DNA from: a virus
Taxonomy: Duplodnaviria; Heunggongvirae; Uroviricota; Caudoviricetes
IMG/VR virus record: IMGVR_UViG_2703718822_000009
Length of the DNA: 33,525 nucleotides
Direction: 5' to 3' (one strand)
Shown: positions 1 through 33,525 of the stretch, piece by piece
Layout: each line of letters starts with the position of its first letter
Position numbering within the stretch: the stretch's first letter is position 1
Program-made: the position numbers and the translations under genes
The notes under the pieces: model-generated
What the model was told of the DNA's origin: nothing
Databases searched by the model: none
Seen by the model: the letters and a program-made list of their open reading frames with translations, nothing else

Positions 1-996
1 TTATGGGCAAAATCTGGACAACTCCGCAACCGGATTGAACCTTACCGCGTCCTGGAGATAATCAGGTGCAAAGTGCGCATAGGTCATTGTCTGCTGAATT
101 GTGCTGTGCCCTAAAATACGCTGAAGGGTAATAATGTTCCCTCCATTTATCATGAAATGAGTTGCGAATGTGTGCCGTAAAACATGCACAGACTGACCGA
201 CTGGTAAATCAGGCCGCACAGTCCTTATTGCACTTCTGACTATCGCATAACTGGGGTTCATTAATCTTCCCGTCGCTTTGACTTTAATCAGAGATTCAAG
301 ATCTTTAGCTATAGGAATAACCCGCCGCGATCCATTCTTTGTCTCCATGAAAATAACCTTCCCACCAATTATGTGTTCACCTTTAATATTGGCAACTTCA
401 CCCCAGCGCCCGCCTGTAGCCAGGCTTAACAATACAGCCTTAAGATTATCGCCAGATAAAAGTGCGGTTAGCCTGGGAATATCATCATGTGCAAGATAAG
501 CCATTTCCGGCTGATTAATTGTTAGCTTGCGTATCTCGTGAAACGGGTTATCACCCACAAACTCTTCAACATCAATCAGCTTTTCAAAGAAACCGCTCAT
601 CATTGCACAATAACGATTTACCGTTGACTGCTTAATTCCGCGATTCATTAATTCAAGGCGATATCTGATAATGTTTTTTCGGGTTAAGTGGTCACTTCTG
701 TTAATACCAAGCTCTTGCATATCACGAAGAACCGCTTCAATTCTGACCCGATTCATCGCGCCATAACGATGATTCTTACCGTGGTACACCCACCACAGCT
801 CCAGAAGATCGCTTAACGCTTTACGTTCAATAGGTTTTTCGACCCAGTCCTTATCGTGATAATGCGTCAGAACATGGCGTTCATACATCGCCGCTTCACC
901 ACGGGTAGGAAATCGCCGCCGAAATCTTCTTCCTTCAGATCCAGCAGGCCGCACGTCCACACAGTATTTGCCATCAGCGAGCTTCTTAATCGACAT
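1..996 (-). CDS. int: Tyrosine integrase, P2 Int-like
   Basis: ORF 1..1032(-). N-terminus from the internal ATG (MSIKKLADGKYCVDVRPAG...) resembles the P2 Int N-terminus as recalled; C-terminal HVLRHTFATHF...ILGHS...TMTYAHF is the tyrosine-recombinase catalytic region. Start chosen at the third in-frame ATG (996); the GTG at 1032 is an alternative. Stop at the window edge. Confidence 0.88.
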   Translation of the reverse strand: MSIKKLADGKYCVDVRPAGSEGRRFRRRFPTRGEAAMYERHVLTHYHDKDWVEKPIERKALSDLLELWWVYHGKNHRYGAMNRVRIEAVLRDMQELGINRSDHLTRKNIIRYRLELMNRGIKQSTVNRYCAMMSGFFEKLIDVEEFVGDNPFHEIRKLTINQPEMAYLAHDDIPRLTALLSGDNLKAVLLSLATGGRWGEVANIKGEHIIGGKVIFMETKNGSRRVIPIAKDLESLIKVKATGRLMNPSYAIVRSAIRTVRPDLPVGQSVHVLRHTFATHFMINGGNIITLQRILGHSTIQQTMTYAHFAPDYLQDAVRFNPVAELSRFCP

Positions 997-1062
997 AAGG
1001 AAGCCCCCCAATGAAAACATCATCTTGATCACAATTTTGAGAAATAAAGGCCAGATGGACCG

Positions 1063-1356
1063 TTAACCAGTCTTCTTGCCGGAGTGGGATGATTCCGCTT
1101 CGCTTTGCCCAATGTGTGCGAGAGCCGGTACCACCTGCCCGGCCTTTGGTTCGACCTCATCGAACAAAAACCAGTCACGGTATTTAGAAAATCTAGGATG
1201 CTTGAAAAGCTTGATGGTGATCTCAAGGCCAGGAAGGTTACGACCATACTCATAACTGGTCAGAGCAGAATAAGAAATTCCAATCATATCAGCGAATTCC
1301 CGCTGAGTGAGATCTTCAGATTTACGCATGACGCGAATTTTTTGAGGAATATCCAT
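1063..1356 (-). CDS. Immunity repressor, P2 C-like short HTH repressor
   Basis: ORF 1063..1455(-) trimmed to the internal ATG (MDIPQKIRVMRKSEDLTQREFADMIGISYSALTSYEYGR...) preceded by GGAG. About 97 aa, HTH in the N-terminal half, divergent from a cox-like gene; position and size match P2 C. Confidence 0.75.
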   Translation of the reverse strand: MDIPQKIRVMRKSEDLTQREFADMIGISYSALTSYEYGRNLPGLEITIKLFKHPRFSKYRDWFLFDEVEPKAGQVVPALAHIGQSEAESSHSGKKTG

Positions 1357-1400
1357 TTGACAAACTCCTACATATGTGTAGATTAACACCACATATGAAC
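1357..1400 (+). promoter_or_regulatory. Putative early promoter (Pe) with direct-repeat operator half-sites
   Basis: TTGACA at 1357-1362, a TAGATT-like -10 near 1379-1385, and direct repeats ACATATG at 1370-1376 and 1392-1398 (about 22 bp apart) flanking the -10, as in the P2 C-operator arrangement. Motif-level only. Confidence 0.4.
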
Positions 1401-1471
1401 AGCAAACAAAATGTTCTAAGTGGTTCCAAATAGTGCCAATTAGAAAAAGCACCAATGGCGGAGGATATCAG

Positions 1472-1897
1472 ATGCAAGAAAGCACTCAAAACGCGCCGGA
1501 GTCACTTTGTGGCACACGATGCGATCACCAGTCAGAGATATCGGAAGCAGAACACCTGAAGACCGGCCGCAAAGCCCCTGAACGCCAGGAAATCCGGCTT
1601 TCACAAAACCCTTCTCATCTCCTGTCAAAAGAAGGGTTTGCGATGTATATCGGCAAGACCGTTGACGCCATCGTGAGCATGGCAAAAGCAGGGAAATTAC
1701 CCGCTGTGTACATGGCGGACCCTCTCAAGCCTGGCGGAAACGCCGAACTCTACATCAACCGGAAAGCGTGGGATGAAGCCTGCGATCGACTCACTGAAAA
1801 CGCACCGCAAGAATGGCACGAATGGGAAAACCGACTTTTTTTATTTAAGCCAGCAGCTGGTTCACGGAATAAACGCATCAGTAAAAAAGCTGCGTGA
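1472..1897 (+). CDS. Cox/excisionase-like early regulator (start uncertain)
   Basis: ORF 1433..1897(+). ATG at 1472 has a GGAGG 7 nt upstream; an alternative ATG at 1643 (MYIGKTVDAIVSMAKAGKLP...) would give an ~84 aa protein closer to Cox/Apl size. First gene of the rightward early operon, divergent from the repressor. Confidence 0.5.
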   Translation: MQESTQNAPESLCGTRCDHQSEISEAEHLKTGRKAPERQEIRLSQNPSHLLSKEGFAMYIGKTVDAIVSMAKAGKLPAVYMADPLKPGGNAELYINRKAWDEACDRLTENAPQEWHEWENRLFLFKPAAGSRNKRISKKAA

Positions 1898-1927
1898 TAT
1901 AGAACTGGCAATCATTGGAGGGGCAAG

Positions 1928-2158
1928 ATGATTAAACACACGGAAATCAGACAAAGAATAAAAATAAGCGACGACGCTTCAGTAATAATCTGTAATCAGA
2001 ACTTAGATGCCATTGTTCGGGCTGGCAACGATTTGTATTTCCATTACCCGACCCATTGCATCGTTGTGACATTTGAAACAGAAGAGTCCTTAAAAAATGC
2101 AATGGAGCAGACAGGATTTCAGAATGAAACAGTAATAAGAAAAGACAACTGGGCATAA
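1928..2158 (+). CDS. Hypothetical early protein
   Basis: ORF with GGAGG RBS upstream of the ATG; no recognisable motif. Confidence 0.5.
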   Translation: MIKHTEIRQRIKISDDASVIICNQNLDAIVRAGNDLYFHYPTHCIVVTFETEESLKNAMEQTGFQNETVIRKDNWA

Positions 2159-2210
2159 ATGCCAATACACCGTTATTTCAATTCTTTTAACTTAAGCGGT
2201 TTTTTCCGAT

Positions 2211-2549
2211 ATGACACAGCGACGCAACTTCCGCACTGGCACAGAACGCCACGCTAACCGTTTCTCAACCAGCGCATCACGCAGCAACTCGCACTACAGC
2301 CTGCAGGAAACGCACGCCACACCTGACGGGCATCTGGTTAAACAAACCGGTAAACACACCTGGCTGATTAATGATGCCGGAATTGTCATACACAGAGGTG
2401 CACGCAACCCGATTACCGGAAATACCTGTTACTCCCTGACTCGCGGAGATGAGCAGTTCGGGCAGGATTTCACCCTGCACGAAGCATTAAGAACGGCAGA
2501 CCGGTTAATCAGCGGTCGCAGTTTTCAGCACCCGGAACATCGCCGCTGA
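2211..2549 (+). CDS. Hypothetical early protein
   Basis: ORF in the early operon; weak RBS; no recognisable motif. Confidence 0.35.
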   Translation: MTQRRNFRTGTERHANRFSTSASRSNSHYSLQETHATPDGHLVKQTGKHTWLINDAGIVIHRGARNPITGNTCYSLTRGDEQFGQDFTLHEALRTADRLISGRSFQHPEHRR

Positions 2550-2568
2550 TAAATAAAAGGATTCAGCC

Positions 2569-2811
2569 ATGATCGAAGCCTACAAAATACTTATTAATAA
2601 TGCGTTGCAGCGTTATCACTTCGAACTCGCAAACCGGGGGGTAACCCGGGACGAAGGACTTCGTAACTCACTGCGGGGCGCAATTATGGGACTGTATAAC
2701 TGCGCACTGGGCAGCGATGACCGCGAAGCACTGGAAGAATTAAAAGTTATTGTGGCCGAACTGTTTGAAGGTGAAATCGTTGAGCCTTATTTCACAGAGG
2801 TGGCAGCATGA
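2569..2811 (+). CDS. Hypothetical early protein
   Basis: ORF with AAGGA RBS; no recognisable motif. Confidence 0.5.
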   Translation: MIEAYKILINNALQRYHFELANRGVTRDEGLRNSLRGAIMGLYNCALGSDDREALEELKVIVAELFEGEIVEPYFTEVAA

Positions 2812-2933
2812 GCGTATTTCTTTCATGGGTGATTCTGATTATTTCCGTGCTTATGGCGATTGGCATTATGCGAATTATCGAAGCGCTGAAAAATATCGAA
2901 TCTTTATTTACTGGCGAAGAACGCCGTAAATAA
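2808..2933 (+). CDS. Small hydrophobic peptide (41 aa, one predicted TM segment)
   Basis: Hand-translated ORF absent from the track: MSVFLSWVILIISVLMAIGIMRIIEALKNIESLFTGEERRK. Start overlaps the stop of the upstream gene (ATGA coupling). Confidence 0.35.
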   Translation: MSVFLSWVILIISVLMAIGIMRIIEALKNIESLFTGEERRK

Positions 2934-3012
2934 ATAACCAACCGGACAGAAAACATTAAAACCATCCGCATCTGCGGAGGGCTTCACTCAATCCAGAAAC
3001 GGAGAAACAGCT

Positions 3013-3291
3013 ATGAGCACCAATACACCTACAGAAATAAACAAACTATTTACCGACCCGGCGCATATTGAATTGACGCAAAAAACGCTGACTGAAATAA
3101 CCAATGTACTGGATGAAAGAATATCAGAAATAGATAAAGACAAGCATTTTGCCACCTACATGGCCCTGCAAATGCAAAGCATGGCAATGGTGACAGCAAA
3201 ACAGACCATCAGTGAACTCTATATGAAAAACCTGCGCCTCGAGCGCGAACTGGCAGAACTCCGGGCACAGTCCGGCCAGTTTTCAGCGTGA
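3013..3291 (+). CDS. Hypothetical early protein
   Basis: ORF with GGAG RBS; predicted coiled-coil-like C-terminus. Confidence 0.5.
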   Translation: MSTNTPTEINKLFTDPAHIELTQKTLTEITNVLDERISEIDKDKHFATYMALQMQSMAMVTAKQTISELYMKNLRLERELAELRAQSGQFSA

Positions 3292-3302
3292 GGGGCAGGA
3301 CG

Positions 3303-3554
3303 ATGAACAGCATATTTACCGCCACAAGACGAACCCTGCTGACGCATTTCACCGATGCCGCAGGCCGCGAGTTCATGGTGGAAAGTTATTTGATCACAAC
3401 GACCACGCCGTGCCCGTCAGACGCTGATTATCTCTACATCCATCTGGCTGACGGCACACAAATCACCGCGATTGCCAGTACCGTTCGCGAAGTAATGACC
3501 ATCAGAGGGGCATGGAAATCAGAAACACAAGCCCACGGAGAGCTGCGGCCATGA
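3303..3554 (+). CDS. Hypothetical early protein
   Basis: ORF 3288..3554 begins with GTG; trimmed to the ATG at 3303, which follows GAGGGG. Confidence 0.45.
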   Translation: MNSIFTATRRTLLTHFTDAAGREFMVESYLITTTTPCPSDADYLYIHLADGTQITAIASTVREVMTIRGAWKSETQAHGELRP

Positions 3555-3763
3555 TCAGCAAGTACACCACCAACGCACGTAAACCCGGTAAAGACGCACG
3601 CCACCACATCGCCGTACTCCGCAATCTGTTACTGGAGGAAATCGACGACTTCACGGCGACGCTGAGCGGTCCGGGCGCACCAGTAACACCAGGTGAGATC
3701 CACCGGGACCTTAAACGCCGTATTGAAAACGCCATTGATTACACCCTGAACCCGACCGAATAA
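3551..3763 (+). CDS. Hypothetical early protein
   Basis: ORF 3512..3763 trimmed to the ATG at 3551, which overlaps the upstream stop (ATGA). Confidence 0.45.
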   Translation: MISKYTTNARKPGKDARHHIAVLRNLLLEEIDDFTATLSGPGAPVTPGEIHRDLKRRIENAIDYTLNPTE

Positions 3764-3789
3764 CCGGAACAGTAACGGAGGTTATCGCG

Positions 3790-4344
3790 ATGAGACTTAC
3801 ACCAATGGGAACGCCAAGCAAAGCTCCGGCACATGTAAAGCCGTGGACACAACAGGAAGATCGGTTACTCATCTCGCTTTATCAGGAACACAACACACAT
3901 CAGTTCGCCGAACGAATTCAGCGAACCCGTAAAGCAGTTATGCACCGGATTCGTTTTTTACGTAATCGTGGGCTGATTGGCCGCAAGAGAAAAGCACCAC
4001 TGAGTACAGAAGCCATAGCCTTTCTTATTAAAAACCGTCATGTAAAAACCGCACAGGAAATGGCTCTGGAAGTGGGATGCAGTGAGTGCACAGTGAGGTA
4101 CACACTGCGTAAACGGGGTTACAACCTGAAAAAATGCGGTGAGAACCACCATTGCGCCAGATACAGCGATCATCTGGTTGAGCTGGTCACGGAGCTACGC
4201 GACATACACAACATGACGTTCTGCATGATCGCTGAACACATCAACAGCACGATACAGATGCACATTAACGACGATGCGGCGTTTCATCTCTACCACCGCC
4301 GCACCGCAACTGACGCAGTGCTCTGTGAACTGTTACCGGACTGA
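3790..4344 (+). CDS. Putative DNA-binding protein with three HTH-like repeats
   Basis: ATG with GGAGG RBS. Three internally similar ~40 aa segments with helix-turn-helix character (WTQQEDRLLISLYQ..., STEAIAFLIKNRHVKTAQEMALEVG..., YSDHLVELVTELRD...). Confidence 0.55.
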   Translation: MRLTPMGTPSKAPAHVKPWTQQEDRLLISLYQEHNTHQFAERIQRTRKAVMHRIRFLRNRGLIGRKRKAPLSTEAIAFLIKNRHVKTAQEMALEVGCSECTVRYTLRKRGYNLKKCGENHHCARYSDHLVELVTELRDIHNMTFCMIAEHINSTIQMHINDDAAFHLYHRRTATDAVLCELLPD

Positions 4345-4465
4345 GTGATCATCATGCACACACAAAAAAACCGCTTGCCAGCGTTCGCCTGGTCGGGTTA
4401 CAGTTTTCCCGCACCTCATAAAACGGGTGCCGGGATTGCAACCCCCGCTGACTACACAAGCGCAC

Positions 4466-4487
4466 AACCGCGCCAGCGGTTTTTTTG
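4466..4487 (+). terminator. Putative intrinsic terminator inside the early-operon gap
   Basis: Stem aaccgc / gcggtt with a 4-nt loop, followed by a T-run (4482-4487), nested in a longer cgcacaa / ttgtgcg helix. Confidence 0.45.
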
Positions 4488-4664
4488 TGCGTACCGCATC
4501 GTCACATCTTTTTCGCGTCAGAATTATGGTGGGGCGTACAGGGCCGACTTCGGTCGGGCCGGGGTCTTGTGTAGCCGGTGGTTGCAACCCTGTACGTCTC
4601 ACCACCCAGAATTGCAACCTCTGGATGGTGAGTTTTCAAAACTTACTACACAAGAGGCCACACC

Positions 4665-4892
4665 ATGGCAAACCGCAAGCAACAGCGCGCCCGCGCTGAG
4701 CGTCTTCACATCCGCACTGAAATCAACCGCAGACTCCATCGGGCTGCATCTGTCACCTTCATCATGCAGTCAAACGCATTACACCGACTTAACGATGGTA
4801 TCGCTGCCGGGTATTACGCCGCCGTCTTCAGCTACCTGGCGGATGACCTGGCAGAACTGCAGGACCTTATCAACCAGCAACACCACCACTAA
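4665..4892 (+). CDS. Hypothetical protein
   Basis: ORF with AAGAGG RBS; basic N-terminus, His-rich C-terminus. Confidence 0.5.
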   Translation: MANRKQQRARAERLHIRTEINRRLHRAASVTFIMQSNALHRLNDGIAAGYYAAVFSYLADDLAELQDLINQQHHH

Positions 4893-4960
4893 ACAACATC
4901 CTGAAGCCATCCCGCACCCGTGCGCGGGAGGCTTCCGCACGTCTGTTACCGGAGGTTCTC

Positions 4961-5377
4961 ATGAAGAGCGTTAAGGGACTTTCAGATATTCAGGACTTTT
5001 TTAACTGGATGTGGGCAGTGGATCCCCGGCTGGCTTCCCGCCTGAACGACTGGCACGACTATTACCGCCGCGCCTGTAAACAGGCCACCAGACGCGTCAC
5101 CACATACGGGGATTTCTCCTTCACCGTTGACGACCGTTACCGCGTGGACGTGAAAGGTGATGGTGATGGTTTTGGTTTATTTCACATCAACGGAACCGAC
5201 AGCACCGCCATCAGCTGGTCGTCGTCAGAGATGACGCTTGTGCTGGAAATGACAACGCACAGCGTGGCCGTGAAAGGCATATACACCGCAGAAGACTTTA
5301 TCGGTGAATACCAGCGCCTTCTCGTGCTGTACCGCGCGGCGTTTCAGGCGGCGACTGCCGGGGAGTGCGACGCATGA
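4961..5377 (+). CDS. Hypothetical protein preceding the replication gene
   Basis: ORF with GGAGG RBS; stop overlaps the gpA start (ATGA). Confidence 0.55.
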   Translation: MKSVKGLSDIQDFFNWMWAVDPRLASRLNDWHDYYRRACKQATRRVTTYGDFSFTVDDRYRVDVKGDGDGFGLFHINGTDSTAISWSSSEMTLVLEMTTHSVAVKGIYTAEDFIGEYQRLLVLYRAAFQAATAGECDA

Positions 5378-7893
5378 GTGACCACAATGCACAGCTGGCG
5401 TACCCGTGGAACGCCCCGCTACCGGTTATCGATCCTGAAACGTTCGGCAGAGCGCAGCCAACCGCATTACGCCAGGCCATTCAGAGCTACATCAACGAGG
5501 ATATTCGCACTGACGCCAGACTGGATGAAGAAACCGTCGCCTTCCTGACAAACACAGACGAAGGGAAGCGAATTAATTCGCATCTTTACCACGACGAAGA
5601 GCGTCGGATCAGGCTGGAAAAACTGGCGCGGCACAAACACGAGAATCCGCCAACACTGGTATCTGAAGCCATGGCAGAGCTGCGCGCCCTGCCGCCGTTT
5701 CTTGCCGGTCCGCTCATCCGTGACCTGGCGCGCCTGAGCCGCAAACAGGAGAGCGCACGCCGGGAAGGGCTTAAGAATAACAGCGCATATGCGGCGGATA
5801 ACTTCGTTCGTCACGGGCTGCGTGCCCGCCTGAAACGTATCGCCCGTGTGAATGAACGCTTTGCCACCCCGGCCTTTAAGGCCACCGCCGCGCGCGAACG
5901 GCTGGATGAACTGCTTATGCTGCCACAGCTGAGCCGTGACGAAATCCAGCGCCTTGCCACCCTGACCGCCACCGCGTTTTCCACCGCACTGGAGCGCGCA
6001 TGTGATGAAGTCATCGAAAAGACCAGCAGGGGTGACGATGACCTGCTCACCTGGTTACTGACCTACCAGCCACTGGCACACATGGCGTTAAAACTGGGTA
6101 TCACGCCACCCTGCTGGCCGTCGCTGGAAATCAGGCCCGACCGCCGCACCGACCCCGACCCGGAACGGGTGCCGGGTGCGGTCATGCGCCTTTCCTGTGC
6201 GACATGGTGGAACAGTCAGTTAAGACACCTCCGGGACATCTGGCGTGAAGAACTGTTACGCGCCGCAGGTCTGGTGTCACGTAAGACATCGGTATATATC
6301 AGCCATGAAGCGTTACTGGACTGGCGCGAAAAACGCCAGCGCACCCGCGATTTTCTGAAGGCCTGGGACATCGAGAACGAAGAGGGAGAACGGTTCAGCC
6401 TTGAGGATATCTACTGGGCAGGTCTCTCTAATCCGCGTAACCGCCGTAACGAGATGATGACCTGCGCCCGGGGAATGGAGCAGGTCGCCGAAGCACGCGG
6501 CGACGTGGCGTTTTTCGTCACCGTCACAACCCCTTCCCGTTTTCACAGCGTGAACGATGACGGCAGCCTGAACCCGAAATACTGCGGAGCAACGGTACGC
6601 GATGCCAGTGATTATCTGGTTTACCGCTTTTTCGCCGCCGTCCGCAGGGCCATCGACAAGGCCGGGCTGGGCTGGTACGGCGTGCGCACCGTGGAGCCCC
6701 ACCACGACGGTACACCGCACTGGCACATGCTGGTATTCACCAGCCAGGAAAACGAAGCCCGTATCACTGAAATCATGCGCAACGCCGCCATCAGGGAGGA
6801 CCGCGCAGAGCTGGGTGATGATATCTCCCCGCGTTTTAAATGCGAAAAAATCGACCCGACAAAAGGCACACCGACAAGCTATATCGCGACCTATATCGGT
6901 AAGAATCTGGACGCCAGCGCCTTCATGGGGAATGACCCGAAAACCGGCAAACCTTACGTCGATAAGGAATCAGGCAAAACCATGGCCGAAACCGTGGAGA
7001 ACGCCATCGGCTGGGCAGGCCTTCACCGCATCCACCAGTTCCAGTTCTTCGGTATCCCTCCCCGCCAGGTATGGCGCGAACTCCGCCGTCTTGCCGGGCA
7101 AATGGCCCGTAACCCGGCTGCCCCGCAGCGTCTGGACCATGACGACATTGACGCCATACTGGCCGCCGCCGACGTGGGATGTTTTGCCACCTATATCACC
7201 CGCCAGGGTGGTGTGCTCATTCCCCGCAACACGTACCTGGTCCGCACCGCATACGAAACTGCCGAAGAGGCCAACGACTACGGCGAATTCCCGCAACGCA
7301 TTTACGGCGTCCGCGCCCCGTCACTCGGGGAGCGCTACACCATATGCACCCACCCGGACACCTGGAAACTGGTCAGACGTAAGCCGGAAAACGAAGACCG
7401 CACGGACGAGGGTTTTGACGTTGAGTGCGGCTTTTCCGCACCTTGGACTCGTGGCAATAACTGTCCCCCTGACCAGAATCTGACCATAAACGACCCGCCA
7501 GAAAGGCAGCCGGACGGACGCAGGGAGCAGCGACTTACCCTGCCGGAAGGTGATTTGGGTGAATGGTTAAGGTCACTTACCCCCACAGAGCGAAAACAAC
7601 TCACCAGGCAGCTGAAAAACCCGCCACCTGACACGGAAACCGTGAAAAACGGCGGCATCAGTGCGCCCGCTGGCGGCGTTCGCGTGAGTGTCGCTCTGAC
7701 CGCTGAACCACACATCACCGCACAAATCACCCGCGAGCTTGATGCGCTGGGCGTGCAGCCGCATGAAAGCGCCGTCGTTTCCGTCCGTCACGGTGCCCGC
7801 GTGCGCCTGGCTGACGGGCGCACCGCGTACTGGAATGACAGCACCCGCCGCATTGATATCACCCCCGCACAGAATACGGAGGCGCCACAATGA
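5374..7893 (+). CDS. Rolling-circle replication initiator, P2 gpA-like
   Basis: ORF 5365..7893 (GTG) trimmed to the ATG at 5374 after GGGAG. HUH motif (VEPHHDGTPHWHMLVF) and a paired-tyrosine motif (SYIATYIGKN) typical of the gpA / phiX174 A family. Confidence 0.92.
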   Translation: MSDHNAQLAYPWNAPLPVIDPETFGRAQPTALRQAIQSYINEDIRTDARLDEETVAFLTNTDEGKRINSHLYHDEERRIRLEKLARHKHENPPTLVSEAMAELRALPPFLAGPLIRDLARLSRKQESARREGLKNNSAYAADNFVRHGLRARLKRIARVNERFATPAFKATAARERLDELLMLPQLSRDEIQRLATLTATAFSTALERACDEVIEKTSRGDDDLLTWLLTYQPLAHMALKLGITPPCWPSLEIRPDRRTDPDPERVPGAVMRLSCATWWNSQLRHLRDIWREELLRAAGLVSRKTSVYISHEALLDWREKRQRTRDFLKAWDIENEEGERFSLEDIYWAGLSNPRNRRNEMMTCARGMEQVAEARGDVAFFVTVTTPSRFHSVNDDGSLNPKYCGATVRDASDYLVYRFFAAVRRAIDKAGLGWYGVRTVEPHHDGTPHWHMLVFTSQENEARITEIMRNAAIREDRAELGDDISPRFKCEKIDPTKGTPTSYIATYIGKNLDASAFMGNDPKTGKPYVDKESGKTMAETVENAIGWAGLHRIHQFQFFGIPPRQVWRELRRLAGQMARNPAAPQRLDHDDIDAILAAADVGCFATYITRQGGVLIPRNTYLVRTAYETAEEANDYGEFPQRIYGVRAPSLGERYTICTHPDTWKLVRRKPENEDRTDEGFDVECGFSAPWTRGNNCPPDQNLTINDPPERQPDGRREQRLTLPEGDLGEWLRSLTPTERKQLTRQLKNPPPDTETVKNGGISAPAGGVRVSVALTAEPHITAQITRELDALGVQPHESAVVSVRHGARVRLADGRTAYWNDSTRRIDITPAQNTEAPQ

Positions 7894-8294
7894 CCCGCTT
7901 TTATTGCGCCATGCAGCGCCAGCGTTTTGACGAAATGATGCGCCAGCGCACGCCCTTACTGACCCTGAACAACATTGCCACGGGGCCACAACCGGGCGAT
8001 GAGCTGGAAATCACGGTCGTCAGTCCCGATCGCACCACCACGGCCATCATCACCGACATACTCAACGGACGACCGGACAGCACCAACCGCAGCTGGCTTG
8101 TCGCCGTTCGTCCGCGCCGTCCGCCCGGAGAGCCGGAGCCGCTCACGCCTGCCGGAAAAATCATGCGGCAGTACCACGAAGAGCAGGCACACAAACACAA
8201 CGCAGAACTGACCAGAACACTGGCATCGATTAACCGCAAAGCGGCAATTGCCCGCTATGTGCATTCAGCCGCTGGCAGACAATCACGCAGGTAA
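7890..8294 (+). CDS. Hypothetical protein after gpA
   Basis: ATG overlaps the gpA stop (ATGA); GGAGG RBS; no recognisable motif. Confidence 0.5.
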   Translation: MTRFYCAMQRQRFDEMMRQRTPLLTLNNIATGPQPGDELEITVVSPDRTTTAIITDILNGRPDSTNRSWLVAVRPRRPPGEPEPLTPAGKIMRQYHEEQAHKHNAELTRTLASINRKAAIARYVHSAAGRQSRR

Positions 8295-8342
8295 ACAAAG
8301 ACCATGAACATAACCAGAAACAGCCAACTAAAGGAGCGCACC

Positions 8343-8513
8343 ATGAACAGCACCAGGAGGATCAGCGACAGAGAGCTTACGAAAATGATTGAGTCGGCGC
8401 AGCAGCTGCTTTCACGACAAAACCCGGTCGTGGAAGAAACATGGTGGGAGAATTTACTGGCAGCACTGACCGAACTCCGGGAACGCCGGAACAACGAAGG
8501 AGCCGCCAAATGA
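8343..8513 (+). CDS. Hypothetical small protein
   Basis: ORF 8304..8513 trimmed to the ATG at 8343, preceded by AAGGAG. Confidence 0.4.
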   Translation: MNSTRRISDRELTKMIESAQQLLSRQNPVVEETWWENLLAALTELRERRNNEGAAK

Positions 8514-8836
8514 AGACCCCAGGAATGACCGGAAAGGAAATCATTTTACGCTACCTGGAAACGCACGCACGTTTCAGCGCCCCAGAACTGGTAGAAAAAC
8601 TGGGCGTGAAAAGAACCGTCATTAATCAGGCCGCCGGAAAAATGGTACGGGAAGGGTTGCTGGTTGTGGACGGGTACACGGACAAGATAACGCATTACCG
8701 GAAGCCAACGGAAAAGGAACGACAGGAACTGGCGCAACGGGCTGAACAGCAGCAGGAAAAATCAGTCATCGAAGCCTGCAAGCGCAGCGAAATCATGAAG
8801 CGAATTCTGTTTATCTACGGCGCTGCATTCCGTTAA
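8510..8836 (+). CDS. Putative winged-helix DNA-binding protein
   Basis: ORF 8441..8836 trimmed to the ATG at 8510, which overlaps the upstream stop. EIILRYLETHARFSAPELVEKLGVKRTVINQAAGKMVREGLLVV resembles a MarR/winged-HTH fold (pattern-level). Confidence 0.5.
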   Translation: MKTPGMTGKEIILRYLETHARFSAPELVEKLGVKRTVINQAAGKMVREGLLVVDGYTDKITHYRKPTEKERQELAQRAEQQQEKSVIEACKRSEIMKRILFIYGAAFR

Positions 8837-8850
8837 AGGAGCTGGTGAGT

Positions 8851-8875
8851 CGGGGCAAAAATTCTTTTTGCCCCG
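8851..8875. terminator. Bidirectional intrinsic terminator between convergent operons
   Basis: Perfect 11-bp inverted repeat cggggcaaaaa / tttttgccccg with a 3-nt loop; A/T runs on both arms; sits between the end of the + early operon and the end of ogr (-). Confidence 0.6.
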
Positions 8876-8901
8876 GCGAAGCAGCAGACAAGCGAAGCGC
8901 G

Positions 8902-9165
8902 TCAGGAACGCCGCGACAGTAGTTCAAGCGCATACCGGCGATCTTCCGGGCACATGGCATCAACAAGAAACTTCACCATATTGCGACCGGAGCGGGCGCC
9001 GGGGCTGAGGGTATGGGAAAAGGTCATCGTACAGACGAAGGTATGCCCGCATTCGACATCACTGCATGCACAGTACAGATCCGCAAGTTCAGGGGTTTTC
9101 CAGTCTGTCTTCCGGATGACAGCAGGTGCGCCACAGTCAGGACACCGGGCTTTAAAAATCCGCAT
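8902..9165 (-). CDS. ogr: Late transcription activator, Ogr/Delta zinc-finger family
   Basis: ORF 8902..9255(-) trimmed to the ATG at 9165 with GGAGG 5 nt upstream (MRIFKARCPDCG...). C-x2-C ... C-x4-C-x3-F cysteine pattern matches P2 Ogr as recalled. Confidence 0.85.
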   Translation of the reverse strand: MRIFKARCPDCGAPAVIRKTDWKTPELADLYCACSDVECGHTFVCTMTFSHTLSPGARSGRNMVKFLVDAMCPEDRRYALELLSRRS

Positions 9166-9202
9166 CTTACCTCCCGATAACACGTACCCAGGGGAGGACA
9201 TT

Positions 9203-10255
9203 TTACCCGACCGGTACCGCTTTTTCTTCCGCCACATGCCCGGCTTCCACATCAAAACAAAGATAAAGGTGTTCCGGTATATCGGGATCGCTGTTCACGG
9301 CGTTCATGATTTTACGCTGAAGCGGTATCACCTCATCCTTGCGGTACGTTTCACGCGTCGTTTCCGGGTTAGGGATGGTGGCTCCGTTCGTGGGGATGAT
9401 CCCCGCAAGACCGGCAGGAAAGCGGTGTGCCGTAAACACATCCTGGGCGCTGATCCCCTTGATGTTTGAAAATTCATCCTTGGCGCTCACCTCACCAATC
9501 GGAATAATTTTCACTCCATCCGGCGAACCTTTGGGGATGTTGATGTACAGATTGCGGAAATTTCCCAGCCCCTTAGACTCCGCCACCTTCTCGCGGATCT
9601 CATCCTCCATCTCCGTGGTGATCCCAGGGTCGTTCGTATACAGCAAAAACCCCATATGCGCCCCGTTGTTGTAGTAACGGCGACGAAAAAGGCTGGCCTC
9701 GCTGTTCAGCAGCGCCGAGTGAATGCCACCGATATAATCCGGCAGCCCGTAAATTTGCTGACGCGGATCATACATCCGCAGAAAGATAATATCTTCCGGC
9801 GTATAGACCAGCGCGGGGCCTTCCTGAAGCACCACGAACTCACCGGTTTTGCGGCGCCGGAGATACAGCGACGGAAGCGGCTCAAGTGCCACGACGTCGC
9901 CGAATACGTTACGCACCTTGAGCAGGGCGAGATCGCCGAACAACAGGTAGTCAAATACCGCCTGTTCCATCTGGTCCGTTGTGAGGCCACCACCGGTATA
10001 GCCCCCCGCCACCATGTTACGGCGGGCATACAGCACCCCACCGTGCTGGGCGTTAAGGTTCGGGAGCTGCGCCAGTGCCAGGCGGTTAATCGGCAGCTGC
10101 CAGTGGTTGTGTTCGTTGTCATACCAGATGTTATGGTAGTCCGTGCCGGTGGTCAGCACCGGTTCCGGCTGACCAAACGTGATTGTGCTGCCACGTGCGG
10201 GCGTGAATGCTTTTTTCGTCACGCGTGACGTTTTGTTTCTGCGTTTCTTGCTCAT
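9203..10255 (-). CDS. Portal protein, P2 gpQ-like
   Basis: ORF 9203..10276(-), about 350 aa, immediately downstream of and overlapping the large terminase gene; P2 Q/P arrangement. Start at the ATG that overlaps the P stop. Confidence 0.88.
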   Translation of the reverse strand: MSKKRRNKTSRVTKKAFTPARGSTITFGQPEPVLTTGTDYHNIWYDNEHNHWQLPINRLALAQLPNLNAQHGGVLYARRNMVAGGYTGGGLTTDQMEQAVFDYLLFGDLALLKVRNVFGDVVALEPLPSLYLRRRKTGEFVVLQEGPALVYTPEDIIFLRMYDPRQQIYGLPDYIGGIHSALLNSEASLFRRRYYNNGAHMGFLLYTNDPGITTEMEDEIREKVAESKGLGNFRNLYINIPKGSPDGVKIIPIGEVSAKDEFSNIKGISAQDVFTAHRFPAGLAGIIPTNGATIPNPETTRETYRKDEVIPLQRKIMNAVNSDPDIPEHLYLCFDVEAGHVAEEKAVPVG

Positions 10256-12078
10256 GCGGCTTTCCCGAAGGCCCATGTGGACGGGCGTTCATAGTCATAA
10301 TCTACAGGCTCATTAATCACGGCGTGCGAAATGGCAAAAAACACATCCGCATGCCCCGTAACATCCGACCGTTCCGCCACGAACGTCAGCGCGTTACCGC
10401 TTTTTGTGGTGGTGCGGCGTATGGACATGAACGACGCGGGGATCTCCGTGCGTTCACGGCTGGCCTCATCAATGGCGTCTTTCGCCCACTCGATACGCTT
10501 ATGGGCCACCACGTCTATCATTTTCATCACCAGGCGGTTTTTGCTCTCCACGCTGTAAAGAATGGCGTTAGCCTCACGTGGCGCAAAGCGACTGACGATA
10601 TCAAACACCCCTTTCCCGATACCGGTGATATCTATGCCGATATAGGTAATGTTAAAACGCTGCATCAGTTCGCGGATCTGATCGGCCTGCCAGGTGAAGT
10701 TAAATCCCTGCCACTGCCAGACGGCGAGCACACGGAACCGCTCGCCCTCATGGACAGGCGGAGCCACAATTACAAACGTGGAATTATCCCCGGACCTTGA
10801 CGGGTCAAAGCCCGCCCACACCTCACGATTGCCGAACGGACGTGCCGCCGTGGGATCGTAGTCACCCCACGTCTCCATCTCCACCTCGCACCTGACCAGT
10901 TCGGAGAACTTAAATACCGCATCCTTGCTGTCAACAAACTCGCAGCCGTACAGCATCGCGTAAGTGGTCGGATTGTAGCGGTTCCTGATACGTTCAATAT
11001 CAACCCGAGCAGACAGGCCACCCGCCACCGCCTCTTCCAGCCGGATAATGTAGCGCCAGATCCCGTCAGGGCATTCACAGCCCACACGCATCGCGCTTTC
11101 TTTCGGAAACTCAACAGCACGACGCGCCGGGTCATCCCCGCGCCAGTCGTCACCATTCCAGACCAGATAAGCCTGGTGGGTTTTGGCGCTGGGTGTGGAA
11201 AAATACGTCGTGCGGTATTTGTCGTGGGTCGCCATTGCCGAGGCCACTTCATGCAGTCGCGTGAATTTTGGGATCCAGAACACCTCATCGCCGTAAAGGT
11301 GGCCGTTAAATCCCTGGGCGGTACTGGCATTGGTGGACAGGAAACGCAGCATTGCACCATTGCTCAGACGGATATGCTTACCCGTGAGCGTGATCCCGAA
11401 CTGCAGGGCGAAGTTAATAATATATTCACGGAAGATTTCCGCCTGTACCCGTGACGCAGAAAAGAAAATCTGGTTATCACCGGTCACCACCGCATCTTCG
11501 AACGCCTCCCATGCAAAATACCAGGTCATGCCGATCTGGCGGCTCTTGAGGATGAAACGGCGCTCACGGTGCCGGTTCTCGCGGCAGTGCAGCTGGTAGG
11601 CATAAAGATTTTTACGCGCCCATTCATCCAGCATTTCAGCAGTCAGTCCGGAAACGTCGTTTTTCCGGTAGCGCCGCTTTTTCCCTTCTCCCCCGCCGCA
11701 GGTCCCCGCAGCCACGCCGTCCTCATGCCCTGCCGGACGCAGGGCGGCAATTTCCGCCATCCTTTCAGCGTGTTTGTTTTTCTGGGCGATGATCTTCACG
11801 TGCTGCGCGATAAGTTCACGCAGTTCGGCAAGTTCACACTCTGTCTTGCCCTCCCGTCCGGTCAGCACATCAATACGCCGGGCGATCACGTCCTCAACGG
11901 ATTCAGCGGGCAGCAGGGTAGCCCACTGCCCCACATCACACCAGTGGTAAACCGTGCGCGGCGGAATACCGAGTTCCGCCGCAATATCGCGGGGGTGCCA
12001 CCGCTTCAGGTAAAGCGATCGCGCCGCCTCTTTGATTTCGTCAGAATATTTAGCCATGCGCCCATTATGGCGGCGCAT
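10252..12078 (-). CDS. Terminase large (ATPase) subunit, P2 gpP-like
   Basis: 608-aa ORF upstream of the portal and divergent from the scaffold/capsid genes. Start at 12078 or 12057 unresolved. Confidence 0.88.
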   Translation of the reverse strand: MRRHNGRMAKYSDEIKEAARSLYLKRWHPRDIAAELGIPPRTVYHWCDVGQWATLLPAESVEDVIARRIDVLTGREGKTECELAELRELIAQHVKIIAQKNKHAERMAEIAALRPAGHEDGVAAGTCGGGEGKKRRYRKNDVSGLTAEMLDEWARKNLYAYQLHCRENRHRERRFILKSRQIGMTWYFAWEAFEDAVVTGDNQIFFSASRVQAEIFREYIINFALQFGITLTGKHIRLSNGAMLRFLSTNASTAQGFNGHLYGDEVFWIPKFTRLHEVASAMATHDKYRTTYFSTPSAKTHQAYLVWNGDDWRGDDPARRAVEFPKESAMRVGCECPDGIWRYIIRLEEAVAGGLSARVDIERIRNRYNPTTYAMLYGCEFVDSKDAVFKFSELVRCEVEMETWGDYDPTAARPFGNREVWAGFDPSRSGDNSTFVIVAPPVHEGERFRVLAVWQWQGFNFTWQADQIRELMQRFNITYIGIDITGIGKGVFDIVSRFAPREANAILYSVESKNRLVMKMIDVVAHKRIEWAKDAIDEASRERTEIPASFMSIRRTTTKSGNALTFVAERSDVTGHADVFFAISHAVINEPVDYDYERPSTWAFGKAA

Positions 12079-12223
12079 CCGGCCCGCATTCAGGCAGAAA
12101 ATTTCGGCTGTGTTCGGCTATTCCGTGTTATCCGAATGCAACCGAATTAATCCAGTAGCCCCCTGCCGTAAAAATCCCGACACTCACCGGAGTTCTTCAG
12201 ATTTTCACGTAAAAGAGGCCACG

Positions 12224-13272
12224 ATGCCGCAGCCAACGTTGATGACCGACTGGACATGCATCGCCACATCAGGGCCGACCGCTGACGGTCGCGAAATTGA
12301 TCCGCAGTGGCTGATTGATGCCGCTGAAACCTATTCCCGCAACACCTACACGGCGATGCTGTGGCCCTGCCATGAGAACGACACCAGTTACCGCCAGTAC
12401 ACCTTCAATCTGGGCGAAGTGGACGCGCTGAAAGTGGAAACCCGCGAGGACGGTAAAACCCGTCTTTACGCGCGACTGGTCCCTAATCAGTACCTGATTG
12501 AAGCCAACAGGCTGGGGCAAAAACTCTTCACATCAGCCGAATTAATACCGAACTTTGCCAAAAGCGGACGCGACTATCTCATGGGTGTGGCGGTGNNGAT
12601 ATCCCCGCCAGTCTGGGGACGGAAAAAATCCGCTTCACCCTGAACAACGAGGAATACACGGCACAGCGGGCGAACTGCCAGACGTTCACGCTGGGCAGCC
12701 TGTCACCGGACACCACCCCTGCCCCCCGTAAACCTGAGTCATTCCTGAAACGCCTGTTCAGCGCAGGACAGACCGACAACACCGATACCAGTAAGCCTGA
12801 TACAGGCGAGGACGCAAAAATGGACGAAATTAAAGCACTGCTTGAAAAGCTGATCACCCTGGTGGAAGGCGGCAGCGCCGCTGCCGCTGGCGAGGGCACA
12901 GCAGACACACCGGAAGAAGCAAAAGCCGAAGTCGCGGAAATCGCCGCCGAAATCGCCGATGCCGCCGCAGAGGTGGCAGAGCTGGCAGAAGAGGTGGAAG
13001 CCGCCCCGGAAGATGAGGTTAAGGCTGAAGCCTTCAGCGCCGCGAAAGCGAAGCTGGAAGACGCGATTAAAGCGTTCAGTGCCATCACACCGGAAAAAGG
13101 CGAACGTTACCGCCGCTTTGCCGCCCGTCGCCGGGACGACACCGACAAAGAAGAAATCAAAGCCATTGCCGAAAAACTTAACGACCTGACCACGAAGCTG
13201 TCAGCCACCGGCATCACGCCACGCCCGGCTGGCACACCGGCAGAAAGCGAAAAACCGTTTGACTTTGTTTAA
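12224..13272 (+). CDS. Capsid scaffolding protein, P2 gpO-like (apparent frameshift at an NN assembly ambiguity)
   Basis: ORF 12032..12643 from the ATG at 12224 (AAGAGG RBS) matches the gpO N-terminal region; reading continues across NN (12596-12597) in another frame as DIPASLGTEKIRF... into ORF 12820..13272 (acidic Ala/Glu-rich scaffold C-terminus). Confidence 0.8.
12596..12597. other. Ambiguous bases (NN), assembly uncertainty
   Basis: Two N characters inside the scaffold gene. Confidence 0.95.
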
Positions 13273-13283
13273 GGATACGCAAC

Positions 13284-14312
13284 ATGCAACTGAACCAGAA
13301 AACCGAATCACTGCTTCGTAAGTACGCTGCCGGGCTGGGTGCGGCAAACGGGGTTGACGACGTCACACGCTATTTTGCGCTGTCTGACCCGAAGGAGACC
13401 GCGCTGCGTGACGCCATCATGCACTCCGACGAGTTTTTATCAAAACTGCCGAACGTGCTGGATGTTGAACAGGTGACAGGCCAGGTGGTTACCACCGGCG
13501 TTCCGGGCCTCCATACCGGACGTAAAAAAAATGCCCGCTTCACCCTTCCGCTGGGTGTTACCGGGAATGAATACAAGCTGGCTGAAACCGATTCCGGTGC
13601 CCACCTCCTGTACACCACACTGGTCACCTGGGCAAACGCAGGCGGTGAAAACGAGTTCTTTAACCGCATTCAGAATTTTGTTAACAGACAGATCGCGCTG
13701 GATATCCTGCGCATTGCCTTTAACGGTACCAGCGTGGCCGAAGATACCGACCCGGTAACCAACAAAAACGGCGAGGACGTCAACACCGGCTGGCATGCCA
13801 TCGTCAAAGGCCGCAGCGCAAAACAGATCGTGGAGGCTGGCCCGACGCTGGGCAAGGGTGGCGACTTTATCGGGCTGGATGCAGCCGTGGCAGACCTCGT
13901 GCACACCCTCATTGATGAGTCGTATCGCGGTCATCCGGATCTGGTGGTACTGGTTGCGCCCGATCTTGTGGCACAGGACAAGGTGACGCTGCTTAACGCC
14001 ATCGACGCCCCCACGGAAAAAGTGGCCGCGCAGCTTATCGGTCGCCAGATCGCCGGGCTGACAGCATACACCCCGCCGTTCATGCCGGAAGGACGCCTGA
14101 TTGTCACCACGCTGGCAAACCTTCACATCTACACGCAGCGCGGCACCCGTCAGCGCCGTGCGGAGTGGAACGACGATCGCAAGCGTTTTGAAAACAACTA
14201 TCTGCGCATGGAAGGTTACGCCGTGGAGCACGACGAAATTTACGCGGCCTACGACAAGCTGACCATCAAGGGCGCAGAAGCGGCAGAAGAGCCCGCACCT
14301 GGCGGCGCATAA
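13284..14312 (+). CDS. Major capsid protein, P2 gpN-like
   Basis: 342-aa ORF with AAGGA RBS, between the scaffold and small terminase genes. Confidence 0.88.
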   Translation: MQLNQKTESLLRKYAAGLGAANGVDDVTRYFALSDPKETALRDAIMHSDEFLSKLPNVLDVEQVTGQVVTTGVPGLHTGRKKNARFTLPLGVTGNEYKLAETDSGAHLLYTTLVTWANAGGENEFFNRIQNFVNRQIALDILRIAFNGTSVAEDTDPVTNKNGEDVNTGWHAIVKGRSAKQIVEAGPTLGKGGDFIGLDAAVADLVHTLIDESYRGHPDLVVLVAPDLVAQDKVTLLNAIDAPTEKVAAQLIGRQIAGLTAYTPPFMPEGRLIVTTLANLHIYTQRGTRQRRAEWNDDRKRFENNYLRMEGYAVEHDEIYAAYDKLTIKGAEAAEEPAPGGA

Positions 14313-14329
14313 GCACAGAGGGCGGCGCA

Positions 14330-15028
14330 ATGACACCCTGCCAGCGACACCGGGCGAAAATCCGCACACAGGAGGCACTCGAACGCCGGGAAGCGCTGAC
14401 GGCCTCCCCGGTCAGCTTCCACCTGTTACGCGCGGAGCTTGATCGCGATGTGGCACGGCTGCGCAGTCTTCCTGTCCGCGAAGAGCGGCTGGCGTTCAAG
14501 CGCGACATTCTCCTGCCGCGCTGGCTGCCCGTCGCGGAGCGCTATATCGCTGACGGAAAGCGCCACGCCTGCCCGGTACTGGTGTACTGCATCATCTGGC
14601 TGTTCGACACGGGCGACCTGAGTCGCGCCCTTGACTGGGCAGACATTGCCATCAGTGAAGGCCAGGCCACGCCGGACAACTTCCGCAGCACCCTGCCCGC
14701 CTTCGTGGCCGACACGGTGTTGCAGTGGGCCACCGACAACAGCGAGGCCGGACACAGCATAGAGCCGTATTTTTCGCGCACCTTCAGGAACGTCACCACC
14801 ACGTGGCGGCTGCATGAGGAAATCCGCGCGAAGTGGTTCAGATTTGCCGGGCTGTATCTTCTGCGCGACGAGGCAGGCAAACCGAGAGCCACCGCGATTA
14901 ATGATACTGCCGTACTGGAAAAGGCAGACGCATACCTGGCACAGGCGGCAGCACTGAGCCGTACCGCTGGCGTAAAAAGTATCAGGGCGCGCATCAGGGC
15001 ACGCATCAGCGCCCTTAATGCAGCGTAA
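14330..15028 (+). CDS. Terminase small/endonuclease subunit, P2 gpM-like
   Basis: 232-aa ORF following the capsid gene in the conserved O-N-M-L order. Confidence 0.8.
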   Translation: MTPCQRHRAKIRTQEALERREALTASPVSFHLLRAELDRDVARLRSLPVREERLAFKRDILLPRWLPVAERYIADGKRHACPVLVYCIIWLFDTGDLSRALDWADIAISEGQATPDNFRSTLPAFVADTVLQWATDNSEAGHSIEPYFSRTFRNVTTTWRLHEEIRAKWFRFAGLYLLRDEAGKPRATAINDTAVLEKADAYLAQAAALSRTAGVKSIRARIRARISALNAA

Positions 15029-15135
15029 ACGACTACCCGCAGGGCCGGGCGGGCGCGGGAGGAGGCATCAGTGACGGAAACTGTATGGCCGTGGAATCCC
15101 GGACAGCCCGCCTTTTTATTCATATGAGGCACGTC

Positions 15136-15609
15136 ATGAGCGAACCGAGCTTCAGCGTCAGCGGTAAACCGCTGAAATCCACACCGCAGACGGTGACAAA
15201 CGGCGAGCCGTTCTGGCCGGACCTTGATCTGGCTGAGCTTCAGGGGTCACGCACGCTTCCGGCTGATTTACCCGACGACACGGCGGCCATGGCGCTGCTT
15301 GCCGCAGTGGCCGAGGTAAACACCACGCTGGCGCCGGTTGTGGCGCACTGGAAGGCGCAGGGGCATGAACGCGCCGCAGACGTACCGGGGGCCAGGCTGG
15401 GCGATGAAACCCAGCTGGTCGCACAGTACAAAAAGGCCGTTTATGCCCGTGCCAAGGCCGATCTTATGGGCGAGTTCGCCACCATTGGTCGCCGTGAAAC
15501 CTATCCGGGGCAGGAAAGCGAGGACACACGCGCCACCTTACTGGCTGAAGCCTCGCTGGTCATGCGTAACATGCTGGGGCACAGACGCGCGGGAGTGCAC
15601 ATTATATGA
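15136..15609 (+). CDS. Head completion protein, P2 gpL-like
   Basis: ORF 15085..15609 trimmed to the ATG at 15136 with GAGG RBS. Confidence 0.75.
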   Translation: MSEPSFSVSGKPLKSTPQTVTNGEPFWPDLDLAELQGSRTLPADLPDDTAAMALLAAVAEVNTTLAPVVAHWKAQGHERAADVPGARLGDETQLVAQYKKAVYARAKADLMGEFATIGRRETYPGQESEDTRATLLAEASLVMRNMLGHRRAGVHII

Positions 15610-16079
15610 ACCAGCTGGAAAGCCTGACCGCCTTCATTACCGAAAATCTGCCGCCTGACGCCATGCAGTTCTTCATGAGCAGTCAGGAAGACGCGCAGCT
15701 TATCCGCAGTCAGAAGGCGCTGGGTAACGACCAGATCCGCATGGGCGTGATGACGTACACCGGCGTGATTGCATGGGATAACTTCCCGTTCCGCAAATAC
15801 TCACCGGGGCTGGTTTACGCGCTGGTCATGGCCTGGCTGGAAGAGCACGCGGACCCGCTGAGGGAGGAATTCCGCCCGGAGGATGTGAACGTCGACCCGC
15901 AGTTTAACGACGAGGACTCGTGCCTTCTCGATATCACGGTGGGACTGGCTGACCCGCTGATCATCCGGGTGCAGGAAGAGGGTCCCGTTCCGTACAGGGG
16001 GAAACGCTGGACACTGGTTAACCCTGAAATCTGGACGGCGGAAACCATGGATCTGTTTGTCAGCAGGAGCCGCGAATGA
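15606..16079 (+). CDS. Tail completion protein, P2 gpR-like
   Basis: ATGA-coupled to gpL. The segment ALVMAWLEEHADPL...DVNVDPQFNDEDSCLLDI resembles P2 gpR as recalled. Confidence 0.6.
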   Translation: MNQLESLTAFITENLPPDAMQFFMSSQEDAQLIRSQKALGNDQIRMGVMTYTGVIAWDNFPFRKYSPGLVYALVMAWLEEHADPLREEFRPEDVNVDPQFNDEDSCLLDITVGLADPLIIRVQEEGPVPYRGKRWTLVNPEIWTAETMDLFVSRSRE

Positions 16080-16786
16080 TAAGCGGCCAGCTGAACCCGC
16101 AGCAGCTGGCAGAAGCGCAGGCGATGCTTCAGTCGCTGGATCTGCCACCAAAAAAACGCCGTCGCCTGTTATGGCGTATTGCCCGGCACGGCATTATCGC
16201 CGCTGCCAGACGCCATCAGCGCGATCAGGCCGCACCGGACGGTACAGCATGGGCACCCAGGAAACGCGGTAAGGGGAAAATGTTCAGAAAGCTGCCGCGT
16301 CTTCTGGCGGTCCGTGAGATGCCCGGACAGGATGCCGTAAAGGTTTATTTCCGTAACGGCAATCACACCAGTGGCAGGAGCCGCATCAGTGCCGGTGCCG
16401 TGGGCTGGGTTCACCACAACGGCGCAGAAATCCGGGTCAGTGCTGACAGCTTCAGCGGTCAGGACCAGAGCGGACAGACCGCCACCCGCCGACAGGCAAA
16501 ACGACTGCGGGAGCTGGGCTTTAAGGTACGTCAGAAGGGGCGCTGGCGGAAAGCATCCATGAAATACCTGTTAACGCTTTCGCGGGCGCAGGCCGGGTTG
16601 CTGATCACCGTTATGGAAGATCAGATTATCGCCGGACCACGTCAGCAGAAGGCCCGGACATGGACCATTACCCTTCCGTCGCGCGTCTTTCTGGGGGTAA
16701 CAAACGAAGAATTTTCACACATCCTGGCACGCCAGATGAACGCAATGGGCTACGGCCTGGACGTTGACGCACAGGATATCAGATAA
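16076..16786 (+). CDS. Virion morphogenesis / tail completion protein, gpS-like
   Basis: ATGA-coupled to the R-like gene; basic, Arg/Lys-rich 236-aa protein. Confidence 0.5.
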   Translation: MISGQLNPQQLAEAQAMLQSLDLPPKKRRRLLWRIARHGIIAAARRHQRDQAAPDGTAWAPRKRGKGKMFRKLPRLLAVREMPGQDAVKVYFRNGNHTSGRSRISAGAVGWVHHNGAEIRVSADSFSGQDQSGQTATRRQAKRLRELGFKVRQKGRWRKASMKYLLTLSRAQAGLLITVMEDQIIAGPRQQKARTWTITLPSRVFLGVTNEEFSHILARQMNAMGYGLDVDAQDIR

Positions 16787-16797
16787 GGAGTCACACC

Positions 16798-17943
16798 GTG
16801 AGCTGGCCGAATGTAACCGTAAGCCATCAGAACCGTTTCAACGGTGCCACCCGTGAAGTGGAGCGCACGCTGCTTTTTGTGGGCTATGGCAAAAAGAACA
16901 CAGGTAACACCCTTTCCGTCTCCCCTGAGACCGACCTGGACGACGTGCTGGGACCGGATGAAAGCCTGCTTAAATCCACGCTTACCGCCGCAATCGCCAA
17001 CGGTGGCCAGAACTGGTTTGCCTATGTTCACGTTCTGTCTGAACCCAAACCCCCGGCACCGGAGGGCGGCGACGCTAACGCCGCATGGGTGGACGCGGTG
17101 AAAAAAGCGCAGACCATTGCTTCTGCCGAGGGCGTGGTGATTGCCATTGACATCACGGCCAAAGATGCCGTTAACCGCGCCACCGAAACCCGCGCCCTGC
17201 TTCAGTCCGCTTATGGCCGTTTTGTCTGGTTCATGCTGTGCGTGGCCGGACCGGGCAAGGATGAGGCATGGGCGGCATACGTCACCCGCATCAGTGCCAT
17301 ACAGGACGGTGTGGCAGCACCTGGCGTGATGGTGGTTCCCCGCTTATGGGGAAATGAGCCCGGCGTACTGGCGGGCCGTCTCTGTAATCCTTCCGTCACC
17401 GTTGCGGACAGTCCGGCACGTGTGGCAACCGGTGCCCTGGTGGCGATGGGTAACGATGAGATCCCGCAGGACGGCAAGAAACAGCCCCTTGAGCTGGCCA
17501 CGCTGCGCTCGCTGGAAGGCAAACGCTTCAGCGTGCCCATGTGGTATCACGATTTCGACGGGCTCTACTGGTCAGACGGACGCACCCTTGATGTGGAGGG
17601 GGGAGATTACCAGGTCATCGAAAACGTGCGCGTGGTGGATAAAGTCTCCCGCCGTGTACGTCTGCGCGCCATTGCCCGCCTTGCGGATCGCGCACTCAAC
17701 AGCACACCGGGCAGCATTGCCGCCAGCCAGACATATTTCAGCCGCACGCTGCGTGAAATGGCGCTCGCCACGGAGATTAACGGCGTACCGTTCCCCGGCG
17801 AGGTTAAACCGCCACAGGACGGGGATATCACCATCGTCTGGACCAGCAGTACACACGTGCAGATTTACATTGTGGTACGCCCCTACGAGAGCGCAAAAGC
17901 CATTGGCGTAAGTATTGAACTCGACACAGCACTGGAGATCTGA
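16798..17943 (+). CDS. Putative tail sheath-like protein
   Basis: GTG start with TAAGGAG RBS; 381 aa, followed by a ~150-aa ORF; size and order mimic sheath/tube. No clear similarity to P2 FI. Confidence 0.45.
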   Translation: MSWPNVTVSHQNRFNGATREVERTLLFVGYGKKNTGNTLSVSPETDLDDVLGPDESLLKSTLTAAIANGGQNWFAYVHVLSEPKPPAPEGGDANAAWVDAVKKAQTIASAEGVVIAIDITAKDAVNRATETRALLQSAYGRFVWFMLCVAGPGKDEAWAAYVTRISAIQDGVAAPGVMVVPRLWGNEPGVLAGRLCNPSVTVADSPARVATGALVAMGNDEIPQDGKKQPLELATLRSLEGKRFSVPMWYHDFDGLYWSDGRTLDVEGGDYQVIENVRVVDKVSRRVRLRAIARLADRALNSTPGSIAASQTYFSRTLREMALATEINGVPFPGEVKPPQDGDITIVWTSSTHVQIYIVVRPYESAKAIGVSIELDTALEI

Positions 17944-17944
17944 C

Positions 17945-18406
17945 ATGGCCGGAAATGAACGTATCAGCGGCGGCGCGTTTGATATCAACTACGACGGGAT
18001 CATGATCCACGTGGAAAGCGCCACCGTCACCATCACCGACAACAGCGCCGTGGCACAGACGCGCGGCGTGCCGAACGGCTACACCCGTGGTTCCGTTTCT
18101 GCCGATGTGGAGGTGGAAGTCGACGCGCAGAACTTTAAAAAGTTTGGTGCCGTGGCCCGCTCTGCGGGGTCGTGGCGTGCCATTCCTGAAAAGGATTTTC
18201 TCTTTTATGCCAACAACGGCAGCGAGGAGGAAAAAATCGAGGTATTCGGCTGCGTCCCCATGTTGTCGGACGTGGTGAACATCAGCGCAGGTGAAGCCGG
18301 AAAGACCACGAAAAAAATCAAGTTCATGGTCACAAGCCCGGACTTTATCAGCATTGACGGCGTGCCCTACCTGTCAGCCCGTGACACCCGCGATCTGAAG
18401 GGGTGA
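17945..18406 (+). CDS. Putative tail tube-like protein
   Basis: ORF 17915..18406 trimmed to the ATG at 17945, which overlaps the upstream stop; about 153 aa. Confidence 0.4.
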   Translation: MAGNERISGGAFDINYDGIMIHVESATVTITDNSAVAQTRGVPNGYTRGSVSADVEVEVDAQNFKKFGAVARSAGSWRAIPEKDFLFYANNGSEEEKIEVFGCVPMLSDVVNISAGEAGKTTKKIKFMVTSPDFISIDGVPYLSARDTRDLKG

Positions 18407-18410
18407 TGCC

Positions 18411-18716
18411 ATGCCGGACGGTCAGACTTCACTCCTGGCAAAACTGATTATCATCGGTGCTGCCATCGGGCTGGGGCGTCTCATGGTGAGCCGCGATCGC
18501 ATCACAGCCCGTCTGCTTATCGGGCGAATGATTATGGGCTCTGCCGTGGCACCGGTTGCCGCCATTCCGCTGTTTAAATTTCCGGACATGCCGGAACTGG
18601 TTGTGGTCGGTCTGGCGTGCGCGCTGGGCATTATGGGCAGCGCCTTTATTGAAGAATGCTTTTGCCGTCTGGCAGACCGCTACCTGAAGCAGAAGGAACG
18701 CAGAAATGACCCATAA
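18411..18716 (+). CDS. Putative holin (three predicted TM segments)
   Basis: 101-aa protein with three hydrophobic stretches and a charged C-terminus (KQKERRNDP); heads a cluster containing the endolysin and spanins. Confidence 0.55.
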   Translation: MPDGQTSLLAKLIIIGAAIGLGRLMVSRDRITARLLIGRMIMGSAVAPVAAIPLFKFPDMPELVVVGLACALGIMGSAFIEECFCRLADRYLKQKERRNDP

Positions 18717-19458
18717 GCCTTACATTTCTCCTTTCCTGAGCCTGTATCACGCGCAGGCGCATGACGTTCTGCGAATGCTGCCGGAAAACAGTGTGGACGC
18801 GCTCATCACAGACCCGCCATACAGTTCAGGTGCCACACACAAGGCGGGGCGGACATGCCAGGGCAGCCACGCCAAATACATCAACGATGAAGATCTTCAC
18901 CGCTTTGAAGGCTTCGAAGGCGAGAACATGGACGCCCGTTCATGGGAATACTGGACGCATCTGTGGATGACACAGGCATGGCGCACGGTACGACCCGGTG
19001 GTTACGCCCTGGTCTTCACCGACTGGCGGCAGTTGCCCGCGCTGACGGACGCATTCCAGGCCGCCGGTTTTACCTGGCGGGGGATCGTGGCATGGAACAA
19101 GGGACGGGCCTCAAGAACACCGCATACCGGTTATTTTCGTCACCAGTGCGAATATGTGGTCTGGGGCAGTAAAGGCGCGCTGGGCAAATCCCCTTCCGGG
19201 CCGTTCGACGGCTGCATCACGCACCACACACGCCCACAGGAGAAACAGCACCCGACAGGTAAACCGGAATCGTTGATGGATGAGCTTGTGCGCGTGTGTG
19301 AACCCGGAGGGCTGATCCTCGATCCGTTTATGGGGTCCGGCACCACGGGCGTGGCCGCCCTTCGCCGGGGCTGCCGTTTTACGGGTATTGAACTGAACGC
19401 CCACTATTTCAGCGTGGCACAGGCGCGTCTTACGGGGACGGAACAGAGGAGTGACTGA
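18706..19458 (+). CDS. DNA methyltransferase (amino-MTase, N6-adenine or N4-cytosine), orphan
   Basis: Motif IV ITDPPY precedes motif I LDPFMGSGTTGVAA (beta-class order). Start overlaps the holin 3' end; stop overlaps the endolysin start. No adjacent restriction endonuclease. Confidence 0.85.
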   Translation: MTHKPYISPFLSLYHAQAHDVLRMLPENSVDALITDPPYSSGATHKAGRTCQGSHAKYINDEDLHRFEGFEGENMDARSWEYWTHLWMTQAWRTVRPGGYALVFTDWRQLPALTDAFQAAGFTWRGIVAWNKGRASRTPHTGYFRHQCEYVVWGSKGALGKSPSGPFDGCITHHTRPQEKQHPTGKPESLMDELVRVCEPGGLILDPFMGSGTTGVAALRRGCRFTGIELNAHYFSVAQARLTGTEQRSD

Positions 19459-19796
19459 TGAAACTGAGCGAAAAACAACAACTGTTTGCCGTCATGATTG
19501 CCGATCTCATCCACTGGGCACAGGAGCACGGCTATCGCCTGACCTTCGGCGAGGCATACCGCACGCCGGAGCAGGCCGCACTGAATGCGAAAAGCGGAAA
19601 AGGCATTCGCAACAGCCTTCACACGCTGCGCCTCGCGGTGGACTTCAACCTGTTCATTAACGGCGAATACCAGGCCGATACCGACGCCTACAGGCCGCTG
19701 GGGGAATACTGGGAATCCATCGGCGGCACATGGGGCGGACGCTTCAGCCGGGCAGACGGCAATCATTTCAGCCTTGAGCACAACGGGGTGAAATGA
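19458..19796 (+). CDS. Endolysin, peptidase M15-like
   Basis: 112 aa with SLHTLRLAVDF and GNHFSLEH, matching the zinc-binding H...D...H pattern of M15 peptidases; GAGGAG RBS. Confidence 0.78.
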   Translation: MKLSEKQQLFAVMIADLIHWAQEHGYRLTFGEAYRTPEQAALNAKSGKGIRNSLHTLRLAVDFNLFINGEYQADTDAYRPLGEYWESIGGTWGGRFSRADGNHFSLEHNGVK

Positions 19797-20179
19797 TGAA
19801 ACAGGTGGCGGGCTGCCTGGTGATCCTCTTTGCCGCCATGTGGGCGGGCTGGCTGGCCCATGACTGGCATGACGCCAGGGTGGCGCTTGCCGAACAGGAA
19901 GCCATGGAAGCCACGCGACGTGCGGTAACAGAAGCCGGGCAGCAGTCCGCCCGCATACTGGAAAAACGGCTGGAGGCGTTAAAGGGCAATGAAATTCACA
20001 CTGAACGCGTTATTCACACGGAAACCGTCCGCCCGGTATTCCGCAATGTGTGCGCTACTGATGATTACGTCCGGCTGTTCAACGCCCGTGCTGAAGCCGC
20101 TGAGCGTACCCTGGCAGGAAAACCAGCTGACGGAATGCCCGAAGACACTGCCGAGACTGGCAGGCCCGACGGGCGCTGA
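19793..20179 (+). CDS. i-spanin (Rz-like)
   Basis: N-terminal TM segment (VAGCLVILFAAMWAGWLA) then a charged helical periplasmic region; ATGA-coupled to the endolysin. Confidence 0.6.
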   Translation: MMKQVAGCLVILFAAMWAGWLAHDWHDARVALAEQEAMEATRRAVTEAGQQSARILEKRLEALKGNEIHTERVIHTETVRPVFRNVCATDDYVRLFNARAEAAERTLAGKPADGMPEDTAETGRPDGR

Positions 20180-20282
20180 TTTTGATGCGGCACTGCGAAC
20201 CCTCACGAGCCGCTACACCGAATGCGCCGCCAGGCATAACAGCCTGGTGGAAACCATACGAAACACGGAGAAACTGCAATGA
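19989..20282 (+). CDS. o-spanin (Rz1-like lipoprotein), overlapping the i-spanin
   Basis: Alternative frame overlapping the 3' half of the i-spanin; lipobox-like LLMITSG|C; start at 19989 or 20046 unresolved. Confidence 0.55.
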   Translation: MKFTLNALFTRKPSARYSAMCALLMITSGCSTPVLKPLSVPWQENQLTECPKTLPRLAGPTGADFDAALRTLTSRYTECAARHNSLVETIRNTEKLQ

Positions 20283-20554
20283 CCACGAAGAACACCGGCA
20301 CCATCATCCTGTCCGTTGCGGGCGTAACCCTGAGCTTTGAACCGAACAAAACGGCATTTAACAACCTCATCAACGAAATCACGATGACCAACAAGGTGGC
20401 GCCGATGAGCACCTATCTTAACCGCATCGTGACACCTGCCAGCCGCGACGCACTGGCTGACCTGATTGCGCGTTATCCGGGCTGTGAGATGCAGATCGTC
20501 GAGAAGATTAACGAGGTTTACTCCCCGAAACTGGAGATTGAGTTAAAAAACTGA
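20279..20554 (+). CDS. Tail assembly chaperone, short form (gpE / lambda G analogue)
   Basis: 91-aa ORF immediately upstream of the tape measure gene; ends ...ELKN with the heptamer A AAA AAC just before the stop. Confidence 0.6.
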   Translation: MTTKNTGTIILSVAGVTLSFEPNKTAFNNLINEITMTNKVAPMSTYLNRIVTPASRDALADLIARYPGCEMQIVEKINEVYSPKLEIELKN

Positions 20555-20742
20555 CCGCGCGGGTCGAAAGCATCCGCCGCAATCCCCTTGAGCAGTATCT
20601 GGCATTGCGGCGTCACTACCTCCCCGGAGAGCCGGACGACGAAGAGAGCATCGCCCGTGCCATCTGGCTGGATGAATATTTTGCCCGTACCCGCGCCAAC
20701 AAGACCGCTGAAGGTATAGCGATCGCATTTAACGGAAGGTGA
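20279..20742 (+). CDS. Tail assembly chaperone, frameshift-extended long form (gpE'/GT analogue)
   Basis: Zero frame to 20551, then -1 frame 20551..20742 (LTARVESIRRNPLEQYLALRRHYLPGEPDDEESIARAIWLDEYFARTRANKTAEGIAIAFNGR). Confidence 0.5.
20545..20551 (+). promoter_or_regulatory. Putative -1 programmed frameshift slippery heptamer (A AAA AAC)
   Basis: X XXY YYZ heptamer three nt before the chaperone stop. The -1 frame is open for 64 codons to a stop at 20740-20742, directly abutting the tape measure ATG at 20744. Confidence 0.55.
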
Positions 20743-20743
20743 C

Positions 20744-22930
20744 ATGGCCAGCCAGCTGGATTTCATTATCAATCTGACAGACCAGCTTACCCGCCCGCTG
20801 CGGCAGGTTCAGGAATCCGTGACGGGATTCGCCGAACGCTCGCAAGGCGCGTTCGCGCGTATCGGTGTGGGTGTGGCCGGACTGTGGGGCGTGGCCGAAG
20901 GTATCCGCGCCGCGATGGATCCGGCGTGGGAGATGCAGAAGGCGCTGGGCGAGCTTGAGGCCAAAGGCGTCGGGGCGCAGGCGCTGACCGCCCTCACCAC
21001 GCAGGCCATGAAACTGGGGACCGCATTCGGTCAGTCTTCCACGGAGATCATCCGTTCCGCATGGCATATTCGCGGCGCACTGGACGGACTGAGCGACGGG
21101 GATTTACCCCGTGTGACGGCAGCAACCAGCACCCTGGCCGTGGCTGCCCGCGTCAGCAGCGAAGAGGCGAGCGGCTACCTTGCCGCCATGGGTGCCCGTT
21201 TCCGCAGTGAGTTTTCTGCCATGGGTGCCGTGGGGTTTGCTGAAGATCTGGCAGGTAAAACCGCGTGGATGGTTCAGCAGTTCGGCGTGGAAATGAGCAC
21301 CATGCAGGAGCTTATTGAGGGCACCAAAAACGCGGGCGCGGATTTTGGCGTCAGCATGGCAGAGCAGTTTGCCATACTGGGCACCCTGTCACGGACCATG
21401 GGCACCGAGGCATCGGGCATCTATGAGGAATTCCTGCGCAGTGCCCCCGCTGCCGCACAAAAAATGGGGATGAGTTTTGTCGATGCCACCGGGAAGATTT
21501 TACCCATGGGTGACATCCTCGACCGTCTGCAGGCGAGGTTCGGCAGGAACATTGAGGGTAACGTGGCGGCACAACAGGCGCTGGATGACGCCTTCGGCAG
21601 TGGCGCGGACGTGATTAAAAAACTCTGGGGACAGCAGGAAATGCTTAACCGGAGCATATCAGCGCTGGGGCGTAATGACGGCATGAAGCGTGCCACGGAA
21701 ATGGCGGAAGCCATGACCGACCCGTGGGACCGCCTTGTGGCCTCCTTCTACAACATCCGGGCCGCCATCGGTAACGCCCTCTACCCCATTCTCGCACCAC
21801 TGGCTGGCCGTTTTGCCGATATCGGCGCGACGTTCGTGCGCTGGCTGAACATGTTCCCGAACATCGCCCGCTGGCTGGGTTACATCACGCTGACCATGCT
21901 GGCGCTGGGCGCAGCCGGTGCGGTCACGAACATCGTGCTGGGTGTGTTCAGCTTCATCATGGAAGGCCATAAGGCCATCATAAAGGGCGCCAGGGCAGCC
22001 TGGAGTCTGTACACGCTTGCACTCACAAAAGTACGCAGTGCCATCATTGCCACCAGTCTTGCCGCGCGTCTGGCGGGCGTGTCGTTTCTGACCATGAGCG
22101 CCCCGGTCCTCCTGGTTGCCGCCGCCATCGCTGCTCTGGTGGTGGTGGCCATTAAGTTCTGGCAGCCCATCAAAGCCTTTATTCGCGGCTTTATTGATGG
22201 TTTTACCAGCGCACTGGACGCCATGAGCCCGGTGACTGCCGCGTTCGGTGACATTGCCCGGGCGCTGGCCCCGGTATGGCAGGGCATAAAAACACTGTTC
22301 AGTGCCTTCTCCGATCTGTTTGCACCGGTACAGCTGACCACGGGACAGATGAACAGCGTCACCCGTGCCGGGGAAACATGCGGTCGCGTGGTGGCCGCAG
22401 CGGTAAGCATGATATCCCCCGCGCTGGAGGTGGTTATCAGCGTGATCAGAACCCTGATCGACATCTTCGCCATCGTCATCAGAGGGTGGCAGGACGTGGT
22501 GGCTGCATTTGACCCGACCGCCCCGGTCGAATCCTTCCGGAAAATGGCGGGGATCATCGGTAACGTCTTCGGGGACTTATGGAACGTCATTAAAAACTCG
22601 TTTAACCGGACGTGGAACTGGCTTGCGGAAAAGCTGAACAAAATCCCCGGTATCAGTATCGACATGAAGCCCACGGAGCAGGTGAACACCATGACGCGGG
22701 GCGCAACAGGCAGCACCGTACCTCCGCAGATTGCAGAAACCGCCGTCCCGGCACTGGCAGGCAACCGCATCAGCGCAGAGCTGCCACCCGGAGGCATACG
22801 CAACCAGATACGCACGGACACCTCAACCCGTATCGACAACAGCCGGACGTTCGGCAATCTGACAATCAACACGCAGAACCCGATGACGCCGGGGCAACTG
22901 GATGAATGGACGGAGCTTTACGCGGGATGA
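20744..22930 (+). CDS. Tail tape measure protein
   Basis: 728 aa; Ala/Gly-rich helical N-terminal region and hydrophobic central segments; follows the frameshifting chaperone. Confidence 0.85.
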   Translation: MASQLDFIINLTDQLTRPLRQVQESVTGFAERSQGAFARIGVGVAGLWGVAEGIRAAMDPAWEMQKALGELEAKGVGAQALTALTTQAMKLGTAFGQSSTEIIRSAWHIRGALDGLSDGDLPRVTAATSTLAVAARVSSEEASGYLAAMGARFRSEFSAMGAVGFAEDLAGKTAWMVQQFGVEMSTMQELIEGTKNAGADFGVSMAEQFAILGTLSRTMGTEASGIYEEFLRSAPAAAQKMGMSFVDATGKILPMGDILDRLQARFGRNIEGNVAAQQALDDAFGSGADVIKKLWGQQEMLNRSISALGRNDGMKRATEMAEAMTDPWDRLVASFYNIRAAIGNALYPILAPLAGRFADIGATFVRWLNMFPNIARWLGYITLTMLALGAAGAVTNIVLGVFSFIMEGHKAIIKGARAAWSLYTLALTKVRSAIIATSLAARLAGVSFLTMSAPVLLVAAAIAALVVVAIKFWQPIKAFIRGFIDGFTSALDAMSPVTAAFGDIARALAPVWQGIKTLFSAFSDLFAPVQLTTGQMNSVTRAGETCGRVVAAAVSMISPALEVVISVIRTLIDIFAIVIRGWQDVVAAFDPTAPVESFRKMAGIIGNVFGDLWNVIKNSFNRTWNWLAEKLNKIPGISIDMKPTEQVNTMTRGATGSTVPPQIAETAVPALAGNRISAELPPGGIRNQIRTDTSTRIDNSRTFGNLTINTQNPMTPGQLDEWTELYAG

Positions 22931-23277
22931 ACACGCCATCGCTTTACATCGACCTGCTTATCACTGACGGCAGTTTTACGCTGAACAGCGGAAACGAGCC
23001 ACAGCGATGTGATAACCGGGTCAGCATCGGCCAGGACGTGGTGCACAGCATTATCGAAAGCGGGATCGCCGCCCTGCTTATCGGCGAACGCAGCCCGACG
23101 CTGCGCAGCGACATCATTACCCGGCTTATCCTCCTGGTTGAGGATGATGAACGGCTGGTTCCGGGGACGGTGTTCATTAACGAAGAGGCACCGGGCAGGC
23201 TGCATGTGACGGCAGAGACACAGGATTTTGGACGCATAAACACCAGGGTGAACTATGAAAGGGAAACCGGACGTTGA
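22927..23277 (+). CDS. Putative baseplate protein (gpW/gp25-like by size and position)
   Basis: ORF 22906..23277 trimmed to the ATG at 22927, which overlaps the tape measure stop; about 116 aa preceding the J-like gene. Confidence 0.45.
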   Translation: MNTPSLYIDLLITDGSFTLNSGNEPQRCDNRVSIGQDVVHSIIESGIAALLIGERSPTLRSDIITRLILLVEDDERLVPGTVFINEEAPGRLHVTAETQDFGRINTRVNYERETGR

Positions 23278-24439
23278 TTTTAATCAGGTATTCCGTGAAA
23301 GCGGTATGCCGGAAACAGAAGAAGAGATCGCCACCCTCTTTCATGAGGATGTACAGAAAACCGGACTCATCACCAACACCTCGCCCATGAGTCCCTTCTG
23401 GCGGCTCATTCTGACCATTGTCATACGACCCGTTCAGTGGCTGCGTGATGCGCTGGTTGACGTTGTACTGCCCGGTATGTTTGTCGCCACGGCTGACCGG
23501 TCACTTCTTCTGCTTCATGCGCACGACGTCAACATCACCCCAAAACCGGCCAGTAAGGCCAGTGGCGTGATCTGGTTTGCCAAAACCAGGGCAAATGATG
23601 ATGTTCTCATCCCCGAAGGGACCATCGTCCAGACCGCCAGAATTAACGGCGTGATATACAGCATGGCCGTCACGGAGGAAACGCTTATCAGCAGCGGTAA
23701 AAGCGGCGCATCCGTTCCCGTGGAAGCCACCACCGAAGGCAGCGGGCACAACCTCGCGCCGGGGTACTTCCGTATCCTTCCCGTTGCCATTCCCGGCATT
23801 GCATCCGTGGTGAACCGGGAAGACTGGCTGACCGTACCGGGTGCCGATGAGGAAAGCGACGACGAACTGCGCGACAGAATACGCAACCAGTTTAACCTCG
23901 TGAGCAGTTACCACACGGATGCCGTCTACCGGGGACTTATCGCCAGCGTGGCAGGCCTGAGCATCGACCGGATCTACTTTCAGCACGACGCCCCGAGAGG
24001 ACCGGGAACGGCCAACGCCTACCTGTTACTGGACAGCGGCGAGGCCTCTGCCCCTTTCATTGAAGCAGTCAACCGCTACATCAACGAAGAGGGGCACCAC
24101 GGACACGGGGATGATTTGCAGTGTTTCGCCATGCCGGAGACGCGTCACCGTCTGGACGTCACCGCATACATCAGAAGTTCCACCACCCTGCCACCGGACG
24201 GCGCGGAAGGGCTGAAACAGGATATCGGCGACCTGATACGCTGCGCTTTCCGGGAGAACGCCCGCTTTAATGTGAAAAAAGTCTGGCCCTATTCGCGCTT
24301 TTCGTTTTCCACGCTGGGCAAGGAAATTCATCAGACCTTCCCGGTGGTGGCTTCGGTTCAGTTTTCACTGGAAGACATCATCAGCGATCTGGCCGTGCCA
24401 CGGCTCGAATCCCTGACAGTGGAGGTGGTCATTGAATGA
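23255..24439 (+). CDS. Baseplate protein, gpJ-like
   Basis: 394 aa, positioned between the W-like and I-like genes. Confidence 0.6.
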   Translation: MKGKPDVDFNQVFRESGMPETEEEIATLFHEDVQKTGLITNTSPMSPFWRLILTIVIRPVQWLRDALVDVVLPGMFVATADRSLLLLHAHDVNITPKPASKASGVIWFAKTRANDDVLIPEGTIVQTARINGVIYSMAVTEETLISSGKSGASVPVEATTEGSGHNLAPGYFRILPVAIPGIASVVNREDWLTVPGADEESDDELRDRIRNQFNLVSSYHTDAVYRGLIASVAGLSIDRIYFQHDAPRGPGTANAYLLLDSGEASAPFIEAVNRYINEEGHHGHGDDLQCFAMPETRHRLDVTAYIRSSTTLPPDGAEGLKQDIGDLIRCAFRENARFNVKKVWPYSRFSFSTLGKEIHQTFPVVASVQFSLEDIISDLAVPRLESLTVEVVIE

Positions 24440-24980
24440 CTTTTTGCAGCGGCTTCGCTCGCTGAAACTGCCCTCCTGGATGGACAGGGGGGAACCCGAC
24501 AAACTGCTGCGGGCCGCGCAGGCGTTCTGGTCCCGCGTATGGGAATGGATCACCTGGCCCGTGCGCCAGTTTGACCCCATGACATGTGCAGAGCCCGTAC
24601 TTGATTTACTGGCATGGGAGCGGGACATCACCCGTTTTAAAGGTGAACCCACATCACTGTACCGCCGCCGTATCGCCCACGCCTTTGTCAATGCACAGGA
24701 CGCCGGAGAGGTGGCAGGATTTATTGCCATTTTTGAACGGCTGGGCATTGGACATGTGGAGTTGCAGGAGCGCAAGCCCGGCGTGGACTGGGATGTGATC
24801 CTGGTGCAGGTGACAGACAGCCAGATAGCCGACAACAGCGATCTTCTTCTGGAGATCATCCGCAAATATGGCAGGACATGCCGCCGTTACCGTTTTGAGG
24901 TGGAAACCCTTAACCCCTTCATCATCCATTATGGCGCATACGAAGGGGAGTATATCTGCTGGACGGCCAGGGCAGAGTGA
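24432..24980 (+). CDS. Baseplate/tail protein, P2 gpI-like
   Basis: TTG start after GGAGGTGG. MTCAEPVLDLLAWERDI...RRRIAHAF...GFIAIFERLGIGHVELQERKPG resembles P2 gpI as recalled. Confidence 0.65.
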   Translation: MNDFLQRLRSLKLPSWMDRGEPDKLLRAAQAFWSRVWEWITWPVRQFDPMTCAEPVLDLLAWERDITRFKGEPTSLYRRRIAHAFVNAQDAGEVAGFIAIFERLGIGHVELQERKPGVDWDVILVQVTDSQIADNSDLLLEIIRKYGRTCRRYRFEVETLNPFIIHYGAYEGEYICWTARAE

Positions 24981-25002
24981 ATGACTGAAGGAGTATGACT
25001 TT

Positions 25003-27063
25003 ATGGCGAAATCTGTAATTACCAGCGCCTTTATCCGGCTCAAGGCACAGCAGGCGGCGGAAGGCACCCCCGTTGTGCTGGATGAGTTTGTTTTTGCAAA
25101 CGTCCCGGACCTCAACCCGGAAACACCGGTATCCCCCGACGAAACCCTGCCACCTGAAGATCAGATTGTTCACCGCCAGGCCGTTGGCAAAACCGGCGTG
25201 GTGAATGAGAATGCCGTGGTTTATTCGGTCACCCTGGGGGCAGAGCTGGGTGATTTTGAATTTAACTGGGTGGGACTGGTCAGCAAAGCAACCAGCACGC
25301 TGGCCATGATTGTTCACGCCCCCACACAGAAAAAAATCAGAACCCACAACGGTAACGAAGGTAATGTGCTGGTCCGTTCCATGCTCATGGAGTACAGCGG
25401 TGCGAAGGAAGCCACAGGTATCACCACCCCGGCGCAGACCTGGCAGATAGACTTCACGGCACGCCTGGCGGCCATGGACGAGCGCCAGCGCCGGGAAAAC
25501 ATCGATATTTACGGTAACGCTGCATTCTTTGGGGACGGCTGGCTGGTTAAAAAAGGCGAAAGATGGTCACTCTGCAAAGGGACCGGTTACGTGGAGGGAT
25601 TACGCGCAGAGCTGACCGAAGACATACCGCTGACCACGCCAGACTTCCCGTCCCGTATCTGGCTGACAGTATGGTGGACCGGTACGCTCACCAGTGAATG
25701 GACGGTGGAGCACGATATTATCATGGCCGACCCCGCCGCCACGGAAGAGATCCTGCTGGAAGCACACAGGAAGGAGGCCGCCCGGCAATATTTTTTTGCC
25801 CTTGCTGACATTGATGAAGACGGCAACGTGACTGACCTGCGCCCCAGAGGAACGCCGGAAGAACGCCGCTGGCTGGACGCTCTGAAAAAACACGAGAAAT
25901 CACGCAACCACCCGGACGCAACGCTGAAAGAAAAGGGCTTCACACAGTTAAGCAGCGCCACCACCAGTACATCAGAGACACAGGCAGCCACGCCAAAGGC
26001 TATAAAGATCGCCATGGACAACGCCGATGGTCGGCTTGCGAAAAACCGCAATGGTGAGGACATCCCCAACAAGGAGCTGTTCCTGATCAACGTGGGCGCA
26101 CCACGCGTTTATGCAAAAGACGGGTACGTGGGTGAAGCAGGGCAACGCTGGACAACAGAACAATTCGTGGAATGGCTGAATGAACGTGGCGCCTTCAGAC
26201 CAGGACTCTGGATATTCAAAGCCAATATTTCACTTTCCCGGCACAGCGTGCTCACTGATACGGGCTATGGTGATATCTGCCTTGGAGGCTGCCTTATCGA
26301 AGTATCAGGCGACATCAACGGGGGGATCATCAGGATCACGACAGGTCTCGAAAGCCCAAACCCTGCCGACATGTACCTCCGCACACAGTTCACCGGGGTT
26401 GTTTTAAATAAAGGGAAAAGCACCATCTGGTACCGCACTTACACGGACAAAAACAAACCCACACCACAGGACATCGGCGCACTGCCTGCAAGTGAGTTGT
26501 TACCCGCAGGCGTTCCCCTGCCGTGGCCGTCAGACACCCCACCTGCCGGTTACGCCATCATGGTGGGGCAGACATTCGATAAAGCACGATATCCCCTGCT
26601 GGCAAAAGCCTATCCGGATGGTCGTATCCCGGATATGCGTGGCTGGACAATCAAGGGAAAACCTGCCAGCGGTCGTGCGGTATTGTCACAGGAGCAGGAC
26701 GGCATCAAATCGCACACCCACGGAGGGAGCGTCTCAAATACTGACCTTGGCACAAAAACGACCTCATCCTTCAATTACGGCACAAAAACAACAAACAGCG
26801 CGGGGCCGTTCAGCGCAACAATATCATTAAGAACCGCCACCGCGTCACCGGAAGGCGGCGGTGACTGGACCGCATACGGGCCGGGCTCCGGGGCGAACCT
26901 GATCGCCAGAGTTTCGGAACACACACATTCGGTAAGCATTGGCGAACACATCCACACGCTCGCACTGGGTCAACATGGCCACGGCCTGACCATTAACCCC
27001 ACCGGTAATGCGGAAAACACCGTCAAAAACATCGCATTTAACTACATCGTGAGGCTTGCATAA
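25003..27063 (+). CDS. Tail fibre protein, P2 gpH-like
   Basis: [39 protein letters not shown] matches the conserved gpH segment; C-terminus ...[11 protein letters not shown] is the typical enterobacterial fibre terminus. Confidence 0.85.
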
Positions 27064-27659
27064 TGACCTTTAAAATGAGCGAACACCCACAGACAATTAA
27101 AATCTACAACCTGTCAGCCGGAACAAATGAATTTATCGGCGAAGGCGATGCCTGGATCCCTCCGCATACCGGACTGCCTGCGCACTCAACGGACATTGCC
27201 CCGCCTGACATTCCTGAAGGACACGTGGCTATCTTTGATGAGGATGAAAACGCCTGGCACCTCATGGAAGATCACCGGGGTAAAGCCGTCTGGCGTCTGG
27301 AGTCGGGGAGCGCCTTACTGATTACTGAGCCGGGCCCGTTACCGGAAAACGTGACAGAAATAAAACCGGACGGGGAGTTCTGCCGGTGGGATGGTTCATC
27401 ATGGGTTAAGGATGAAGCAGCAGAACAGGCTTACCGGGTGAGCGAGGCGGAGAACAAAAAACGGGAATTAATACAGGAAGCAACAAATACAATAAACATC
27501 CTCCAGGATGCCGTGGATTTAAATATGGCGACCGACGATGAAAGCGCCCTGCTTCCCCTGTGGAAAAAATACCGGGTATTACTGAACCGGACAGACACGG
27601 GCAACGCGCCGGATATTGTCTGGCCTGAATCCCCTTCGCCGGATCATCACGCAGGCTGA
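27063..27659 (+). CDS. Tail fibre assembly chaperone (gpG/Tfa-like)
   Basis: 198 aa directly after the fibre gene with a 1-nt overlap; N-terminus typical of Tfa proteins (pattern-level). Confidence 0.75.
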
Positions 27660-27670
27660 CCGGAGGCACC

Positions 27671-28396
27671 ATGACGTGGACAAGAAAAACAATCAGCGTC
27701 AGCGCTGACATGCCCCCGCTGAGCTGTTCCGTCATCCCCGTCACACCGTGGACTTACGGGCTGGGACGATATGAAGAATCGGGGGTATATTTAAGCCCTC
27801 CGAACGCCATAAACTGGCTGGCCGGGAAAATGGCCGGAAGCCGTGCATCCGGCGACGTGACCATTATCATGATTGCCGAAAACACCCACGATCTTTTTAT
27901 ACAGTCAATGGCGGCACTGACCACCGTTCTGCCCGTGCCGGTATTCACGCAGGCACAGCGCATGGCACAGGCTGCCGCCAGTCTGAGCACTGACAAAATG
28001 CAAATCCCGATCACCACCGACACCCTGCCCGCACCTGTGCATCTTTCCGTTTCCACAATACGCAGCGCAGTCAGTGCCGCCCGTGCAGCACAGGCCAGGC
28101 AGCTGGCAGCACAACGCCCGGATGCCGCAGGGCTTCGCCGCCAGATAAGCCGCTTTATCAGCAGACGGGCTGGCGCACTTGCCGGACTGGAAGAGGGGAT
28201 CAGAACACTGGCAGAACAGAAGGCGCAGGCCTGGGTATTTCAGTACCGGGGGTATCACCGCGCCGCAGCGGCGGCCATGGTGAAGGATATCCCGGCACCG
28301 ACCGCCGTACATACTGTGGCCGCACTCCTGGCGGCAGACTCATTAACCGAACTGGGGAAAATGATCCATGAGCCAGACCGCACTGCTCGCCCTTGA
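27671..28396 (+). CDS. Hypothetical tail-module protein
   Basis: GGAGG RBS; Ala-rich 241-aa protein between the Tfa gene and the hub/spike gene. Confidence 0.45.
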   Translation: MTWTRKTISVSADMPPLSCSVIPVTPWTYGLGRYEESGVYLSPPNAINWLAGKMAGSRASGDVTIIMIAENTHDLFIQSMAALTTVLPVPVFTQAQRMAQAAASLSTDKMQIPITTDTLPAPVHLSVSTIRSAVSAARAAQARQLAAQRPDAAGLRRQISRFISRRAGALAGLEEGIRTLAEQKAQAWVFQYRGYHRAAAAAMVKDIPAPTAVHTVAALLAADSLTELGKMIHEPDRTARP

Positions 28397-28910
28397 TGGT
28401 GAGGGTATTTTCATGCAGAACATGGTGATTTCGCCCTCGATGCAGTTCCAGGAAAAGGACCAGTCCGGTCAGACATCGAGCACCGCGAACGCCGAGCAGG
28501 GCATCAAGGCCAAAGAGCTTCGCGTAACCGGGATGATCACCTTTGACAATGAGCGGGCCCTTCAGCGCATTTTCCAGCTGGCCTCTGCCACCACCGGGGA
28601 CGGTGCCCTGAAAGTTTACCGTATCGCAAACGCCACCGCTGCCGCCATTAACTTTCGTGAAGGGACATTTTCCGGGCAGATAGACGCACAGCAGCAGACC
28701 GACCGCCTCGCCTGGCAGGTCAGCTTCACATTACGCGAAAGACGAAGCGTACCGGAAAAACGCCAGGCACGCGCCACCCCCGGCAGCAGCCGTAAACAGA
28801 CGCCGCAGACGCCCGGCGCAAAAGGCAAAACCGTGGCCAACGAAACACCGGAGAAAATGACCTGGTTCGAAGAAAAGGTCCTCAAACCCGTCAATGATGC
28901 GCTGGAGTAA
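28368..28910 (+). CDS. Hypothetical tail-module protein (start uncertain)
   Basis: ORF 28368..28910; an alternative ATG at 28413 has a GAGGG RBS and avoids overlap with the upstream gene. Confidence 0.45.
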   Translation: MSQTALLALDGEGIFMQNMVISPSMQFQEKDQSGQTSSTANAEQGIKAKELRVTGMITFDNERALQRIFQLASATTGDGALKVYRIANATAAAINFREGTFSGQIDAQQQTDRLAWQVSFTLRERRSVPEKRQARATPGSSRKQTPQTPGAKGKTVANETPEKMTWFEEKVLKPVNDALE

Positions 28911-28912
28911 CC

Positions 28913-30586
28913 ATGAACCCCACTAAACGTCTGTTACTGGGTAACGACACCATTCAGCTGGTCAGTTGTTCCGTCATGCTTGAGCTGAACGCGTGCGGAC
29001 GCGGATTTATCACGGCCAGAACAGAGCAGAACTACACCGGGCGCCCCGTTCGTCTCGATATCGGATACGGAAACGACCTGGTGCGCTGGTTTACCGGATA
29101 CGTTGAACGCAGCCAGCCCGCTGAAAACGGCTCGGTGCGGCTTCTGATTCGTGAAATGGCGGGGATCCTTGATCACCCCTTCCCCTGTTCATTTCAGCAC
29201 CCGACAATGCGCACGGTCACACAGTGGCTGAGTGAGACCAGCGGGCTGGAAATCATCCTGCCGGACAACGCGGCTTACACTGACAGACCCGTTCCGCATT
29301 TCACGCACAGCGGCACGGGCTACGAACTGCTGGCCAGTCTGGGGCGTATTTTCTCCGTACCGGACTACATCTGGCATCCGTTACCGGACGGCGGCATTAT
29401 GGCCGCTGCCGCCGCGCAGGGGATGTTTTCCGGTCGCCCCGTCACCATCCCGCACGAGTTCAGCCAGGCATCAACGGGCGGACACAGTATGACCCTCCCG
29501 ATGATTCAGACGCTGCGACCGGGTGTGGAGGTGAACGGTCAGCGCCTGACGATGGTCATGCTGGAAGATGACAACATGACCATCACGTGGACACCACGCA
29601 ATAAAGCCACCGGCGCCCCCCTCCAGAAGTCCCCTTTCCGTCGCCAGGCTGAAAAGGCCTTCCCTGAACTGGCATCAGGGCTTCACCTGCCCAAACTGGC
29701 ACGTGTTGAGGCGCCGACCGAAGCCGTCAGCGCGGGCAATATTGCCGACCCGTTCAGACCCCGCTACGCGGTGAATCTCCAGCTGCTTGACGAGAACGGC
29801 AACCCGGCAGCGGATACGCCCGTTTATAACGCCGTTCCCCTCCCCGTTCCTATGGCGGGCAGTGAGTCCGGCATGTTCCAGTTCCCGCCACCCGGAACCC
29901 TGGTGGAAGTGGGATTTGTGGAAGGCCGGGCGGATAAGCCCTTCATCCGCCAGATAATGGCAGAGGGCCACAATCTGCCCGACGTGAAGCCGGGCGAGCA
30001 GTTGCAGCAACAGCGCGACGGCGTATCGCAGCGCGTGACGGTCGCCGGAGACTGGGAGCGCCAGACAGACCAGCGGATACAGGAGACATCACGCGAGCGC
30101 GTGGTGAGCGCAGACGAGGAGACGCGGAGCCTGACCAGCCGGGAGACCACCATACAGGCAACCGACACAACCACCGTCCTGGGCGTATCCACGCTTCAGG
30201 CTGGCGCAGTCACCCATATCACTGAAGAGAACTACAGCATCAGCACGGGCGGGCACATGATGGTGGTTGCCGGTACCTGTGAGCGCGACGTGGAAGGCGA
30301 CACACTGGACACCGTGGGCGGCAGCCTTACCGAAAAGATTAAGGGCGTCCGTCACAGTATTGCGCTGGCGCAGAAGCTGGTTGGCGATACGGTGAAGCTG
30401 GGAAACGAGGGCATTAATGTACTGACCATGCTGACGGACCTTGCCGATGTGGTGGAAGAGCTGGCCGATATTACGGCATCACATACCCACCCCAAAACGG
30501 GCACGTCTCCGCAGGCCGCACAGTTCAGCCAGGTCGCTCAGGAGTGCCGCCAGCTTAAAAATAAATATTCACCAATAATCGAATAA
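28913..30586 (+). CDS. Putative baseplate hub/central spike protein (gpD/gpV- or VgrG-like)
   Basis: 557 aa; internal GMFQFPPPGTLVEVGFVEGRADKPFI resembles the OB-fold spike motif of gp5/gpV/VgrG proteins (pattern-level). Last gene of the late operon. Confidence 0.55.
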   Translation: MNPTKRLLLGNDTIQLVSCSVMLELNACGRGFITARTEQNYTGRPVRLDIGYGNDLVRWFTGYVERSQPAENGSVRLLIREMAGILDHPFPCSFQHPTMRTVTQWLSETSGLEIILPDNAAYTDRPVPHFTHSGTGYELLASLGRIFSVPDYIWHPLPDGGIMAAAAAQGMFSGRPVTIPHEFSQASTGGHSMTLPMIQTLRPGVEVNGQRLTMVMLEDDNMTITWTPRNKATGAPLQKSPFRRQAEKAFPELASGLHLPKLARVEAPTEAVSAGNIADPFRPRYAVNLQLLDENGNPAADTPVYNAVPLPVPMAGSESGMFQFPPPGTLVEVGFVEGRADKPFIRQIMAEGHNLPDVKPGEQLQQQRDGVSQRVTVAGDWERQTDQRIQETSRERVVSADEETRSLTSRETTIQATDTTTVLGVSTLQAGAVTHITEENYSISTGGHMMVVAGTCERDVEGDTLDTVGGSLTEKIKGVRHSIALAQKLVGDTVKLGNEGINVLTMLTDLADVVEELADITASHTHPKTGTSPQAAQFSQVAQECRQLKNKYSPIIE

Positions 30587-30600
30587 TCATTCACTTTAAC

Positions 30601-30627
30601 AGGCCGCGCAATGTGGCCTTTTTTATT
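30601..30627 (+). terminator. Putative intrinsic terminator ending the late operon
   Basis: Stem aggccgc / gtggcct (one G-U pair) with a 5-nt loop, followed by a T-run. Confidence 0.5.
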
Positions 30628-30699
30628 CCCCCGACAATAAAAAATATTCATCACCGGACATCACCCACCACGAAAAAACCGTCCGCAGCAGAAAAAAAG

Positions 30700-31280
30700 A
30701 TGGACGAAACGCCCCACGTAATCCCCACGTAAAACGTCGCGTAACGAAGAGATAACCCCGCCAGCCTGATTCGATCCCCTGACATCAGAAAACGATTTCT
30801 GCGCCCCAAAATCGCCGCAAATGGCCGGAAATTTTCGGGGGCGACGTAACGCGTAAAGTGACGTAATCGGCGCTACCCCGCACACGCCTCCGGTATTTGT
30901 GTACGATAAATTTTGCAAATCGAAAGGGGTGCAAAACACCCCGCCAGGGCGCGCCATTACTGAGGATTTCCCTTCTGAATGGTTTTGCACTTTGTGCAAG
31001 GTTTTGCAAAAGTGTGCAAAAACTCCGGCTTTCTGAGGATCCCGAAAAATTTTAATGCACTGAATAACAAGAGATTTTTAAAATTACGTCACGATCGAAG
31101 ATCTGAAAAAGGATCCGACGACGAAAACGAAAAAATCAGGAAAGCCAGAACTGGCGCGGCCTGGCGGGGAGTGGCAGCAAAAATCACTTTTGCACACTTT
31201 TGCACAACTGCTCCGAAAAAGGATGGCGAAGGGGAAGGAAAAACAGCCACGTCATCCGTTGCACGTAACGGACGTAAAAG
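30700..31280. repeat. Repeat-rich non-coding region: CGTAA-type repeats, DnaA-box-like 9-mers, GATC cluster
   Basis: (C/G)ACGTAA repeats in three clusters (30715-30745, 30843-30866, 31248-31280). Relaxed DnaA-box matches TTTTGCACA at 31188-31196 and 31198-31206 and an inverted set at 30982-31020. Three GATC within about 30 bp at 31090-31125 in an AT-rich stretch. Confidence 0.4.
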
Positions 31281-31440
31281 GTAAATTACGCGCGGGTGCC
31301 TTTCGGCTGACGGCTGGAAGGATTACCTGAAGGCCGGATGAGGAAAGGCCCCGAGTCAAACATTTGTTTAACCCGAGGCCCTAACCCATCTACCTCGCAA
31401 GTGGAAGGTTAGCGCCTCCCTGTAAAAGGAGTCAAGCGCT

Positions 31441-31581
31441 ATGCCGCAAAAAACGATCATAGTGAGCATTTTATGCATAACTATTTTGATGATTGTCTGG
31501 ATGATACACAAGTCACCGTGTGAGTTCAGGCTTAACATCATGTGGTCAGAATTTGCGGCGTTCTTGCAGTGTAAACAGTAA
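31441..31581 (+). CDS. Hok/Gef-family type I toxin (46 aa)
   Basis: Hand translation MPQKTIIVSILCITILMIVWMIHKSPCEFRLNIMWSEFAAFLQCKQ: TM helix then K-S-x-C-E-x-R and E-x-A-A-F, as in Hok/Gef proteins; AAGGAG RBS. Confidence 0.8.
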   Translation: MPQKTIIVSILCITILMIVWMIHKSPCEFRLNIMWSEFAAFLQCKQ

Positions 31582-31671
31582 GAAACCGCAGCGGGGGTGA
31601 AAGCCCCCGCTATCCGGTTGCCGGGTTCGGTCGATATGGCACCCTTTCTCCGTTGGATTACAGACGTATTT

Positions 31672-31697
31672 GCCCGCGACATGCGGGCCTTTTTGTT
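31672..31697 (+). terminator. Intrinsic terminator of hok-like locus 1
   Basis: gcccgc / gcgggc stem with a 5-nt loop, followed by CTTTTTGTT. Confidence 0.6.
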
Positions 31698-31900
31698 CAG
31701 TTGTATTTATTGTGGTCGTTACTGGCAGTGGTATTAACTGATTTTGCATGAATAGCACAAATTTTTTCCACGATAACACCACACGCTTCAAGATCTTCCG
31801 GGCGTGAAACCTTTATTTTTGTAATAGTCTCAGGATTATCAGCCGTTCCACTTTGCACAACCTCAATTTCAATTTTTTTTCTTGAAAGAATCATTTTCAT
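31697..31900 (-). CDS. Hypothetical small protein between the two hok-like loci
   Basis: 67-aa ORF (MKMILSRKKIEIEVVQSG...), weak RBS, AT-rich; may be a remnant. Confidence 0.25.
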   Translation of the reverse strand: MKMILSRKKIEIEVVQSGTADNPETITKIKVSRPEDLEACGVIVEKICAIHAKSVNTTASNDHNKYN

Positions 31901-32003
31901 CGCCCCGACACAGGACAGAGTAAGCCTGTGCGAAAGAATATCACCAGTGCGATAGCGTTGTCTGCTTCAACGCCAGGCATTGCACACACAAAGGGAAATC
32001 AGT

Positions 32004-32340
32004 ACATTACACGCGGGTGCCTTTCGGCTGATGGCTGGAAGGATTACCTGAAGGCCGGATGTGGAAAGGCCCCGAGTCAACTTTAATGTTAACCCGAGGC
32101 CCTAACACTTCCTACCGTGACAAGTGGAAGGTTAGCGCCTCCCTGTANNNNNNNNNNNNNNNNNNNNNNNNNNNNNNNNNNNNNNNNNNNNNNNNNNNNN
32201 NNNNNNNNNNNNNNNNNNNNNNNNNNNNNNNNNNNNNNNNNNNNNNNNNNNNNNNNNNNNNNNNGGTCGATATGGCACCCTTTCTCCGTTGAATTACATA
32301 GACATTTGCCCGCGATATGCGGGCTATATTTTTATTTTTT
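32004..32340 (+). other. hok/sok-like locus, copy 2 (interior replaced by an N-run)
   Basis: 5' arm 32004-32147 and 3' arm 32265-32340 are closely similar to copy 1 (same GGGTGCC / GGCACCC pair and the same gcccgc...gcgggc terminator at 32308-32324); the toxin ORF region is masked by N. Confidence 0.55.
32148..32264. other. Run of N (assembly gap or masked sequence)
   Basis: 117 consecutive N characters inside hok-like copy 2. Confidence 0.95.
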
Positions 32341-33525
32341 GAATAGGTTAATAAATTCAGGTTTTTTCTTATCTCCTGCTTCCCTTCGTTTAACCCAACA
32401 ACACCCTGACTGAAGTAAACAGACAAATTCATCCTGCTTCAGCTCTAAGGTGTCTTTAAGTTTTAATTGTTTTTTCGCAGCATCAGGAACAAAAACATCA
32501 ACAATAATCTTTCCGGGGTCATACAGTTGAGTTTCAATCAGCACAGGTAATTTATGGACAGGTCTGGGTTCCATACGAGAAAAAGAAAACTCACCATCCA
32601 TCACACCATCAAAAGTACTTACAGAATCGTAACCAGAAAAGCACTCATATTTCACCTGAAGAACAACAGCATCATCAAGCTTTAAAAAATCGCAATAAGA
32701 ATCATACGCTAGGCGATCACTATAAAAAACATCACCGCGATTAAACTGAAAGGAATCCCCTTGCGTCCAAATTTCATAATTAAAAAACTCTGTTTTTACT
32801 GGGGTAAGTTTTATATCCAAAGAATCCTTGTAACACTCTTTTACAGCAAAGCGCCAACCAGCTGCGTAACCATCAACAAATACCGCAATCAACGCATTAC
32901 TACGGCGAAACTCCCTTACAGTACGGATAGAAAGCGAGAACTCATCTATCATACTCTTGTAAGTGTTAACATCCTTCTCAAGCGATTTACTGATATCATT
33001 CTCAACCACGCAGTCTTGCTCAAGAGGAATTTCACCAGTATCAATAAAATTGATAAATTGTTCTTCTGTCAGAATAATTACGCCATAATCGCTGGCTTTC
33101 TGAACTTTCCGCCACCCTTTGTTCTTTCCTACACAAAGGAAAAACAAACTTTTTCCAACATCAGACTTAACATCAATACCATTTTCTTTTGCAAAAGCGC
33201 TTAAGCGAGATTTATCAGACTGGTCAAATCCGGTAAAACAAATTGAAATTGAATTCTTTTTGGGTGAAGATTTTCGGGGGGGGGCAATATACTGACTGAA
33301 ATCAGTTTCAGACGCAACCTTATTCAACTCCTGGTCGCTAGAAAACATCTGAATAACACGGTCTTTCAAAAAGGTACGAAATGCGCGACGAGTTAAAGAG
33401 TATCCTTGTAAATAATCCCCTTTTTCAGCCACCTTTATCACGCATTGAGCCGACAACTCCCCTCTACCGTTAACATACAGAAAAAACGCCTCTTTATTTT
33501 CGTTTATCATTTCCCTATCAAACAT
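32332..33525 (-). CDS. BRCT-domain protein with uncharacterised C-terminal domain (start at window edge; may be 5'-truncated)
   Basis: 397-aa ORF in a visibly AT-rich segment. Residues about 95-165 (ISICFTGFDQSDKSRLSAFAKENGIDVKSDVGKSLFFLCVGKNKGWRKVQKASDYGVIILTEEQFINFI) resemble the LigA BRCT domain (pattern-level); the C-terminal ~230 aa has no recognisable motif. Confidence 0.65.
   Translation of the reverse strand: MFDREMINENKEAFFLYVNGRGELSAQCVIKVAEKGDYLQGYSLTRRAFRTFLKDRVIQMFSSDQELNKVASETDFSQYIAPPRKSSPKKNSISICFTGFDQSDKSRLSAFAKENGIDVKSDVGKSLFFLCVGKNKGWRKVQKASDYGVIILTEEQFINFIDTGEIPLEQDCVVENDISKSLEKDVNTYKSMIDEFSLSIRTVREFRRSNALIAVFVDGYAAGWRFAVKECYKDSLDIKLTPVKTEFFNYEIWTQGDSFQFNRGDVFYSDRLAYDSYCDFLKLDDAVVLQVKYECFSGYDSVSTFDGVMDGEFSFSRMEPRPVHKLPVLIETQLYDPGKIIVDVFVPDAAKKQLKLKDTLELKQDEFVCLLQSGCCWVKRREAGDKKKPEFINLFKK

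Follow-up and report, generated by a model that had tools for sequence, protein, structure and literature searches.

A 320-bp gap in the early operon of a P88-type Escherichia coli prophage very probably holds an IsrK-C4 two-RNA immunity module

The DNA considered here, a stretch of 33,525 nucleotides called the window below, comes from a prophage of Escherichia coli, a complete P2-like phage belonging to the P88/Xuanwuvirus group, and over positions 3700-5400 it shares 99.3% identity with the chromosome of E. coli N51. Between an ORF at 3790-4344, which codes for a SANT/Myb-like DNA-binding (HTH) protein, and the next ORF, at 4665-4892, the early operon contains a non-coding gap of 320 bp, as a preliminary description of the sequence had reported. 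Over its full 320 bp, the gap shares 84-86% identity with the corresponding regions of phages P88, P884B11 and Citrobacter phage Shae_phiSM, and 87-89% over positions 4405-4670.

The ORF that follows the gap has a Shine-Dalgarno (SD) sequence of its own, AAGAGG (4652-4657), located 7 nt ahead of the ATG at 4665. Its 75-aa product, named 'derepression protein' in RefSeq, matches phrog_3688 (E 3e-32) and is 32% identical to the epsilon protein of P4 over 50 aa in BLASTP (E 6e-8); its match to the Pfam family PF25738 (Derepression protein family) is marginal, with 27.6 bits for a cut-off of 27.0, i.e., 0.6 bits over. It is regarded here as a putative antirepressor. Farther downstream are orf138 and the gene of the replication endonuclease gpA, whose product is recognized by the Pfam model Phage_GPA (E 9.5e-106), and the downstream genes match phrog_91 and phrog_3237. 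The spacing of the genes suggests that orf138 and gpA probably belong to the same transcription unit as the derepression ORF. A search of NCBIfam with the 75-aa and 138-aa proteins returned no match.

The gap harbors members of two curated families of phage RNAs, both on the + strand. The isrK model (RF01394) matches positions 4411-4486 over its entire length (model positions 1-77 of 77) with 59.6 bits, for a gathering score of 50, and the C4 model (RF01695) matches positions 4522-4609 (model positions 1-87 of 87) with 78.0 bits, for a gathering score of 45; the spacer between them is 35 nt long. That the gap might encode a small RNA had been proposed, which is correct as regards the RNA, except that there are two of them rather than one, and that both belong to catalogued families. 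In GenBank record LC710661, the same pair is annotated as ncRNA features labeled 'isrK Hfq binding RNA' and 'C4 antisense RNA'. We consider it highly probable (roughly 0.88) that the gap corresponds to two catalogued phage small-RNA genes, one IsrK/seqA-like and the other C4/CI-like, which together form a two-RNA 'IsrK-C4' immunity module (Table 1).

The adjacency of isrK and C4 was catalogued in 2010 as the 'c4-a1b1' motif (PMC2864571), and the IsrK-C4 system has been described for P4, P1, P7, and N15, with a mention of Salmonella prophages as well (PMC3632133). The module goes by other names in these systems, being called seqA/CI in P4, immI c4 in P1/P7, CA RNA in N15, and isrK/STnc1160 in Gifsy-1. 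The Rfam model of the c4-a1b1 motif (RF03163) has no match in positions 4200-4800 at E<=10, and its match in P4 is weak as well, with a score of 44.1 for a gathering score of 46.7. The window does contain the a1 and b1 sites, and the missing match reflects the narrowness of the model, not an absence of the sites.

Upstream of isrK, a consensus scan has revealed a putative sigma-70-like promoter, from which transcription is predicted to start at about position 4411, the first base of the isrK model. Although the sequences have diverged, both hexamers keep the same distance ahead of isrK in the P88 group, the lambdoid phages, N15, and the P1-like locus. At the other end of isrK, the terminator scan identified the stem AACCGC/GCGGTT (4466-4481) with a T run behind it. 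This terminator had been described as nested in a longer helix. The stem and the T run are indeed present, whereas the outer helix (4445-4450 / 4474-4479), seen in the single-sequence minimum free energy (MFE) fold, is an alternative to the Rfam terminator stem and is absent from the lambdoid members of the family.

Table 1. Features of the gap and of the genes downstream of it, in window coordinates.
Feature	Position	Strand	Basis
Putative isrK promoter, sigma-70-like: -35 TTGCCA (4375-4380), 18-nt spacer, -10 TACAGT (4399-4404)	4375-4404	+	Consensus scan
IsrK / P4-seqA-like RNA: 5' hairpin 4411-4430; hairpin 2 with a1 in its loop; single-stranded b1; intrinsic terminator 4466-4481 and U run	4411-4488	+	Rfam, RNAalifold, terminator scan
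a1 target/decoy site, UUGCAACC, loop of IsrK hairpin 2	4436-4443	+	Exact complement of C4 4580-4587
b1 target/decoy site, CUACACAAG	4452-4460	+	Exact complement of C4 loop 4566-4574
C4 / P4-CI-like antisense RNA: closing stem 4527-4543 / 4588-4604; hairpin 1 4544-4557, UUCG loop; hairpin 2 4558-4562 / 4575-4579	4522-4609	+	Rfam, covariation, fold z-score
b' recognition sequence, UCUUGUGUAG, 12-nt loop of C4 hairpin 2	4565-4574	+	Complementary to b1 (9 nt) and b2 (10 nt)
a' recognition sequence, GGUUGCAA, single-stranded joint of C4; core of the palindrome	4580-4587	+	Complementary to a1 and a2 (8 nt)
a2 target site, UUGCAACC, mRNA leader	4612-4619	+	Motif scan, complementarity to a'
UGGUGAG, complementary to the 3' strand of the C4 closing stem (4598-4604)	4626-4632	+	Sequence comparison
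b2 target site, CUACACAAGA, overlapping the SD AAGAGG (4652-4657) of the ORF at 4665	4646-4655	+	Complementarity to b'
Presumed regulated gene: 75-aa P4-epsilon-like 'derepression protein', putative antirepressor	4665-4892	+	Pfam, PHROG, BLASTP, RefSeq name, codon periodicity
orf138 (unknown function), 4961-5377, and gpA replication endonuclease, 5365-7893	4961-7893	+	Pfam, PHROG

Twenty loci were compared, namely the window and 19 loci from public records, and P4 was added afterwards. The 19 loci, for which BLAST matches in a phage collection served as a source, represent four more phages or prophages of the P88 group, 11 lambdoid/Stx phages, two Uetakevirus phages, N15, and the P1-like RCS47. 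A search for relatives with the 75-aa protein in genome contigs yielded two loci, which were used but were too few to provide diversity, and the 36 stretches found on viral contigs with a degenerate C4 DNA pattern were left out, being mostly unrelated. The isrK gene is followed by C4, and the two are always adjacent, in the 19 loci, where the spacer is 21-44 nt long, and in P4, where it is 107 nt long. An invariant AUG sits at position 5 of C4, which is position 4526 of the window.

The fold of C4 is strongly conserved across this set. Its consensus structure has 27 pairs, and all 540 of the 540 sequence-by-pair cells of the 20 loci are paired, with changes on both sides, i.e., compensatory, in 13 of the 27 pairs. 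None of 500 shuffles attained the observed values, and in a control in which the partners were slid by 1-3 columns pairing fell to 33-48%. The fold of the C4 RNA of the window has a z-score of -5.8. Covariation analysis across related prophages had been put forward as a check on the gap, and the reading as a small RNA holds. The individual elements that had been noticed also have their place in this fold. The hairpin with a UUCG-type loop, which had been placed at 4543-4560, is found at 4544-4557, and the 9-bp long-range stem (4535-4543 / 4588-4596) is real and forms the inner half of the closing stem, which comprises 17 bp. In IsrK, RNAalifold identified five compensatory pairs in hairpin 1 over the 20 loci, and hairpin 2 presents a1 in its loop. 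The single-sequence MFE structure of the window C4, at -50.1 kcal/mol compared with -46.1 kcal/mol for the consensus fold, differs from the latter inside the closing stem, and a' and b' may therefore be partly occluded in the allele of the window.

Two sets of repeated sites connect the two RNAs and the leader of the derepression ORF. The preliminary description had singled out three copies of the TTGCAACC motif, the middle one within a palindrome, and they are found as stated: a scan of all 33.5 kb of the window finds RTTGCAACC at 4435, 4581, and 4611 and nowhere else, the match at 4581 being on both strands owing to the 10-bp palindrome GGTTGCAACC at 4580-4589. This amounts to four matches for 0.83 expected, a number reached by two of 100 shuffles. 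A second triplet, statistically stronger than the first, consists of CTACACAAG at 4452 and 4646 on the + strand and its reverse complement at 4566-4574; these three matches, for 0.12 expected, have no counterpart elsewhere in the window, and none of 100 shuffles reached three. The sites are thus arranged in the order a1-b1 in IsrK, b'-a' in C4, and a2-b2 in the mRNA leader, a layout that has reportedly been established for the immI region of P1/P7. In the window b2 overlaps the ribosome-binding site, and in the other loci it runs into, or directly precedes, the GAGG/AGG SD sequence of the first downstream ORF.

Within C4, the a' and b' sequences vary the most, and they are exactly complementary to the a1, b1, a2, and b2 sites of their own locus, with a1 co-varying with a' in all 20 loci. 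Thus, the a/b alleles are TTGGAAC / CAACCAAAGA in Shae_phiSM and TTTCCAC / GCAACTACAGA in P88. A column-wise count of intermolecular a/b pairs was dropped because the pairing register, taken relative to hairpin 2, is offset by 1-2 nt from one allele class to another and because the MAFFT alignment is wrong at the hypervariable sites; a register-free comparison of cognate and non-cognate pairs was used instead. When all C4 RNAs were compared with all targets, the a2 and b2 sites of the same locus together offered 13-18 nt of exact complement, compared with 8-14 nt for the best non-cognate targets, and the cognate targets ranked best in 20 of 20 loci. Where b1 and b2 of one locus differ by a substitution (L046, L049, L050/L054, L051/L041, and L055 in our numbering of the loci), the difference maintains G·U pairing with C4, which is expected of RNA-RNA pairing and not of a protein operator. 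The predicted energies, which are those of local duplexes only, are -16.3 kcal/mol for b'-b2, -12.2 for a'-a2, -14.3 for b'-b1, and -16.9 for a'-a1. In RNAcofold predictions with the whole C4 and either the leader or IsrK, both molecules stay separately folded, with kissing-type loop contacts being outside the scope of the method. The leader contains a further complementary segment, UGGUGAG, which faces the 3' strand of the C4 closing stem. A complement of this type is found in most loci, with a length of 7-11 nt, and it changes together with the stem (e.g., GCGGTGG, GGTGGTAGC, and GGCGATAGC); it possibly reflects an alternative fold of the unprocessed transcript.

The repeated motif could also be read at the level of DNA, with the TTGCAACC copies serving as operators from which a dimeric DNA-binding protein, such as C, Cox, or the SANT/Myb-HTH protein encoded upstream, would control the early operon. 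The perfect 10-bp palindrome of the middle copy, the confinement of the motif to the gap, and the presence of nearby genes for DNA-binding proteins are compatible with such an array, and a protein could still recognize an asymmetric site that is present in inverted orientation in the DNA. Nevertheless, in 19 of 19 relatives the a site is a different, non-palindromic 7-8-mer (TTGGAAC, TTTCCAC, TTCTCAAC, GTGAGAA), and the palindrome, whose conservation the preliminary description had considered decisive, is therefore an accident of the window allele. In every case the outer two copies are matched by a middle copy in reverse complement, placed in the single-stranded joint of an RNA fold that covariation supports, and the same three-copy, middle-inverted pattern is repeated by the unrelated b sequence. 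Furthermore, the divergence of the target copies is restricted to G·U-compatible transitions, and the proteins encoded beside the module differ completely from one locus to another (epsilon-like, Rha/Ant, or Icd-like) while the architecture of the sites is constant. An array of protein operators was thus rejected, the site being hypervariable and obeying the rules of RNA pairing, G·U pairs included, and we give it next to no credence.

Quite improbable, too, is that the gap encodes a small protein, in the + frame that contains the invariant AUG (ORF 4427-4699) and that resembles orf45 of Gifsy-1 and the Pfam 'Ash' family, and that control is exerted by translational coupling rather than by an antisense RNA. 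This ORF ends 35 nt inside the derepression gene and yields 21.7 bits with PF10554 (Phage_ASH), which is below the cut-off of 26; its frame is free of stop codons across isrK and C4 in 14 of 19 loci, and translation of orf45 has been found necessary for that of anrP (Hershko-Shalev et al., PMC4825925). In contrast, codon periodicity, which had been suggested as the hallmark of a conserved protein gene at this place, was looked for and is absent: the column entropies of C4 by codon position are 0.76/0.74/0.76 in the 20 loci, and those of the isrK-C4 segment in the P88 group are 0.17/0.21/0.20, compared with 0.32/0.29/0.63 for the adjacent derepression ORF used as a control. Stop codons break the frame in 3 of 20 loci, which are those with changes in loop length, the variation is explained entirely by base-pair covariation, and the derepression ORF is equipped with an SD and an ATG of its own. 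A hidden 'Ash'- or orf45-like gene was rejected on the grounds of this lack of periodicity and of the interrupted frame. A dual role may be envisaged, with limited ribosome traffic through the leader ORF, as for orf45 in Gifsy-1 (PMC4825925). Finally, the gap might do no more than partition the early operon by means of an intrinsic terminator or attenuator, with no trans-acting RNA involved. A clear terminator (4466-4488) does separate the upstream early genes from the replication genes, but a terminator leaves unexplained the 88-nt C4 with its 13 compensatory pairs, the four co-varying target sites, and the conserved position of the promoter, which makes this possibility very unlikely.

How an IsrK-C4 module would operate in this phage can be proposed from its characterized relatives. 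In P4 and P1, the CI and c4 antisense RNAs, respectively, block translation of the first downstream ORF, which leads to premature termination, and in P1 the 5' end of C4 is generated by RNase P. By analogy, the promoter upstream of isrK would be active in the lysogen, and most transcripts would stop at the terminator, giving rise to an IsrK RNA of about 76 nt that carries a1 and b1. Those transcripts that read through would contain C4, which would be excised from them and, with its b' and a' sequences exposed, would pair with b2 and a2 in the leader of the next gene. As b2 overlaps the Shine-Dalgarno sequence, this pairing is predicted to block translation of the epsilon-like derepression ORF, a putative antirepressor gene, and polarity or Rho-dependent termination would probably also lower the expression of orf138 and gpA, an effect that for gpA is purely conjectural. 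Acting in cis or in trans, the a1 and b1 sites of IsrK would be competitors for C4 and might thereby set the threshold of derepression, and the hypervariable a and b sequences would define the specificity of immunity. An attenuator or anti-terminator upstream of the replication genes, as had been proposed at the outset, would in that case be right in spirit. This scheme is drawn from P1, P4, N15, and Gifsy-1 and from published work (PMC3632133; PMC4825925; PMC12197685), including the report that c4 blocks the ribosome-binding site of ant (PMC12197685). The direction and the details of control may differ between members of the family, since in the model proposed for Gifsy-1 IsrK activates through orf45, which overlaps the C4-like RNA.

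The gap is a real feature of an already known kind; in P88-type phages the module is a routine member of its family, and it is common. Homologues covering at least 80% of the module are present in 643 of 5426 complete E. coli genomes (~12%), and the exact a/b allele of the window was found in only one of the 5426, that of strain N51, and on one viral contig of the same phage lineage. In the literature library that was searched, no paper describing the IsrK-C4 module in P88-type P2-like phages was found. Both the gap and its homologues should be labeled as isrK and C4 ncRNA genes; current annotations either leave these places empty or fill them with spurious ORFs ('hypothetical protein', 'ash family protein', or Rha/antirepressor genes that are too long).

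The module suggests that, besides the C repressor (ORF 1063-1455, minus strand), an antisense RNA and an epsilon-like antirepressor gate induction and replication in P88-type P2-like prophages, and such gating would link P2-like helper phages to the immunity logic of satellite P4. Going further, we put forward as a speculation, with the odds against it, that a P4-type RNA switch is joined directly to the epsilon-type antirepressor of a P88/Xuanwuvirus-type phage itself and gates its gpA operon, thus providing a second, RNA-based layer of immunity. If so, phages would fall into many heteroimmunity groups according to their hypervariable a/b alleles, which could mediate conflicts between helper and satellite or between phages. 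P2-like phages of the P88/Xuanwuvirus type are potential helpers of P4-like satellites. The gating suggested by the module represents a modest extension of well-studied systems and involves no new mechanism.

Among those systems, the isrK - orf45/STnc1160 - anrP region of Gifsy-1 has been studied for the read-through of isrK, the processing to STnc1160, and the control of the antirepressor AnrP (Hershko-Shalev et al., 2016, PMC4825925), and its authors have likened IsrK to seqA and STnc1160 to CI of P4 (PMC4825925). The window resembles it in the succession of an isrK promoter, a terminator, which is leaky in Gifsy-1, an RNA downstream, which in Gifsy-1 is processed and stable, and then an antirepressor gene, putative in the window. 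In the Gifsy-1 model, the short IsrK is a trans activator of the translation of orf45 and anrP, and indirectly of the antiterminator AntQ (PMC4825925), whereas in the window no antQ-like gene adjoins the module and the context is not lambdoid.

In N15, both isrK (62.4 bits) and C4 (78.8 bits) are recognized by the models, and their co-varying sites are a=TTCTCAAC and b=ACAAGAAG. Unlike the window, N15 is a linear plasmid prophage, and different genes, gp32-gp30, lie downstream of the module; its anti-immunity locus (CA RNA / antA-C) is said to have been described in 1999. The immI region of P1/P7 (c4 - icd - ant1/2) has the RNA family and the layout in common with the window, and the c4 RNA was reportedly the subject of studies in 1990, 1992, and 1995. 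Its regulated product is an antirepressor, and specificity is determined by a' and b', as illustrated by the heteroimmunity between P1 and P7. In the P1-like RCS47, isrK is at 1501-1579, C4 at 1624-1711, and ant at 1984, with a=TTGAGAC and b=GTCAAAGG. P1 differs from the window in that its antirepressor belongs to the Ant family rather than being epsilon-like, its prophage is a plasmid, and icd is the first ORF after b2.

The immunity region of P4 has the order seqA - cI/CI RNA [seqB] - seqC, upstream of kil/eta, epsilon, orf151, and alpha. The C4 model matches the cI RNA gene with 74.9 bits and the isrK model the seqA region with 60.8 bits, the sites follow each other in the same a1-b1 / b'-a' / a2-b2 order, and b2 abuts the SD. 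The two modules differ in their isrK-C4 spacers (107 nt in P4 and 35 nt in the window) and in their a/b specificities, GTGAGAA/TTCACAGG in P4 (b also as TTCACAGGA) compared with TTGCAACC/CTACACAAG in the window. In P4, an Icd/Kil-like ORF (MATTLTP...) comes after b2, with epsilon about 245 nt further, whereas in the window the epsilon-like ORF directly follows b2; a relationship between P4 orf151 and the orf138 of the window is undetectable. P4 is a satellite whose replication gene alpha codes for a primase-helicase, whereas the window represents a complete P2-like phage of the Xuanwuvirus/P88 type, with gpA. In both, a derepression gene of the epsilon family and then a replication gene are found downstream of the module, and it is to the immunity-derepression region of P4 that the module of the window is closest in gene content.

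Most of the Pfam family PF10554, named 'Ash protein family', seems to be the isrK-C4-a2/b2 RNA module in translated form. Its profile recognizes the obsolete 'cI gene product' of P4, which lies over the C4 RNA gene, with 59.7 bits, and an over-long Stx-phage ORF with 54.8 bits over residues 117-213, which correspond exactly to the segment comprising isrK, C4 and the leader. No codon periodicity was seen in the Ash frame, and the family is therefore probably spurious, or represents at best a leader peptide.

In lambdoid and Stx phages, annotated genes of 380 aa, named 'antirepressor / peptidase / transcriptional regulator / Rha', form one open frame across isrK, its terminator and C4; curiously, in these loci that frame stays in phase with the gene that follows. 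Their Rha domain begins only 3' of b2, past a Shine-Dalgarno sequence and ATG of its own (ATG at 1752 in the Stx-phage locus L042), and hence the true Rha-type protein is probably about 180 aa long. For the 62-aa protein annotated on the minus strand of P88, Pfam gives no match, and the annotation is probably spurious. The sRNA-Xcc1 match in Ss-VASD, which follows the C4 RNA at a distance of about 840 nt and closely precedes an antitermination gene, is unrelated to the isrK-C4 finding.

Annotated features at the window and comparison loci
Feature	Locus	Coordinates	Strand	Annotation
Ash-matching ORF	P4 (L057)	8168-8584	-	Pfam PF10554; spans C4 RNA gene
Ash-matching ORF	Stx phage (L042)	1146-2297	+	Pfam PF10554
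Ash-like ORF	window	4427-4699	+	Pfam PF10554, 21.7 bits
sRNA-Xcc1	Shigella phage Ss-VASD (L051)	2224-2307		Rfam RF02221, 79.6 bits
62-aa 'hypothetical protein'	P88 (L002)	3056-3244	-	RefSeq; directly over isrK and C4
380-aa gene	L042	1146-2297
380-aa gene	L056	841-1992
380-aa gene	L047	841-1986
380-aa gene	L048	841-1989
380-aa gene	L050	847-2004

A third co-varying complementarity links CUCACCA (4598-4604 in the window), which forms the 3' side of the closing stem in C4, to UGGUGAG (4626-4632), which lies between a2 and b2 and has equivalents in other loci; both partners change jointly in the P1-like, N15, P4 and Ss-VASD loci. In the unprocessed transcript, this pairing could form an alternative hairpin with a2 in its loop. 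Within IsrK, the preliminary description had placed the terminator inside a longer helix; the strands of that helix, CCGCUG (4445-4450) and CAGCGG (4474-4479), can pair in place of the Rfam terminator stem. The P88 group and the Ss-VASD/F004 loci share this pairing, and most lambdoid members lack it.

The a' site of the window C4 (4522-4609) is self-complementary (GGUUGCAACC), a property found in none of the 19 other alleles. For this reason, the inner part of the single-sequence minimum-free-energy fold (-50.1 kcal/mol) differs from that of the family consensus fold (-46.1 kcal/mol), and the RNA could in principle dimerize via a'.

The a and b alleles are reassorted across phage types, as seen with window segment 4405-4670 and the E. 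coli genome collection. The a allele is identical and b different between P88 and the comparison locus L004, between Shae_phiSM and phiP27, and between locus L003 and N15. Among 5426 complete E. coli genomes, one carries the window combination of a' and b'; this suggests that immunity specificity is under diversifying selection.

Follow-up and report, generated by a model that had tools for sequence, protein, structure and literature searches.

A Ren family gene behind the rolling-circle replication gene of a P2-like Escherichia coli prophage

The three small genes that directly follow the replication gene gpA in a P2-like prophage of Escherichia coli (IMG/VR record IMGVR_UViG_2703718822_000009; the window analysed here is the entire stretch of 33,525 nucleotides) appear to form the tail of the early operon, with the first gene (ORF1) encoding a partner of gpA and the third one (ORF3) a Ren-like counter-exclusion protein. 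We consider this reading somewhat better than an even bet, with a probability of about 0.55. The evidence consists of the gene structure, homology, synteny and mosaic boundaries observed at the locus, together with the replaceability of ORF3. On this proposal, the three ORFs would be the promoter-distal genes of the early (replication) operon and not a lysogenic-conversion cassette in the style of the tin and old genes of phage P2.

Organization of the locus

The product of gpA shows highly significant matches to the Pfam family Phage_GPA (E 9.5e-106) and to phrog_91 (E 8e-234), and is named 'replication endonuclease' in RefSeq. Directly 3' of this gene, on the same strand, three ORFs of 134, 56 (or 69) and 108 amino acids occupy positions 7890-8836 (Table 1). 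The same three CDS are annotated in RefSeq, all three proteins match PHROG families, and each ORF is preceded by a Shine-Dalgarno sequence (GGAGG located 7 nt upstream of ORF1, AAGGAG located 6 nt upstream of the ORF2 start at 8343, and GAAGGAG located 7 nt upstream of ORF3). Comparison with diverged prophages indicates purifying selection on all three (dN/dS 0.18-0.52). These are genuine genes, in agreement with the earlier note, which had described three small genes after gpA from the DNA alone. The note had also described all three as translationally coupled; this holds for the gpA/ORF1 (7890-7893) and ORF2/ORF3 junctions, both of which are ATGA overlaps, but not for ORF1 and ORF2, between which lie 48 nt (9 nt if ORF2 starts at the alternative ATG at 8304, which lacks a Shine-Dalgarno sequence).

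A consensus-type promoter scan detected no sigma-70-like promoter between positions 7600 and 9400, a simple test that a weak or non-sigma-70 promoter could escape. [quoted passage not shown] The Ogr/Delta gene is convergent with the locus and forms its right-hand boundary.

Table 1. Features of the gpA-distal region and the evidence for their assignment
Feature	Coordinates	Strand	Evidence
gpA, P2-type rolling-circle replication endonuclease, 842 aa	5365..7893	+	Pfam Phage_GPA, phrog_91, RefSeq name
ORF1, 134 aa	7890..8294	+	predicted barrel; positional counterpart of P2 Orf91
ORF2, small helical protein, 56 aa (69 aa from alternative ATG 8304)	8343..8513	+	nearly invariant core
ORF3, lambda Ren homologue, 108 aa	8510..8836	+	phrog_142, BLASTP, tblastn, AF2 model
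Perfect 10-bp hairpin GGGGCAAAAA-ttc-TTTTTGCCCC, without U-tract	8852..8874	.	fold, conservation
Conserved block GGCGAAGCAGCAGACAAGCGAAGCGCGTCAG	8875..8905	.	cos-like; first 19 nt = putative cohesive end
Ogr/Delta-type zinc-finger late-gene activator	8902..9165	-	Pfam Ogr_Delta E 2.2e-15; RefSeq CDS

The locus lies between gpA and the portal gene/cos, so that its placement by the earlier note at the position of tin/old stands. This interval (gpA-gpQ, or gpA-portal) is a known variation hotspot of P2-like prophages that carries defence systems (Rousset et al. 2022, PMC9122126, with 18,150 loci); the accessible part of the supplements of that paper does not list the protein accessions of the present locus. 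The prophage itself belongs to an uncultured P2-like lineage of E. coli that has no cultured representative. The best match for the whole prophage is Salmonella phage SI7, which aligns with 12% of the query at 71% identity, and neither ORF1 nor ORF2 has a significant match among 50,697 phage genomes in nucleotide and tblastn searches.

ORF3 and the Ren family

ORF3 matches phrog_142 ('Ren-like exclusion protein') over residues 4-107 (E 6.3e-29) and aligns in BLASTP with residues 1-93 of the 96 residues of lambda Ren (42% identity, E 7e-27). In tblastn searches, the match to lambda extends over 95% of the query at 40.8% identity (E 1e-14), Ren proteins of lambda, phage 21 and Stx phages share about 41% identity with ORF3 over 95% of its length, and 170 phage records annotated as Ren and adjoining P or DnaC are retrieved. 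These alignments place ORF3 in the Ren family, with homology to lambda Ren along its full length. The assertion of the earlier note that none of the three proteins matches a family does not survive these searches, but its suggestion of a winged helix in ORF3 is borne out by near-threshold Pfam matches and by structure prediction. The AlphaFold2 model comprises a winged helix (residues 8-64, pLDDT about 90) followed by C-terminal helices, and the motif of the predicted recognition helix, T.INQAA.KM.R.GLLV, is common to the Ren proteins of lambda and of the P2-type loci.

The P2-type Ren proteins, including ORF3, form a distinct clade, with 84-98% identity inside the clade and at most 44% identity to the lambdoid Rens; no intermediates between the two were found among the loci listed. 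In IMG/VR, 74 of the 80 Ren loci follow a lambda-type P gene and the rest follow gpA-ORF1-ORF2. None of the six P2-type Ren loci contains a homologue of lambda P, the upstream replication gene being the Phage_GPA rolling-circle endonuclease. The DNA of ORF3 is present in 33 of 5426 complete E. coli genomes. A search for Ren relatives in species-representative genomes retrieved mostly phage-lambda-like contigs in unrelated taxa, which are likely lambda control DNA and uninformative on distribution.

The small ORF2 protein, which abuts Ren in all six of these P2-type loci, matches phrog_14672 (E 3e-32) and the C-terminal part of phrog_7520 (E 7e-11). Its homologues fall into 75 clusters, all from E. 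coli, with 70-97% identity, and searches of Pfam, PDB (nothing below E 0.06) and PADLOC gave no match. The idea that ORF2 is a C-terminal remnant of lambda P travelling with ren was rejected (hhalign probability 0.05%).

ORF1, a conserved partner of gpA

In the predicted structure of ORF1, an ASCH/DUF3850-like beta-barrel (residues 3-75) is joined by a Pro-rich linker to a long, basic helix at the C-terminus (residues 87-133); the model was built from a shallow alignment of 15 sequences (pLDDT 77, pTM 0.45, with three of the five models near 57). The best PDB match of the predicted N-terminal domain is 3iuw, a sequence relative of P2 Orf91, and DUF3850/ASCH phage proteins are among the matches in BFVD. 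A PUA-like beta-barrel of the ASCH/DUF3850 type appears likely from this modelling. No family was matched in Pfam by ORF1 or 15 family members, without any ASCH/DUF3850 signal, and hhalign of ORF1 with P2 Orf91 yielded a probability of 0.2%, with no detectable sequence similarity. Because both comparisons were blank, kinship at the sequence level between ORF1 and P2 Orf91/DUF3850 was rejected; the two are connected by predicted fold and synteny only. A PDB search with the ORF1 sequence found nothing below E 0.06.

The ORF1 family is narrow. A profile search against 1.84 billion representatives recovered only three true representatives of the family, three further matches being marginal and low-complexity-like, and no sequence relatives were found outside E. 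coli, where ORF1 DNA is present in 67 of 5426 complete genomes. In every examined prophage of this gpA subclade, ORF1 directly follows gpA. ORF1 is a lineage-conserved partner of this subclade and not exchangeable cargo.

Gene exchange at the locus

Two sister prophages with 98%-identical flanks (L002 and L003) delimit the exchangeable part of the locus. Homology to both stops at 8488 and resumes at 8822/8840, and the segment 8489-8822/8840 is swapped precisely for unrelated small genes, with ORF1 and ORF2 retained. Among the three ORFs, ORF3, and only ORF3, is turnover cargo. The accessory locus with cargo turnover envisaged in the earlier note is found, then, as far as ORF3 is concerned, but the three genes do not make up an accessory cassette: ORF1 travels with the gpA subclade, and ORF2 persists in the sister prophages without ORF3. 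The opposite outcome named in the note, conserved core genes of the phage lineage, describes ORF1 and, within this lineage, ORF2, but not ORF3.

In comparison with a further prophage (L004), dS is 0.11 for ORF2 and 0.29 for ORF3, with values of 0.80 for gpA and 0.96 for ORF1, and nucleotide identity jumps at about position 8200, from about 60% to 83-95%. Because of these low dS values, the identity jump and the juxtaposition of ORF2 and Ren in six of six loci, ORF2 and ORF3 can be viewed as a coupled pair that probably moves between P2-like lineages as a unit.

A cos-like region downstream of ORF3

The 'strong bidirectional terminator' with which, according to the earlier note, the three genes end is a different kind of element. 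The hairpin downstream of ORF3 can be extended to a 13-bp stem (8849-8877; -19.5 kcal/mol, z -5.7), but neither strand carries a U-tract after it, the stem being followed by GGCGAAGC on the plus strand and by GACTCACC on the minus strand, and it is absent from the calls of the terminator scan. An intrinsic terminator combines a G+C-rich stem-loop with a U-tract; the hairpin is not one. It belongs to a block of approximately 64 nt, located next to the portal gene, that more than 120 P88-like viral contigs have conserved. The hairpin is kept in 120 IMG/VR loci, with a compensatory A:T to T:A change at one arm position. The part of the block that follows the hairpin (8875..8905) is 93% identical to the sequence beside the portal gene of P88-like phages and is invariant in 120 viral contigs, divergence starting immediately after it. 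The region comprising the hairpin and this block looks like cos, with a predicted 19-nt 5' overhang, GGCGAAGCAGCAGACAAGC, from 8875. An assignment of the hairpin to gyrA-RNA was dismissed, the Rfam match being sub-threshold (25 bits, compared with the gathering score of 45).

Possible functions of the three genes

Ren has been known genetically since 1980, the literature links it with initiator/helicase-loader replication modules, and its discoverers reportedly suspect a role in replication. According to the supplement of 10.1101/2021.04.19.439022, the lambda genes O, P and ren overlap at their ends, the growth of lambda lacking functional ren is poor on Rex+ lysogens, two-hybrid tests show contacts of Ren with both RexA and RexB, and Ren shields its own phage from Rex exclusion and excludes no others. 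By analogy with lambda ren, ORF3 would be produced alongside the replication proteins in lytic growth and would guard the replication of its own phage against a Rex-type abortive-infection/exclusion system of resident lambdoid prophages, probably acting by protein-protein contact via the conserved surface of the winged helix. A Ren-like counter-exclusion or replication-protecting factor is the likeliest identity of ORF3 that this analogy suggests; we know of no report of Rex exclusion of P2-like phages. ORF1, translationally coupled to gpA, would contribute a nucleic-acid-binding barrel and a basic helix, as a counterpart of P2 Orf91.

The same gene order can be accommodated by another, rather less probable explanation, in which Ren, including the P2-type, has no part in counter-defence and acts as an accessory factor in phage DNA replication, assisting or timing it; examples would be a switch of replication mode or a contact with the membrane or a host factor, with ORF1-ORF2-ORF3 all serving as gpA auxiliaries. 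The invariable position of ren genes at the end of replication operons, in the 170 phage records and the 80 IMG/VR loci alike, agrees with such a role, as do the coupling of ORF1 to gpA and its predicted nucleic-acid-binding fold, but lambda ren is dispensable (PMC10695390), and ORF3 is replaced by unrelated genes between nearly identical flanks. Moreover, the Ren family is found behind unrelated initiators, namely O/P, which act by helicase loading in theta-type replication, and the nickase gpA of rolling-circle replication, and, since these are mechanistically unrelated, specific contact of Ren with its own replication proteins is unlikely. That ORF3 is instead an ordinary transcriptional regulator of the MarR/GntR type, a DNA-binding dimer controlling phage or host genes such as ogr, appears improbable. 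Proteins of the MarR family (PF01047/PF12802) have about 140-150 amino acids, and their winged helix is flanked by N- and C-terminal helices through which the proteins dimerise; in ORF3, the predicted winged helix starts at residue 8 of 108 and lacks flanking dimerisation helices. The MarR name carried by this protein in RefSeq and many databases agrees with near-threshold Pfam matches to MarR_2 (E 9e-6), HTH_24 and GntR, but the MarR_2 match, limited to 42 residues (12-53), reaches 26.2 bits where the gathering cut-off is 27, MarR proper (PF01047) is not matched at E 1 or better, and the full-length specific homologues of ORF3 are Ren proteins.

Least probable of all, and in our estimate very unlikely, is that the trio serves lysogenic conversion as an exclusion or defence cassette, equivalent to P2 tin/old, and protects the lysogen from other phages. 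The location in the gpA-portal hotspot with its defence systems (PMC9122126), the word 'exclusion' in the PHROG name of the ORF3 family and the variation of ORF3 among related prophages would all be expected of such a cassette. However, tin and old are encoded on the opposite strand and have their own promoter and mapped transcript starts, in contrast to the gpA strand, the coupling and the lack of a detected promoter here, and ORF1 and ORF2, instead of being cargo, are conserved along with the replication gene. PADLOC gave nothing for ORF1 and ORF2 and, for ORF3, only weak, generic winged-helix segments, none of them significant (best, MkoB, E 1.6e-4). The small exclusion factor considered in the earlier note fares no better, with no match to a defence family and with lambda Ren, the closest characterised relative, countering exclusion, as stated in the supplement of 10.1101/2021.04.19.439022.

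Under the preferred reading, with ORF3 as a Ren-like counter-exclusion gene at the operon tail, the locus would represent a known family in a new context and not a new kind of system, and its value lies in annotation and hypothesis generation. An exchangeable Ren homologue behind a rolling-circle initiator argues for a target outside the replication proteins of the phage itself, and provides a second, independent system for probing the relationship between Rex and Ren. The gpA-portal 'defence hotspot' apparently can also carry lytic-cycle genes of the counter-defence type that current tools miss, the present one being labelled 'MarR regulator'. A tentative but reasonable possibility is that Ren is a portable module that can be attached to the end of the replication operon of any temperate coliphage, here with the dedicated 56-aa ORF2, and that its surface recognizes a target common to both contexts, either RexA/RexB-like proteins or a host factor. 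If so, the P2-type ORF2-Ren pair would be a new, uncatalogued anti-abortive-infection module of P2-like phages and a clean heterologous system for studying Ren function and the Rex trigger.

Comparison with known systems

The beginning and the end of the locus both have parallels in P2. Similarly to ORF1 after gpA, P2 orf91 directly follows gene A with an ATGA stop/start overlap (last position of A, 30319; first position of orf91, 30316), although ORF1 possesses the additional Pro-rich linker and a basic helix of about 47 residues, and its family occurs only in E. coli prophages of a single gpA subclade. From this parallel, a conserved partner with the ASCH fold, produced by translational coupling, can be suggested for some gpA proteins; such a partner is not general to gpA because no coupled ORF follows A in phages 186 and P88. 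At the other end, a hairpin in P2 is directly followed by cos, GGCGAGGCGGGGAAAGCAC, the same layout as that of 8852-8905.

With tin/old and the systems of the gpA-gpQ hotspot, the locus shares the interval, from the replication gene to cos/portal, and a cos-proximal slot whose content varies among close prophages. It differs in that those systems are autonomous and expressed in the lysogen, whereas the genes described here appear to prolong the early operon, and in that no defence family is matched, the variable gene being akin to a counter-exclusion gene.

The closest parallel is lambda Ren, likewise a protein of about 100 amino acids with a winged helix and C-terminal helices, encoded at the end of a replication operon by a gene whose start overlaps the stop of its upstream neighbour. 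Lambda ren is non-essential, and ORF3 is replaceable between sister prophages. Unlike lambda ren, ORF3 is located behind a gpA rolling-circle initiator and not behind an O/P or DnaC initiator/helicase-loader pair, and is preceded by the 56-aa ORF2, which is unrelated to P. The protein also has five additional N-terminal residues and a longer acidic/basic linker, and goes under the label of MarR in databases.

Organization of the locus

The window represents a P2-like E. coli prophage in which three small genes follow the replication gene gpA on the same strand (Table), as an earlier note on this DNA had described. RefSeq also annotates these three genes in a prophage of strain N51 that is 99.3% identical, calling two of them hypothetical proteins and one a 'MarR family transcriptional regulator', and each of the three starts has a good Shine-Dalgarno sequence. 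The dN/dS values of 0.18-0.52 for ORF1, ORF2 and ORF3 against diverged relatives indicate that these are real coding genes. Translational coupling, proposed for all of them, holds for gpA/ORF1 and ORF2/ORF3, which overlap by ATGA, but not for ORF1/ORF2, with 48 nt between them. The locus forms the ordinary tail of an operon within a known hotspot. The original observation is correct, its interpretation incomplete.

Features of the window discussed in the text
Feature	Coordinates	Strand	Remarks
isrK Hfq-binding RNA	4411-4486	+	Rfam, 59.6 bits
C4 antisense RNA	4522-4609	+	Rfam, 78 bits
'Derepression protein' gene	4665-4892		75 aa
gpA replication endonuclease	5365-7893	+	Pfam Phage_GPA, E 9.5e-106
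ORF1	7890-8294	same as gpA	134 aa
ORF2	8343-8513	same as gpA	56 aa (69 aa from ATG at 8304)
ORF3	8510-8836	same as gpA	108 aa
Putative cos block	8836-8905		includes the hairpin
Hairpin	8852-8874		after ORF3
Ogr/Delta gene	8902-9165	minus	past the hairpin; portal and terminase genes come next

Two other parts of the window deserve mention. The isrK and C4 matches, both above the gathering score, lie in the 320-nt gap directly 5' of the 'derepression protein' gene, and this stretch resembles an RNA-controlled antirepressor module of the P1 c4/ant type, set within a P2-like early region. Near the right end, a segment at about 31280-32150 is 89% identical to a Stx-converting phage segment annotated 'MokW-like host killing' (a hok/sok-type toxin region) and may lie outside the P2-like prophage.

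ORF3 is a member of the Ren family

The initial impression that none of the genes belongs to a recognisable family does not hold for ORF3, which matches phrog_142, 'Ren-like exclusion protein', in PHROGs (E 6e-29) and lambda Ren in pairwise BLASTP (42% identity, residues 1-93/96, E 7e-27). A tblastn search of 50,697 phage genomes matched 170 records, lambda itself at 40.8% identity over 95% of the query; among the records listed, the match is ren located directly 3' of replication gene P or a DnaC-type loader. The winged-helix character of ORF3 is supported by the structural model (residues 8-64, pLDDT about 90), for which fold comparison gave generic winged helices. Of the 80 best Ren loci in IMG/VR, 74 belong to the lambda type, with at most 44% identity to ORF3 and lambda P preceding, whereas the remaining six are a tight clade of the P2 type, 84-98% identical. 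ORF2 precedes Ren in all six of the latter, and gpA-ORF1 is also present in all five with enough flanking sequence. ORF3, wrongly annotated as a MarR regulator, belongs to a known family of unsolved function and stands in a replication context new for it.

The genome contig scan also detected lambda-type ren genes in assemblies of Pseudomonas, Shewanella, Oceanobacillus, Bradyrhizobium, Veillonella and others (L132-L148). Their identity to ORF3, about 42%, equals that of lambda Ren itself, and several of the contigs are of low coverage and about 48.4 kb long; they are almost certainly phage-lambda control DNA contaminating the assemblies.

ORF1 and ORF2

The ORF1 family is tiny, with 35 clusters at 90% identity (every cluster with a source name is from E. 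coli) and only 3 real representatives among 1.84 billion proteins; no match was found in Pfam, PDB sequences or phage genomes. The AlphaFold model (pLDDT 77) consists of a small beta-barrel (residues 3-75) and a long helix (87-133), and a Foldseek search against viral models retrieves proteins named DUF3850 or ASCH. The DUF3850 protein Orf91 of P2, which matches 3iuw by sequence (E 5e-11), starts 4 nt ahead of the gene A end, a geometry identical to that of ORF1 and gpA, although the two proteins show no detectable sequence similarity. Given these model matches and the shared overlap, ORF1 is best read as the counterpart of Orf91 in position and, as predicted, in structure. A coupled gene of this kind is lacking after A in phages 186 and P88. 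Compared with L004, L154 and L158, from a more distant lineage that carries ORF2-ORF3, no part of the whole region has diverged further than the last roughly 60 codons of gpA together with the ORF1 barrel (7700-8200; 49-67% nucleotide identity vs about 74% in the gpA body); this may reflect either interacting surfaces that vary together or the scar of a recombination.

The core of the helical mini-protein ORF2, ISD..L.KMIESAQQLLSR.NPVVEETWWENLLAALTELRERR, is almost invariant. PHROGs links the protein to phrog_14672 and to phrog_7520 (C-terminal half), families without assigned function; PADLOC, PDB sequences and phage genomes gave no further lead, and kinship with lambda P was ruled out on comparison.

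Core and cargo

Of 5426 complete E. coli genomes, 67 contain ORF1 DNA and 33 contain ORF3 DNA. In two sister prophages with 98%-identical flanks, homology spans gpA, ORF1 and ORF2 up to 8488 and restarts at 8840 or 8822, with unrelated small genes in place of ORF3; the cargo turnover that the earlier note proposed to look for is seen for ORF3 but not for ORF1 and ORF2. Other prophages of the same gpA subclade retain ORF1 followed by quite different content, including DUF7446, an Ead/Ea22-like gene, HTH and PIN genes, and IS600. Against L004 and L154-L158, nucleotide identity is about 60% across the gpA C-terminus and ORF1 barrel and climbs to 83-95% between about 8200 and about 8800; dS against L004 is 0.80 for gpA, 0.96 for ORF1, 0.11 for ORF2 and 0.29 for ORF3. 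On this evidence, ORF1 co-diverges with gpA, ORF2-ORF3 is a cassette traded between lineages, and ORF3 alone occupies the swappable cos-proximal slot.

The dS of ORF2 is unusually low beside the neighbouring genes, and the breakpoint at 8488 falls within its 3' end; the conserved sequence may serve as a homology arm for swapping the downstream slot. In the lineage of L004 (6896-7758) and L153-L156, a short SSB gene (105 aa) comes after the cassette, and L004 has in addition a DUF4760 gene on the opposite strand, so the slot is larger there and mixes replication-type and unknown genes.

The hairpin and a putative cos region

The 'strong bidirectional terminator' thought to close the locus is a strong hairpin, GGGGCAAAAAttcTTTTTGCCCC, with an extended 13-bp stem (8849-8877, -19.5 kcal/mol), but not a canonical intrinsic terminator. 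It lacks a U-tract, and the terminator scan did not pick it up; it may still impede transcription. In combination with the GGCGAAGCAGCAGACAAGCGAAGCGCGTCAG that follows, it makes up a block that is 93% conserved beside the portal gene in P88-like phages and occurs in at least 120 IMG/VR contigs, where the hairpin arms carry, at a single position, a compensatory change relative to the window, and divergence sets in directly behind the block. P2 has the same layout, a hairpin being directly followed by its 19-nt cos, GGCGAGGCGGGGAAAGCAC. We infer that the block is the cos region.

The block is nearly unchanged between the window prophage and P88-like (Xuanwuvirus) phages (L012-L131), despite only 31% identity of the portal proteins and only about 52% of gpA, which suggests a packaging signal common to diverged head modules. 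In the lineage of the window, the Ogr/Delta late activator gene sits between cos and portal; ogr is missing from this interval in the P2 stretches compared, and most P88-like loci with the same cos block also have no Ogr gene there. In P2, ogr lies near attP.

Proposed function and comparison with known systems

Upon induction or infection, the early transcript would pass from gpA through ORF1-ORF2-ORF3. ORF1 would be produced in step with gpA as its nucleic-acid-binding accessory, and ORF3, judging from its homology to lambda Ren, would shield the replicating phage from Rex-type exclusion by resident lambdoid prophages. ORF3 and lambda Ren share a recognition-helix motif despite unrelated replication initiators, which suggests that the target lies elsewhere than in the replication proteins of the phage itself. 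We give this picture as a whole a probability of about 0.55. In 10.1101/2021.04.19.439022, lambda ren mutants are described as growing poorly on Rex+ lysogens, with suppressors in O and P, and RexA and RexB both interact with Ren in two-hybrid tests; the same text reports terminal overlaps among O, P and ren, states that all initiator/helicase-loader modules come with ren, and regards the biochemical function of Ren as still unsolved. The gene is dispensable (PMC10695390). A role of Ren purely in replication is a less probable reading. That ORF3 is an ordinary MarR-type regulator, as its RefSeq name implies, is improbable: the Pfam match behind the label scores 26.2 bits, below the cut-off of 27, and covers 42 residues, and the MarR dimerisation helices are absent from the model.

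P2-like prophages yielded hardly any anti-defence genes in a 2026 survey (10.64898/2026.02.27.708500); a Ren-type gene in such prophages would escape present tools. The proposal that ORF1-ORF3 form an exclusion cassette like P2 tin/old is correct as to position, the gpA-portal interval being the hotspot known from P2, for which 18,150 loci show 1,650 arrangements (PMC9122126). As to function, it is very improbable: no defence family matches ORF1-ORF3, and the promoter scan found no promoter-like site at the locus. In P2, the opposite strand carries tin and old, which have mapped promoters, whereas ORF1-ORF3 continue the gpA operon.

Follow-up and report, generated by a model that had tools for sequence, protein, structure and literature searches.

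The late region of a probable HP1-group prophage of Escherichia coli and a DNA methyltransferase gene within its lysis cassette

The late region of the prophage contained in the 33,525-nucleotide window (the whole stretch of DNA that was analysed) is very probably the normal late array, comprising virion and lysis genes, of a temperate E. coli prophage, a myovirus of the HP1 group of Peduoviridae. Its departure from the P2 gene order did not arise by rearrangement in this lineage but is old and common to the whole group. The HP1 group embraces the 12 Peduoviridae genera defined by an HP1-type tail module (PMC10612066, Table 2), which has been attributed to ancient module exchange or divergence (PMC10612066).

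Organization of the Late Region

According to the ORFs and their family assignments, the late array occupies positions 15085-30586, all on the plus strand, and is preceded by the remaining head genes:

9203-10276, minus strand, portal (Q-like); tblastn identity 78% with SI7, 52% with HP1, 33% with P2; RefSeq annotation of a 99.6% identical copy
10252-12078, minus strand, large terminase (P-like); tblastn identity 77% with SI7, 47% with HP1, 41% with P2; RefSeq annotation of the same copy
12223-15028, plus strand, scaffold (O-like), major capsid protein (N-like) and small terminase (M-like)
15085-15609, plus strand, L, head completion protein/head-tail adaptor; PF05926, E 2e-34; phrog_71
15606-16079, plus strand, tail terminator, R-like; PF06891, E 7e-18; phrog_65; equivalent to and collinear with HP1 orf21
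16076-16786, plus strand, tail completion protein, S-like, HP1 orf22 equivalent; PF05069, E 7e-7; phrog_26
16798-17943, plus strand, contractile tail sheath of the HP1 type, 381 aa, HP1 orf23 equivalent; DUF2586; phrog_907 'tail sheath'
17945-18406, plus strand, tail tube of the HP1 type, 153 aa; Phage_HP1_Orf24, PF10772, E 2e-51
18411-18716, plus strand, holin; PF04550, E 1e-19; phrog_175
18706-19458, plus strand, predicted orphan beta-class N6-adenine DNA methyltransferase, 250 aa; PF01555, E 1e-27; PADLOC MTase_II, E 7e-62
19458-19796, plus strand, endolysin, M15 family peptidase; PF13539, E 4e-10; 86% identical to the SI7 endolysin
19793-20282, plus strand, spanin pair: Rz-like at 19793-20179, overlapping Rz1/LysC-like lipoprotein ORF within 19989-20282
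20279-20554, plus strand, tail assembly chaperone, 91 aa; PF10963, E 9e-31
20744-22930, plus strand, tape measure; PF10145; phrog_28
22906-23277, plus strand, DUF2590 baseplate protein, HP1 orf28 equivalent; PF10761, E 8e-41
23255-24439, plus strand, baseplate wedge, J-like; PF04865, E 4e-30
24432-24980, plus strand, baseplate wedge, I-like; PF09684, E 1e-7
25003-27063, plus strand, tail fibre, continuous ORF of 686 aa
27063-27659, plus strand, tail fibre assembly protein
27671-28396, plus strand, 241-aa protein, HP1 orf33 equivalent
28368-28910, plus strand, 180-aa 'baseplate complex protein', HP1 orf34 equivalent; PF25759 HP1_ORF34, E 1e-53
28913-30586, plus strand, central hub/spike, 557 aa, HP1 orf35 equivalent; phrog_2258 'baseplate protein', E 6e-242
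30601-30619, plus strand, intrinsic-terminator-like hairpin with a T-run, 15 nt past the last late gene; a consensus match only

The coordinates of all ORFs were verified, and the order L, R, S, sheath, tube, lysis genes, chaperone, tape measure, J, I, fibre, fibre chaperone, two small proteins, hub/spike, described in an earlier note made from the sequence alone, is borne out by the family assignments. These agree with the labels of that note except in two cases: a methyltransferase gene separates the holin gene from the endolysin and spanin genes, so not all of the supposed lysis cassette consists of lysis genes, and the gene following the tape measure, labelled W-like, encodes a DUF2590 protein. 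The latter shares only its position with P2 W, no sequence similarity between the two being detected.

The portal and large terminase genes form a late operon that points leftward, away from the O operon. All genes from O, the scaffold gene, through the hub/spike gene share one strand with gaps of at most 56 nt, and this array would most likely be expressed as a single long late transcript running in the opposite direction to the portal-terminase operon; the sole bases of this model are the common strand, the short gaps and the single terminator-like hairpin. The transcript would presumably be switched on by the Ogr/Delta-type zinc-finger activator of the prophage. The P2 Ogr-site consensus TGT-N12-ACA is absent from the P/O intergenic region, and in the window as a whole it is not enriched (7 matches observed, 7.0 expected). 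In the HP1 group cos adjoins attP and does not lie downstream of the portal gene (PMC2771037); cos would be expected here in the stretch 30620-31400 that separates the terminator from the Hok/Gef genes.

Together these genes would specify a P2-like capsid and a contractile tail of the HP1 type. The parts proposed for the tail are a sheath (DUF2586), a tube (Orf24 type), a chaperone extended by a -1 frameshift, the tape measure, a wedge of DUF2590, J and I proteins, fibres, and a hub of the orf33-35 products bearing a VgrG-like spike.

Collinearity with the HP1-Group Phages

The late order is, gene for gene, that of the Haemophilus phage HP1 in its orf20-orf35, of the Salmonella phage SI7 and of the Cronobacter phage ESSI-2. 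In HP1 (Hpunavirus) all late genes follow in the same order, with orf23 encoding the sheath, orf24 the tube, orf26 the chaperone, orf27 the tape measure, orf28 the DUF2590 protein, orf29 J and orf30 I. Nucleotide similarity to HP1 is only about 4%, however, and the HP1 holin and endolysin belong to other families, no BLAST match to hol or lys being found. The Pfam families shared with HP1 carry HP1-derived names. SI7 (Irrigatiovirus), together with SW3 and SW5, which are closely related to it, is the nearest of the described phages. All late genes are collinear with those of SI7, including the ones for the holin, M15 endolysin and spanins, whereas the early regions of SI7 and of the prophage differ. 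ESSI-2 (Seongnamvirus), with the same late order and a nucleotide similarity of about 0.24, is more distant than SI7.

The comparison was extended to 80 species-representative tube-gene loci from other bacterial genomes. The core order R, sheath, tube, chaperone, tape measure, DUF2590, J is kept in essentially all of them, as are L, S and the lysis genes where detectable; a few truncated or divergent loci miss one or two tblastn matches. The order tube-lysis-chaperone fails only in nine Xenorhabdus clusters that have no lysis genes and in a few truncated loci. Three features thus place the prophage in the HP1 group: a P2-type capsid gene block (portal-terminase divergent from scaffold-capsid-small terminase-adaptor), late genes that match HP1 orf20-orf35 in order and have the lysis cassette after the tube gene and before the chaperone gene, and tail proteins closer to HP1 than to P2, the criterion of PMC10612066 (Table 2). 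By tblastn, the sheath, tube, chaperone, DUF2590, J, I and orf33-35 proteins share 27-59% identity with those of HP1 and have no match in P2; over the tail genes as a whole, BLAST matches to P2 were weak or absent. The earlier note had regarded the order as that of an unusual mosaic, to be abandoned if shown to be the norm for a described genus. Since the same order occurs in described genera (Hpunavirus, Irrigatiovirus and Seongnamvirus, within the 12-genus group of PMC10612066) and in essentially all of the 80 loci, that reading falls by its own standard.

Comparison with P2 and Mu

P2 (Peduovirus) belongs to the same family, and its Q-P/O-N-M-L capsid block is homologous and has the same layout. 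It shares with the prophage the Pfam families of R, S, J, I, H and G, as well as Ogr, Cox, Int, an A-type Rep, a tail chaperone with a (here predicted) -1 frameshift and an overlapped spanin pair. The contrast in gene order drawn by the earlier note agrees with the P2 annotation: in P2, X and the lysis genes lie between L and R, and FI-FII-E-T-U-D follow G, so that the tail genes are split into the V-W-J-I-H-G and FI-FII-E-T-U-D operons with cargo genes between them. Separate U, D and V proteins take the place of the orf33-35 products. Neither the P2 order nor a sheath and tube of the Phage_sheath_1/Phage_tube type was found here, and the prophage was not assigned to the P2 subgroup.

Could the array still be a recent mosaic, in which a P2-type phage supplied the head and fibre genes and another myovirus, for example a Mu-like one, the sheath, tube, tape measure and hub? 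The head proteins do have detectable P2 homologues while the tail proteins listed above have none, and the order sheath-tube-chaperone-tape measure resembles both the generic myovirus order and that of Mu. This origin is nevertheless extremely improbable, being effectively refuted by the collinearity with the HP1-group phages. Amino-acid identity is even across the head and tail genes (42-86% with SI7, 35-78% with ESSI-2, 27-59% with HP1), which leaves no recent recombination seam and argues against a recent recombinant of P2 and another phage. Nor are the head and fibre genes specially of the P2 type, as had been claimed; by tblastn the head proteins are closer to SI7 (67-78%) and HP1 (32-52%) than to P2 (26-41%), the values for the major capsid protein being 68%, 34% and 29%, respectively. 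Of the 'modular recombinant lineage' proposed earlier, the gene calls and the contrast with P2 stand, the recent recombination does not, and nothing points to Mu. Instead of the transposase-based replication, Mor/C regulators and Mu-type portal and terminase of a Mu-like phage, the window encodes a tyrosine integrase, Cox, Ogr, an A-type replication endonuclease and a P2-type portal and terminase.

Sheath and Tube Proteins

The predicted structures indicate that the 381-aa and 153-aa proteins have sheath and tube folds, which upholds the assignments made from the sequence. The tube model has a pLDDT of 85, and its top Foldseek matches, all with a probability of 1.0, are tail tube proteins (phage 812, monocin, diffocin, PVC, AFP, pyocin and T4 gp19), with marginal scores (E about 1e-3, TM 0.4-0.55). 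The sheath fold is present in the model of the 381-aa protein, the C-terminal third of which is poorly predicted. As the earlier note had surmised, neither protein resembles its P2 counterpart: BLAST gave no match to FI or FII, and hhalign of the profiles returned a probability below 1%. Homologues of the sheath occur in 76 phage records, from phages of Haemophilus, Vibrio, Aeromonas, Pasteurella, Pseudomonas, Salmonella, Cronobacter and Yersinia. In RefSeq the two proteins are still labelled 'DUF2586 domain-containing protein' and 'phage protein'.

Lysis Genes, Tail Chaperone and the Inserted Methyltransferase Gene

The holin, M15 endolysin and spanin genes are flanked by the tube gene on one side and the chaperone gene on the other, an arrangement shared by every relative with a lysis cassette at that place. 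The spanins are supported by phrog_1152 (E 4e-31) and phrog_2425, and weakly by PF23793 LysC (E 1e-3). Near the end of the chaperone gene, at 20545-20551, lies the slippery heptamer A AAA AAC, and a -1 frameshift there would yield a predicted fusion of 154 aa ending at the stop codon 20740-20742; this putative extension parallels the P2 E/E+E' arrangement.

The gene at 18706-19458 overlaps the holin gene by 11 nt and the endolysin gene by 1 nt. Its product consists of a complete methyltransferase domain and nothing else, with the motif 'ITDPPY' upstream of the S-adenosylmethionine-binding motif 'FMGSGTT' (FxGxG), and its PDB relatives are CcrM and DpnA-type enzymes (E about 1e-21). On this evidence it belongs to the beta-class N6-adenine DNA methyltransferases (PF01555), its activity and target being predicted from family membership only; on the same basis, its likely role would be to methylate progeny DNA before packaging and so provide resistance to restriction. 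The same domain is found in the Com-linked methyltransferase of Escherichia phage Chuche (73% identical) and in Bpm of Bordetella phage BPP-1 (51% identical). Unlike the Com-linked phage enzymes, the one described here has no Com regulator, and its gene lies in the lysis cassette instead of an att-adjacent cargo site.

SI7, HP1, ESSI-2 and P2 all lack this methyltransferase gene, as do all 80 genomic loci; in SI7 the holin gene is directly followed by that of the endolysin, and HP1 carries a dam-like gene, orf13, in its early region. In the closest relative (locus L087) the site is empty, with holin directly abutting endolysin. The gene is present in all 12 E. coli copies of the prophage, and the sequence comparison indicates one lineage-specific event, a recent insertion exactly at the holin/endolysin junction. 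The overlapping start and stop codons would couple its translation to that of its neighbours and make its expression late.

Such overlaps on both sides, together with a homologue of the same length and 60% identity occupying the same holin/endolysin slot in Salmonella Mu-like prophages, with 4-nt overlaps on both sides and a holin and endolysin of unrelated families, could mean that the gene affects the timing of lysis, for example as a spacer, a translational coupler of holin and endolysin, or a regulator, and is not solely an anti-restriction moron. This is unlikely, given that the relatives lyse with holin directly abutting endolysin, that the protein holds nothing beyond its methyltransferase domain, and that the other sampled homologues lie in non-lysis contexts (with Com beside att, before a Mu-type terminase, before a P2-type sheath gene). 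A wider proposal, itself rather doubtful, is that of a mobile gene repeatedly settling at the holin/endolysin junction of unrelated phages, as in this HP1-type prophage and the Salmonella Mu-like ones, where the slot may be favoured for timed, translationally coupled expression shortly before packaging and lysis, or the gene may modulate lysis timing.

Fibre and Hub Genes

Across the fibre and fibre assembly genes the Pfam families PF12571, PF03406, PF07484 and PF02413 were found, and the 3' end of the fibre gene together with the assembly-protein gene shows 73-78% nucleotide identity with lambdoid side-tail-fibre genes. The 241-aa and 180-aa proteins belong to phrog_1677 and phrog_1398 and are collinear with HP1 orf33 and orf34. 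A profile of four hub/spike homologues matches the T4 gp5 beta-helix (E 3e-7) and VgrG proteins over residues ~311-497, with a weak match to PF04717, and the protein is predicted to be VgrG-like with an OB-fold and a beta-helix.

The Prophage Lineage

The prophage is rare, being found in 12 of 5,426 complete E. coli genomes, and has a high GC content (57-60%). One-way blastn similarity to SI7 is 0.41 with an aligned fraction of 0.59, in an approximate calculation that is not VIRIDIC, and megablast coverage is 13% at 71% identity. The ICTV guideline for a genus is about 70% nucleotide identity over the genome length; the similarity of 0.41 falls below it, and the prophage was not placed in Irrigatiovirus. 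By its sequence it looks like an undescribed, separate genus-level lineage.

HP1-type tail clusters lacking head and lysis genes seem to occur in Xenorhabdus, and the RefSeq annotation of one E. coli copy shows the fibre gene as two partial pseudogenes, so a domesticated tail-only or decaying element, in other words a tailocin or a defective prophage, was considered. That the region is not functional is highly unlikely: in the window the head, tail, lysis, replication and integration ORFs are all intact and tightly packed, with an uninterrupted fibre ORF, and over 22 kb the 12 E. coli copies share 97-99.6% identity, as would be expected of an element that was mobile until recently.

Implications

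Where a P2-family prophage has its sheath and tube genes ahead of the lysis cassette, it should be taken for a phage of the HP1 group and not for a mosaic, a point of little matter beyond annotation. The models provide structural support for annotating DUF2586 as tail sheath and Phage_HP1_Orf24 (alias DUF2597) as tail tube. The methyltransferase gene, with the matching empty site in the closest relative, would illustrate, cleanly and on a small scale, how a moron can be acquired within an essential operon.

Late Gene Order

An ORF survey with Pfam and PHROG scans identified the window as almost wholly a P2-family prophage, with a late gene array at 15085–30586 that lies on the + strand throughout.

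Genes of the late array in their order, assigned with Pfam and PHROG
From 15085, +, head-completion protein L, first gene of the array
After L, +, tail terminator R and tail completion protein S
After S, +, 381-aa DUF2586 protein (phrog_907, 'tail sheath')
After the 381-aa protein, +, 153-aa Phage_HP1_Orf24 protein
After the 153-aa protein, +, holin
18706–19458, +, 250-aa DNA methyltransferase, between holin and endolysin
After the methyltransferase, +, M15 endolysin and Rz/Rz1-like spanin pair
After the spanins, +, tail assembly chaperone and tape measure protein
After the tape measure, +, DUF2590 protein, baseplate J and baseplate I
After I, +, tail fibre and its assembly protein
After the fibre assembly gene, +, 241-aa protein and 180-aa 'HP1 ORF34 baseplate complex protein'
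To 30586, +, 557-aa 'baseplate protein', last in the array

Upstream of the array are the portal and terminase genes, which are divergent, those for scaffold, capsid and small terminase, and those for an Ogr/Delta zinc-finger protein, a replication endonuclease of the A type, Cox and integrase. No tRNA genes were found, nor any Rfam families at the right end of the window. The succession of late genes that an earlier note had read from the sequence is real by these scans, and it does differ from that of P2, in whose record L-X-lysis-R-S is followed by V-W-J-I-H-G and then by FI-FII-E-T-U-D.

From O through the 557-aa gene all gaps are at most 56 nt and most genes overlap, and the only convincing +-strand terminator-like hairpin, at 30601–30619, follows the final stop codon at a distance of 15 nt. 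This layout suggests that the late genes share a single transcript of about 18.4 kb, which would diverge from that of the portal-terminase operon and presumably depend on the Ogr/Delta-like activator, whereas P2 has three rightward late operons broken up by cargo genes. P2 has an Ogr-binding site in the equivalent intergenic region; its pattern, TGT-N12-ACA, occurs 7 times in the window against 7.0 expected, and 0 times in the P/O intergenic region. Overlapping TTCGG...CCGAA dyads at 12103–12146, found only in the divergent portal-terminase/scaffold intergenic region, are a weak candidate for a possible lineage-specific late-activator site, the dyad not being statistically distinctive. At its end the tail chaperone gene reads A AAA AAC TGA; the heptamer A AAA AAC at 20545–20551 is a canonical −1 slippery site, the same −1 frameshift device as in E/E+E' of P2. 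The −1 frame is open to 20742, two bases before the tape-measure ATG, and the predicted fusion would be of 154 aa; in RefSeq the extension has an entry of its own, as a 'DUF6890 family protein'.

Relatives of the Element

Of 5,426 complete E. coli genomes, 12 carry a chromosomal prophage that matches the 22-kb late half at 97–99.6% identity; one carrier is E. coli 2013C-3033, and in another, JNEC-KY174, the prophage sits between dmsA and serS. The phage collection held no close record, the best being Salmonella phages SI7, SW3 and SW5, which align with 13% of the query at 71% nucleotide identity. By their annotation, SI7 (genus Irrigatiovirus), HP1 (Hpunavirus) and Cronobacter phage ESSI-2 (Seongnamvirus) agree with the window gene by gene in their late succession. 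The HP1 order is orf20 (adaptor), orf21, orf22, orf23 (sheath), orf24 (tube), hol, lys and orf25 (spanin), followed by orf26, orf27, orf28–30, orf31 (fibre), orf32, orf33, orf34 and orf35.

When all window proteins were compared by tblastn with four reference genomes, they were fully collinear with those of SI7, ESSI-2 and HP1, with even identity over head and tail genes (42–86%, 35–78% and 27–59%, respectively) and no identity step at the L/R boundary. The head proteins are 26–41% identical to those of P2, in which tblastn gave no match for R, sheath, tube, chaperone, DUF2590, J, I or orf33–35. The sheath has homologues in 76 phage records, including HP1, HP2, K139, Kappa, phiO18P, F108, phi3, ESSI-2 and SI7, and for the tube gene 268 relatives were confirmed in bacterial genomes chosen to represent their species. 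Essentially all of 80 fetched loci keep the core order sheath-tube-chaperone-tape measure-DUF2590-J, with the L, R, S and lysis genes likewise in place wherever tblastn detects them; one or two tblastn matches are missing in a few loci that are truncated or divergent.

The P2 phages were divided by Lavigne et al. in 2009 into 'P2-like' and 'HP1-like' viruses (PMC2771037), and a 2023 analysis recognized 12 genera in the HP1 group, Irrigatiovirus and Seongnamvirus among them (PMC10612066). The order that the earlier note had taken for unusual is thus the norm in described genera. Its suggestion of a modular lineage holds only for an ancient, group-wide and already published feature; as recent recombination in this lineage it fails, since the identity to the true relatives shows no step between L and R. 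The observation is confirmed, and the interpretation is partly supported and not novel. With one-way nucleotide similarities of about 0.41 to SI7, about 0.24 to ESSI-2 and at most 0.04 to HP1 and P2, the element would rank within the HP1 group as an undescribed lineage of genus level.

It can be added that nine Xenorhabdus loci (L048, L050, L052, L054, L055, L058, L059, L062 and L064, at about 5300–11000 in each) contain HP1-type tail clusters ordered sheath-tube-chaperone-tape measure-baseplate, with only 130–216 bp from tube to chaperone. These clusters lack holin, endolysin and spanin genes, and neither L nor S is detectable upstream; such clusters may derive from the HP1-type tail as head-less, tailocin-like elements.

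Sheath, Tube and Spike Proteins

The sheath, tube and spike assignments are correct. For the model of the 153-aa protein (pLDDT 85), the leading Foldseek matches were tail tube proteins without exception (probability 1.0, E ~1e-3). A four-sequence profile of the 557-aa protein matched the T4 gp5 beta-helix (E 3e-7) as well as VgrG spikes across the OB-fold and beta-helix; this profile was needed, as the single sequence gave only matches of E > 0.2 in a phmmer search of the PDB. Against PDB sequences phmmer gave no useful match for the sheath, tube and 180-aa proteins, and a profile search of the PDB gave none for the 241-aa orf33-like protein.

As the earlier note had remarked, likeness of the sheath and tube to FI and FII is not visible in sequence, at the low power of shallow hhalign profiles set against single P2 proteins. 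In these comparisons, each with a lone P2 sequence on one side and with Neff of 1.6–2.5, the probability was below 1% for sheath/FI, tube/FII, orf35/D and V, orf34/U and DUF2590/W; they may well miss remote homology such as has been reported from HHpred (PMC10612066).

Methyltransferase Gene in the Lysis Region

The sole real anomaly of the late region is the ORF between holin and endolysin, which encodes a beta-class N6-adenine methyltransferase with DPPY before FMGSG, a PF01555 match and CcrM/DpnA-type relatives. Its family counts 5,200 homologues at E <= 1e-40. Carried by 12/12 E. coli copies, the gene is absent from SI7, HP1, ESSI-2 and P2 (tblastn) and from 80/80 genomic loci. Tube and chaperone genes lie 1,873 bp apart here versus 1,114–1,175 bp in most enterobacterial relatives with the same lysis genes, and in the closest relative found (locus L087, sheath 88% identical) the holin directly abuts the M15 endolysin, which represents the empty site. 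The methyltransferase gene has an 11-nt overlap with the holin gene at its ATG, and an overlap with the endolysin ATG at its TGA.

A 60%-identical 250-aa homologue occupies the same slot in Salmonella enterica Mu-like prophages (loci L089–L091, 3807–5286), with GemA and Mor upstream, between a Phage_holin_2_1 holin and a Phage_lysozyme endolysin and with a 4-nt overlap on each side; the slot is shared, whereas the lysis genes are unrelated. A role in lysis timing, to which this recurrence might point, has a low probability. A specific tie to lysis cassettes is weakened by the other homologues, which stand at non-lysis sites: the nearest, 72–73% identical, are found with a Com regulator and Hok-like genes beside att in other prophages, and others precede genes for a P2-type sheath or a Mu-type terminase. 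The window's gene is read here as a promiscuous anti-restriction moron that would have landed in a late, translationally coupled position.

Fibre Genes, Cargo Region and Host

Apart from the methyltransferase gene, the only sign of recent mosaicism is at 26966–27462, where the fibre gene (3' end) and the fibre-assembly gene (5' part) share 73–78% nucleotide identity with side-tail-fibre/tfa genes of lambdoid E. coli phages and GC is lower (53–55%); by its sequence, this segment looks like a host-range cassette exchange. The 686-aa fibre ORF appeared 100% identical over its full length to the JNEC-KY174 locus L004 (pooled tblastn, the locus being assigned from coordinates), where RefSeq gives the tail fibre gene at 28005–30065 as two partial pseudogene fragments; this split is probably an annotation artefact.

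The right end, 30620–33525, has a GC of 38–45% against 57–60% in the phage and carries cargo that, from RefSeq context, includes Hok/Gef-type toxin genes. The ORF at 32332–33525 on the − strand encodes a 397-aa BRCT-domain protein with a weak PADLOC match to candidate system PDC-S48 (E 5e-7); its identification as serS, suggested by the JNEC-KY174 context, was ruled out by its 38% GC and BRCT domain, which make it a cargo gene. The cargo differs among the E. coli copies, and no genome covers at least 80% of 30620–33525.

Over 5000–30600 the prophage has a GC of 55–63%, while that of the E. coli chromosome is about 51%, and the nearest sheath relatives of the element are found in Citrobacter, Enterobacter, Kluyvera and Salmonella. 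Together with its rarity in E. coli (12/5,426), its high GC and these relatives in other genera would fit a recent arrival of the prophage from another enterobacterial host.

Follow-up and report, generated by a model that had tools for sequence, protein, structure and literature searches.

A predicted DNA methyltransferase gene without a restriction partner in the lysis cassette of a P2-like Escherichia coli prophage

The lysis cassette of a P2-like Escherichia coli prophage (Peduoviridae; HP1-type tail, Irrigatiovirus-like), integrated between dmsA and serS, contains an ORF for a DNA amino-methyltransferase (MTase) between its holin and endolysin genes. The product is predicted from its sequence and structural model to be a catalytically competent, stand-alone enzyme of the beta class. 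We consider it likely that this intact, N6-adenine-leaning enzyme was spliced into the lysis cassette, is made only late in infection, modifies progeny DNA so as to protect it from restriction, and is not expressed in the lysogen. The MTase is an ordinary phage enzyme of the anti-restriction type in a less common, recurrent position and does not represent a new kind of system. The features of the window, i.e., the whole stretch of 33,525 nucleotides that was analyzed, are listed in Table 1.

Table 1. Positions of the MTase gene, its motifs, and associated features in the window
Feature	Position	Strand	Basis and remarks
Ogr/Delta-type zinc-finger late-gene activator	8902–9165	−	C-x2-C-x22-C-x4-C motif; Bongo orthologue annotated as Ogr/Delta-like
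Holin, 101 aa	18411–18716	+	PF04550 Phage_holin_3_2, E = 1.2e-19; phrog_175, E = 6e-31
Replaced or inserted segment, ~805 bp	18653–19457	+	blastn against Salmonella phage SW3
Shine–Dalgarno-like AAGGAA	18693–18698	+	Sequence; 7 nt ahead of the MTase ATG, within the holin gene
MTase, orphan, beta-class, probably N6-adenine, 250 aa	18706–19458	+	PF01555, family-invariant residues, AlphaFold model
Conserved MTase core	18790–19410	+	Sole part with DNA-level homology to Com-linked and Mu-like relatives
Catalytic motif IV, DPPY (residues 36–39)	18811–18822	+	Sequence; invariant in 29 homologues
AdoMet-binding motif I, FMGSGTT (residues 208–214)	19327–19347	+	D206, P207, F208, G210, and S211 invariant
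Shine–Dalgarno-like GAGGAG for the endolysin	19446–19451	+	Sequence; within the MTase 3′ end
M15-family (M15_4) endolysin, 112 aa	19458–19796	+	PF13539, E = 3.7e-10
Rz/Rz1-type spanin pair	19793–20282 (19793–20179 and embedded 19989–20282)	+	phrog_1152, E = 4e-31

Gene product and predicted chemistry

The MTase ORF starts with ATG and was matched by PF01555 (N6_N4_Mtase; 97.8 bits, above the gathering cut-off of 26.7), PHROG 67 (DNA methyltransferase; E = 7e-70), and PADLOC MTase_II (E = 7e-62). The DPPY motif is N-terminal and the FxGSG motif C-terminal, which is the motif order of the beta class. In an alignment with 29 homologues, all 50 family-invariant residues were retained, i.e., the catalytic residues have been kept and not lost. 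The stretch from motif VIII to motif X, where the target-recognition domain is expected, is very short (~24 residues). The AlphaFold model (pLDDT of 86) resembled CcrM (6pbd), M.BceJIV (8urk), M1.HpyAVI, and the rotifer N4-cytosine methyltransferase N4CMT (8s9m) in a Foldseek search, with a probability of 1.0 and query-normalised TM-scores of 0.69–0.74 for 8s9m, 6pbd, and 8urk. The model and the search predict the Rossmann-type methyltransferase fold of solved PF01555 members, and the substrate is presumably DNA.

The MTase is probably N6-adenine-specific, as judged from motif and profile comparisons. As a general rule for the beta class, SPPY or SPPF is typical of N4-cytosine enzymes, and DPPY points to N6-adenine. 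The best six matches of a PDB profile search were all N6-adenine enzymes (M1.HpyAVI, 1.6e-32; CcrM, 2.7e-28; M.BceJIV, 3e-27), and the top N4-cytosine enzyme had an E-value of 5.7e-19. N6-adenine enzymes were 8–13 orders of magnitude ahead of N4-cytosine ones in the sequence and profile searches. Moreover, the Bpm protein of Bordetella BPP-1, 51% identical to the MTase, carries an adenine methyltransferase label, which is an annotation only. An enzyme of the same timing that methylates N4-cytosine instead would fit with PF01555, which covers both chemistries, and with the Foldseek result, in which 8s9m ranked first by a small margin (E = 2.6e-18). The target base was also left open by the authors for KS5 gp20 and KL3 gp28, two Burkholderia phage methylases (PMC3091744). 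Given the DPPY motif and the profile results, we regard the N4-cytosine alternative as rather improbable.

Lysis cassette and late operon

The initial annotation had described a DPPY-type amino-methyltransferase that lies between a holin and an M15 endolysin and overlaps both, and the ORF, its motifs, the PF01555 match, and the matches of the neighbors agree with this description. The 3′ end of the holin gene overlaps the MTase start by 11 nt, and the MTase TGA (19456–19458) and the endolysin ATG (19458–19460) have 1 nt in common. RefSeq gives identical boundaries to the holin, MTase, and endolysin genes in 12 complete E. coli genomes. Strains that carry the prophage include 2013C-3033 (NZ_CP027323), 04-00955 (NZ_CP035498), and O22:H8 strain 154 (NZ_CP067426). 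The matches of the downstream spanin pair to phrog_456 and PF23793 (LysC) were weak.

A megablast search of 50,697 phage records with positions 16000–22000 of the window gave no match, and the relatives therefore had to be sought at the protein level. In the closest sequenced phages (Salmonella SW3, SW5, and SI7 and the ESSI-2 group), the holin gene directly overlaps the endolysin gene; therefore, the window holds a replacement or insertion of ~805 bp. In the blastn comparison with SW3, homology stops at 18652 and restarts exactly at the endolysin ATG. The segment carries the entire MTase gene, new ribosome-binding sites, and a new holin C-tail, comprising the last ~20 codons of the holin gene from ~18653. 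Consistently, the window holin is 69% identical to that of SW3 with a divergent C-tail, and the endolysins are 86% identical. Judged by these comparisons, the MTase gene is inserted between a holin and an endolysin gene that normally overlap.

Simple consensus scans of the + strand detected no sigma-70-like promoter or intrinsic terminator from the capsid genes to the tape-measure gene, although a weak internal promoter is possible. Because no promoter-like or terminator-like site was found between the MTase and its neighbors, the MTase is probably co-expressed from the late operon. The earlier proposal of late co-expression with the lysis and tail genes is thus sensible, as the MTase gene also lies on the same strand as its neighbors and shares overlapping start and stop codons with them. 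The predicted RNA fold at the MTase start (18640–18760) was no more stable than that of shuffled sequence (z = −1.3), and no regulatory hairpin is indicated there. The Ogr/Delta-type protein is presumed to be the switch for the MTase-containing operon. The Ogr-type dyad TGT-N12-ACA occurs 7 times in the window, against 7.5 expected by chance, and is therefore uninformative here. One candidate near-match to this dyad is located upstream of the scaffold gene.

The initial annotation reported no cognate restriction enzyme nearby, and this holds for the whole element: no restriction enzyme or nuclease is annotated anywhere in the prophage, the MTase has a holin and an endolysin as its neighbors, and ten otherwise unassigned ORFs had no nuclease or defence-system match in Pfam or PADLOC. 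The MTase accordingly lacks the adjacent cognate endonuclease that characterizes a Type II restriction–modification system. It also differs from the Com-controlled cassettes, in that the gene upstream is a holin gene and not com; the window contains no ORF for a Com-type zinc ribbon (CxxC-N8-30-CxxC), except for one antisense chance match. Since neither a promoter nor a terminator of its own was found in the consensus scans, the MTase gene is probably an operon-embedded accessory gene rather than a classical moron. It had been proposed to be an anti-restriction or epigenetic-marking moron; anti-restriction stands as its likely benefit, whereas the moron label is not favored, and neither is epigenetic action in the lysogen.

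Relatives and known systems

The MTase is part of a very large family of phage enzymes, and its close relatives in P2-like and Mu-like phages are mostly located inside late operons. The upstream neighbors of the relatives are Com, portal, DUF1804, gpL, tail-fibre assembly protein, holins, and endolysins, and the downstream neighbors are sheath, Mu F, TerL, and lysozyme. A few relatives occupy early positions, e.g., between Cro-like and primase genes. A holin or endolysin gene adjoins the MTase gene in ~11% of 88 sampled loci, and these cases fall into five unrelated lysis-gene contexts: holin–MTase–M15 endolysin in the window, holin–MTase–lysozyme in Salmonella Mu-like prophages, endolysin–MTase–spanin (locus L130), and two more that are holin-adjacent or endolysin-adjacent. 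Insertion in a lysis cassette, which had been called unusual, is thus a minority position but not a singular one. Literature searches yielded nothing directly relevant on the holin–methyltransferase–endolysin arrangement, the characterization of BPP-1 Bpm, or the methylomes of Mu-like prophage MTases.

The nearest relatives (65–73% identity) are preceded by Com. Such Com–MTase cassettes occur in P2-like elements of Escherichia phage Chuche (73% identity), Yersinia kristensenii (67%), Salmonella (65%), and Stenotrophomonas Smp131 (50%), i.e., in the same kind of phage, with hok/gef loci close by as in the window. The MTase gene of these cassettes lies either at the end of the prophage or behind the portal gene, and the preceding gene, for the Com zinc ribbon, overlaps its start. 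In contrast, Com is absent from the window, the gene ends are lineage-specific, and DNA homology is limited to the conserved core, which showed 67–73% identity to the Chuche, Yersinia, and Salmonella loci by blastn. The MTase of the Salmonella Mu-like prophage (P0011; L005–L008 and L112) has the same length of 250 aa, 60% identity, and a holin–MTase–endolysin arrangement with overlapping frames. However, the holin (PF04971) and endolysin (PF00959 lysozyme) of this prophage, which carries Mor/GemA, are unrelated to those of the window; therefore, the placement in the lysis cassette arose independently.

MTases nested in P2-like tail operons were already described in 2010 (Lynch et al., PMC3091744). 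KS5 gp20 (with Com gp21) and KL3 gp28 are ~250-aa PF01555 methylases that, like the window MTase, have no restriction partner; they are nested among P2-like late tail genes and were read as protection against host restriction (PMC3091744). The KS5 and KL3 genes lie between tail genes (fibre assembly and sheath; baseplate V and tail completion S), whereas the window MTase lies in the lysis cassette, and the Com gene adjacent in KS5 has no counterpart in the window. The likeness of the two methylases to the window MTase is by description; Burkholderia phages were also among its tblastn matches. M.EcoGII, a non-specific adenine MTase of an E. coli prophage, is likewise an orphan with the beta-class order of DPPY followed by FxGxG; it is silent in the lysogen, slows growth if over-expressed, and was proposed to defeat host restriction (PMC5778455). 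It is larger (349 aa) than the window MTase, with a larger central region, and this comparison is also by description.

Among solved structures, M1.HpyAVI (5hek/5hfj), CcrM (6pbd), and M.BceJIV (8urk) were the best sequence and profile matches; they share the fold and motifs with the window MTase at just 20–24% identity. Membership in the CcrM family (NF050803) was rejected (85.9 bits, far below the cut-off of 830), and the C-terminal domain of CcrM, with a chain of 366 aa, is absent from the window MTase, which ends ~40 residues past motif I. YhdJ was rejected as well (60 bits against the NCBIfam cut-off of 292), as were the plasmid leading-region MTases of PRK13699, which we take to be the M.EcoGIX type (105 bits against 244; ~29–30% identity to plasmid copies). 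Hia5, Hin1523, and Nma1821 of Mu-like prophages are orphan adenine MTases in the late mom position that provide broad DNA protection (PMC3299994). The Hia5 family belongs to the alpha class, with FxGxG first and DPPY last (PMC5778455). Because its motif order is the reverse, the window MTase is not a member of the Hia5/Hin1523 family.

Proposed role and alternative explanations

Here, we propose how the MTase may act in the phage life cycle. The gene would be transcribed solely within the long late operon, presumably turned on by the Ogr/Delta-type activator. Its translation would start from its own ribosome-binding site within the holin gene, and ribosomes may be passed from the MTase to the endolysin via the TGATG overlap. 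Because it would be transcribed only with the late operon, the MTase would be made in the final part of the lytic cycle, during phage DNA replication and packaging. Progeny genomes would thereby be methylated and resist restriction in the next host, and the MTase would be silent in the lysogen. In the literature, phage methylases of this type have been interpreted as a means of escaping restriction that is not expressed in lysogens (PMC3091744; PMC5778455). We infer both the late timing and the anti-restriction benefit. The operon position appears to substitute for the Com-dependent translational control that is used by the nearest relatives.

The recurrence of lysis-gene contexts permits another reading, in which the MTase is a low-specificity, potentially toxic enzyme, functionally like Mu Mom or M.EcoGII, that has to be restricted to the final minutes ahead of lysis, and its holin-linked position was selected as a substitute for Com. 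In Mu, Com keeps the toxic mom gene in check, and the coupling of the nearest relatives to Com is consistent with this reading, as are the five unrelated contexts in which homologues adjoin lysis genes and the very short region between motifs VIII and X. M1.HpyAVI, the best profile match, is the smallest beta-class enzyme and is said to have relaxed specificity, and the lysogen silence and growth cost of M.EcoGII also fit. However, small beta-class enzymes such as M.BceJIV recognize defined sites. Furthermore, relatives also occur at numerous late sites away from lysis genes and, in a few cases, at early sites, and the lysis position may thus merely reflect permissive gene junctions. We consider a low-specificity, toxic enzyme possible but doubtful. 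Equally tentative is the broader suggestion that the lysis-cassette placement is a selected timing device, a Com-free alternative to com–mom control with three or more independent origins, perhaps as many as five. If this were true, riding on the genes of the lysis clock would confine a host-toxic MTase that is frequent-cutting or of low specificity to the last minutes of infection.

Two further explanations were considered. Orphan MTases such as Dam and CcrM regulate genes, and the window MTase might accordingly act as an epigenetic regulator that is expressed in the lysogen and alters host or prophage expression, i.e., as a lysogenic-conversion moron. However, the consensus scans gave no promoter-like site upstream or terminator downstream of the MTase, and its start codon lies inside the holin gene and its stop overlaps the endolysin start, so that independent transcription would enter lethal lysis genes. 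The comparable prophage enzyme M.EcoGII is also silent in its own lysogen (PMC5778455). Since nothing suggests MTase expression outside the late operon, such a role is not favored, and we deem it highly improbable. Alternatively, the MTase could be a neutral or decaying passenger with no present benefit to the phage. The prophage is rare, being found in 12–13 of the 5,426 complete genomes of E. coli, and pairwise codon differences among the lineage alleles of the MTase were 62 synonymous to 70 non-synonymous, versus 10:0, 24:4, and 66:20 in neighboring genes. This proportionally higher number of amino acid changes indicates weaker constraint on the MTase, and its benefit is thus not proven. 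On the other hand, each of the 12 complete genomes that carry the prophage has an intact ORF, every invariant catalytic residue is retained, and the catalytic motifs are unaltered across five alleles (the window and four genomes). The GC content (0.60) and GC3 (0.67) of the MTase gene agree with those of the adjacent genes, and the junctions supply ribosome-binding sites, called working from the sequence, for both the MTase and the endolysin. A mere passenger is therefore very unlikely in our estimation.

A late, anti-restriction MTase of the kind proposed here adds little conceptually; it provides a clean natural comparison instead. Among P2-like phages, the same MTase core is Com-controlled at a prophage end and Com-free in a lysis cassette, and this pairing makes both the restriction to late expression and the specificity breadth of the family straightforward to test. 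Phage orphan MTases bear on horizontal gene transfer, on host range, and on how well phage therapy works, and the promiscuous M.EcoGII and Hia5 are now chromatin-footprinting tools.

The methyltransferase gene and its chemistry

A DPPY-type amino-methyltransferase (MTase) between the holin and the M15 endolysin, overlapping both, had been proposed in the initial annotation and was confirmed by the match to Pfam PF01555 (N6_N4_Mtase; 97.8 bits, with a gathering score of 26.7), the motifs, the ORF coordinates, and the RefSeq annotation, in which the boundaries of the MTase, holin, and endolysin genes are identical to those called here. PHROG 67 (DNA methyltransferase; E = 7e-70) and the PADLOC Type II methyltransferase model (E = 7e-62) also matched the ORF. 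The holin stop codon (TAA, 18714-18716) creates an 11-nt overlap with the start of the MTase ORF, and at the TGATG junction downstream, the endolysin ATG and the MTase TGA have one base in common.

Features of the MTase region and the putative late activator in the window
Feature	Position	Strand	Evidence or remark
Ogr/Delta-type activator	8902-9165	-	C-x2-C-x22-C-x4-C motif
Holin	18411-18716	+	PF04550, E = 1e-19; phrog_175
Ribosome-binding site AAGGAA	18693-18698	+	7 nt upstream of MTase ATG; on inserted segment
MTase ORF	18706-19458	+	ATG start, 250 aa
DPPY motif	18811-18822 (residues 36-39)	+	sequence
FMGSGTT motif	residues 208-214 of MTase	+	sequence
Ribosome-binding site GAGGAG	19446-19451	+	6 nt upstream of endolysin ATG; on inserted segment
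M15_4 peptidase endolysin	19458-19796	+	downstream of MTase
Rz/Rz1 spanin pair	19793-20282	+	downstream of endolysin

The motif order (DPPY, then FMGSGTT) is that of the beta-class. Aligned with 28 homologues (49-71% identity), the MTase keeps all 50 invariant columns, including DPPYSSG, DWRQLP, RHQ-E, GP, K-H, KP, and DPF-GS. Its AlphaFold model is confident (pLDDT 86, pTM 0.88) and superposes on a rotifer N4-cytosine enzyme (8s9m), CcrM (6pbd), M.BceJIV (8urk), and M1.HpyAVI (5hfj) at 20-24% identity; therefore, the fold alone does not separate N6-adenine from N4-cytosine chemistry. The motif rule used for base choice is DPPY versus SPPY/F. In the family profile search, the first six matches were N6-adenine enzymes (1.6e-32 to 3.8e-19), followed by the first N4-cytosine enzyme at 5.7e-19. 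The presence of DPPY rather than SPPY/F and this ranking favor N6-adenine chemistry. The stretch between motifs VIII and X, where the target-recognition domain would sit, has only ~24 residues.

Several candidate families were rejected. Scores against the curated CcrM, YhdJ, and PRK13699 families were far under the cut-offs, and plasmid leading-region methylases are only ~30% identical. The Hia5 group (PMC3299994) was excluded because it is alpha-class, as pointed out by Murray et al. (PMC5778455), in contrast to the beta-class motif order of the MTase.

Insertion into the lysis cassette of a P2-type prophage

The window is essentially one prophage, bounded on the left by an integrase and on the right by serS. 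Its regulation genes (Cox, replication endonuclease, and Ogr/Delta) and capsid module are P2-type, and its tail is HP1-type (DUF2586 sheath and HP1 Orf24 tube). The prophage between dmsA and serS of E. coli strain Bongo aligns with the window at 98-99%. The 1.6-kb lysis region is present in 13 of 5,426 complete E. coli genomes, in 12 of them at full length with at least 98% identity and with the MTase intact every time. A megablast search of phage records with window 16000-22000 gave no match.

Among sequenced phages, Salmonella SW3, SW5, and SI7 (Peduoviridae, Irrigatiovirus) are the closest, with a holin 69% and an endolysin 86% identical to those of the window; phages of the ESSI-2 group are close as well. 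All of these phages have directly overlapping holin and endolysin genes with nothing in between. DNA homology between SW3 and the window runs from the tail genes to 18652 (holin codon ~81) and restarts exactly at 19458, the endolysin ATG, so that ~805 bp (18653-19457) is foreign to the SW3-type backbone. By this comparison, the MTase is a precise insertion into the lysis cassette. The segment contains a new holin C-terminal tail (~20 residues) and the complete MTase, whose GC (0.60) and GC3 (0.67) are in line with those of the adjoining genes.

The cytoplasmic tail of the holin (18653-18716), swapped along with the insertion, reads ...CFCRLADRYLKQKERRNDP in the window versus ...GLKRCLDMYIKRWGSKRNETE in SW3. 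The SW3 holin has a double Met (MM) start, which the window holin lacks. Lysis timing can be set by holin tails and by dual starts, and may therefore not be the same in the window as in its relatives.

The block of genes that begins with the scaffold gene and ends with the tape-measure gene is tightly packed in one orientation, and promoter- and terminator-like counts over 11000-23500 (+ strand) were at chance level. The Ogr-type dyad TGT-N12-ACA was not enriched; a one-mismatch dyad (TGT-N12-ACC, 12126-12143) between the divergent terminase and scaffold genes, upstream of the latter, is a candidate late promoter of the MTase-containing operon. We naturally infer late co-transcription of the MTase with the lysis and tail genes. 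The initial annotation was largely right, as regards both the insertion and the orphan status, but its "moron" label does not seem to fit: consensus scans found no promoter- or terminator-like sites adjoining the MTase on the + strand, so the gene does not look like a classical moron. The reported lack of a nearby cognate restriction enzyme was borne out, as none is annotated anywhere in the prophage and neither Pfam nor PADLOC returned a nuclease or defence match for ten unassigned ORFs.

Two N bases at 12596-12597, where strain Bongo has ACG, make the capsid scaffold (GPO) ORF (12224-13269) look split into two frames; this probably reflects an artefact of assembly or masking rather than a pseudogene. 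A 557-aa ORF (28913-30586) that closes the tail module has a weak baseplate-V OB-domain match and no other family assignment; a Yersinia prophage (L009) has a syntenic ORF of similar length (565 aa) without a Pfam match, after HP1_ORF34. Hok/gef-type toxin loci are repeated at the prophage right end (~31281-31694 and 31977-32141 in the window; 33145-34483 in L001, a locus of the same lineage; three Hok/Gef CDS annotated in Bongo). A 117-N run (32148-32264) separates the last repeat from serS and masks any attR, small RNA, or toxin locus there.

Relatives, Com, and gene contexts

The MTase belongs to a very large family: of 8,000 scored candidates, 7,736 had E <= 0.001, and 1,586 phage records matched. 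Its nearest relatives, the MTases of Escherichia phage Chuche (73% identity), a Yersinia kristensenii prophage (67%), and a Salmonella prophage (65%), all lie at a P2-like prophage end beside hok/gef loci, with a gene for Com, a zinc-ribbon translational regulator, upstream and overlapping the MTase start. In the Yersinia and Chuche-type prophages, this Com-methyltransferase cassette adjoins the hok/gef-type locus. A Com-like "translational regulator" also accompanies the Smp131 MTase (50% identity). Unlike these Com-linked relatives, the window MTase has no Com gene, and no Com-type ORF was found in the window. DNA homology to them is restricted to 18790-19410; therefore, both ends of the MTase gene are specific to the window lineage.

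We surveyed 88 loci, a redundant sample, with an MTase at least 45% identical. The upstream genes were Com (18), invertase (7), DUF1804 (5), P2 portal (5), holin PF04971 (5), Mu portal (4), holin PF05105 (2), gpL (2), tail-fibre assembly protein (2), lysozyme (1), and GH25 endolysin (1); those downstream included tail sheath (10), Mu F (5), lysozyme (5), large terminase, and primase (four loci). In E. coli and Leminorella Mu-like prophages, the MTase lies between DUF1804 and the large terminase. These neighbours indicate that a late operon is the usual habitat of the family. Insertion inside a lysis cassette had been called unusual; the position is indeed less common (~11% of the redundantly sampled loci) but recurrent, in five unrelated contexts. 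Besides the window, these are holin-MTase-lysozyme in Salmonella Mu-like prophages (L005-L008 and L112; gene 4001-4753, 60% identity), endolysin-MTase-Rz spanin (L130), and MTases adjoining a PF05105 holin (L153/L156) or a GH25 endolysin (L143). The Salmonella Mu-like layout, with an unrelated holin (PF04971), a lysozyme-type endolysin, and 4-nt overlaps on either side of the MTase, is of independent origin.

Proposed role and selection

In P2-like Burkholderia phages, N4/N6 methylases are embedded in tail operons, one with a Com regulator, and were read as anti-restriction functions by Lynch et al. (PMC3091744). According to Murray et al. (PMC5778455), the beta-class prophage methyltransferase M.EcoGII remains silent in lysogens, slows growth on over-expression, and presumably serves to overcome restriction. 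A literature search of incomplete coverage found no published description of a methyltransferase flanked by holin and endolysin genes. The window MTase is a further example of a well-known kind of enzyme. Here, we propose that the probably N6-adenine MTase is likely synthesized late, driven by the operon, and likely marks progeny DNA ahead of packaging; its operon position appears to take the place of the Com control seen in the nearest relatives. One idea is that selection favoured a link with the lysis cassette because early synthesis of the enzyme would be harmful.

Codon differences were summed over pairs of five alleles of the prophage lineage (window, L001, L172, L173, and L174). Synonymous and non-synonymous differences numbered 62:70 in the MTase, versus 10:0 in the holin, 24:4 in the tube gene, and 66:20 in the endolysin. 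On these counts, constraint is weaker on the MTase than on the neighbouring genes, which is compatible with an accessory function. The MTase is intact in the five alleles, and its motifs are unchanged. A cluster of substitutions (A135C/S136A/T141P) among the alleles falls in the 132-146 segment, which holds six family-invariant residues.

Follow-up and report, generated by a model that had tools for sequence, protein, structure and literature searches.

Two tandem hok/sok-type toxin-antitoxin cassettes as probable accessory cargo near the attR end of a P2/HP1-family Escherichia coli prophage

Towards the end of the stretch of viral DNA analyzed here (the window, 33,525 nucleotides), two very similar loci follow each other on the plus strand, the second of them interrupted by a run of N. 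What are these loci, what could they do for their carrier, and does the second one still encode a toxin? They had been described in the first-pass annotation as tandem hok/sok-like loci at a prophage boundary, and the pair, the N-run and the proximity to a prophage end are all there, although the pair does not sit at the very end, as a gene for a BRCT-domain protein comes before attR. In our reading, they are very probably a tandem duplication of a hok/sok-type type I toxin-antitoxin cassette, forming accessory cargo near the attR end of an E. coli prophage of the P2/HP1 family. Copy 1 is a complete hok-type locus (about 31259-31696, plus strand) with the following basic elements.

31259-31287, plus strand: promoter of hok copy 1, read from the sequence (-35 TTGCAC, 17-nt spacer, -10 TAAATT)
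31294-31696, plus strand: hok copy 1 mRNA, about 403 nt, with inferred ends
31441-31581, plus strand: hok copy 1 ORF, 46 aa, MPQKTIIVSILCITILMIVWMIHKSPCEFRLNIMWSEFAAFLQCKQ
31672-31696, plus strand: intrinsic terminator of copy 1, a hairpin (31672-31688) followed by a T-run

The ORF had been proposed as an intact Hok/Gef-like gene, and the profile searches agree, with 31 bits against Pfam HOK_GEF (PF01848; gathering score of 22, E = 1.9e-7, residues 9-44) and E = 3.3e-20 against PHROG 251. The closest NCBIfam models are HokA and the Hok family. HokA (hokA/sokA of E. coli) is the best-scoring named family, with a shared MPQK N-terminus and both cysteines hard-coded, but the peptide is not a HokA equivalog, because it scores only 39.5 bits against the HokA model (NF007290, E = 4e-10; 37.4 bits for the stand-in used for copy 2) where the cut-off is 89. 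The two also fall into different clusters of a recent catalogue of Hok homologues, HokA in cluster 93 and the window subfamily in cluster 82 (Escalera-Maurer et al., bioRxiv 10.1101/2025.08.07.668861). The hydrophobic stretch IIVSILCITILMIVWMI, Cys27 and Cys44 were invariant in the eight closest relatives aligned, and the 17 residues between these cysteines equal the spacing of Cys29 and Cys46 in HokB, for which a disulfide has been described (bioRxiv 10.1101/2025.08.07.668861). Among 19 relatives the Hok ORF was intact in every one, with pN/pS values of 0.26-0.48. A member of cluster 82, 82_1289, which is 70-78% identical to the window peptides and belongs to the same 60%-identity cluster, was among 45 Hok homologues tested; 42 of these were toxic, and 82_1289 does not belong to the three that were not (bioRxiv 10.1101/2025.08.07.668861).

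A generic promoter scan of 31150-32400 returned no promoter at threshold for either hok or sok, so that the promoter calls given here rest on position and conservation. Of the 15 distinct upstream contexts listed, 13 have the motif TTGCnn-17-TAnATT at a constant distance of 6 nt from GGGTGCC, on its upstream side. The Rfam model "sok" (RF01794) aligns with its position 1 at 31294 and matches on the hok-sense strand, from +1 of the leader as far as the start codon, with 46.0 bits for copy 1 (E = 1.6e-8) and 32.4 bits for the copy 2 leader cut by the N-run (E = 6.4e-5), both below the gathering score of 59. Three elements of the mRNA appeared in the folding analysis.

31294-31310, plus strand: 5' fold-back element (tac-like), GGGUGCC..UCGGCUGA, pairing with 31627-31644 in the full-length fold
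31411-31440, plus strand: hairpin in which AGCGCCUCC pairs with GGAG..GCGCU in the minimum-energy fold, sequestering the hok Shine-Dalgarno sequence AAGGAG (31426-31431)
31627-31644, plus strand: 3' fold-back element (fbi-like), UCGGUCGA..GGCACCC, in the minimum-energy fold

The complementarity of the two ends and the terminator noticed at first reading were both recovered. Folded at full length, the copy 1 mRNA reaches -167 kcal/mol (z = -8.5, equaled by none of 100 shuffles) with its ends paired, GGGUGCC (31294-31300) to GGCACCC (31638-31644) and 31303-31310 to 31627-31634. We then compared this structure across the 19 relatives, in an RNA alignment whose outgroups were six distant loci (46-53% amino acid identity) obtained by a profile search of genome contigs with the Hok alignment. 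In the consensus structure, 98.7% of cells were paired and 13 pairs showed compensatory changes, a number reached by only 2 of 500 shuffles, and it scored far higher than versions in which the partners had been slid. The helices of the Shine-Dalgarno hairpin (consensus helices 7 and 8) were 98-99% paired. Those of the fold-back (helices 1 and 2) were 97-100% paired with a single compensatory change, the 5' element itself being invariant, so that their support comes from conservation and not from covariation. When the 3' end was truncated in silico, the 5' element re-paired with GAAAGGCCCC at 31343-31352 and the Shine-Dalgarno hairpin was lost. These computations suggest that the long hok mRNA is locked by pairing of its 5' and 3' ends, with the hok Shine-Dalgarno sequestered.

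Between the 5' element and hok lie a short leader frame and, on the opposite strand, a candidate antisense gene.

31338-31412, plus strand: leader ORF, a truncated mok frame of 24 codons with its TAG stop at 31410-31412
31344-31398, minus strand: putative Sok1 antisense RNA of about 55 nt, inferred from the promoter position (16-nt free 5' tail, 17-bp hairpin, UUU end)
31406-31435, minus strand: putative sok1 promoter (-35 TTGACT, 31435-31430; 18-nt spacer; -10 TAACCT, 31411-31406)

No mok frame overlapping hok is present in the window. The leader stop is at the base of the hairpin in which the hok ribosome-binding site is buried, 28 nt upstream of the hok AUG, and in the copy 2 stand-in the frame stops after 29 codons. 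In both copies (copy 2 by way of the stand-in), the end of the leader falls at the 5' arm of the Shine-Dalgarno hairpin, within it or just past it; a ribosome terminating there could melt the hairpin, so that translational coupling could still work. A frame that starts at the same AUG and overlaps hok is confined to E. albertii (79 codons) and a pKPC plasmid copy (61 codons), while in the remaining copies of the alignment the frame has 1, 6, 8, 15, 19, 24, 25, 29 or 40 codons. That mok is cut at such widely differing points in E. coli prophage copies could be a sign of decay, either of the regulation or of the loci as a whole.

A Sok-like promoter on the minus strand had been suggested for the region around 31380-31440, and the putative sok1 promoter is a good candidate for it. 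In all 19 relatives, TTG(A)C and TAACCT are unchanged; the -10 is weak (3 of 6 positions). The promoter is placed like that of sok in plasmid R1, whose -35 also abuts the complement of the hok Shine-Dalgarno. The predicted Sok1 RNA folds at -26.7 kcal/mol, and a longer stretch gives z = -5.7. At its presumed end a generic scan found no canonical terminator, only the UUU tail.

From these elements, a mechanism can be proposed for each cassette. The weak, conserved promoter would produce a hok mRNA of about 400 nt, in which the 5' end pairs with the 3' element, the Shine-Dalgarno is held in its local hairpin and the AUG is paired with a downstream box, pairings that come from folding and conservation and would leave the full-length RNA translationally inert. 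Slow trimming at the 3' end would remove the 3' element, upon which the 5' end could switch to its alternative partner, located shortly after the leader AUG, the Shine-Dalgarno hairpin would dissolve and a target hairpin would form, as suggested by the fold of the truncated RNA and by analogy with R1 hok. Sok, about 55 nt long and transcribed from the conserved minus-strand promoter overlapping the hok Shine-Dalgarno region, would pair with codons 2-20 of the leader ORF and block leader translation and, with it, that of hok. If the supply of Sok stopped, the stable mRNA would be translated and the 46-aa Hok would enter the inner membrane, leading to killing or lysis.

The carrier is a P2/HP1-family (Peduovirinae-like) prophage of Escherichia coli with the gene set and order of the P2 type. 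A near-identical prophage in L003 carries annotations for integrase, Cox, replication endonuclease, Ogr, portal, terminase, GPO scaffold and a P2-family capsid, and in the window itself Pfam and PHROG recognized a tail fiber, an HP1 ORF34 protein and baseplate proteins. The hok pair lies 3' of the last baseplate gene and is followed by the cargo gene already mentioned, while a small ORF occupies the spacer between the copies.

31697-31900, minus strand: 67-aa spacer ORF, matching only the C-terminal part of the phrog_14142 profile (E = 1.4e-6)
32332-33525, minus strand: BRCT-domain cargo gene, between copy 2 and attR

The 67-aa ORF is probably a gene remnant. It is a hypothetical protein in RefSeq relatives, and in one relative (L004) no gene is annotated for it and the two hok genes are much closer to each other. 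As for the attachment sites, an imperfect att-like repeat, GCCACC(C/G)GAAGGTGGC, was found at both prophage ends in strain Z1323MEC0001, beyond the BRCT gene, and is a putative att core. In a relative integrated at serS, an exact-repeat search for att sites gave no repeat of at least 11 nt, and in one integrated at ytfP the att search gave only an imperfect repeat. Three upstream genes labeled as hypothetical encode baseplate and tail proteins according to Pfam and PHROG and do not form a defense system; no PADLOC model matched these upstream genes, Hok or the 67-aa ORF.

The pair had also been thought to be plasmid derived, a claim that did not survive the search of E. coli genomes. All but one of the 1,164 matching places were chromosomal, and the few plasmid copies inspected had a phage-like context, next to the phage-type genes lom or ogr.

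What the cassettes do for the prophage is the least certain part of our reading. Most likely, they would kill the cell upon loss of prophage transcription, which would amount to prophage retention or, where a newly arriving phage turns off transcription in the host, to abortive infection. A serious, though less likely, alternative is that they aid the lytic cycle of the prophage itself and have no part in addiction or antiphage activity, in that Sok would be gone at induction and Hok would damage the inner membrane, releasing progeny earlier or in greater number. Such help in phage release has been demonstrated for the prophage-borne hokW-sokW of Sakai prophage 5, in contrast to the addiction or exclusion role proposed here at first (PMC8621323). 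Both hok loci of the window are co-oriented with the late tail and baseplate genes and directly downstream of them, and a survey found hok enriched in prophages and no enrichment near defense systems (bioRxiv 10.1101/2025.08.07.668861), all of which would fit an aid to lysis. However, hokW belongs to a different hok lineage (51 aa, MKQQKAM...), the prophage already encodes its own holin and endolysin, and no sequence feature discriminates among the possible roles.

Less probable still, and in our opinion rather doubtful, is that the loci are true hok/sok descendants that have become silent relics, the loss of the mok frame having uncoupled hok from translation. Pedersen and Gerdes (1999) reportedly assigned such a status to several of the hok loci on the E. 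coli K-12 chromosome. The variable leader frame described above, which is intact and reaches into hok in E. albertii and a single plasmid copy only, could be read in this way, and chromosomal hokA, hokB and hokC are unable to mediate postsegregational killing (bioRxiv 10.1101/2025.08.07.668861, introduction). Against this stand the Hok ORFs, all of them intact and with pN/pS well under 1, and the promoters, fold-back elements and Shine-Dalgarno hairpin, which are invariant or compensated, as well as the position of the leader stop in both window copies, from which a ribosome could still open the hairpin.

The remaining question is whether the second cassette is complete. It begins 721 nt downstream of copy 1 and has the same promoter and, as first reported, both arms around a center of N.

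31980-32008, plus strand: promoter of hok copy 2 (-35 TTGCAC, 17-nt spacer, -10 TACATT)
32015-32147, plus strand: 5' arm of the copy 2 mRNA, with the fold-back element and the leader ORF start at 32059
32065-32121, minus strand: putative Sok2, with its target in the 5' arm and a putative sok2 -10 at 32134-32129
32148-32264: N-run of 117 N, an assembly gap where copies 1 and 2 are near-identical
32265-32335, plus strand: 3' arm of copy 2, with an fbi-like GGCACCC (32274-32280) and a terminator (32308-32324, then a T-run)

The arms are nearly identical to those of copy 1 over about 150 and about 70 nt, a similarity far beyond chance, and the gap covers the putative sok2 -35, the hok2 Shine-Dalgarno and the hok2 ORF. 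On either side of the N-run, exactly 27 nt are identical to copy 1, and such symmetric flanks point to a k-mer assembly break at a repeat. The N-run is thus, judging from its flanks, an assembly gap caused by the hok duplication itself (repeat collapse). There is a second, tiny gap in the window (NN at 12596-12597), which marks the assembly as a draft scaffold. Two finished E. coli genomes, L005 and L004, have 204 nt at the place of the gap, with an intact 46-aa hok. Both share the 3' arm and the downstream junction of the window, and L005 also the 5' arm except for one base. Since copy 1 likewise has 204 nt there, 117 is not a true length. Copy 2 probably holds an intact 46-aa hok as well, with MPQKTIIVSILCLTMLLTVWMIHRSPCEFRLNIMWSEFAAFLQCKQ as the expected peptide, and the full-length fold of its stand-in (z = -6.8) is closed by the same type of 5'/3' helix. 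In practical terms, anyone cloning or deleting this end of the prophage should expect, on this prediction, two small toxic ORFs.

Were the N-run instead a mask of true length, copy 2 would be 87 nt shorter than its relatives (117 N versus 204 nt), with hok deleted and nonfunctional. One collection does contain N-masked stretches, and another hok locus (L009) has N-runs too, but we consider this quite improbable, as the flanks carry the signature of a k-mer break at a repeat, the NN indicates a draft scaffold and all relatives with these flanks have the full 204 nt. That copy 2 is a misjoined duplicate of copy 1, as might be suspected in a draft assembly with gaps within a repeat, can practically be dismissed, given that its arms have their own substitutions and a 2-nt indel and that closed genomes show these copies, two or three of them, in an unchanged order.

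Almost all noncoding divergence between the two copies falls in the predicted target of the Sok 5' tail and in the loop of the Sok hairpin, and each Sok would therefore mainly recognize its own hok mRNA. We tentatively propose, as a model more likely to be wrong than right, that the tandem cassettes are functionally insulated in this way and that in this prophage subfamily a minimal leader ORF has replaced the overlapping mok, giving a simpler coupling than in R1. If so, prophage hok arrays would be orthogonal kill switches and not redundant copies. Tandemly repeated type I toxin-antitoxin loci whose copies differ in the antisense recognition regions, which would limit cross talk, are known in E. 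coli from Ibs/Sib and Ldr/Rdl. As in these systems, duplicated toxin/antisense cassettes are adjacent to each other here, with copy discrimination only predicted in our case; unlike here, their toxins belong to unrelated families and they have no fold-back mRNA mechanism.

With hok/sok (parB) of plasmid R1, the window cassettes share a small Hok/Gef peptide, an mRNA of about 400 nt with 5'/3' pairing, a sequestered hok Shine-Dalgarno and a putative short antisense RNA directed against a leader ORF, with an unpaired 5' tail, a hairpin at its end and a promoter whose -35 is next to the Shine-Dalgarno complement. They differ in a distantly related peptide (46 versus 52 aa), in an Rfam score under the threshold, in a mok frame that is essential in R1 and here truncated and not overlapping hok, and in their tandem arrangement in a prophage, R1 hok/sok being on a plasmid. 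For this comparison, the R1 features were taken from PMC8621323 and bioRxiv 10.1101/2025.08.07.668861. With its naturally truncated mok frames and diverged Sok targets, this subfamily offers variants for testing to what extent the R1 scheme is needed.

Annotations of these loci already exist in finished E. coli genomes, where an identical pair has both hok genes intact, and both peptides are public as "Hok/Gef family protein," the exact copy 1 peptide on 903 contigs. The finding is for this reason correct but ordinary, and its significance is mainly one of annotation, for a textbook toxin-antitoxin class labeled as such in RefSeq. Near-identical peptides, such as MPQKTIIVSILCITILMIVWMIHNSPCEFRLNIMWSQFAAFLQCKQ, are cataloged in cluster 82 by Escalera-Maurer et al., and islets of two to six duplicated hok genes, which account for 13.5% of chromosomal hok in Escherichia, have been surveyed together with the prophage enrichment, which is four-fold, and with the 3.5% of hok-carrying phages that have two copies (bioRxiv 10.1101/2025.08.07.668861). 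By design, that preprint does not deal with Mok, Sok or mRNA structure, and the truncated leader frame and copy-specific Sok targets lie outside its coverage. Matches to Stx phages had suggested hokW-sokW of Sakai prophage 5 (Sp5) as a characterized counterpart, which was rejected when the published primers showed hokW to be another locus (MKQQKAM..., 51 aa). The Stx-phage counterpart is an unstudied hok next to lom, with about 80% nucleotide identity.

The first-pass annotation proposed two tandem hok/sok-like loci, the first with an intact 46-aa Hok/Gef-like ORF and the second with both arms around a centre of N, and our analysis bore this out. The second copy begins ca. 720 nt downstream, where the sequence on either side of the hok1 ORF is repeated. 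In the alignment of both copies, the 5' arms (31294-31424 versus 32015-32147) and the 3' arms (31629-31695 versus 32265-32335) are near identical.

31441-31581, plus strand: hok copy 1 ORF, 46 codons, product MPQKTIIVSILCITILMIVWMIHKSPCEFRLNIMWSEFAAFLQCKQ (from the ORF listing of 30800-33525)
32148-32264, no strand: run of 117 N in the centre of copy 2 (read from the sequence)

The copy 1 peptide passes the Pfam HOK_GEF model (31 bits, gathering score 22) and matches PHROG 251, "MokW-like host killing" (E = 3e-20), which upholds Hok/Gef against assignment to another family. Since its scores fall below the cut-offs for both HokA, the top NCBIfam match (39.5 bits, cut-off 89), and the NCBIfam Hok family (30.4 bits, cut-off 73), it is by these profiles a Hok/Gef member closest to HokA, yet not HokA itself. 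Cys27 and Cys44 are present, with the same spacing as Cys29-Cys46 of HokB, for which a disulfide has been reported (bioRxiv 10.1101/2025.08.07.668861). The identical peptide is found on 903 public contigs as "Hok/Gef family protein [Escherichia coli]".

On both sides of the N-run, the sequence stays identical to copy 1 for exactly 27 nt, up to the first copy-specific base. Symmetric identical flanks of this kind are the trace of a k-mer assembler at a collapsed repeat, and because of this symmetry we take the N-run for a scaffolding gap whose length is an estimate rather than for a real 117-nt segment. Two finished genomes, E. coli Z1323MEC0001 and E. coli O22:H8 strain 154, share the hok1-hok2-BRCT architecture, and both have 204 nt with an intact 46-aa Hok in place of the N-run; that copy 2 is truly shortened in this genome seems quite improbable. 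At ytfP, Z1323MEC0001 carries hok1, a small minus-strand ORF, hok2, the BRCT gene and ytfP, and its gap flanks equal those of the window bar one base. Strain 154 has the same 3' arm and BRCT junction and a different 5' arm. The 46-aa peptide of the hok2 from the finished relative, our stand-in for copy 2, is public on 242 contigs. Apart from the gap, N occurs in the window only at 12596-12597, two nucleotides inside a coding region, which is a further sign of a draft scaffold, or else of a consensus containing ambiguous positions. Z1323MEC0001 also harbours this prophage twice, as near-identical copies at dmsA/serS (locus L003) and ppa/ytfP (loci L005/L018), each with a tandem hok pair whose last copy differs in its 3' end; the BRCT gene is present only in the ytfP prophage and absent from the dmsA-serS one. 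Where a strain has twin prophages like these, collapsed or ambiguous positions in its draft assembly could also stem from them.

The proposed 5'/3' fold-back complementarity was recovered when the putative copy 1 mRNA (31294-31696) was folded (-167 kcal/mol, z = -8.5), and candidate antisense elements could be placed on the opposite strand.

31294-31300 with 31638-31644, plus strand: predicted 5'/3' helix, GGGUGCC with GGCACCC
31303-31310 with 31627-31634, plus strand: predicted second 5'/3' helix
31411-31440, plus strand: predicted hairpin burying the hok Shine-Dalgarno (31426-31431)
31441-31450 with 31552-31561, plus strand: predicted pairing of the AUG region
31435-31430 and 31411-31406, minus strand: putative sok1 promoter, TTGACT, 18 nt, TAACCT (read from the sequence)
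31398 down to 31344, minus strand: predicted Sok1, 55 nt, with a 16-nt free 5' tail, a 17-bp hairpin and a UUU end

The Rfam RF01794 "sok" model, which spans the leader of hok between +1 and its start codon, matches both copies on the plus strand under its gathering score (E = 1.6e-8 and 6.4e-5). For comparison, we built an alignment of 19 different homologous loci, drawn from Salmonella, E. albertii, finished E. coli genomes, Stx phages and prophage pieces on plasmids. Their consensus structure has 98.7% of cells paired, far outscores versions with slid partners and includes 13 pairs with compensatory changes, a count reached in 2 of 500 shuffles. The predicted fold-back helices are nearly invariant; their support comes from this strict conservation plus a single compensatory pair rather than from covariation. 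When the 3' element was removed in silico, the 5' end paired instead with GAAAGGCCCC, directly past the leader AUG, and the strong Shine-Dalgarno hairpin dissolved; refolding of the same kind is known for R1 hok mRNA, the match here being in silico.

A generic promoter scan made no call at its threshold. In both copies, a TTGCnn-17-TAnATT pair precedes GGGTGCC by exactly 6 nt; it recurs, despite differing surroundings, in 13 of 15 distinct upstream contexts (window and relatives). In the minus-strand interval near 31380-31440, where a Sok-like promoter had been suggested, the candidate is TTGACT-18-TAACCT, whose TTG(A)C and TAACCT are unchanged in all 19 relatives. Its -35 element lies right beside the sequence complementary to the hok Shine-Dalgarno, as in the R1 sok promoter. 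When copy 1 is compared with the copy 2 stand-in, substitutions cluster at the predicted Sok hairpin loop, the target of the Sok 5' tail and transmembrane-helix codons; there is almost no difference in the fold-back elements, the Shine-Dalgarno hairpin or the final 120 nt. Predicted duplexes of the 22-nt Sok tails are stronger with the cognate leader (about -49 and -44 kcal/mol) than with that of the other copy (-27.5 and -18 kcal/mol), which hints at partly insulated antitoxins.

In R1, mok overlaps hok, as it does in E. albertii and one plasmid copy (frames of 79 and 61 codons). This defining feature is absent from the window, since the frame, which opens at a conserved AUG with AAGG upstream (31338 in copy 1), ends after 24 codons in copy 1, at a TAG (31410-31412) forming the first bases of the Shine-Dalgarno hairpin, and after 29 codons in the stand-in, leaving 15 nt to the hok AUG; the corresponding stop codon in the window's copy 2 is split by the N-run. 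Ribosomes that finish translation at the base of this hairpin could nevertheless melt it. The scattered stop positions (in other E. coli prophage copies the frame ends after anywhere from 1 to 40 codons) also fit decay of the regulation, although the intact Hok ORFs in 19 of 19 loci and a Hok pN/pS of 0.26-0.48 argue against decay of the whole loci.

The window runs from the integrase gene stop codon to the BRCT gene start codon, and the annotation of a near-identical prophage in Z1323MEC0001 lists a P2-type gene set. The three genes labelled "hypothetical" that precede hok encode tail/baseplate proteins (HP1 ORF34, phrog_2258).

32332-33525, minus strand: BRCT-domain protein, 397 aa, phage family phrog_36782

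An imperfect repeat, GCCACC(C/G)GAAGGTGGC, lies beside the integrase and beyond the BRCT gene. The earlier placement at the prophage boundary thus holds for proximity to the end but not for an outermost position: because the BRCT gene and then the repeat follow, the hok pair is, on this reading of the repeat, cargo ca. 1.4 kb inside attR. The suggested plasmid-derived origin is unsupported, as the matches, present in 939 of 5426 complete E. coli genomes, are almost all chromosomal. Members of this hok subfamily also occur, singly or as two or three copies, directly after ogr at the right-hand end of other P2-like prophages; in Stx phages they adjoin lom.

Tandem hok/sok loci like these are already known. 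Cluster 82 in the 2025-26 preprint by Escalera-Maurer et al. contains near-identical peptides, and its toxicity-tested member 82_1289 is 70-78% identical by our own count; the only non-toxic members of the tested set were three unrelated sequences (bioRxiv 10.1101/2025.08.07.668861). The same preprint describes "islets" of between 2 and 6 duplicated hok genes, which make up 13.5% of the chromosomal hok complement in Escherichia and in 98% of cases hold a single cluster, and finds hok four-fold enriched in prophages and not enriched near defence systems; Mok, Sok and mRNA structure are explicitly outside its analysis. The sole prophage hok/sok with a functional study, hokW-sokW of Sp5, aids phage release (PMC8621323) and is of a different lineage. 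Candidate roles for the pair are prophage retention or exclusion, lysis assistance, or decay.

In E. coli 2013C-3033, the same prophage end holds three hok cassettes in a row (locus L002, 4001-5710). Since the third is of the MSQKSL... subtype (54% identical to the copy 1 peptide; included in cluster 72 of the preprint, bioRxiv 10.1101/2025.08.07.668861), arrays here can mix subtypes, in contrast to the 98% of islets with a single cluster in that survey. An enterobacterial-type hok locus on L009 (1889-1950 and 2072-2153), a contig of a "Planococcaceae" metagenome-assembled genome, likely got there by contamination or mis-binning; N-runs cover its promoter and 5' end as well. The BRCT gene, the last cargo gene before attR, is present in only two of the 5426 complete E. 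coli genomes, in each case directly after hok copy 2; its product weakly resembles the PADLOC candidate PDC-S48 via the BRCT domain and could be an uncharacterised accessory or defence protein. A 67-aa ORF in the hok1-hok2 spacer (31697-31900, minus strand) is probably a gene remnant, because it matches the C-terminal part alone of phrog_14142; in the O22:H8 relative the hok genes are much closer together, with no spacer gene annotated. Directly upstream of copy 1 (30920-31210) are long inverted repeats of TTTTGCA(C/A)A motifs (30936-30962 with 31146-31172; 31001-31021 with 31188-31208, 95% complementary), overlapped by a 101-aa ORF (30979-31284) that relatives annotate as "hypothetical" and that found no match in family profile searches. 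The early region of this P2-family prophage contains, by above-threshold Rfam matches to isrK (4411-4486, plus strand, 59.6 bits) and C4 antisense RNA (4522-4609, plus strand, 78 bits), a P1/P7-type C4 immunity RNA pair.

Follow-up and report, generated by a model that had tools for sequence, protein, structure and literature searches.

The window, a stretch of 33,525 nucleotides, ends in an AT-rich open reading frame on the minus strand (32332-33525) that encodes a protein of 397 amino acids. The TAA stop codon is located at 32332-32334 and the ATG start codon at 33523-33525, and both agree with the RefSeq proteins WP_231238016 and WP_249868968. An earlier note on this DNA had recognised the AT-rich frame, and its GC content is indeed 37.9%, compared with 56.6% for the prophage body. 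The note also took the gene to run off the window. However, the ATG that borders the window edge is annotated as the start in two complete genomes, whose proteins align from M1 and differ only in 2-3 residues and in the number of prolines at a homopolymer tract. The reading frame is thus complete. Its product carries three modules: an N-terminal WYL-like barrel, a BRCT domain and a C-terminal domain, here called domain X. The profile phrog_36782 covers the whole protein (E-value 2.6e-73, residues 6-387 versus positions 8-398 of 407). Between the BRCT domain and domain X, the predicted model places a linker helix (residues ~178-199; 32929-32994, minus strand), and the stretch ahead of it is predicted to be disordered, with pLDDT values below 50 at residues 169-184.

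The gene is part of a P2-like E. coli prophage. It is located between the two att sites, attL and attR, and no other gene separates it from attR. Att cores of the form CGCCACC(C/G)GAAGGTGGC flank the prophage. The core was detected as a 9-mer inside an imperfect repeat of 17 nt, with no long direct repeats at k≥11, and was validated by rebuilding the empty attB site. The rebuilt site is 100% identical over 714 nt to many genomes, and at least 80% of it is present in one piece in 3126 of 5426 genomes. The attR core lies ~135 bp from the BRCT gene and coincides with the terminator of ytfP. The U-tract of this terminator ends up at attL and attR retains the hairpin without it; because of this missing U-tract, transcripts of ytfP may read through into the BRCT gene. 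A scan for consensus promoters upstream of the gene on its coding strand found none. The prophage integrase (1-1032, minus strand), identified by its ORF, by the RefSeq annotation as phage integrase and by the att mapping, is found at the opposite prophage end. In the circular phage, where the two ends are joined at attP, the integrase therefore immediately precedes the BRCT gene and has the same orientation. Partner genes had been suspected beyond position 33525, but in complete RefSeq genomes the core genes ytfP, tamB and tamA follow.

Two hok/sok loci are located on the plus strand on the other side of the gene. The first (31294-31581) comprises a sok RNA at 31294-31452, which matches Rfam family RF01794 with an E-value of 1.9e-8 but under the gathering score, and an ORF of 46 amino acids at 31441-31581 that RefSeq annotates as a Hok/Gef family protein. 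The second (32015-32264) shows a sok-like RNA at 32015-32149 (Rfam E-value 7.9e-5) and is interrupted by 116 N (32149-32264), an assembly gap that masks the hok ORF; in locus L009 the second hok/sok locus is intact. A hairpin, GCCCGCGATATGCGGGC, followed by a T-run (32308-32340, plus strand) terminates the second hok locus, as judged by its sequence and by the terminator score in L009. The BRCT gene runs towards it, and its stop codon and the T-run overlap. Homology with sister prophages that lack the BRCT gene stops exactly at this terminator and stop codon. The sister prophages, which are integrated at serS, carry a third hok locus where the BRCT gene stands here. The BRCT cassette of 1.2 kb and 38% GC thus replaces a third hok/sok locus. 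Its position between attL and attR, its absence from sister prophages and its deviant GC content mark the BRCT gene as cargo of the P2-like prophage, a putative lysogenic-conversion (moron) cassette. Among complete E. coli genomes, only 2 of 5426 carry the gene and one more carries an allele of 58% identity. Regarding the setting described in the earlier note, the vicinity of toxin loci stands, with two hok/sok loci nearby, whereas the gene does not lie beside the prophage but inside it. The accessory status that had been proposed is upheld by the rarity of the gene and its absence from sister prophages.

The BRCT domain comprises residues ~90-163 (33037-33258, minus strand) and was recognised in Pfam, NCBIfam, PDB and Foldseek searches. 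Pfam family BRCT (PF00533) matches residues 90-159 with an E-value of 8.6e-9 and 36 bits, above the cutoff of 21.3 bits, so that the BRCT segment described from the sequence is confirmed. The predicted model shows a beta-alpha-beta-beta-alpha-beta-alpha fold, with strands at residues 94-98, 129-132 and 150-153 and helices at 102-114, 138-147 and 154-163. Nearly all of the top 50 Foldseek matches are BRCT domains, the best being those of RFC1, LigA, Rad4 and PARP4. The best sequence matches in the PDB are the BRCT domain of Thermus LigA (1dgs and 1l7b; E-value 1e-3) and RFC1 (2ebu). Residues of the TG...K phosphate pocket are retained as T98, G99 and K140, which align to the TG and G-SK-EKA motifs of the Thermus LigA domain. 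Across 24 aligned sequences, G99 and K140 are invariant and T98 is present in at least 90%. Judged by these pocket residues, the domain is predicted to belong to the phosphate-binding subclass of the LigA/RFC1/BRCA1 type. BRCT domains of the LigA/RFC1 class bind 5'-phosphorylated DNA ends and nicks.

The LigA and RFC1 domains are also closest in both sequence and fold, and the G-x3-G-x2-K-x3-A and TG motifs are common to them and the window protein. This raises the question whether the gene derives from the housekeeping NAD-dependent DNA ligase, either as a fragment or as a paralogue. NCBIfam LigA models match residues 53-157, and the PHROGs label for the WYL-BRCT module is 'DNA ligase'. However, the score against TIGR00575 is 29 bits versus a cutoff of 444, and the alignment (model positions 542-652) is confined to the BRCT part. 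The adenylation, OB, zinc-finger and HhH domains are absent in a Pfam scan. LigA carries its BRCT domain at the C-terminus of the enzyme, whereas here it is placed between the WYL barrel and domain X and the ligase catalytic core is missing. In addition, phages conserve the family at full length, including the WYL and X domains. With the catalytic domains absent, the LigA score far below the cutoff and the full-length family conserved, a ligase fragment is ruled out; we assign it virtually no chance. The ligase link considered in the earlier note nevertheless holds in part: the BRCT domain is of the ligase type and domain X is kin to proteins encoded next to ligA, but the lack of catalytic domains and the full-length family phrog_36782 speak against a ligase remnant.

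The N-terminal module (residues ~12-62; 33340-33492, minus strand) is modelled as a five-strand SH3/Sm-like barrel with strands at residues 13-18, 24-35, 38-43, 48-53 and 57-61, and carries the motif QGYS...RTFRxDR. The Pfam WYL family (PF13280) matches below threshold (E-value 0.046, 14.2 bits versus a cutoff of 21.8). When the barrel profile was compared with the PDB, the top matches were the C-terminal barrel of 8bnv/8bns, with a best E-value of only 0.0086, PafBC and PafC. The entries 8bnv/8bns are deposited as 'AAA family ATPase', and we take their C-terminal barrel to be the WYL domain of bacterial Pif1-type helicases. In Foldseek, PafBC appeared at rank 23. WYL models of PADLOC match the homologous modules in relatives with E-values of 2e-6 to 6e-6. 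We therefore describe the N-terminal domain as WYL-like and putatively ligand-sensing. Ligands of solved WYL domains are ssDNA or nucleotides. The modelled SH3/Sm-like barrel, the R.F..DR motif and a phage-conflict setting are shared with the WYL sensors CapW, BrxR, DriD, PafBC and the Pif1 WYL domain. On the other hand, the window protein has neither the wHTH nor the WCX domain of WYL transcription factors and is consequently not a member of this group of regulators. Neither the barrel nor the poly-C tract described below had been mentioned in the earlier note.

Domain X (residues ~200-397; 32335-32928, minus strand) is beta-rich and uncharacterised. The C-terminal region, in which no motif had been recognised from the sequence, amounts to ~200 amino acids, and searches in Pfam, NCBIfam and PDB sequences gave zero matches. 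Its conserved core comprises residues ~204-285 (32671-32916) with the motifs RS..LIA.F.DGYA.GW.FAV, LDIK and WTQG. A single match was obtained in BFVD, an uncharacterised protein of 168 amino acids from an uncultured phage, and tblastn against 50,697 GenBank phage genomes returned essentially nothing. The family comprises 770 representatives at 50% identity and has neither a Pfam entry nor a solved structure. Weak fold similarity was seen to the small Tudor-like barrels of UvrD, CarD, PcrA and Mfd, which have a role in binding RNA polymerase. A second WYL-like barrel was ruled out for domain X by profile-profile comparison.

Gene order provided a link to DNA ligation. Stand-alone X genes adjoin ligA on its 3' side, often overlapping it, and a gene for a SWIM zinc finger commonly comes next. 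X lies directly 3' of ligA in three of four long contigs and, among 54 non-redundant metagenomic loci whose upstream sequence was readable, in 30, the latter fraction being biased upward because the ligA-linked loci were retrieved by patterns seeded from ligA-linked members. The order ligA-X-SWIM was found in 15 of those 30 loci. In other bacteria, domain X thus usually accompanies NAD-dependent DNA ligase as a conserved operon partner; to our knowledge, E. coli has no X gene beside ligA. Since domain X is an operon partner of ligA, a function directed at nicks or DNA ends is indicated. Literature searches for SWIM proteins together with ligA found no dedicated LigA partner protein, nor do we know of one. 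The gene-order link provides a handle on a sizeable unannotated family and ties it to an essential, long-studied enzyme.

The linker between the WYL-like barrel and the BRCT domain is disordered and contains a poly-C tract on the coding strand (33276-33284, minus strand; G9 on the plus strand) that encodes Pro-Pro. No other run of at least seven G or C occurs in the window, and the number expected by chance in the ORF is 4e-5. Reading near-identical loci directly gave tract lengths of C10, C12 and C15, compared with C9 here; C13 and C14 were inferred from other alleles. These near-identical copies, with at least 99% protein identity where aligned, include alleles in frame and out of frame. For the 15 members listed of a cluster of 325, most assemblies are out of frame at the tract, and the C10 frameshift allele (328 amino acids) occurs on 81 contigs compared with 12 for the full-length form; for some assemblies, homopolymer sequencing errors are possible. 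The excess of frameshifts is compatible with gene decay and with phase variation alike. In the case of decay, the gene would be functionless cargo that entered the hok array through recombination and is being lost via homopolymer frameshifts, in line with the counts for the C10 allele and with its rarity in complete genomes. However, full-length orthologues of 36-58% identity and ~395-405 amino acids share 48 invariant columns and are kept across Enterobacterales, Aeromonas and Parashewanella, the alleles read carry no further disabling mutations, and in-frame C9, C12 and C15 alleles occur beside out-of-frame ones in nearly identical genes, a pattern of reversible slippage. We consider decay very unlikely. 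The locus is a candidate simple-sequence contingency locus and would be a phase-variable prophage gene in E. coli, where homopolymer contingency loci are unusual. Homopolymers control pglX of the Streptomyces Pgl/BREX system, through a G-tract, and mod of type III R-M systems. In these phase-variable defence genes, a homopolymer within the ORF toggles the frame, as it does here, where the length variation reported is between near-identical strains.

Relatives of the gene are found in the lysogeny modules of temperate phages, in the order CI repressor, target gene and integrase. In 13 of 16 loci, the target gene is followed by a tyrosine integrase gene, and the two often overlap by 4 nt. Of 22 upstream genes scanned, most encode HTH or CI-type repressors (HTH_3 in 10, Phage_CI_repr in 5 and Peptidase_S24 in 4, with some overlap). 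In one locus (L010), the gene starts 3 nt past the gene of a CI repressor that contains an S24 peptidase domain. Some relatives show a split form, in which CI, WYL-BRCT and X are adjacent genes, and others show reversed fusions or alternative BRCT or SWIM partners. An obligatory RexB-like membrane partner was ruled out, as transmembrane neighbours are present in some loci only.

The location in or beside the CI-int regulatory operon in most relatives would fit a DNA-damage sensor for the lysis-lysogeny decision, in which ssDNA or nicks lead to derepression or to a change of int/cox and thereby to SOS-independent inducibility. Literature searches on BRCT proteins in connection with prophages, anti-phage activity or PDC-S48 yielded only a 2014 survey of WYL proteins, in which a WYL+BRCT fusion is among the fusions listed (Makarova et al. 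2014, PMC4012209), and a remark in one 2026 preprint. This preprint describes modules of cI and a BRCT protein that replace quorum-sensing modules in Roseobacter prophages and suggests a DNA-damage response for them (PMC13345283). For the solved WYL regulators DriD, CapW and PafBC, responses to ssDNA have likewise been described, and the weak similarity of domain X to the Tudor-like barrels points in the same direction. On the other hand, the protein has no DNA-binding HTH, and in the window prophage integration separates the gene from C-int. Close sister prophages keep their regulatory genes but do without the BRCT gene, which is very rare among E. coli P2-like prophages, and some of the host phages already possess RecA-cleavable S24 repressors. 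A frameshift-prone tract that is mostly out of frame in the listed members would also be unexpected for a core regulator. We regard a role as damage sensor as the leading alternative to our preferred reading, but as rather unlikely.

In Peduoviridae, phrog_2561, labelled 'DNA ligase', comprises WYL-BRCT modules of ~160 amino acids (phages 500465-1, Cartapus, MLG42, PV94 and PHL101). These are homologous to window residues 12-167 (E-value 6e-37) and take the same genome position, between ogr/D and att/int. They lack domain X, and the window protein represents the rarer fused form, phrog_36782. Because WYL-BRCT proteins without X are common at the equivalent place in isolated Peduoviridae, X may not be the effector. 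The widespread occurrence of WYL-BRCT at the ogr/att end of these phages, all of which are cos phages, might also suggest a DNA-end factor of the phage itself, which binds its own cos ends or nicks and either aids host LigA or shields the ends, the att/int position being incidental. The LigA-type BRCT domain, the ligA operon partner X and the placement in the circular phage, after int on the same strand with no U-tract terminator in between, would agree with this. However, cos ligation takes place earlier than the synthesis of any new phage protein, and sister phages do without the gene. Recent cargo, rather than a core function, is indicated by the low GC content and by the exchange of a hok locus for this cassette, and frameshifted alleles are common. 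Such a factor thus appears improbable.

The link to defence genes raised in the earlier note is plausible but found no counterpart among known systems. PADLOC-DB v2 gave no system-level match for the window protein, only a match to PDC-S48 limited to the BRCT domain and a weak WYL match, and the relatives showed the same outcome. PDC-S48 has a C-terminal BRCT domain in common with the window protein (E-value 5e-7, model positions 324-406 of 411), while the WYL and X parts remain unaligned, and relatives with the reversed domain order were not matched either. In gene order, the relatives resemble two known cases of prophage defence genes that share a transcript with the repressor: lambda rexAB, which adjoins cI in the lysogeny operon, and BstA of Salmonella prophage BTP1. 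Both are located directly 3' of cI, as are the genes of the relatives, and are likewise accessory with a patchy distribution, but neither shows kinship to the window protein in sequence or fold.

Our preferred reading, which we put forward tentatively from domain content and gene context, is that the protein is expressed in the lysogen, senses DNA nicks, ends or ssDNA and acts in phage-phage conflict. The protein would be made in the lysogen. In the free phage the C-int transcript would cover the gene, and in the prophage transcription would start at a promoter of the gene itself or continue from ytfP. Its target would be an element that enters the cell or replicates there, recognised by nicks, gaps or cohesive ends in its DNA. 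There, BRCT-X might interfere with a ligase-dependent step, for example by keeping replication nicks or annealed cos ends from being sealed, and competing phages or mobile elements would be excluded as a result. The full-length protein would be turned on and off by slippage in the poly-C linker. Domain architecture, cargo status, the lysogeny-module setting of the relatives, the linkage of X to ligA and the tract polymorphism were observed, whereas we infer binding to such DNA structures, an effect on ligation, the exclusion of competitors and expression in the lysogen. A more specific version seems to us unlikely, though worth stating: BRCT-X, with or without SWIM, may be an undescribed accessory module of LigA that phages captured without the ligase and coupled to a WYL domain. 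It would then serve as a ligase decoy or nick interceptor that blocks the circularisation or replication of rivals by occupying nicks and cos ends or by titrating LigA, and that is phase-variable through poly-C in E. coli. If temperate phages do use ligase-less BRCT-X proteins against competitors, the mechanism would be aimed at DNA sealing, not at cleavage or NAD depletion.

At the att/int-proximal end of P2-like phages, hok, RES and WYL-BRCT(-X) genes were observed, and this end represents another variable cargo site of these phages.

The gene under study is a minus-strand ORF of 397 aa at 32332-33525. The core of the earlier observation, an AT-rich gene for a BRCT protein with an unrecognised C-terminal region, stands. 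The GC content of the gene is 37.9% compared to 56.6% for the prophage body, the BRCT domain is matched by Pfam above threshold (residues 90-159), and the C-terminal ~200 aa gave no match in Pfam and PDB sequence searches. The gene was thought to run off the window and to have possible partners beyond 33,525. Its start is in fact complete: the ATG at 33523-33525 is the annotated start in the complete E. coli genomes NZ_CP148318 and NZ_CP067426, whose proteins align from Met1 with 2 or 3 residue differences and a different number of prolines at one spot. Past 33,525 come ytfP, tamB and tamA, which belong to the core genome.

The window represents a P2-like prophage with genes for integrase, C-type repressor, Cox, gpA replication endonuclease, Ogr and portal-terminase-capsid proteins, and with a non-P2 tail module. 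At 16798-30586, P2-type head, replication and regulation genes are joined to this un-P2-like tail (DUF2586, DUF2590, baseplate J, M15 peptidase). The prophage is distant from sequenced phages, no single one of which covers more than 12% of the first 25 kb, at ~71-78% identity. The tail-fibre gene is one intact 686-aa ORF in the window (25003-27063), and two partial pseudogene pieces separated by a ~500-bp gap are annotated in both complete genomes (L001 8707-10773), which could mean that the fibre gene has been rearranged or contains a variable segment.

The gene had been placed beside the prophage end, but it is located inside the prophage. An imperfect 17-nt repeat, CGCCACC(C/G)GAAGGTGGC, occurs twice, once downstream of int and once between the ATG of the gene and ytfP. 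In the complete genome L009, attL lies at 457-474 and attR at 34096-34112. The empty attB site was rebuilt by joining the outer flanks at the repeat and was matched to 5426 E. coli genomes. It was covered to at least 80% in one piece in 3126 of them, many with 100% identity over 714 nt. The gene is therefore prophage cargo, the final gene ahead of attR. It is rare: it was detected in 2 of the 5426 complete E. coli genomes, and a 58%-identical allele occupies the same site in one more.

Sister prophages (L148 3241-4579 and L149 3663-5001) share the tail end but are integrated next to serS instead of ytfP. At their right end, three hok/sok loci stand in tandem and the BRCT gene is absent, and their homology with the prophage of the window ends exactly at the stop codon of the BRCT gene. 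Upstream of its ATG, 18 nt of hok-like sequence persist along with a hairpin of the hok type. The homology break and the hok remnants indicate that the gene is a 1.2-kb cassette in place of the third hok locus. The second hok/sok locus of the window is broken by a 116-N assembly gap (32149-32264) that masks its hok ORF; in L009, two intact hok/sok loci are 722 bp apart and 92% identical.

Integration also rearranges a terminator. The hairpin in attB is the ytfP terminator, and its U-tract is placed at attL, behind int, whereas attR retains the hairpin followed by AAAATTGATG, without the U-tract. With the U-tract moved, host transcription from tamAB-ytfP may read through into the BRCT gene in the lysogen. 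In the circular phage, one strand carries C, int, attP and the BRCT gene in this order, and judging from this arrangement read-through from int could reach the gene in the free phage.

The AlphaFold model of the full protein, based on an alignment of 24 sequences, has a pLDDT of 77, and a separate model of the C-terminal part alone has a pLDDT of 84 and a pTM of 0.76. A predicted five-strand barrel (residues 12-62, motif QGYS...RTFRxDR) is called WYL-like here. It scores below the Pfam WYL threshold, and its profile best matches, in the PDB, the C-terminal barrel of 8bnv, together with PafBC and PafC. 8bnv is a Pif1-type helicase whose C-terminal barrel we take to be a WYL domain. PafBC was also recovered by Foldseek with the model, and homologous modules of relatives match PADLOC WYL models at about 2e-6. 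A disordered linker separates the barrel from the BRCT domain (residues 90-163), which keeps the phosphate-pocket Thr-Gly and Lys (T98, G99, K140) and is followed by a long helix (residues 178-199). The nearest kin of this domain are the LigA and RFC1 BRCTs. NCBIfam LigA models nevertheless cover only the BRCT part, with 29 bits against a cutoff of 444 bits, and a ligase fragment was rejected with near certainty.

In the segment encoding the linker, a G9 on the plus strand (33276-33284) is the one homopolymer of G or C in the window that reaches 7 nt, and its chance expectation is 4e-5. Near-identical genes carry C9 (as in the window), C12 or C15 in frame, encoding PP, PPP and PPPP, and others carry a frameshifted C10; C13 and C14 alleles probably exist as well. 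Among the members listed for a protein cluster of 325, 81 contigs bear the C10 allele and 12 bear full-length alleles. The start of many proteins marked ‘partial’ falls right after the tract, which points to contig breaks there. The majority of public E. coli alleles are either out of frame or on a contig broken at the tract. That the gene is decaying cargo seems improbable to us. The tract shows the hallmarks of a contingency tract prone to slippage, with clonal sampling and homopolymer sequencing error restricting this interpretation. In CP061233.1, which is deposited as an E. coli plasmid of 1.0 Mb but is probably a chromosome fragment, the gene appears as two ORFs (992091-993289), and its length of 1199 nt implies a C14 tract.

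The C-terminal domain, termed domain X, gave 770 representatives at E<=1e-3 in a profile search of 1.84 billion cluster representatives. The majority stand alone and are 145-230 aa long; those with a source name are all labelled hypothetical, and none has a Pfam domain. Four members on long contigs were examined, and in three of them X directly follows ligA, the full-length gene for NAD-dependent ligase (L064 2900-5834, L065 3074-5480, L067 2431-5811). In two of these loci X and ligA overlap by 11 nt, and in two the gene of a 110-aa SWIM zinc-finger protein comes next. A metagenome scan, annotated locally by simple ORF calling and phmmer seeds, yielded 62 non-redundant X loci (among L068-L131). 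Upstream sequence was readable for 54 of them, and in 30 of these ligA directly precedes X. A SWIM gene adjoins X on the downstream side in 16 loci and on the upstream side in 16, and 15 show the complete order ligA-X-SWIM. Nine loci have a non-ligase BRCT partner near X. These fractions are upper estimates, since ligA-linked members served as seeds for the search patterns. The linkage of X to ligA is itself clear, and we found no paper on a ligA-X-SWIM operon, which seems not to have been described previously. The core motifs RS..LIA.F.DGYA.GW, LDIK and WTQG are common to phage and ligA-linked members. Given the linkage and these motifs, the phage protein can be seen as a combination of the BRCT end of LigA with the LigA operon partner, in which a WYL sensor takes the place of the catalytic core. 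That it acts as a ligase decoy is a more radical reading, unlikely in our estimation.

Full-length relatives form just 24 clusters among 5.8 billion proteins. They are ~395-405 aa long, except for a 329-aa frameshift allele, one of 382 aa and one of 485 aa with a second C-terminal BRCT. Named sources are Enterobacterales and Aeromonas; the majority are metagenome-derived. P2/186-like prophages of Pectobacterium, Aeromonas, Yersinia, Serratia and Parashewanella and many IMG/VR contigs show the order repressor, an optional gene, BRCT gene and integrase. A tyrosine integrase is the downstream neighbour in 13 of 16 loci, frequently with a 4-nt overlap, and upstream neighbours are mostly HTH/CI-type repressors. 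On a lambdoid contig (L010), a reversed-order relative begins 3 nt past an S24-type CI repressor. In a split form, CI is followed by a 176-aa WYL-BRCT protein and a stand-alone X; X is also partnered by SWIM zinc fingers and by another BRCT protein, phrog_3989, fused or adjacent. In PHROGs, the full-length family is phrog_36782 (unknown function) and the WYL-BRCT module is phrog_2561, wrongly labelled ‘DNA ligase’. GenBank phage genomes contain only this X-less module, in Peduoviridae, between ogr/D and att/int. A factor serving the phage's own DNA ends is a rather improbable reading.

With repressors and integrases as neighbours, the protein might be a DNA-damage sensor for the lysis-lysogeny decision, as suggested in passing for cI/BRCT modules (PMC13345283, a 2026 preprint). 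We consider this possible, if somewhat doubtful, and favour a role in conflict over that of a core regulator because the distribution is patchy, the cassette replaces a toxin-antitoxin locus and the tract switches the frame. Our best but tentative reading is that the lysogen makes the protein as a sensor for DNA with nicks, gaps or cohesive ends; the WYL domain would serve for ssDNA and the BRCT domain for the 5′-phosphate, and BRCT-X would hinder a ligase-dependent step of a competing element. Confidence is low because the protein has no match in the defence-system database and no effector fold, and X-less forms are common. The finding belongs with sensor-coupled prophage accessory genes. The WYL and BRCT domains themselves are known, and their fusion is on record in a 2014 survey (PMC4012209). 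The elements that appear to be new are the domain X family, the linkage of X to ligA and SWIM, the repeated siting of BRCT-X modules in phage lysogeny operons and the hypervariable tract of the E. coli allele.

The isolated P2-like Escherichia phage Cartapus (L063 2505-4480) has the order repressor, int, RES-domain protein and WYL-BRCT, the third being a 401-aa NAD+-binding protein. The att-proximal end of P2-like phages seems to be a hotspot for conflict-related cargo. Some relatives also encode a small protein that has a transmembrane segment, its gene either separating the repressor from the WYL-BRCT-X gene or closely following the latter (L007 9351-9953, phrog_5825, with Pfam Flk_N on record; L028, L030 and L034 at ~4750-5390; L010 9179-9924). 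It was rejected as an obligatory partner, being absent from some loci.
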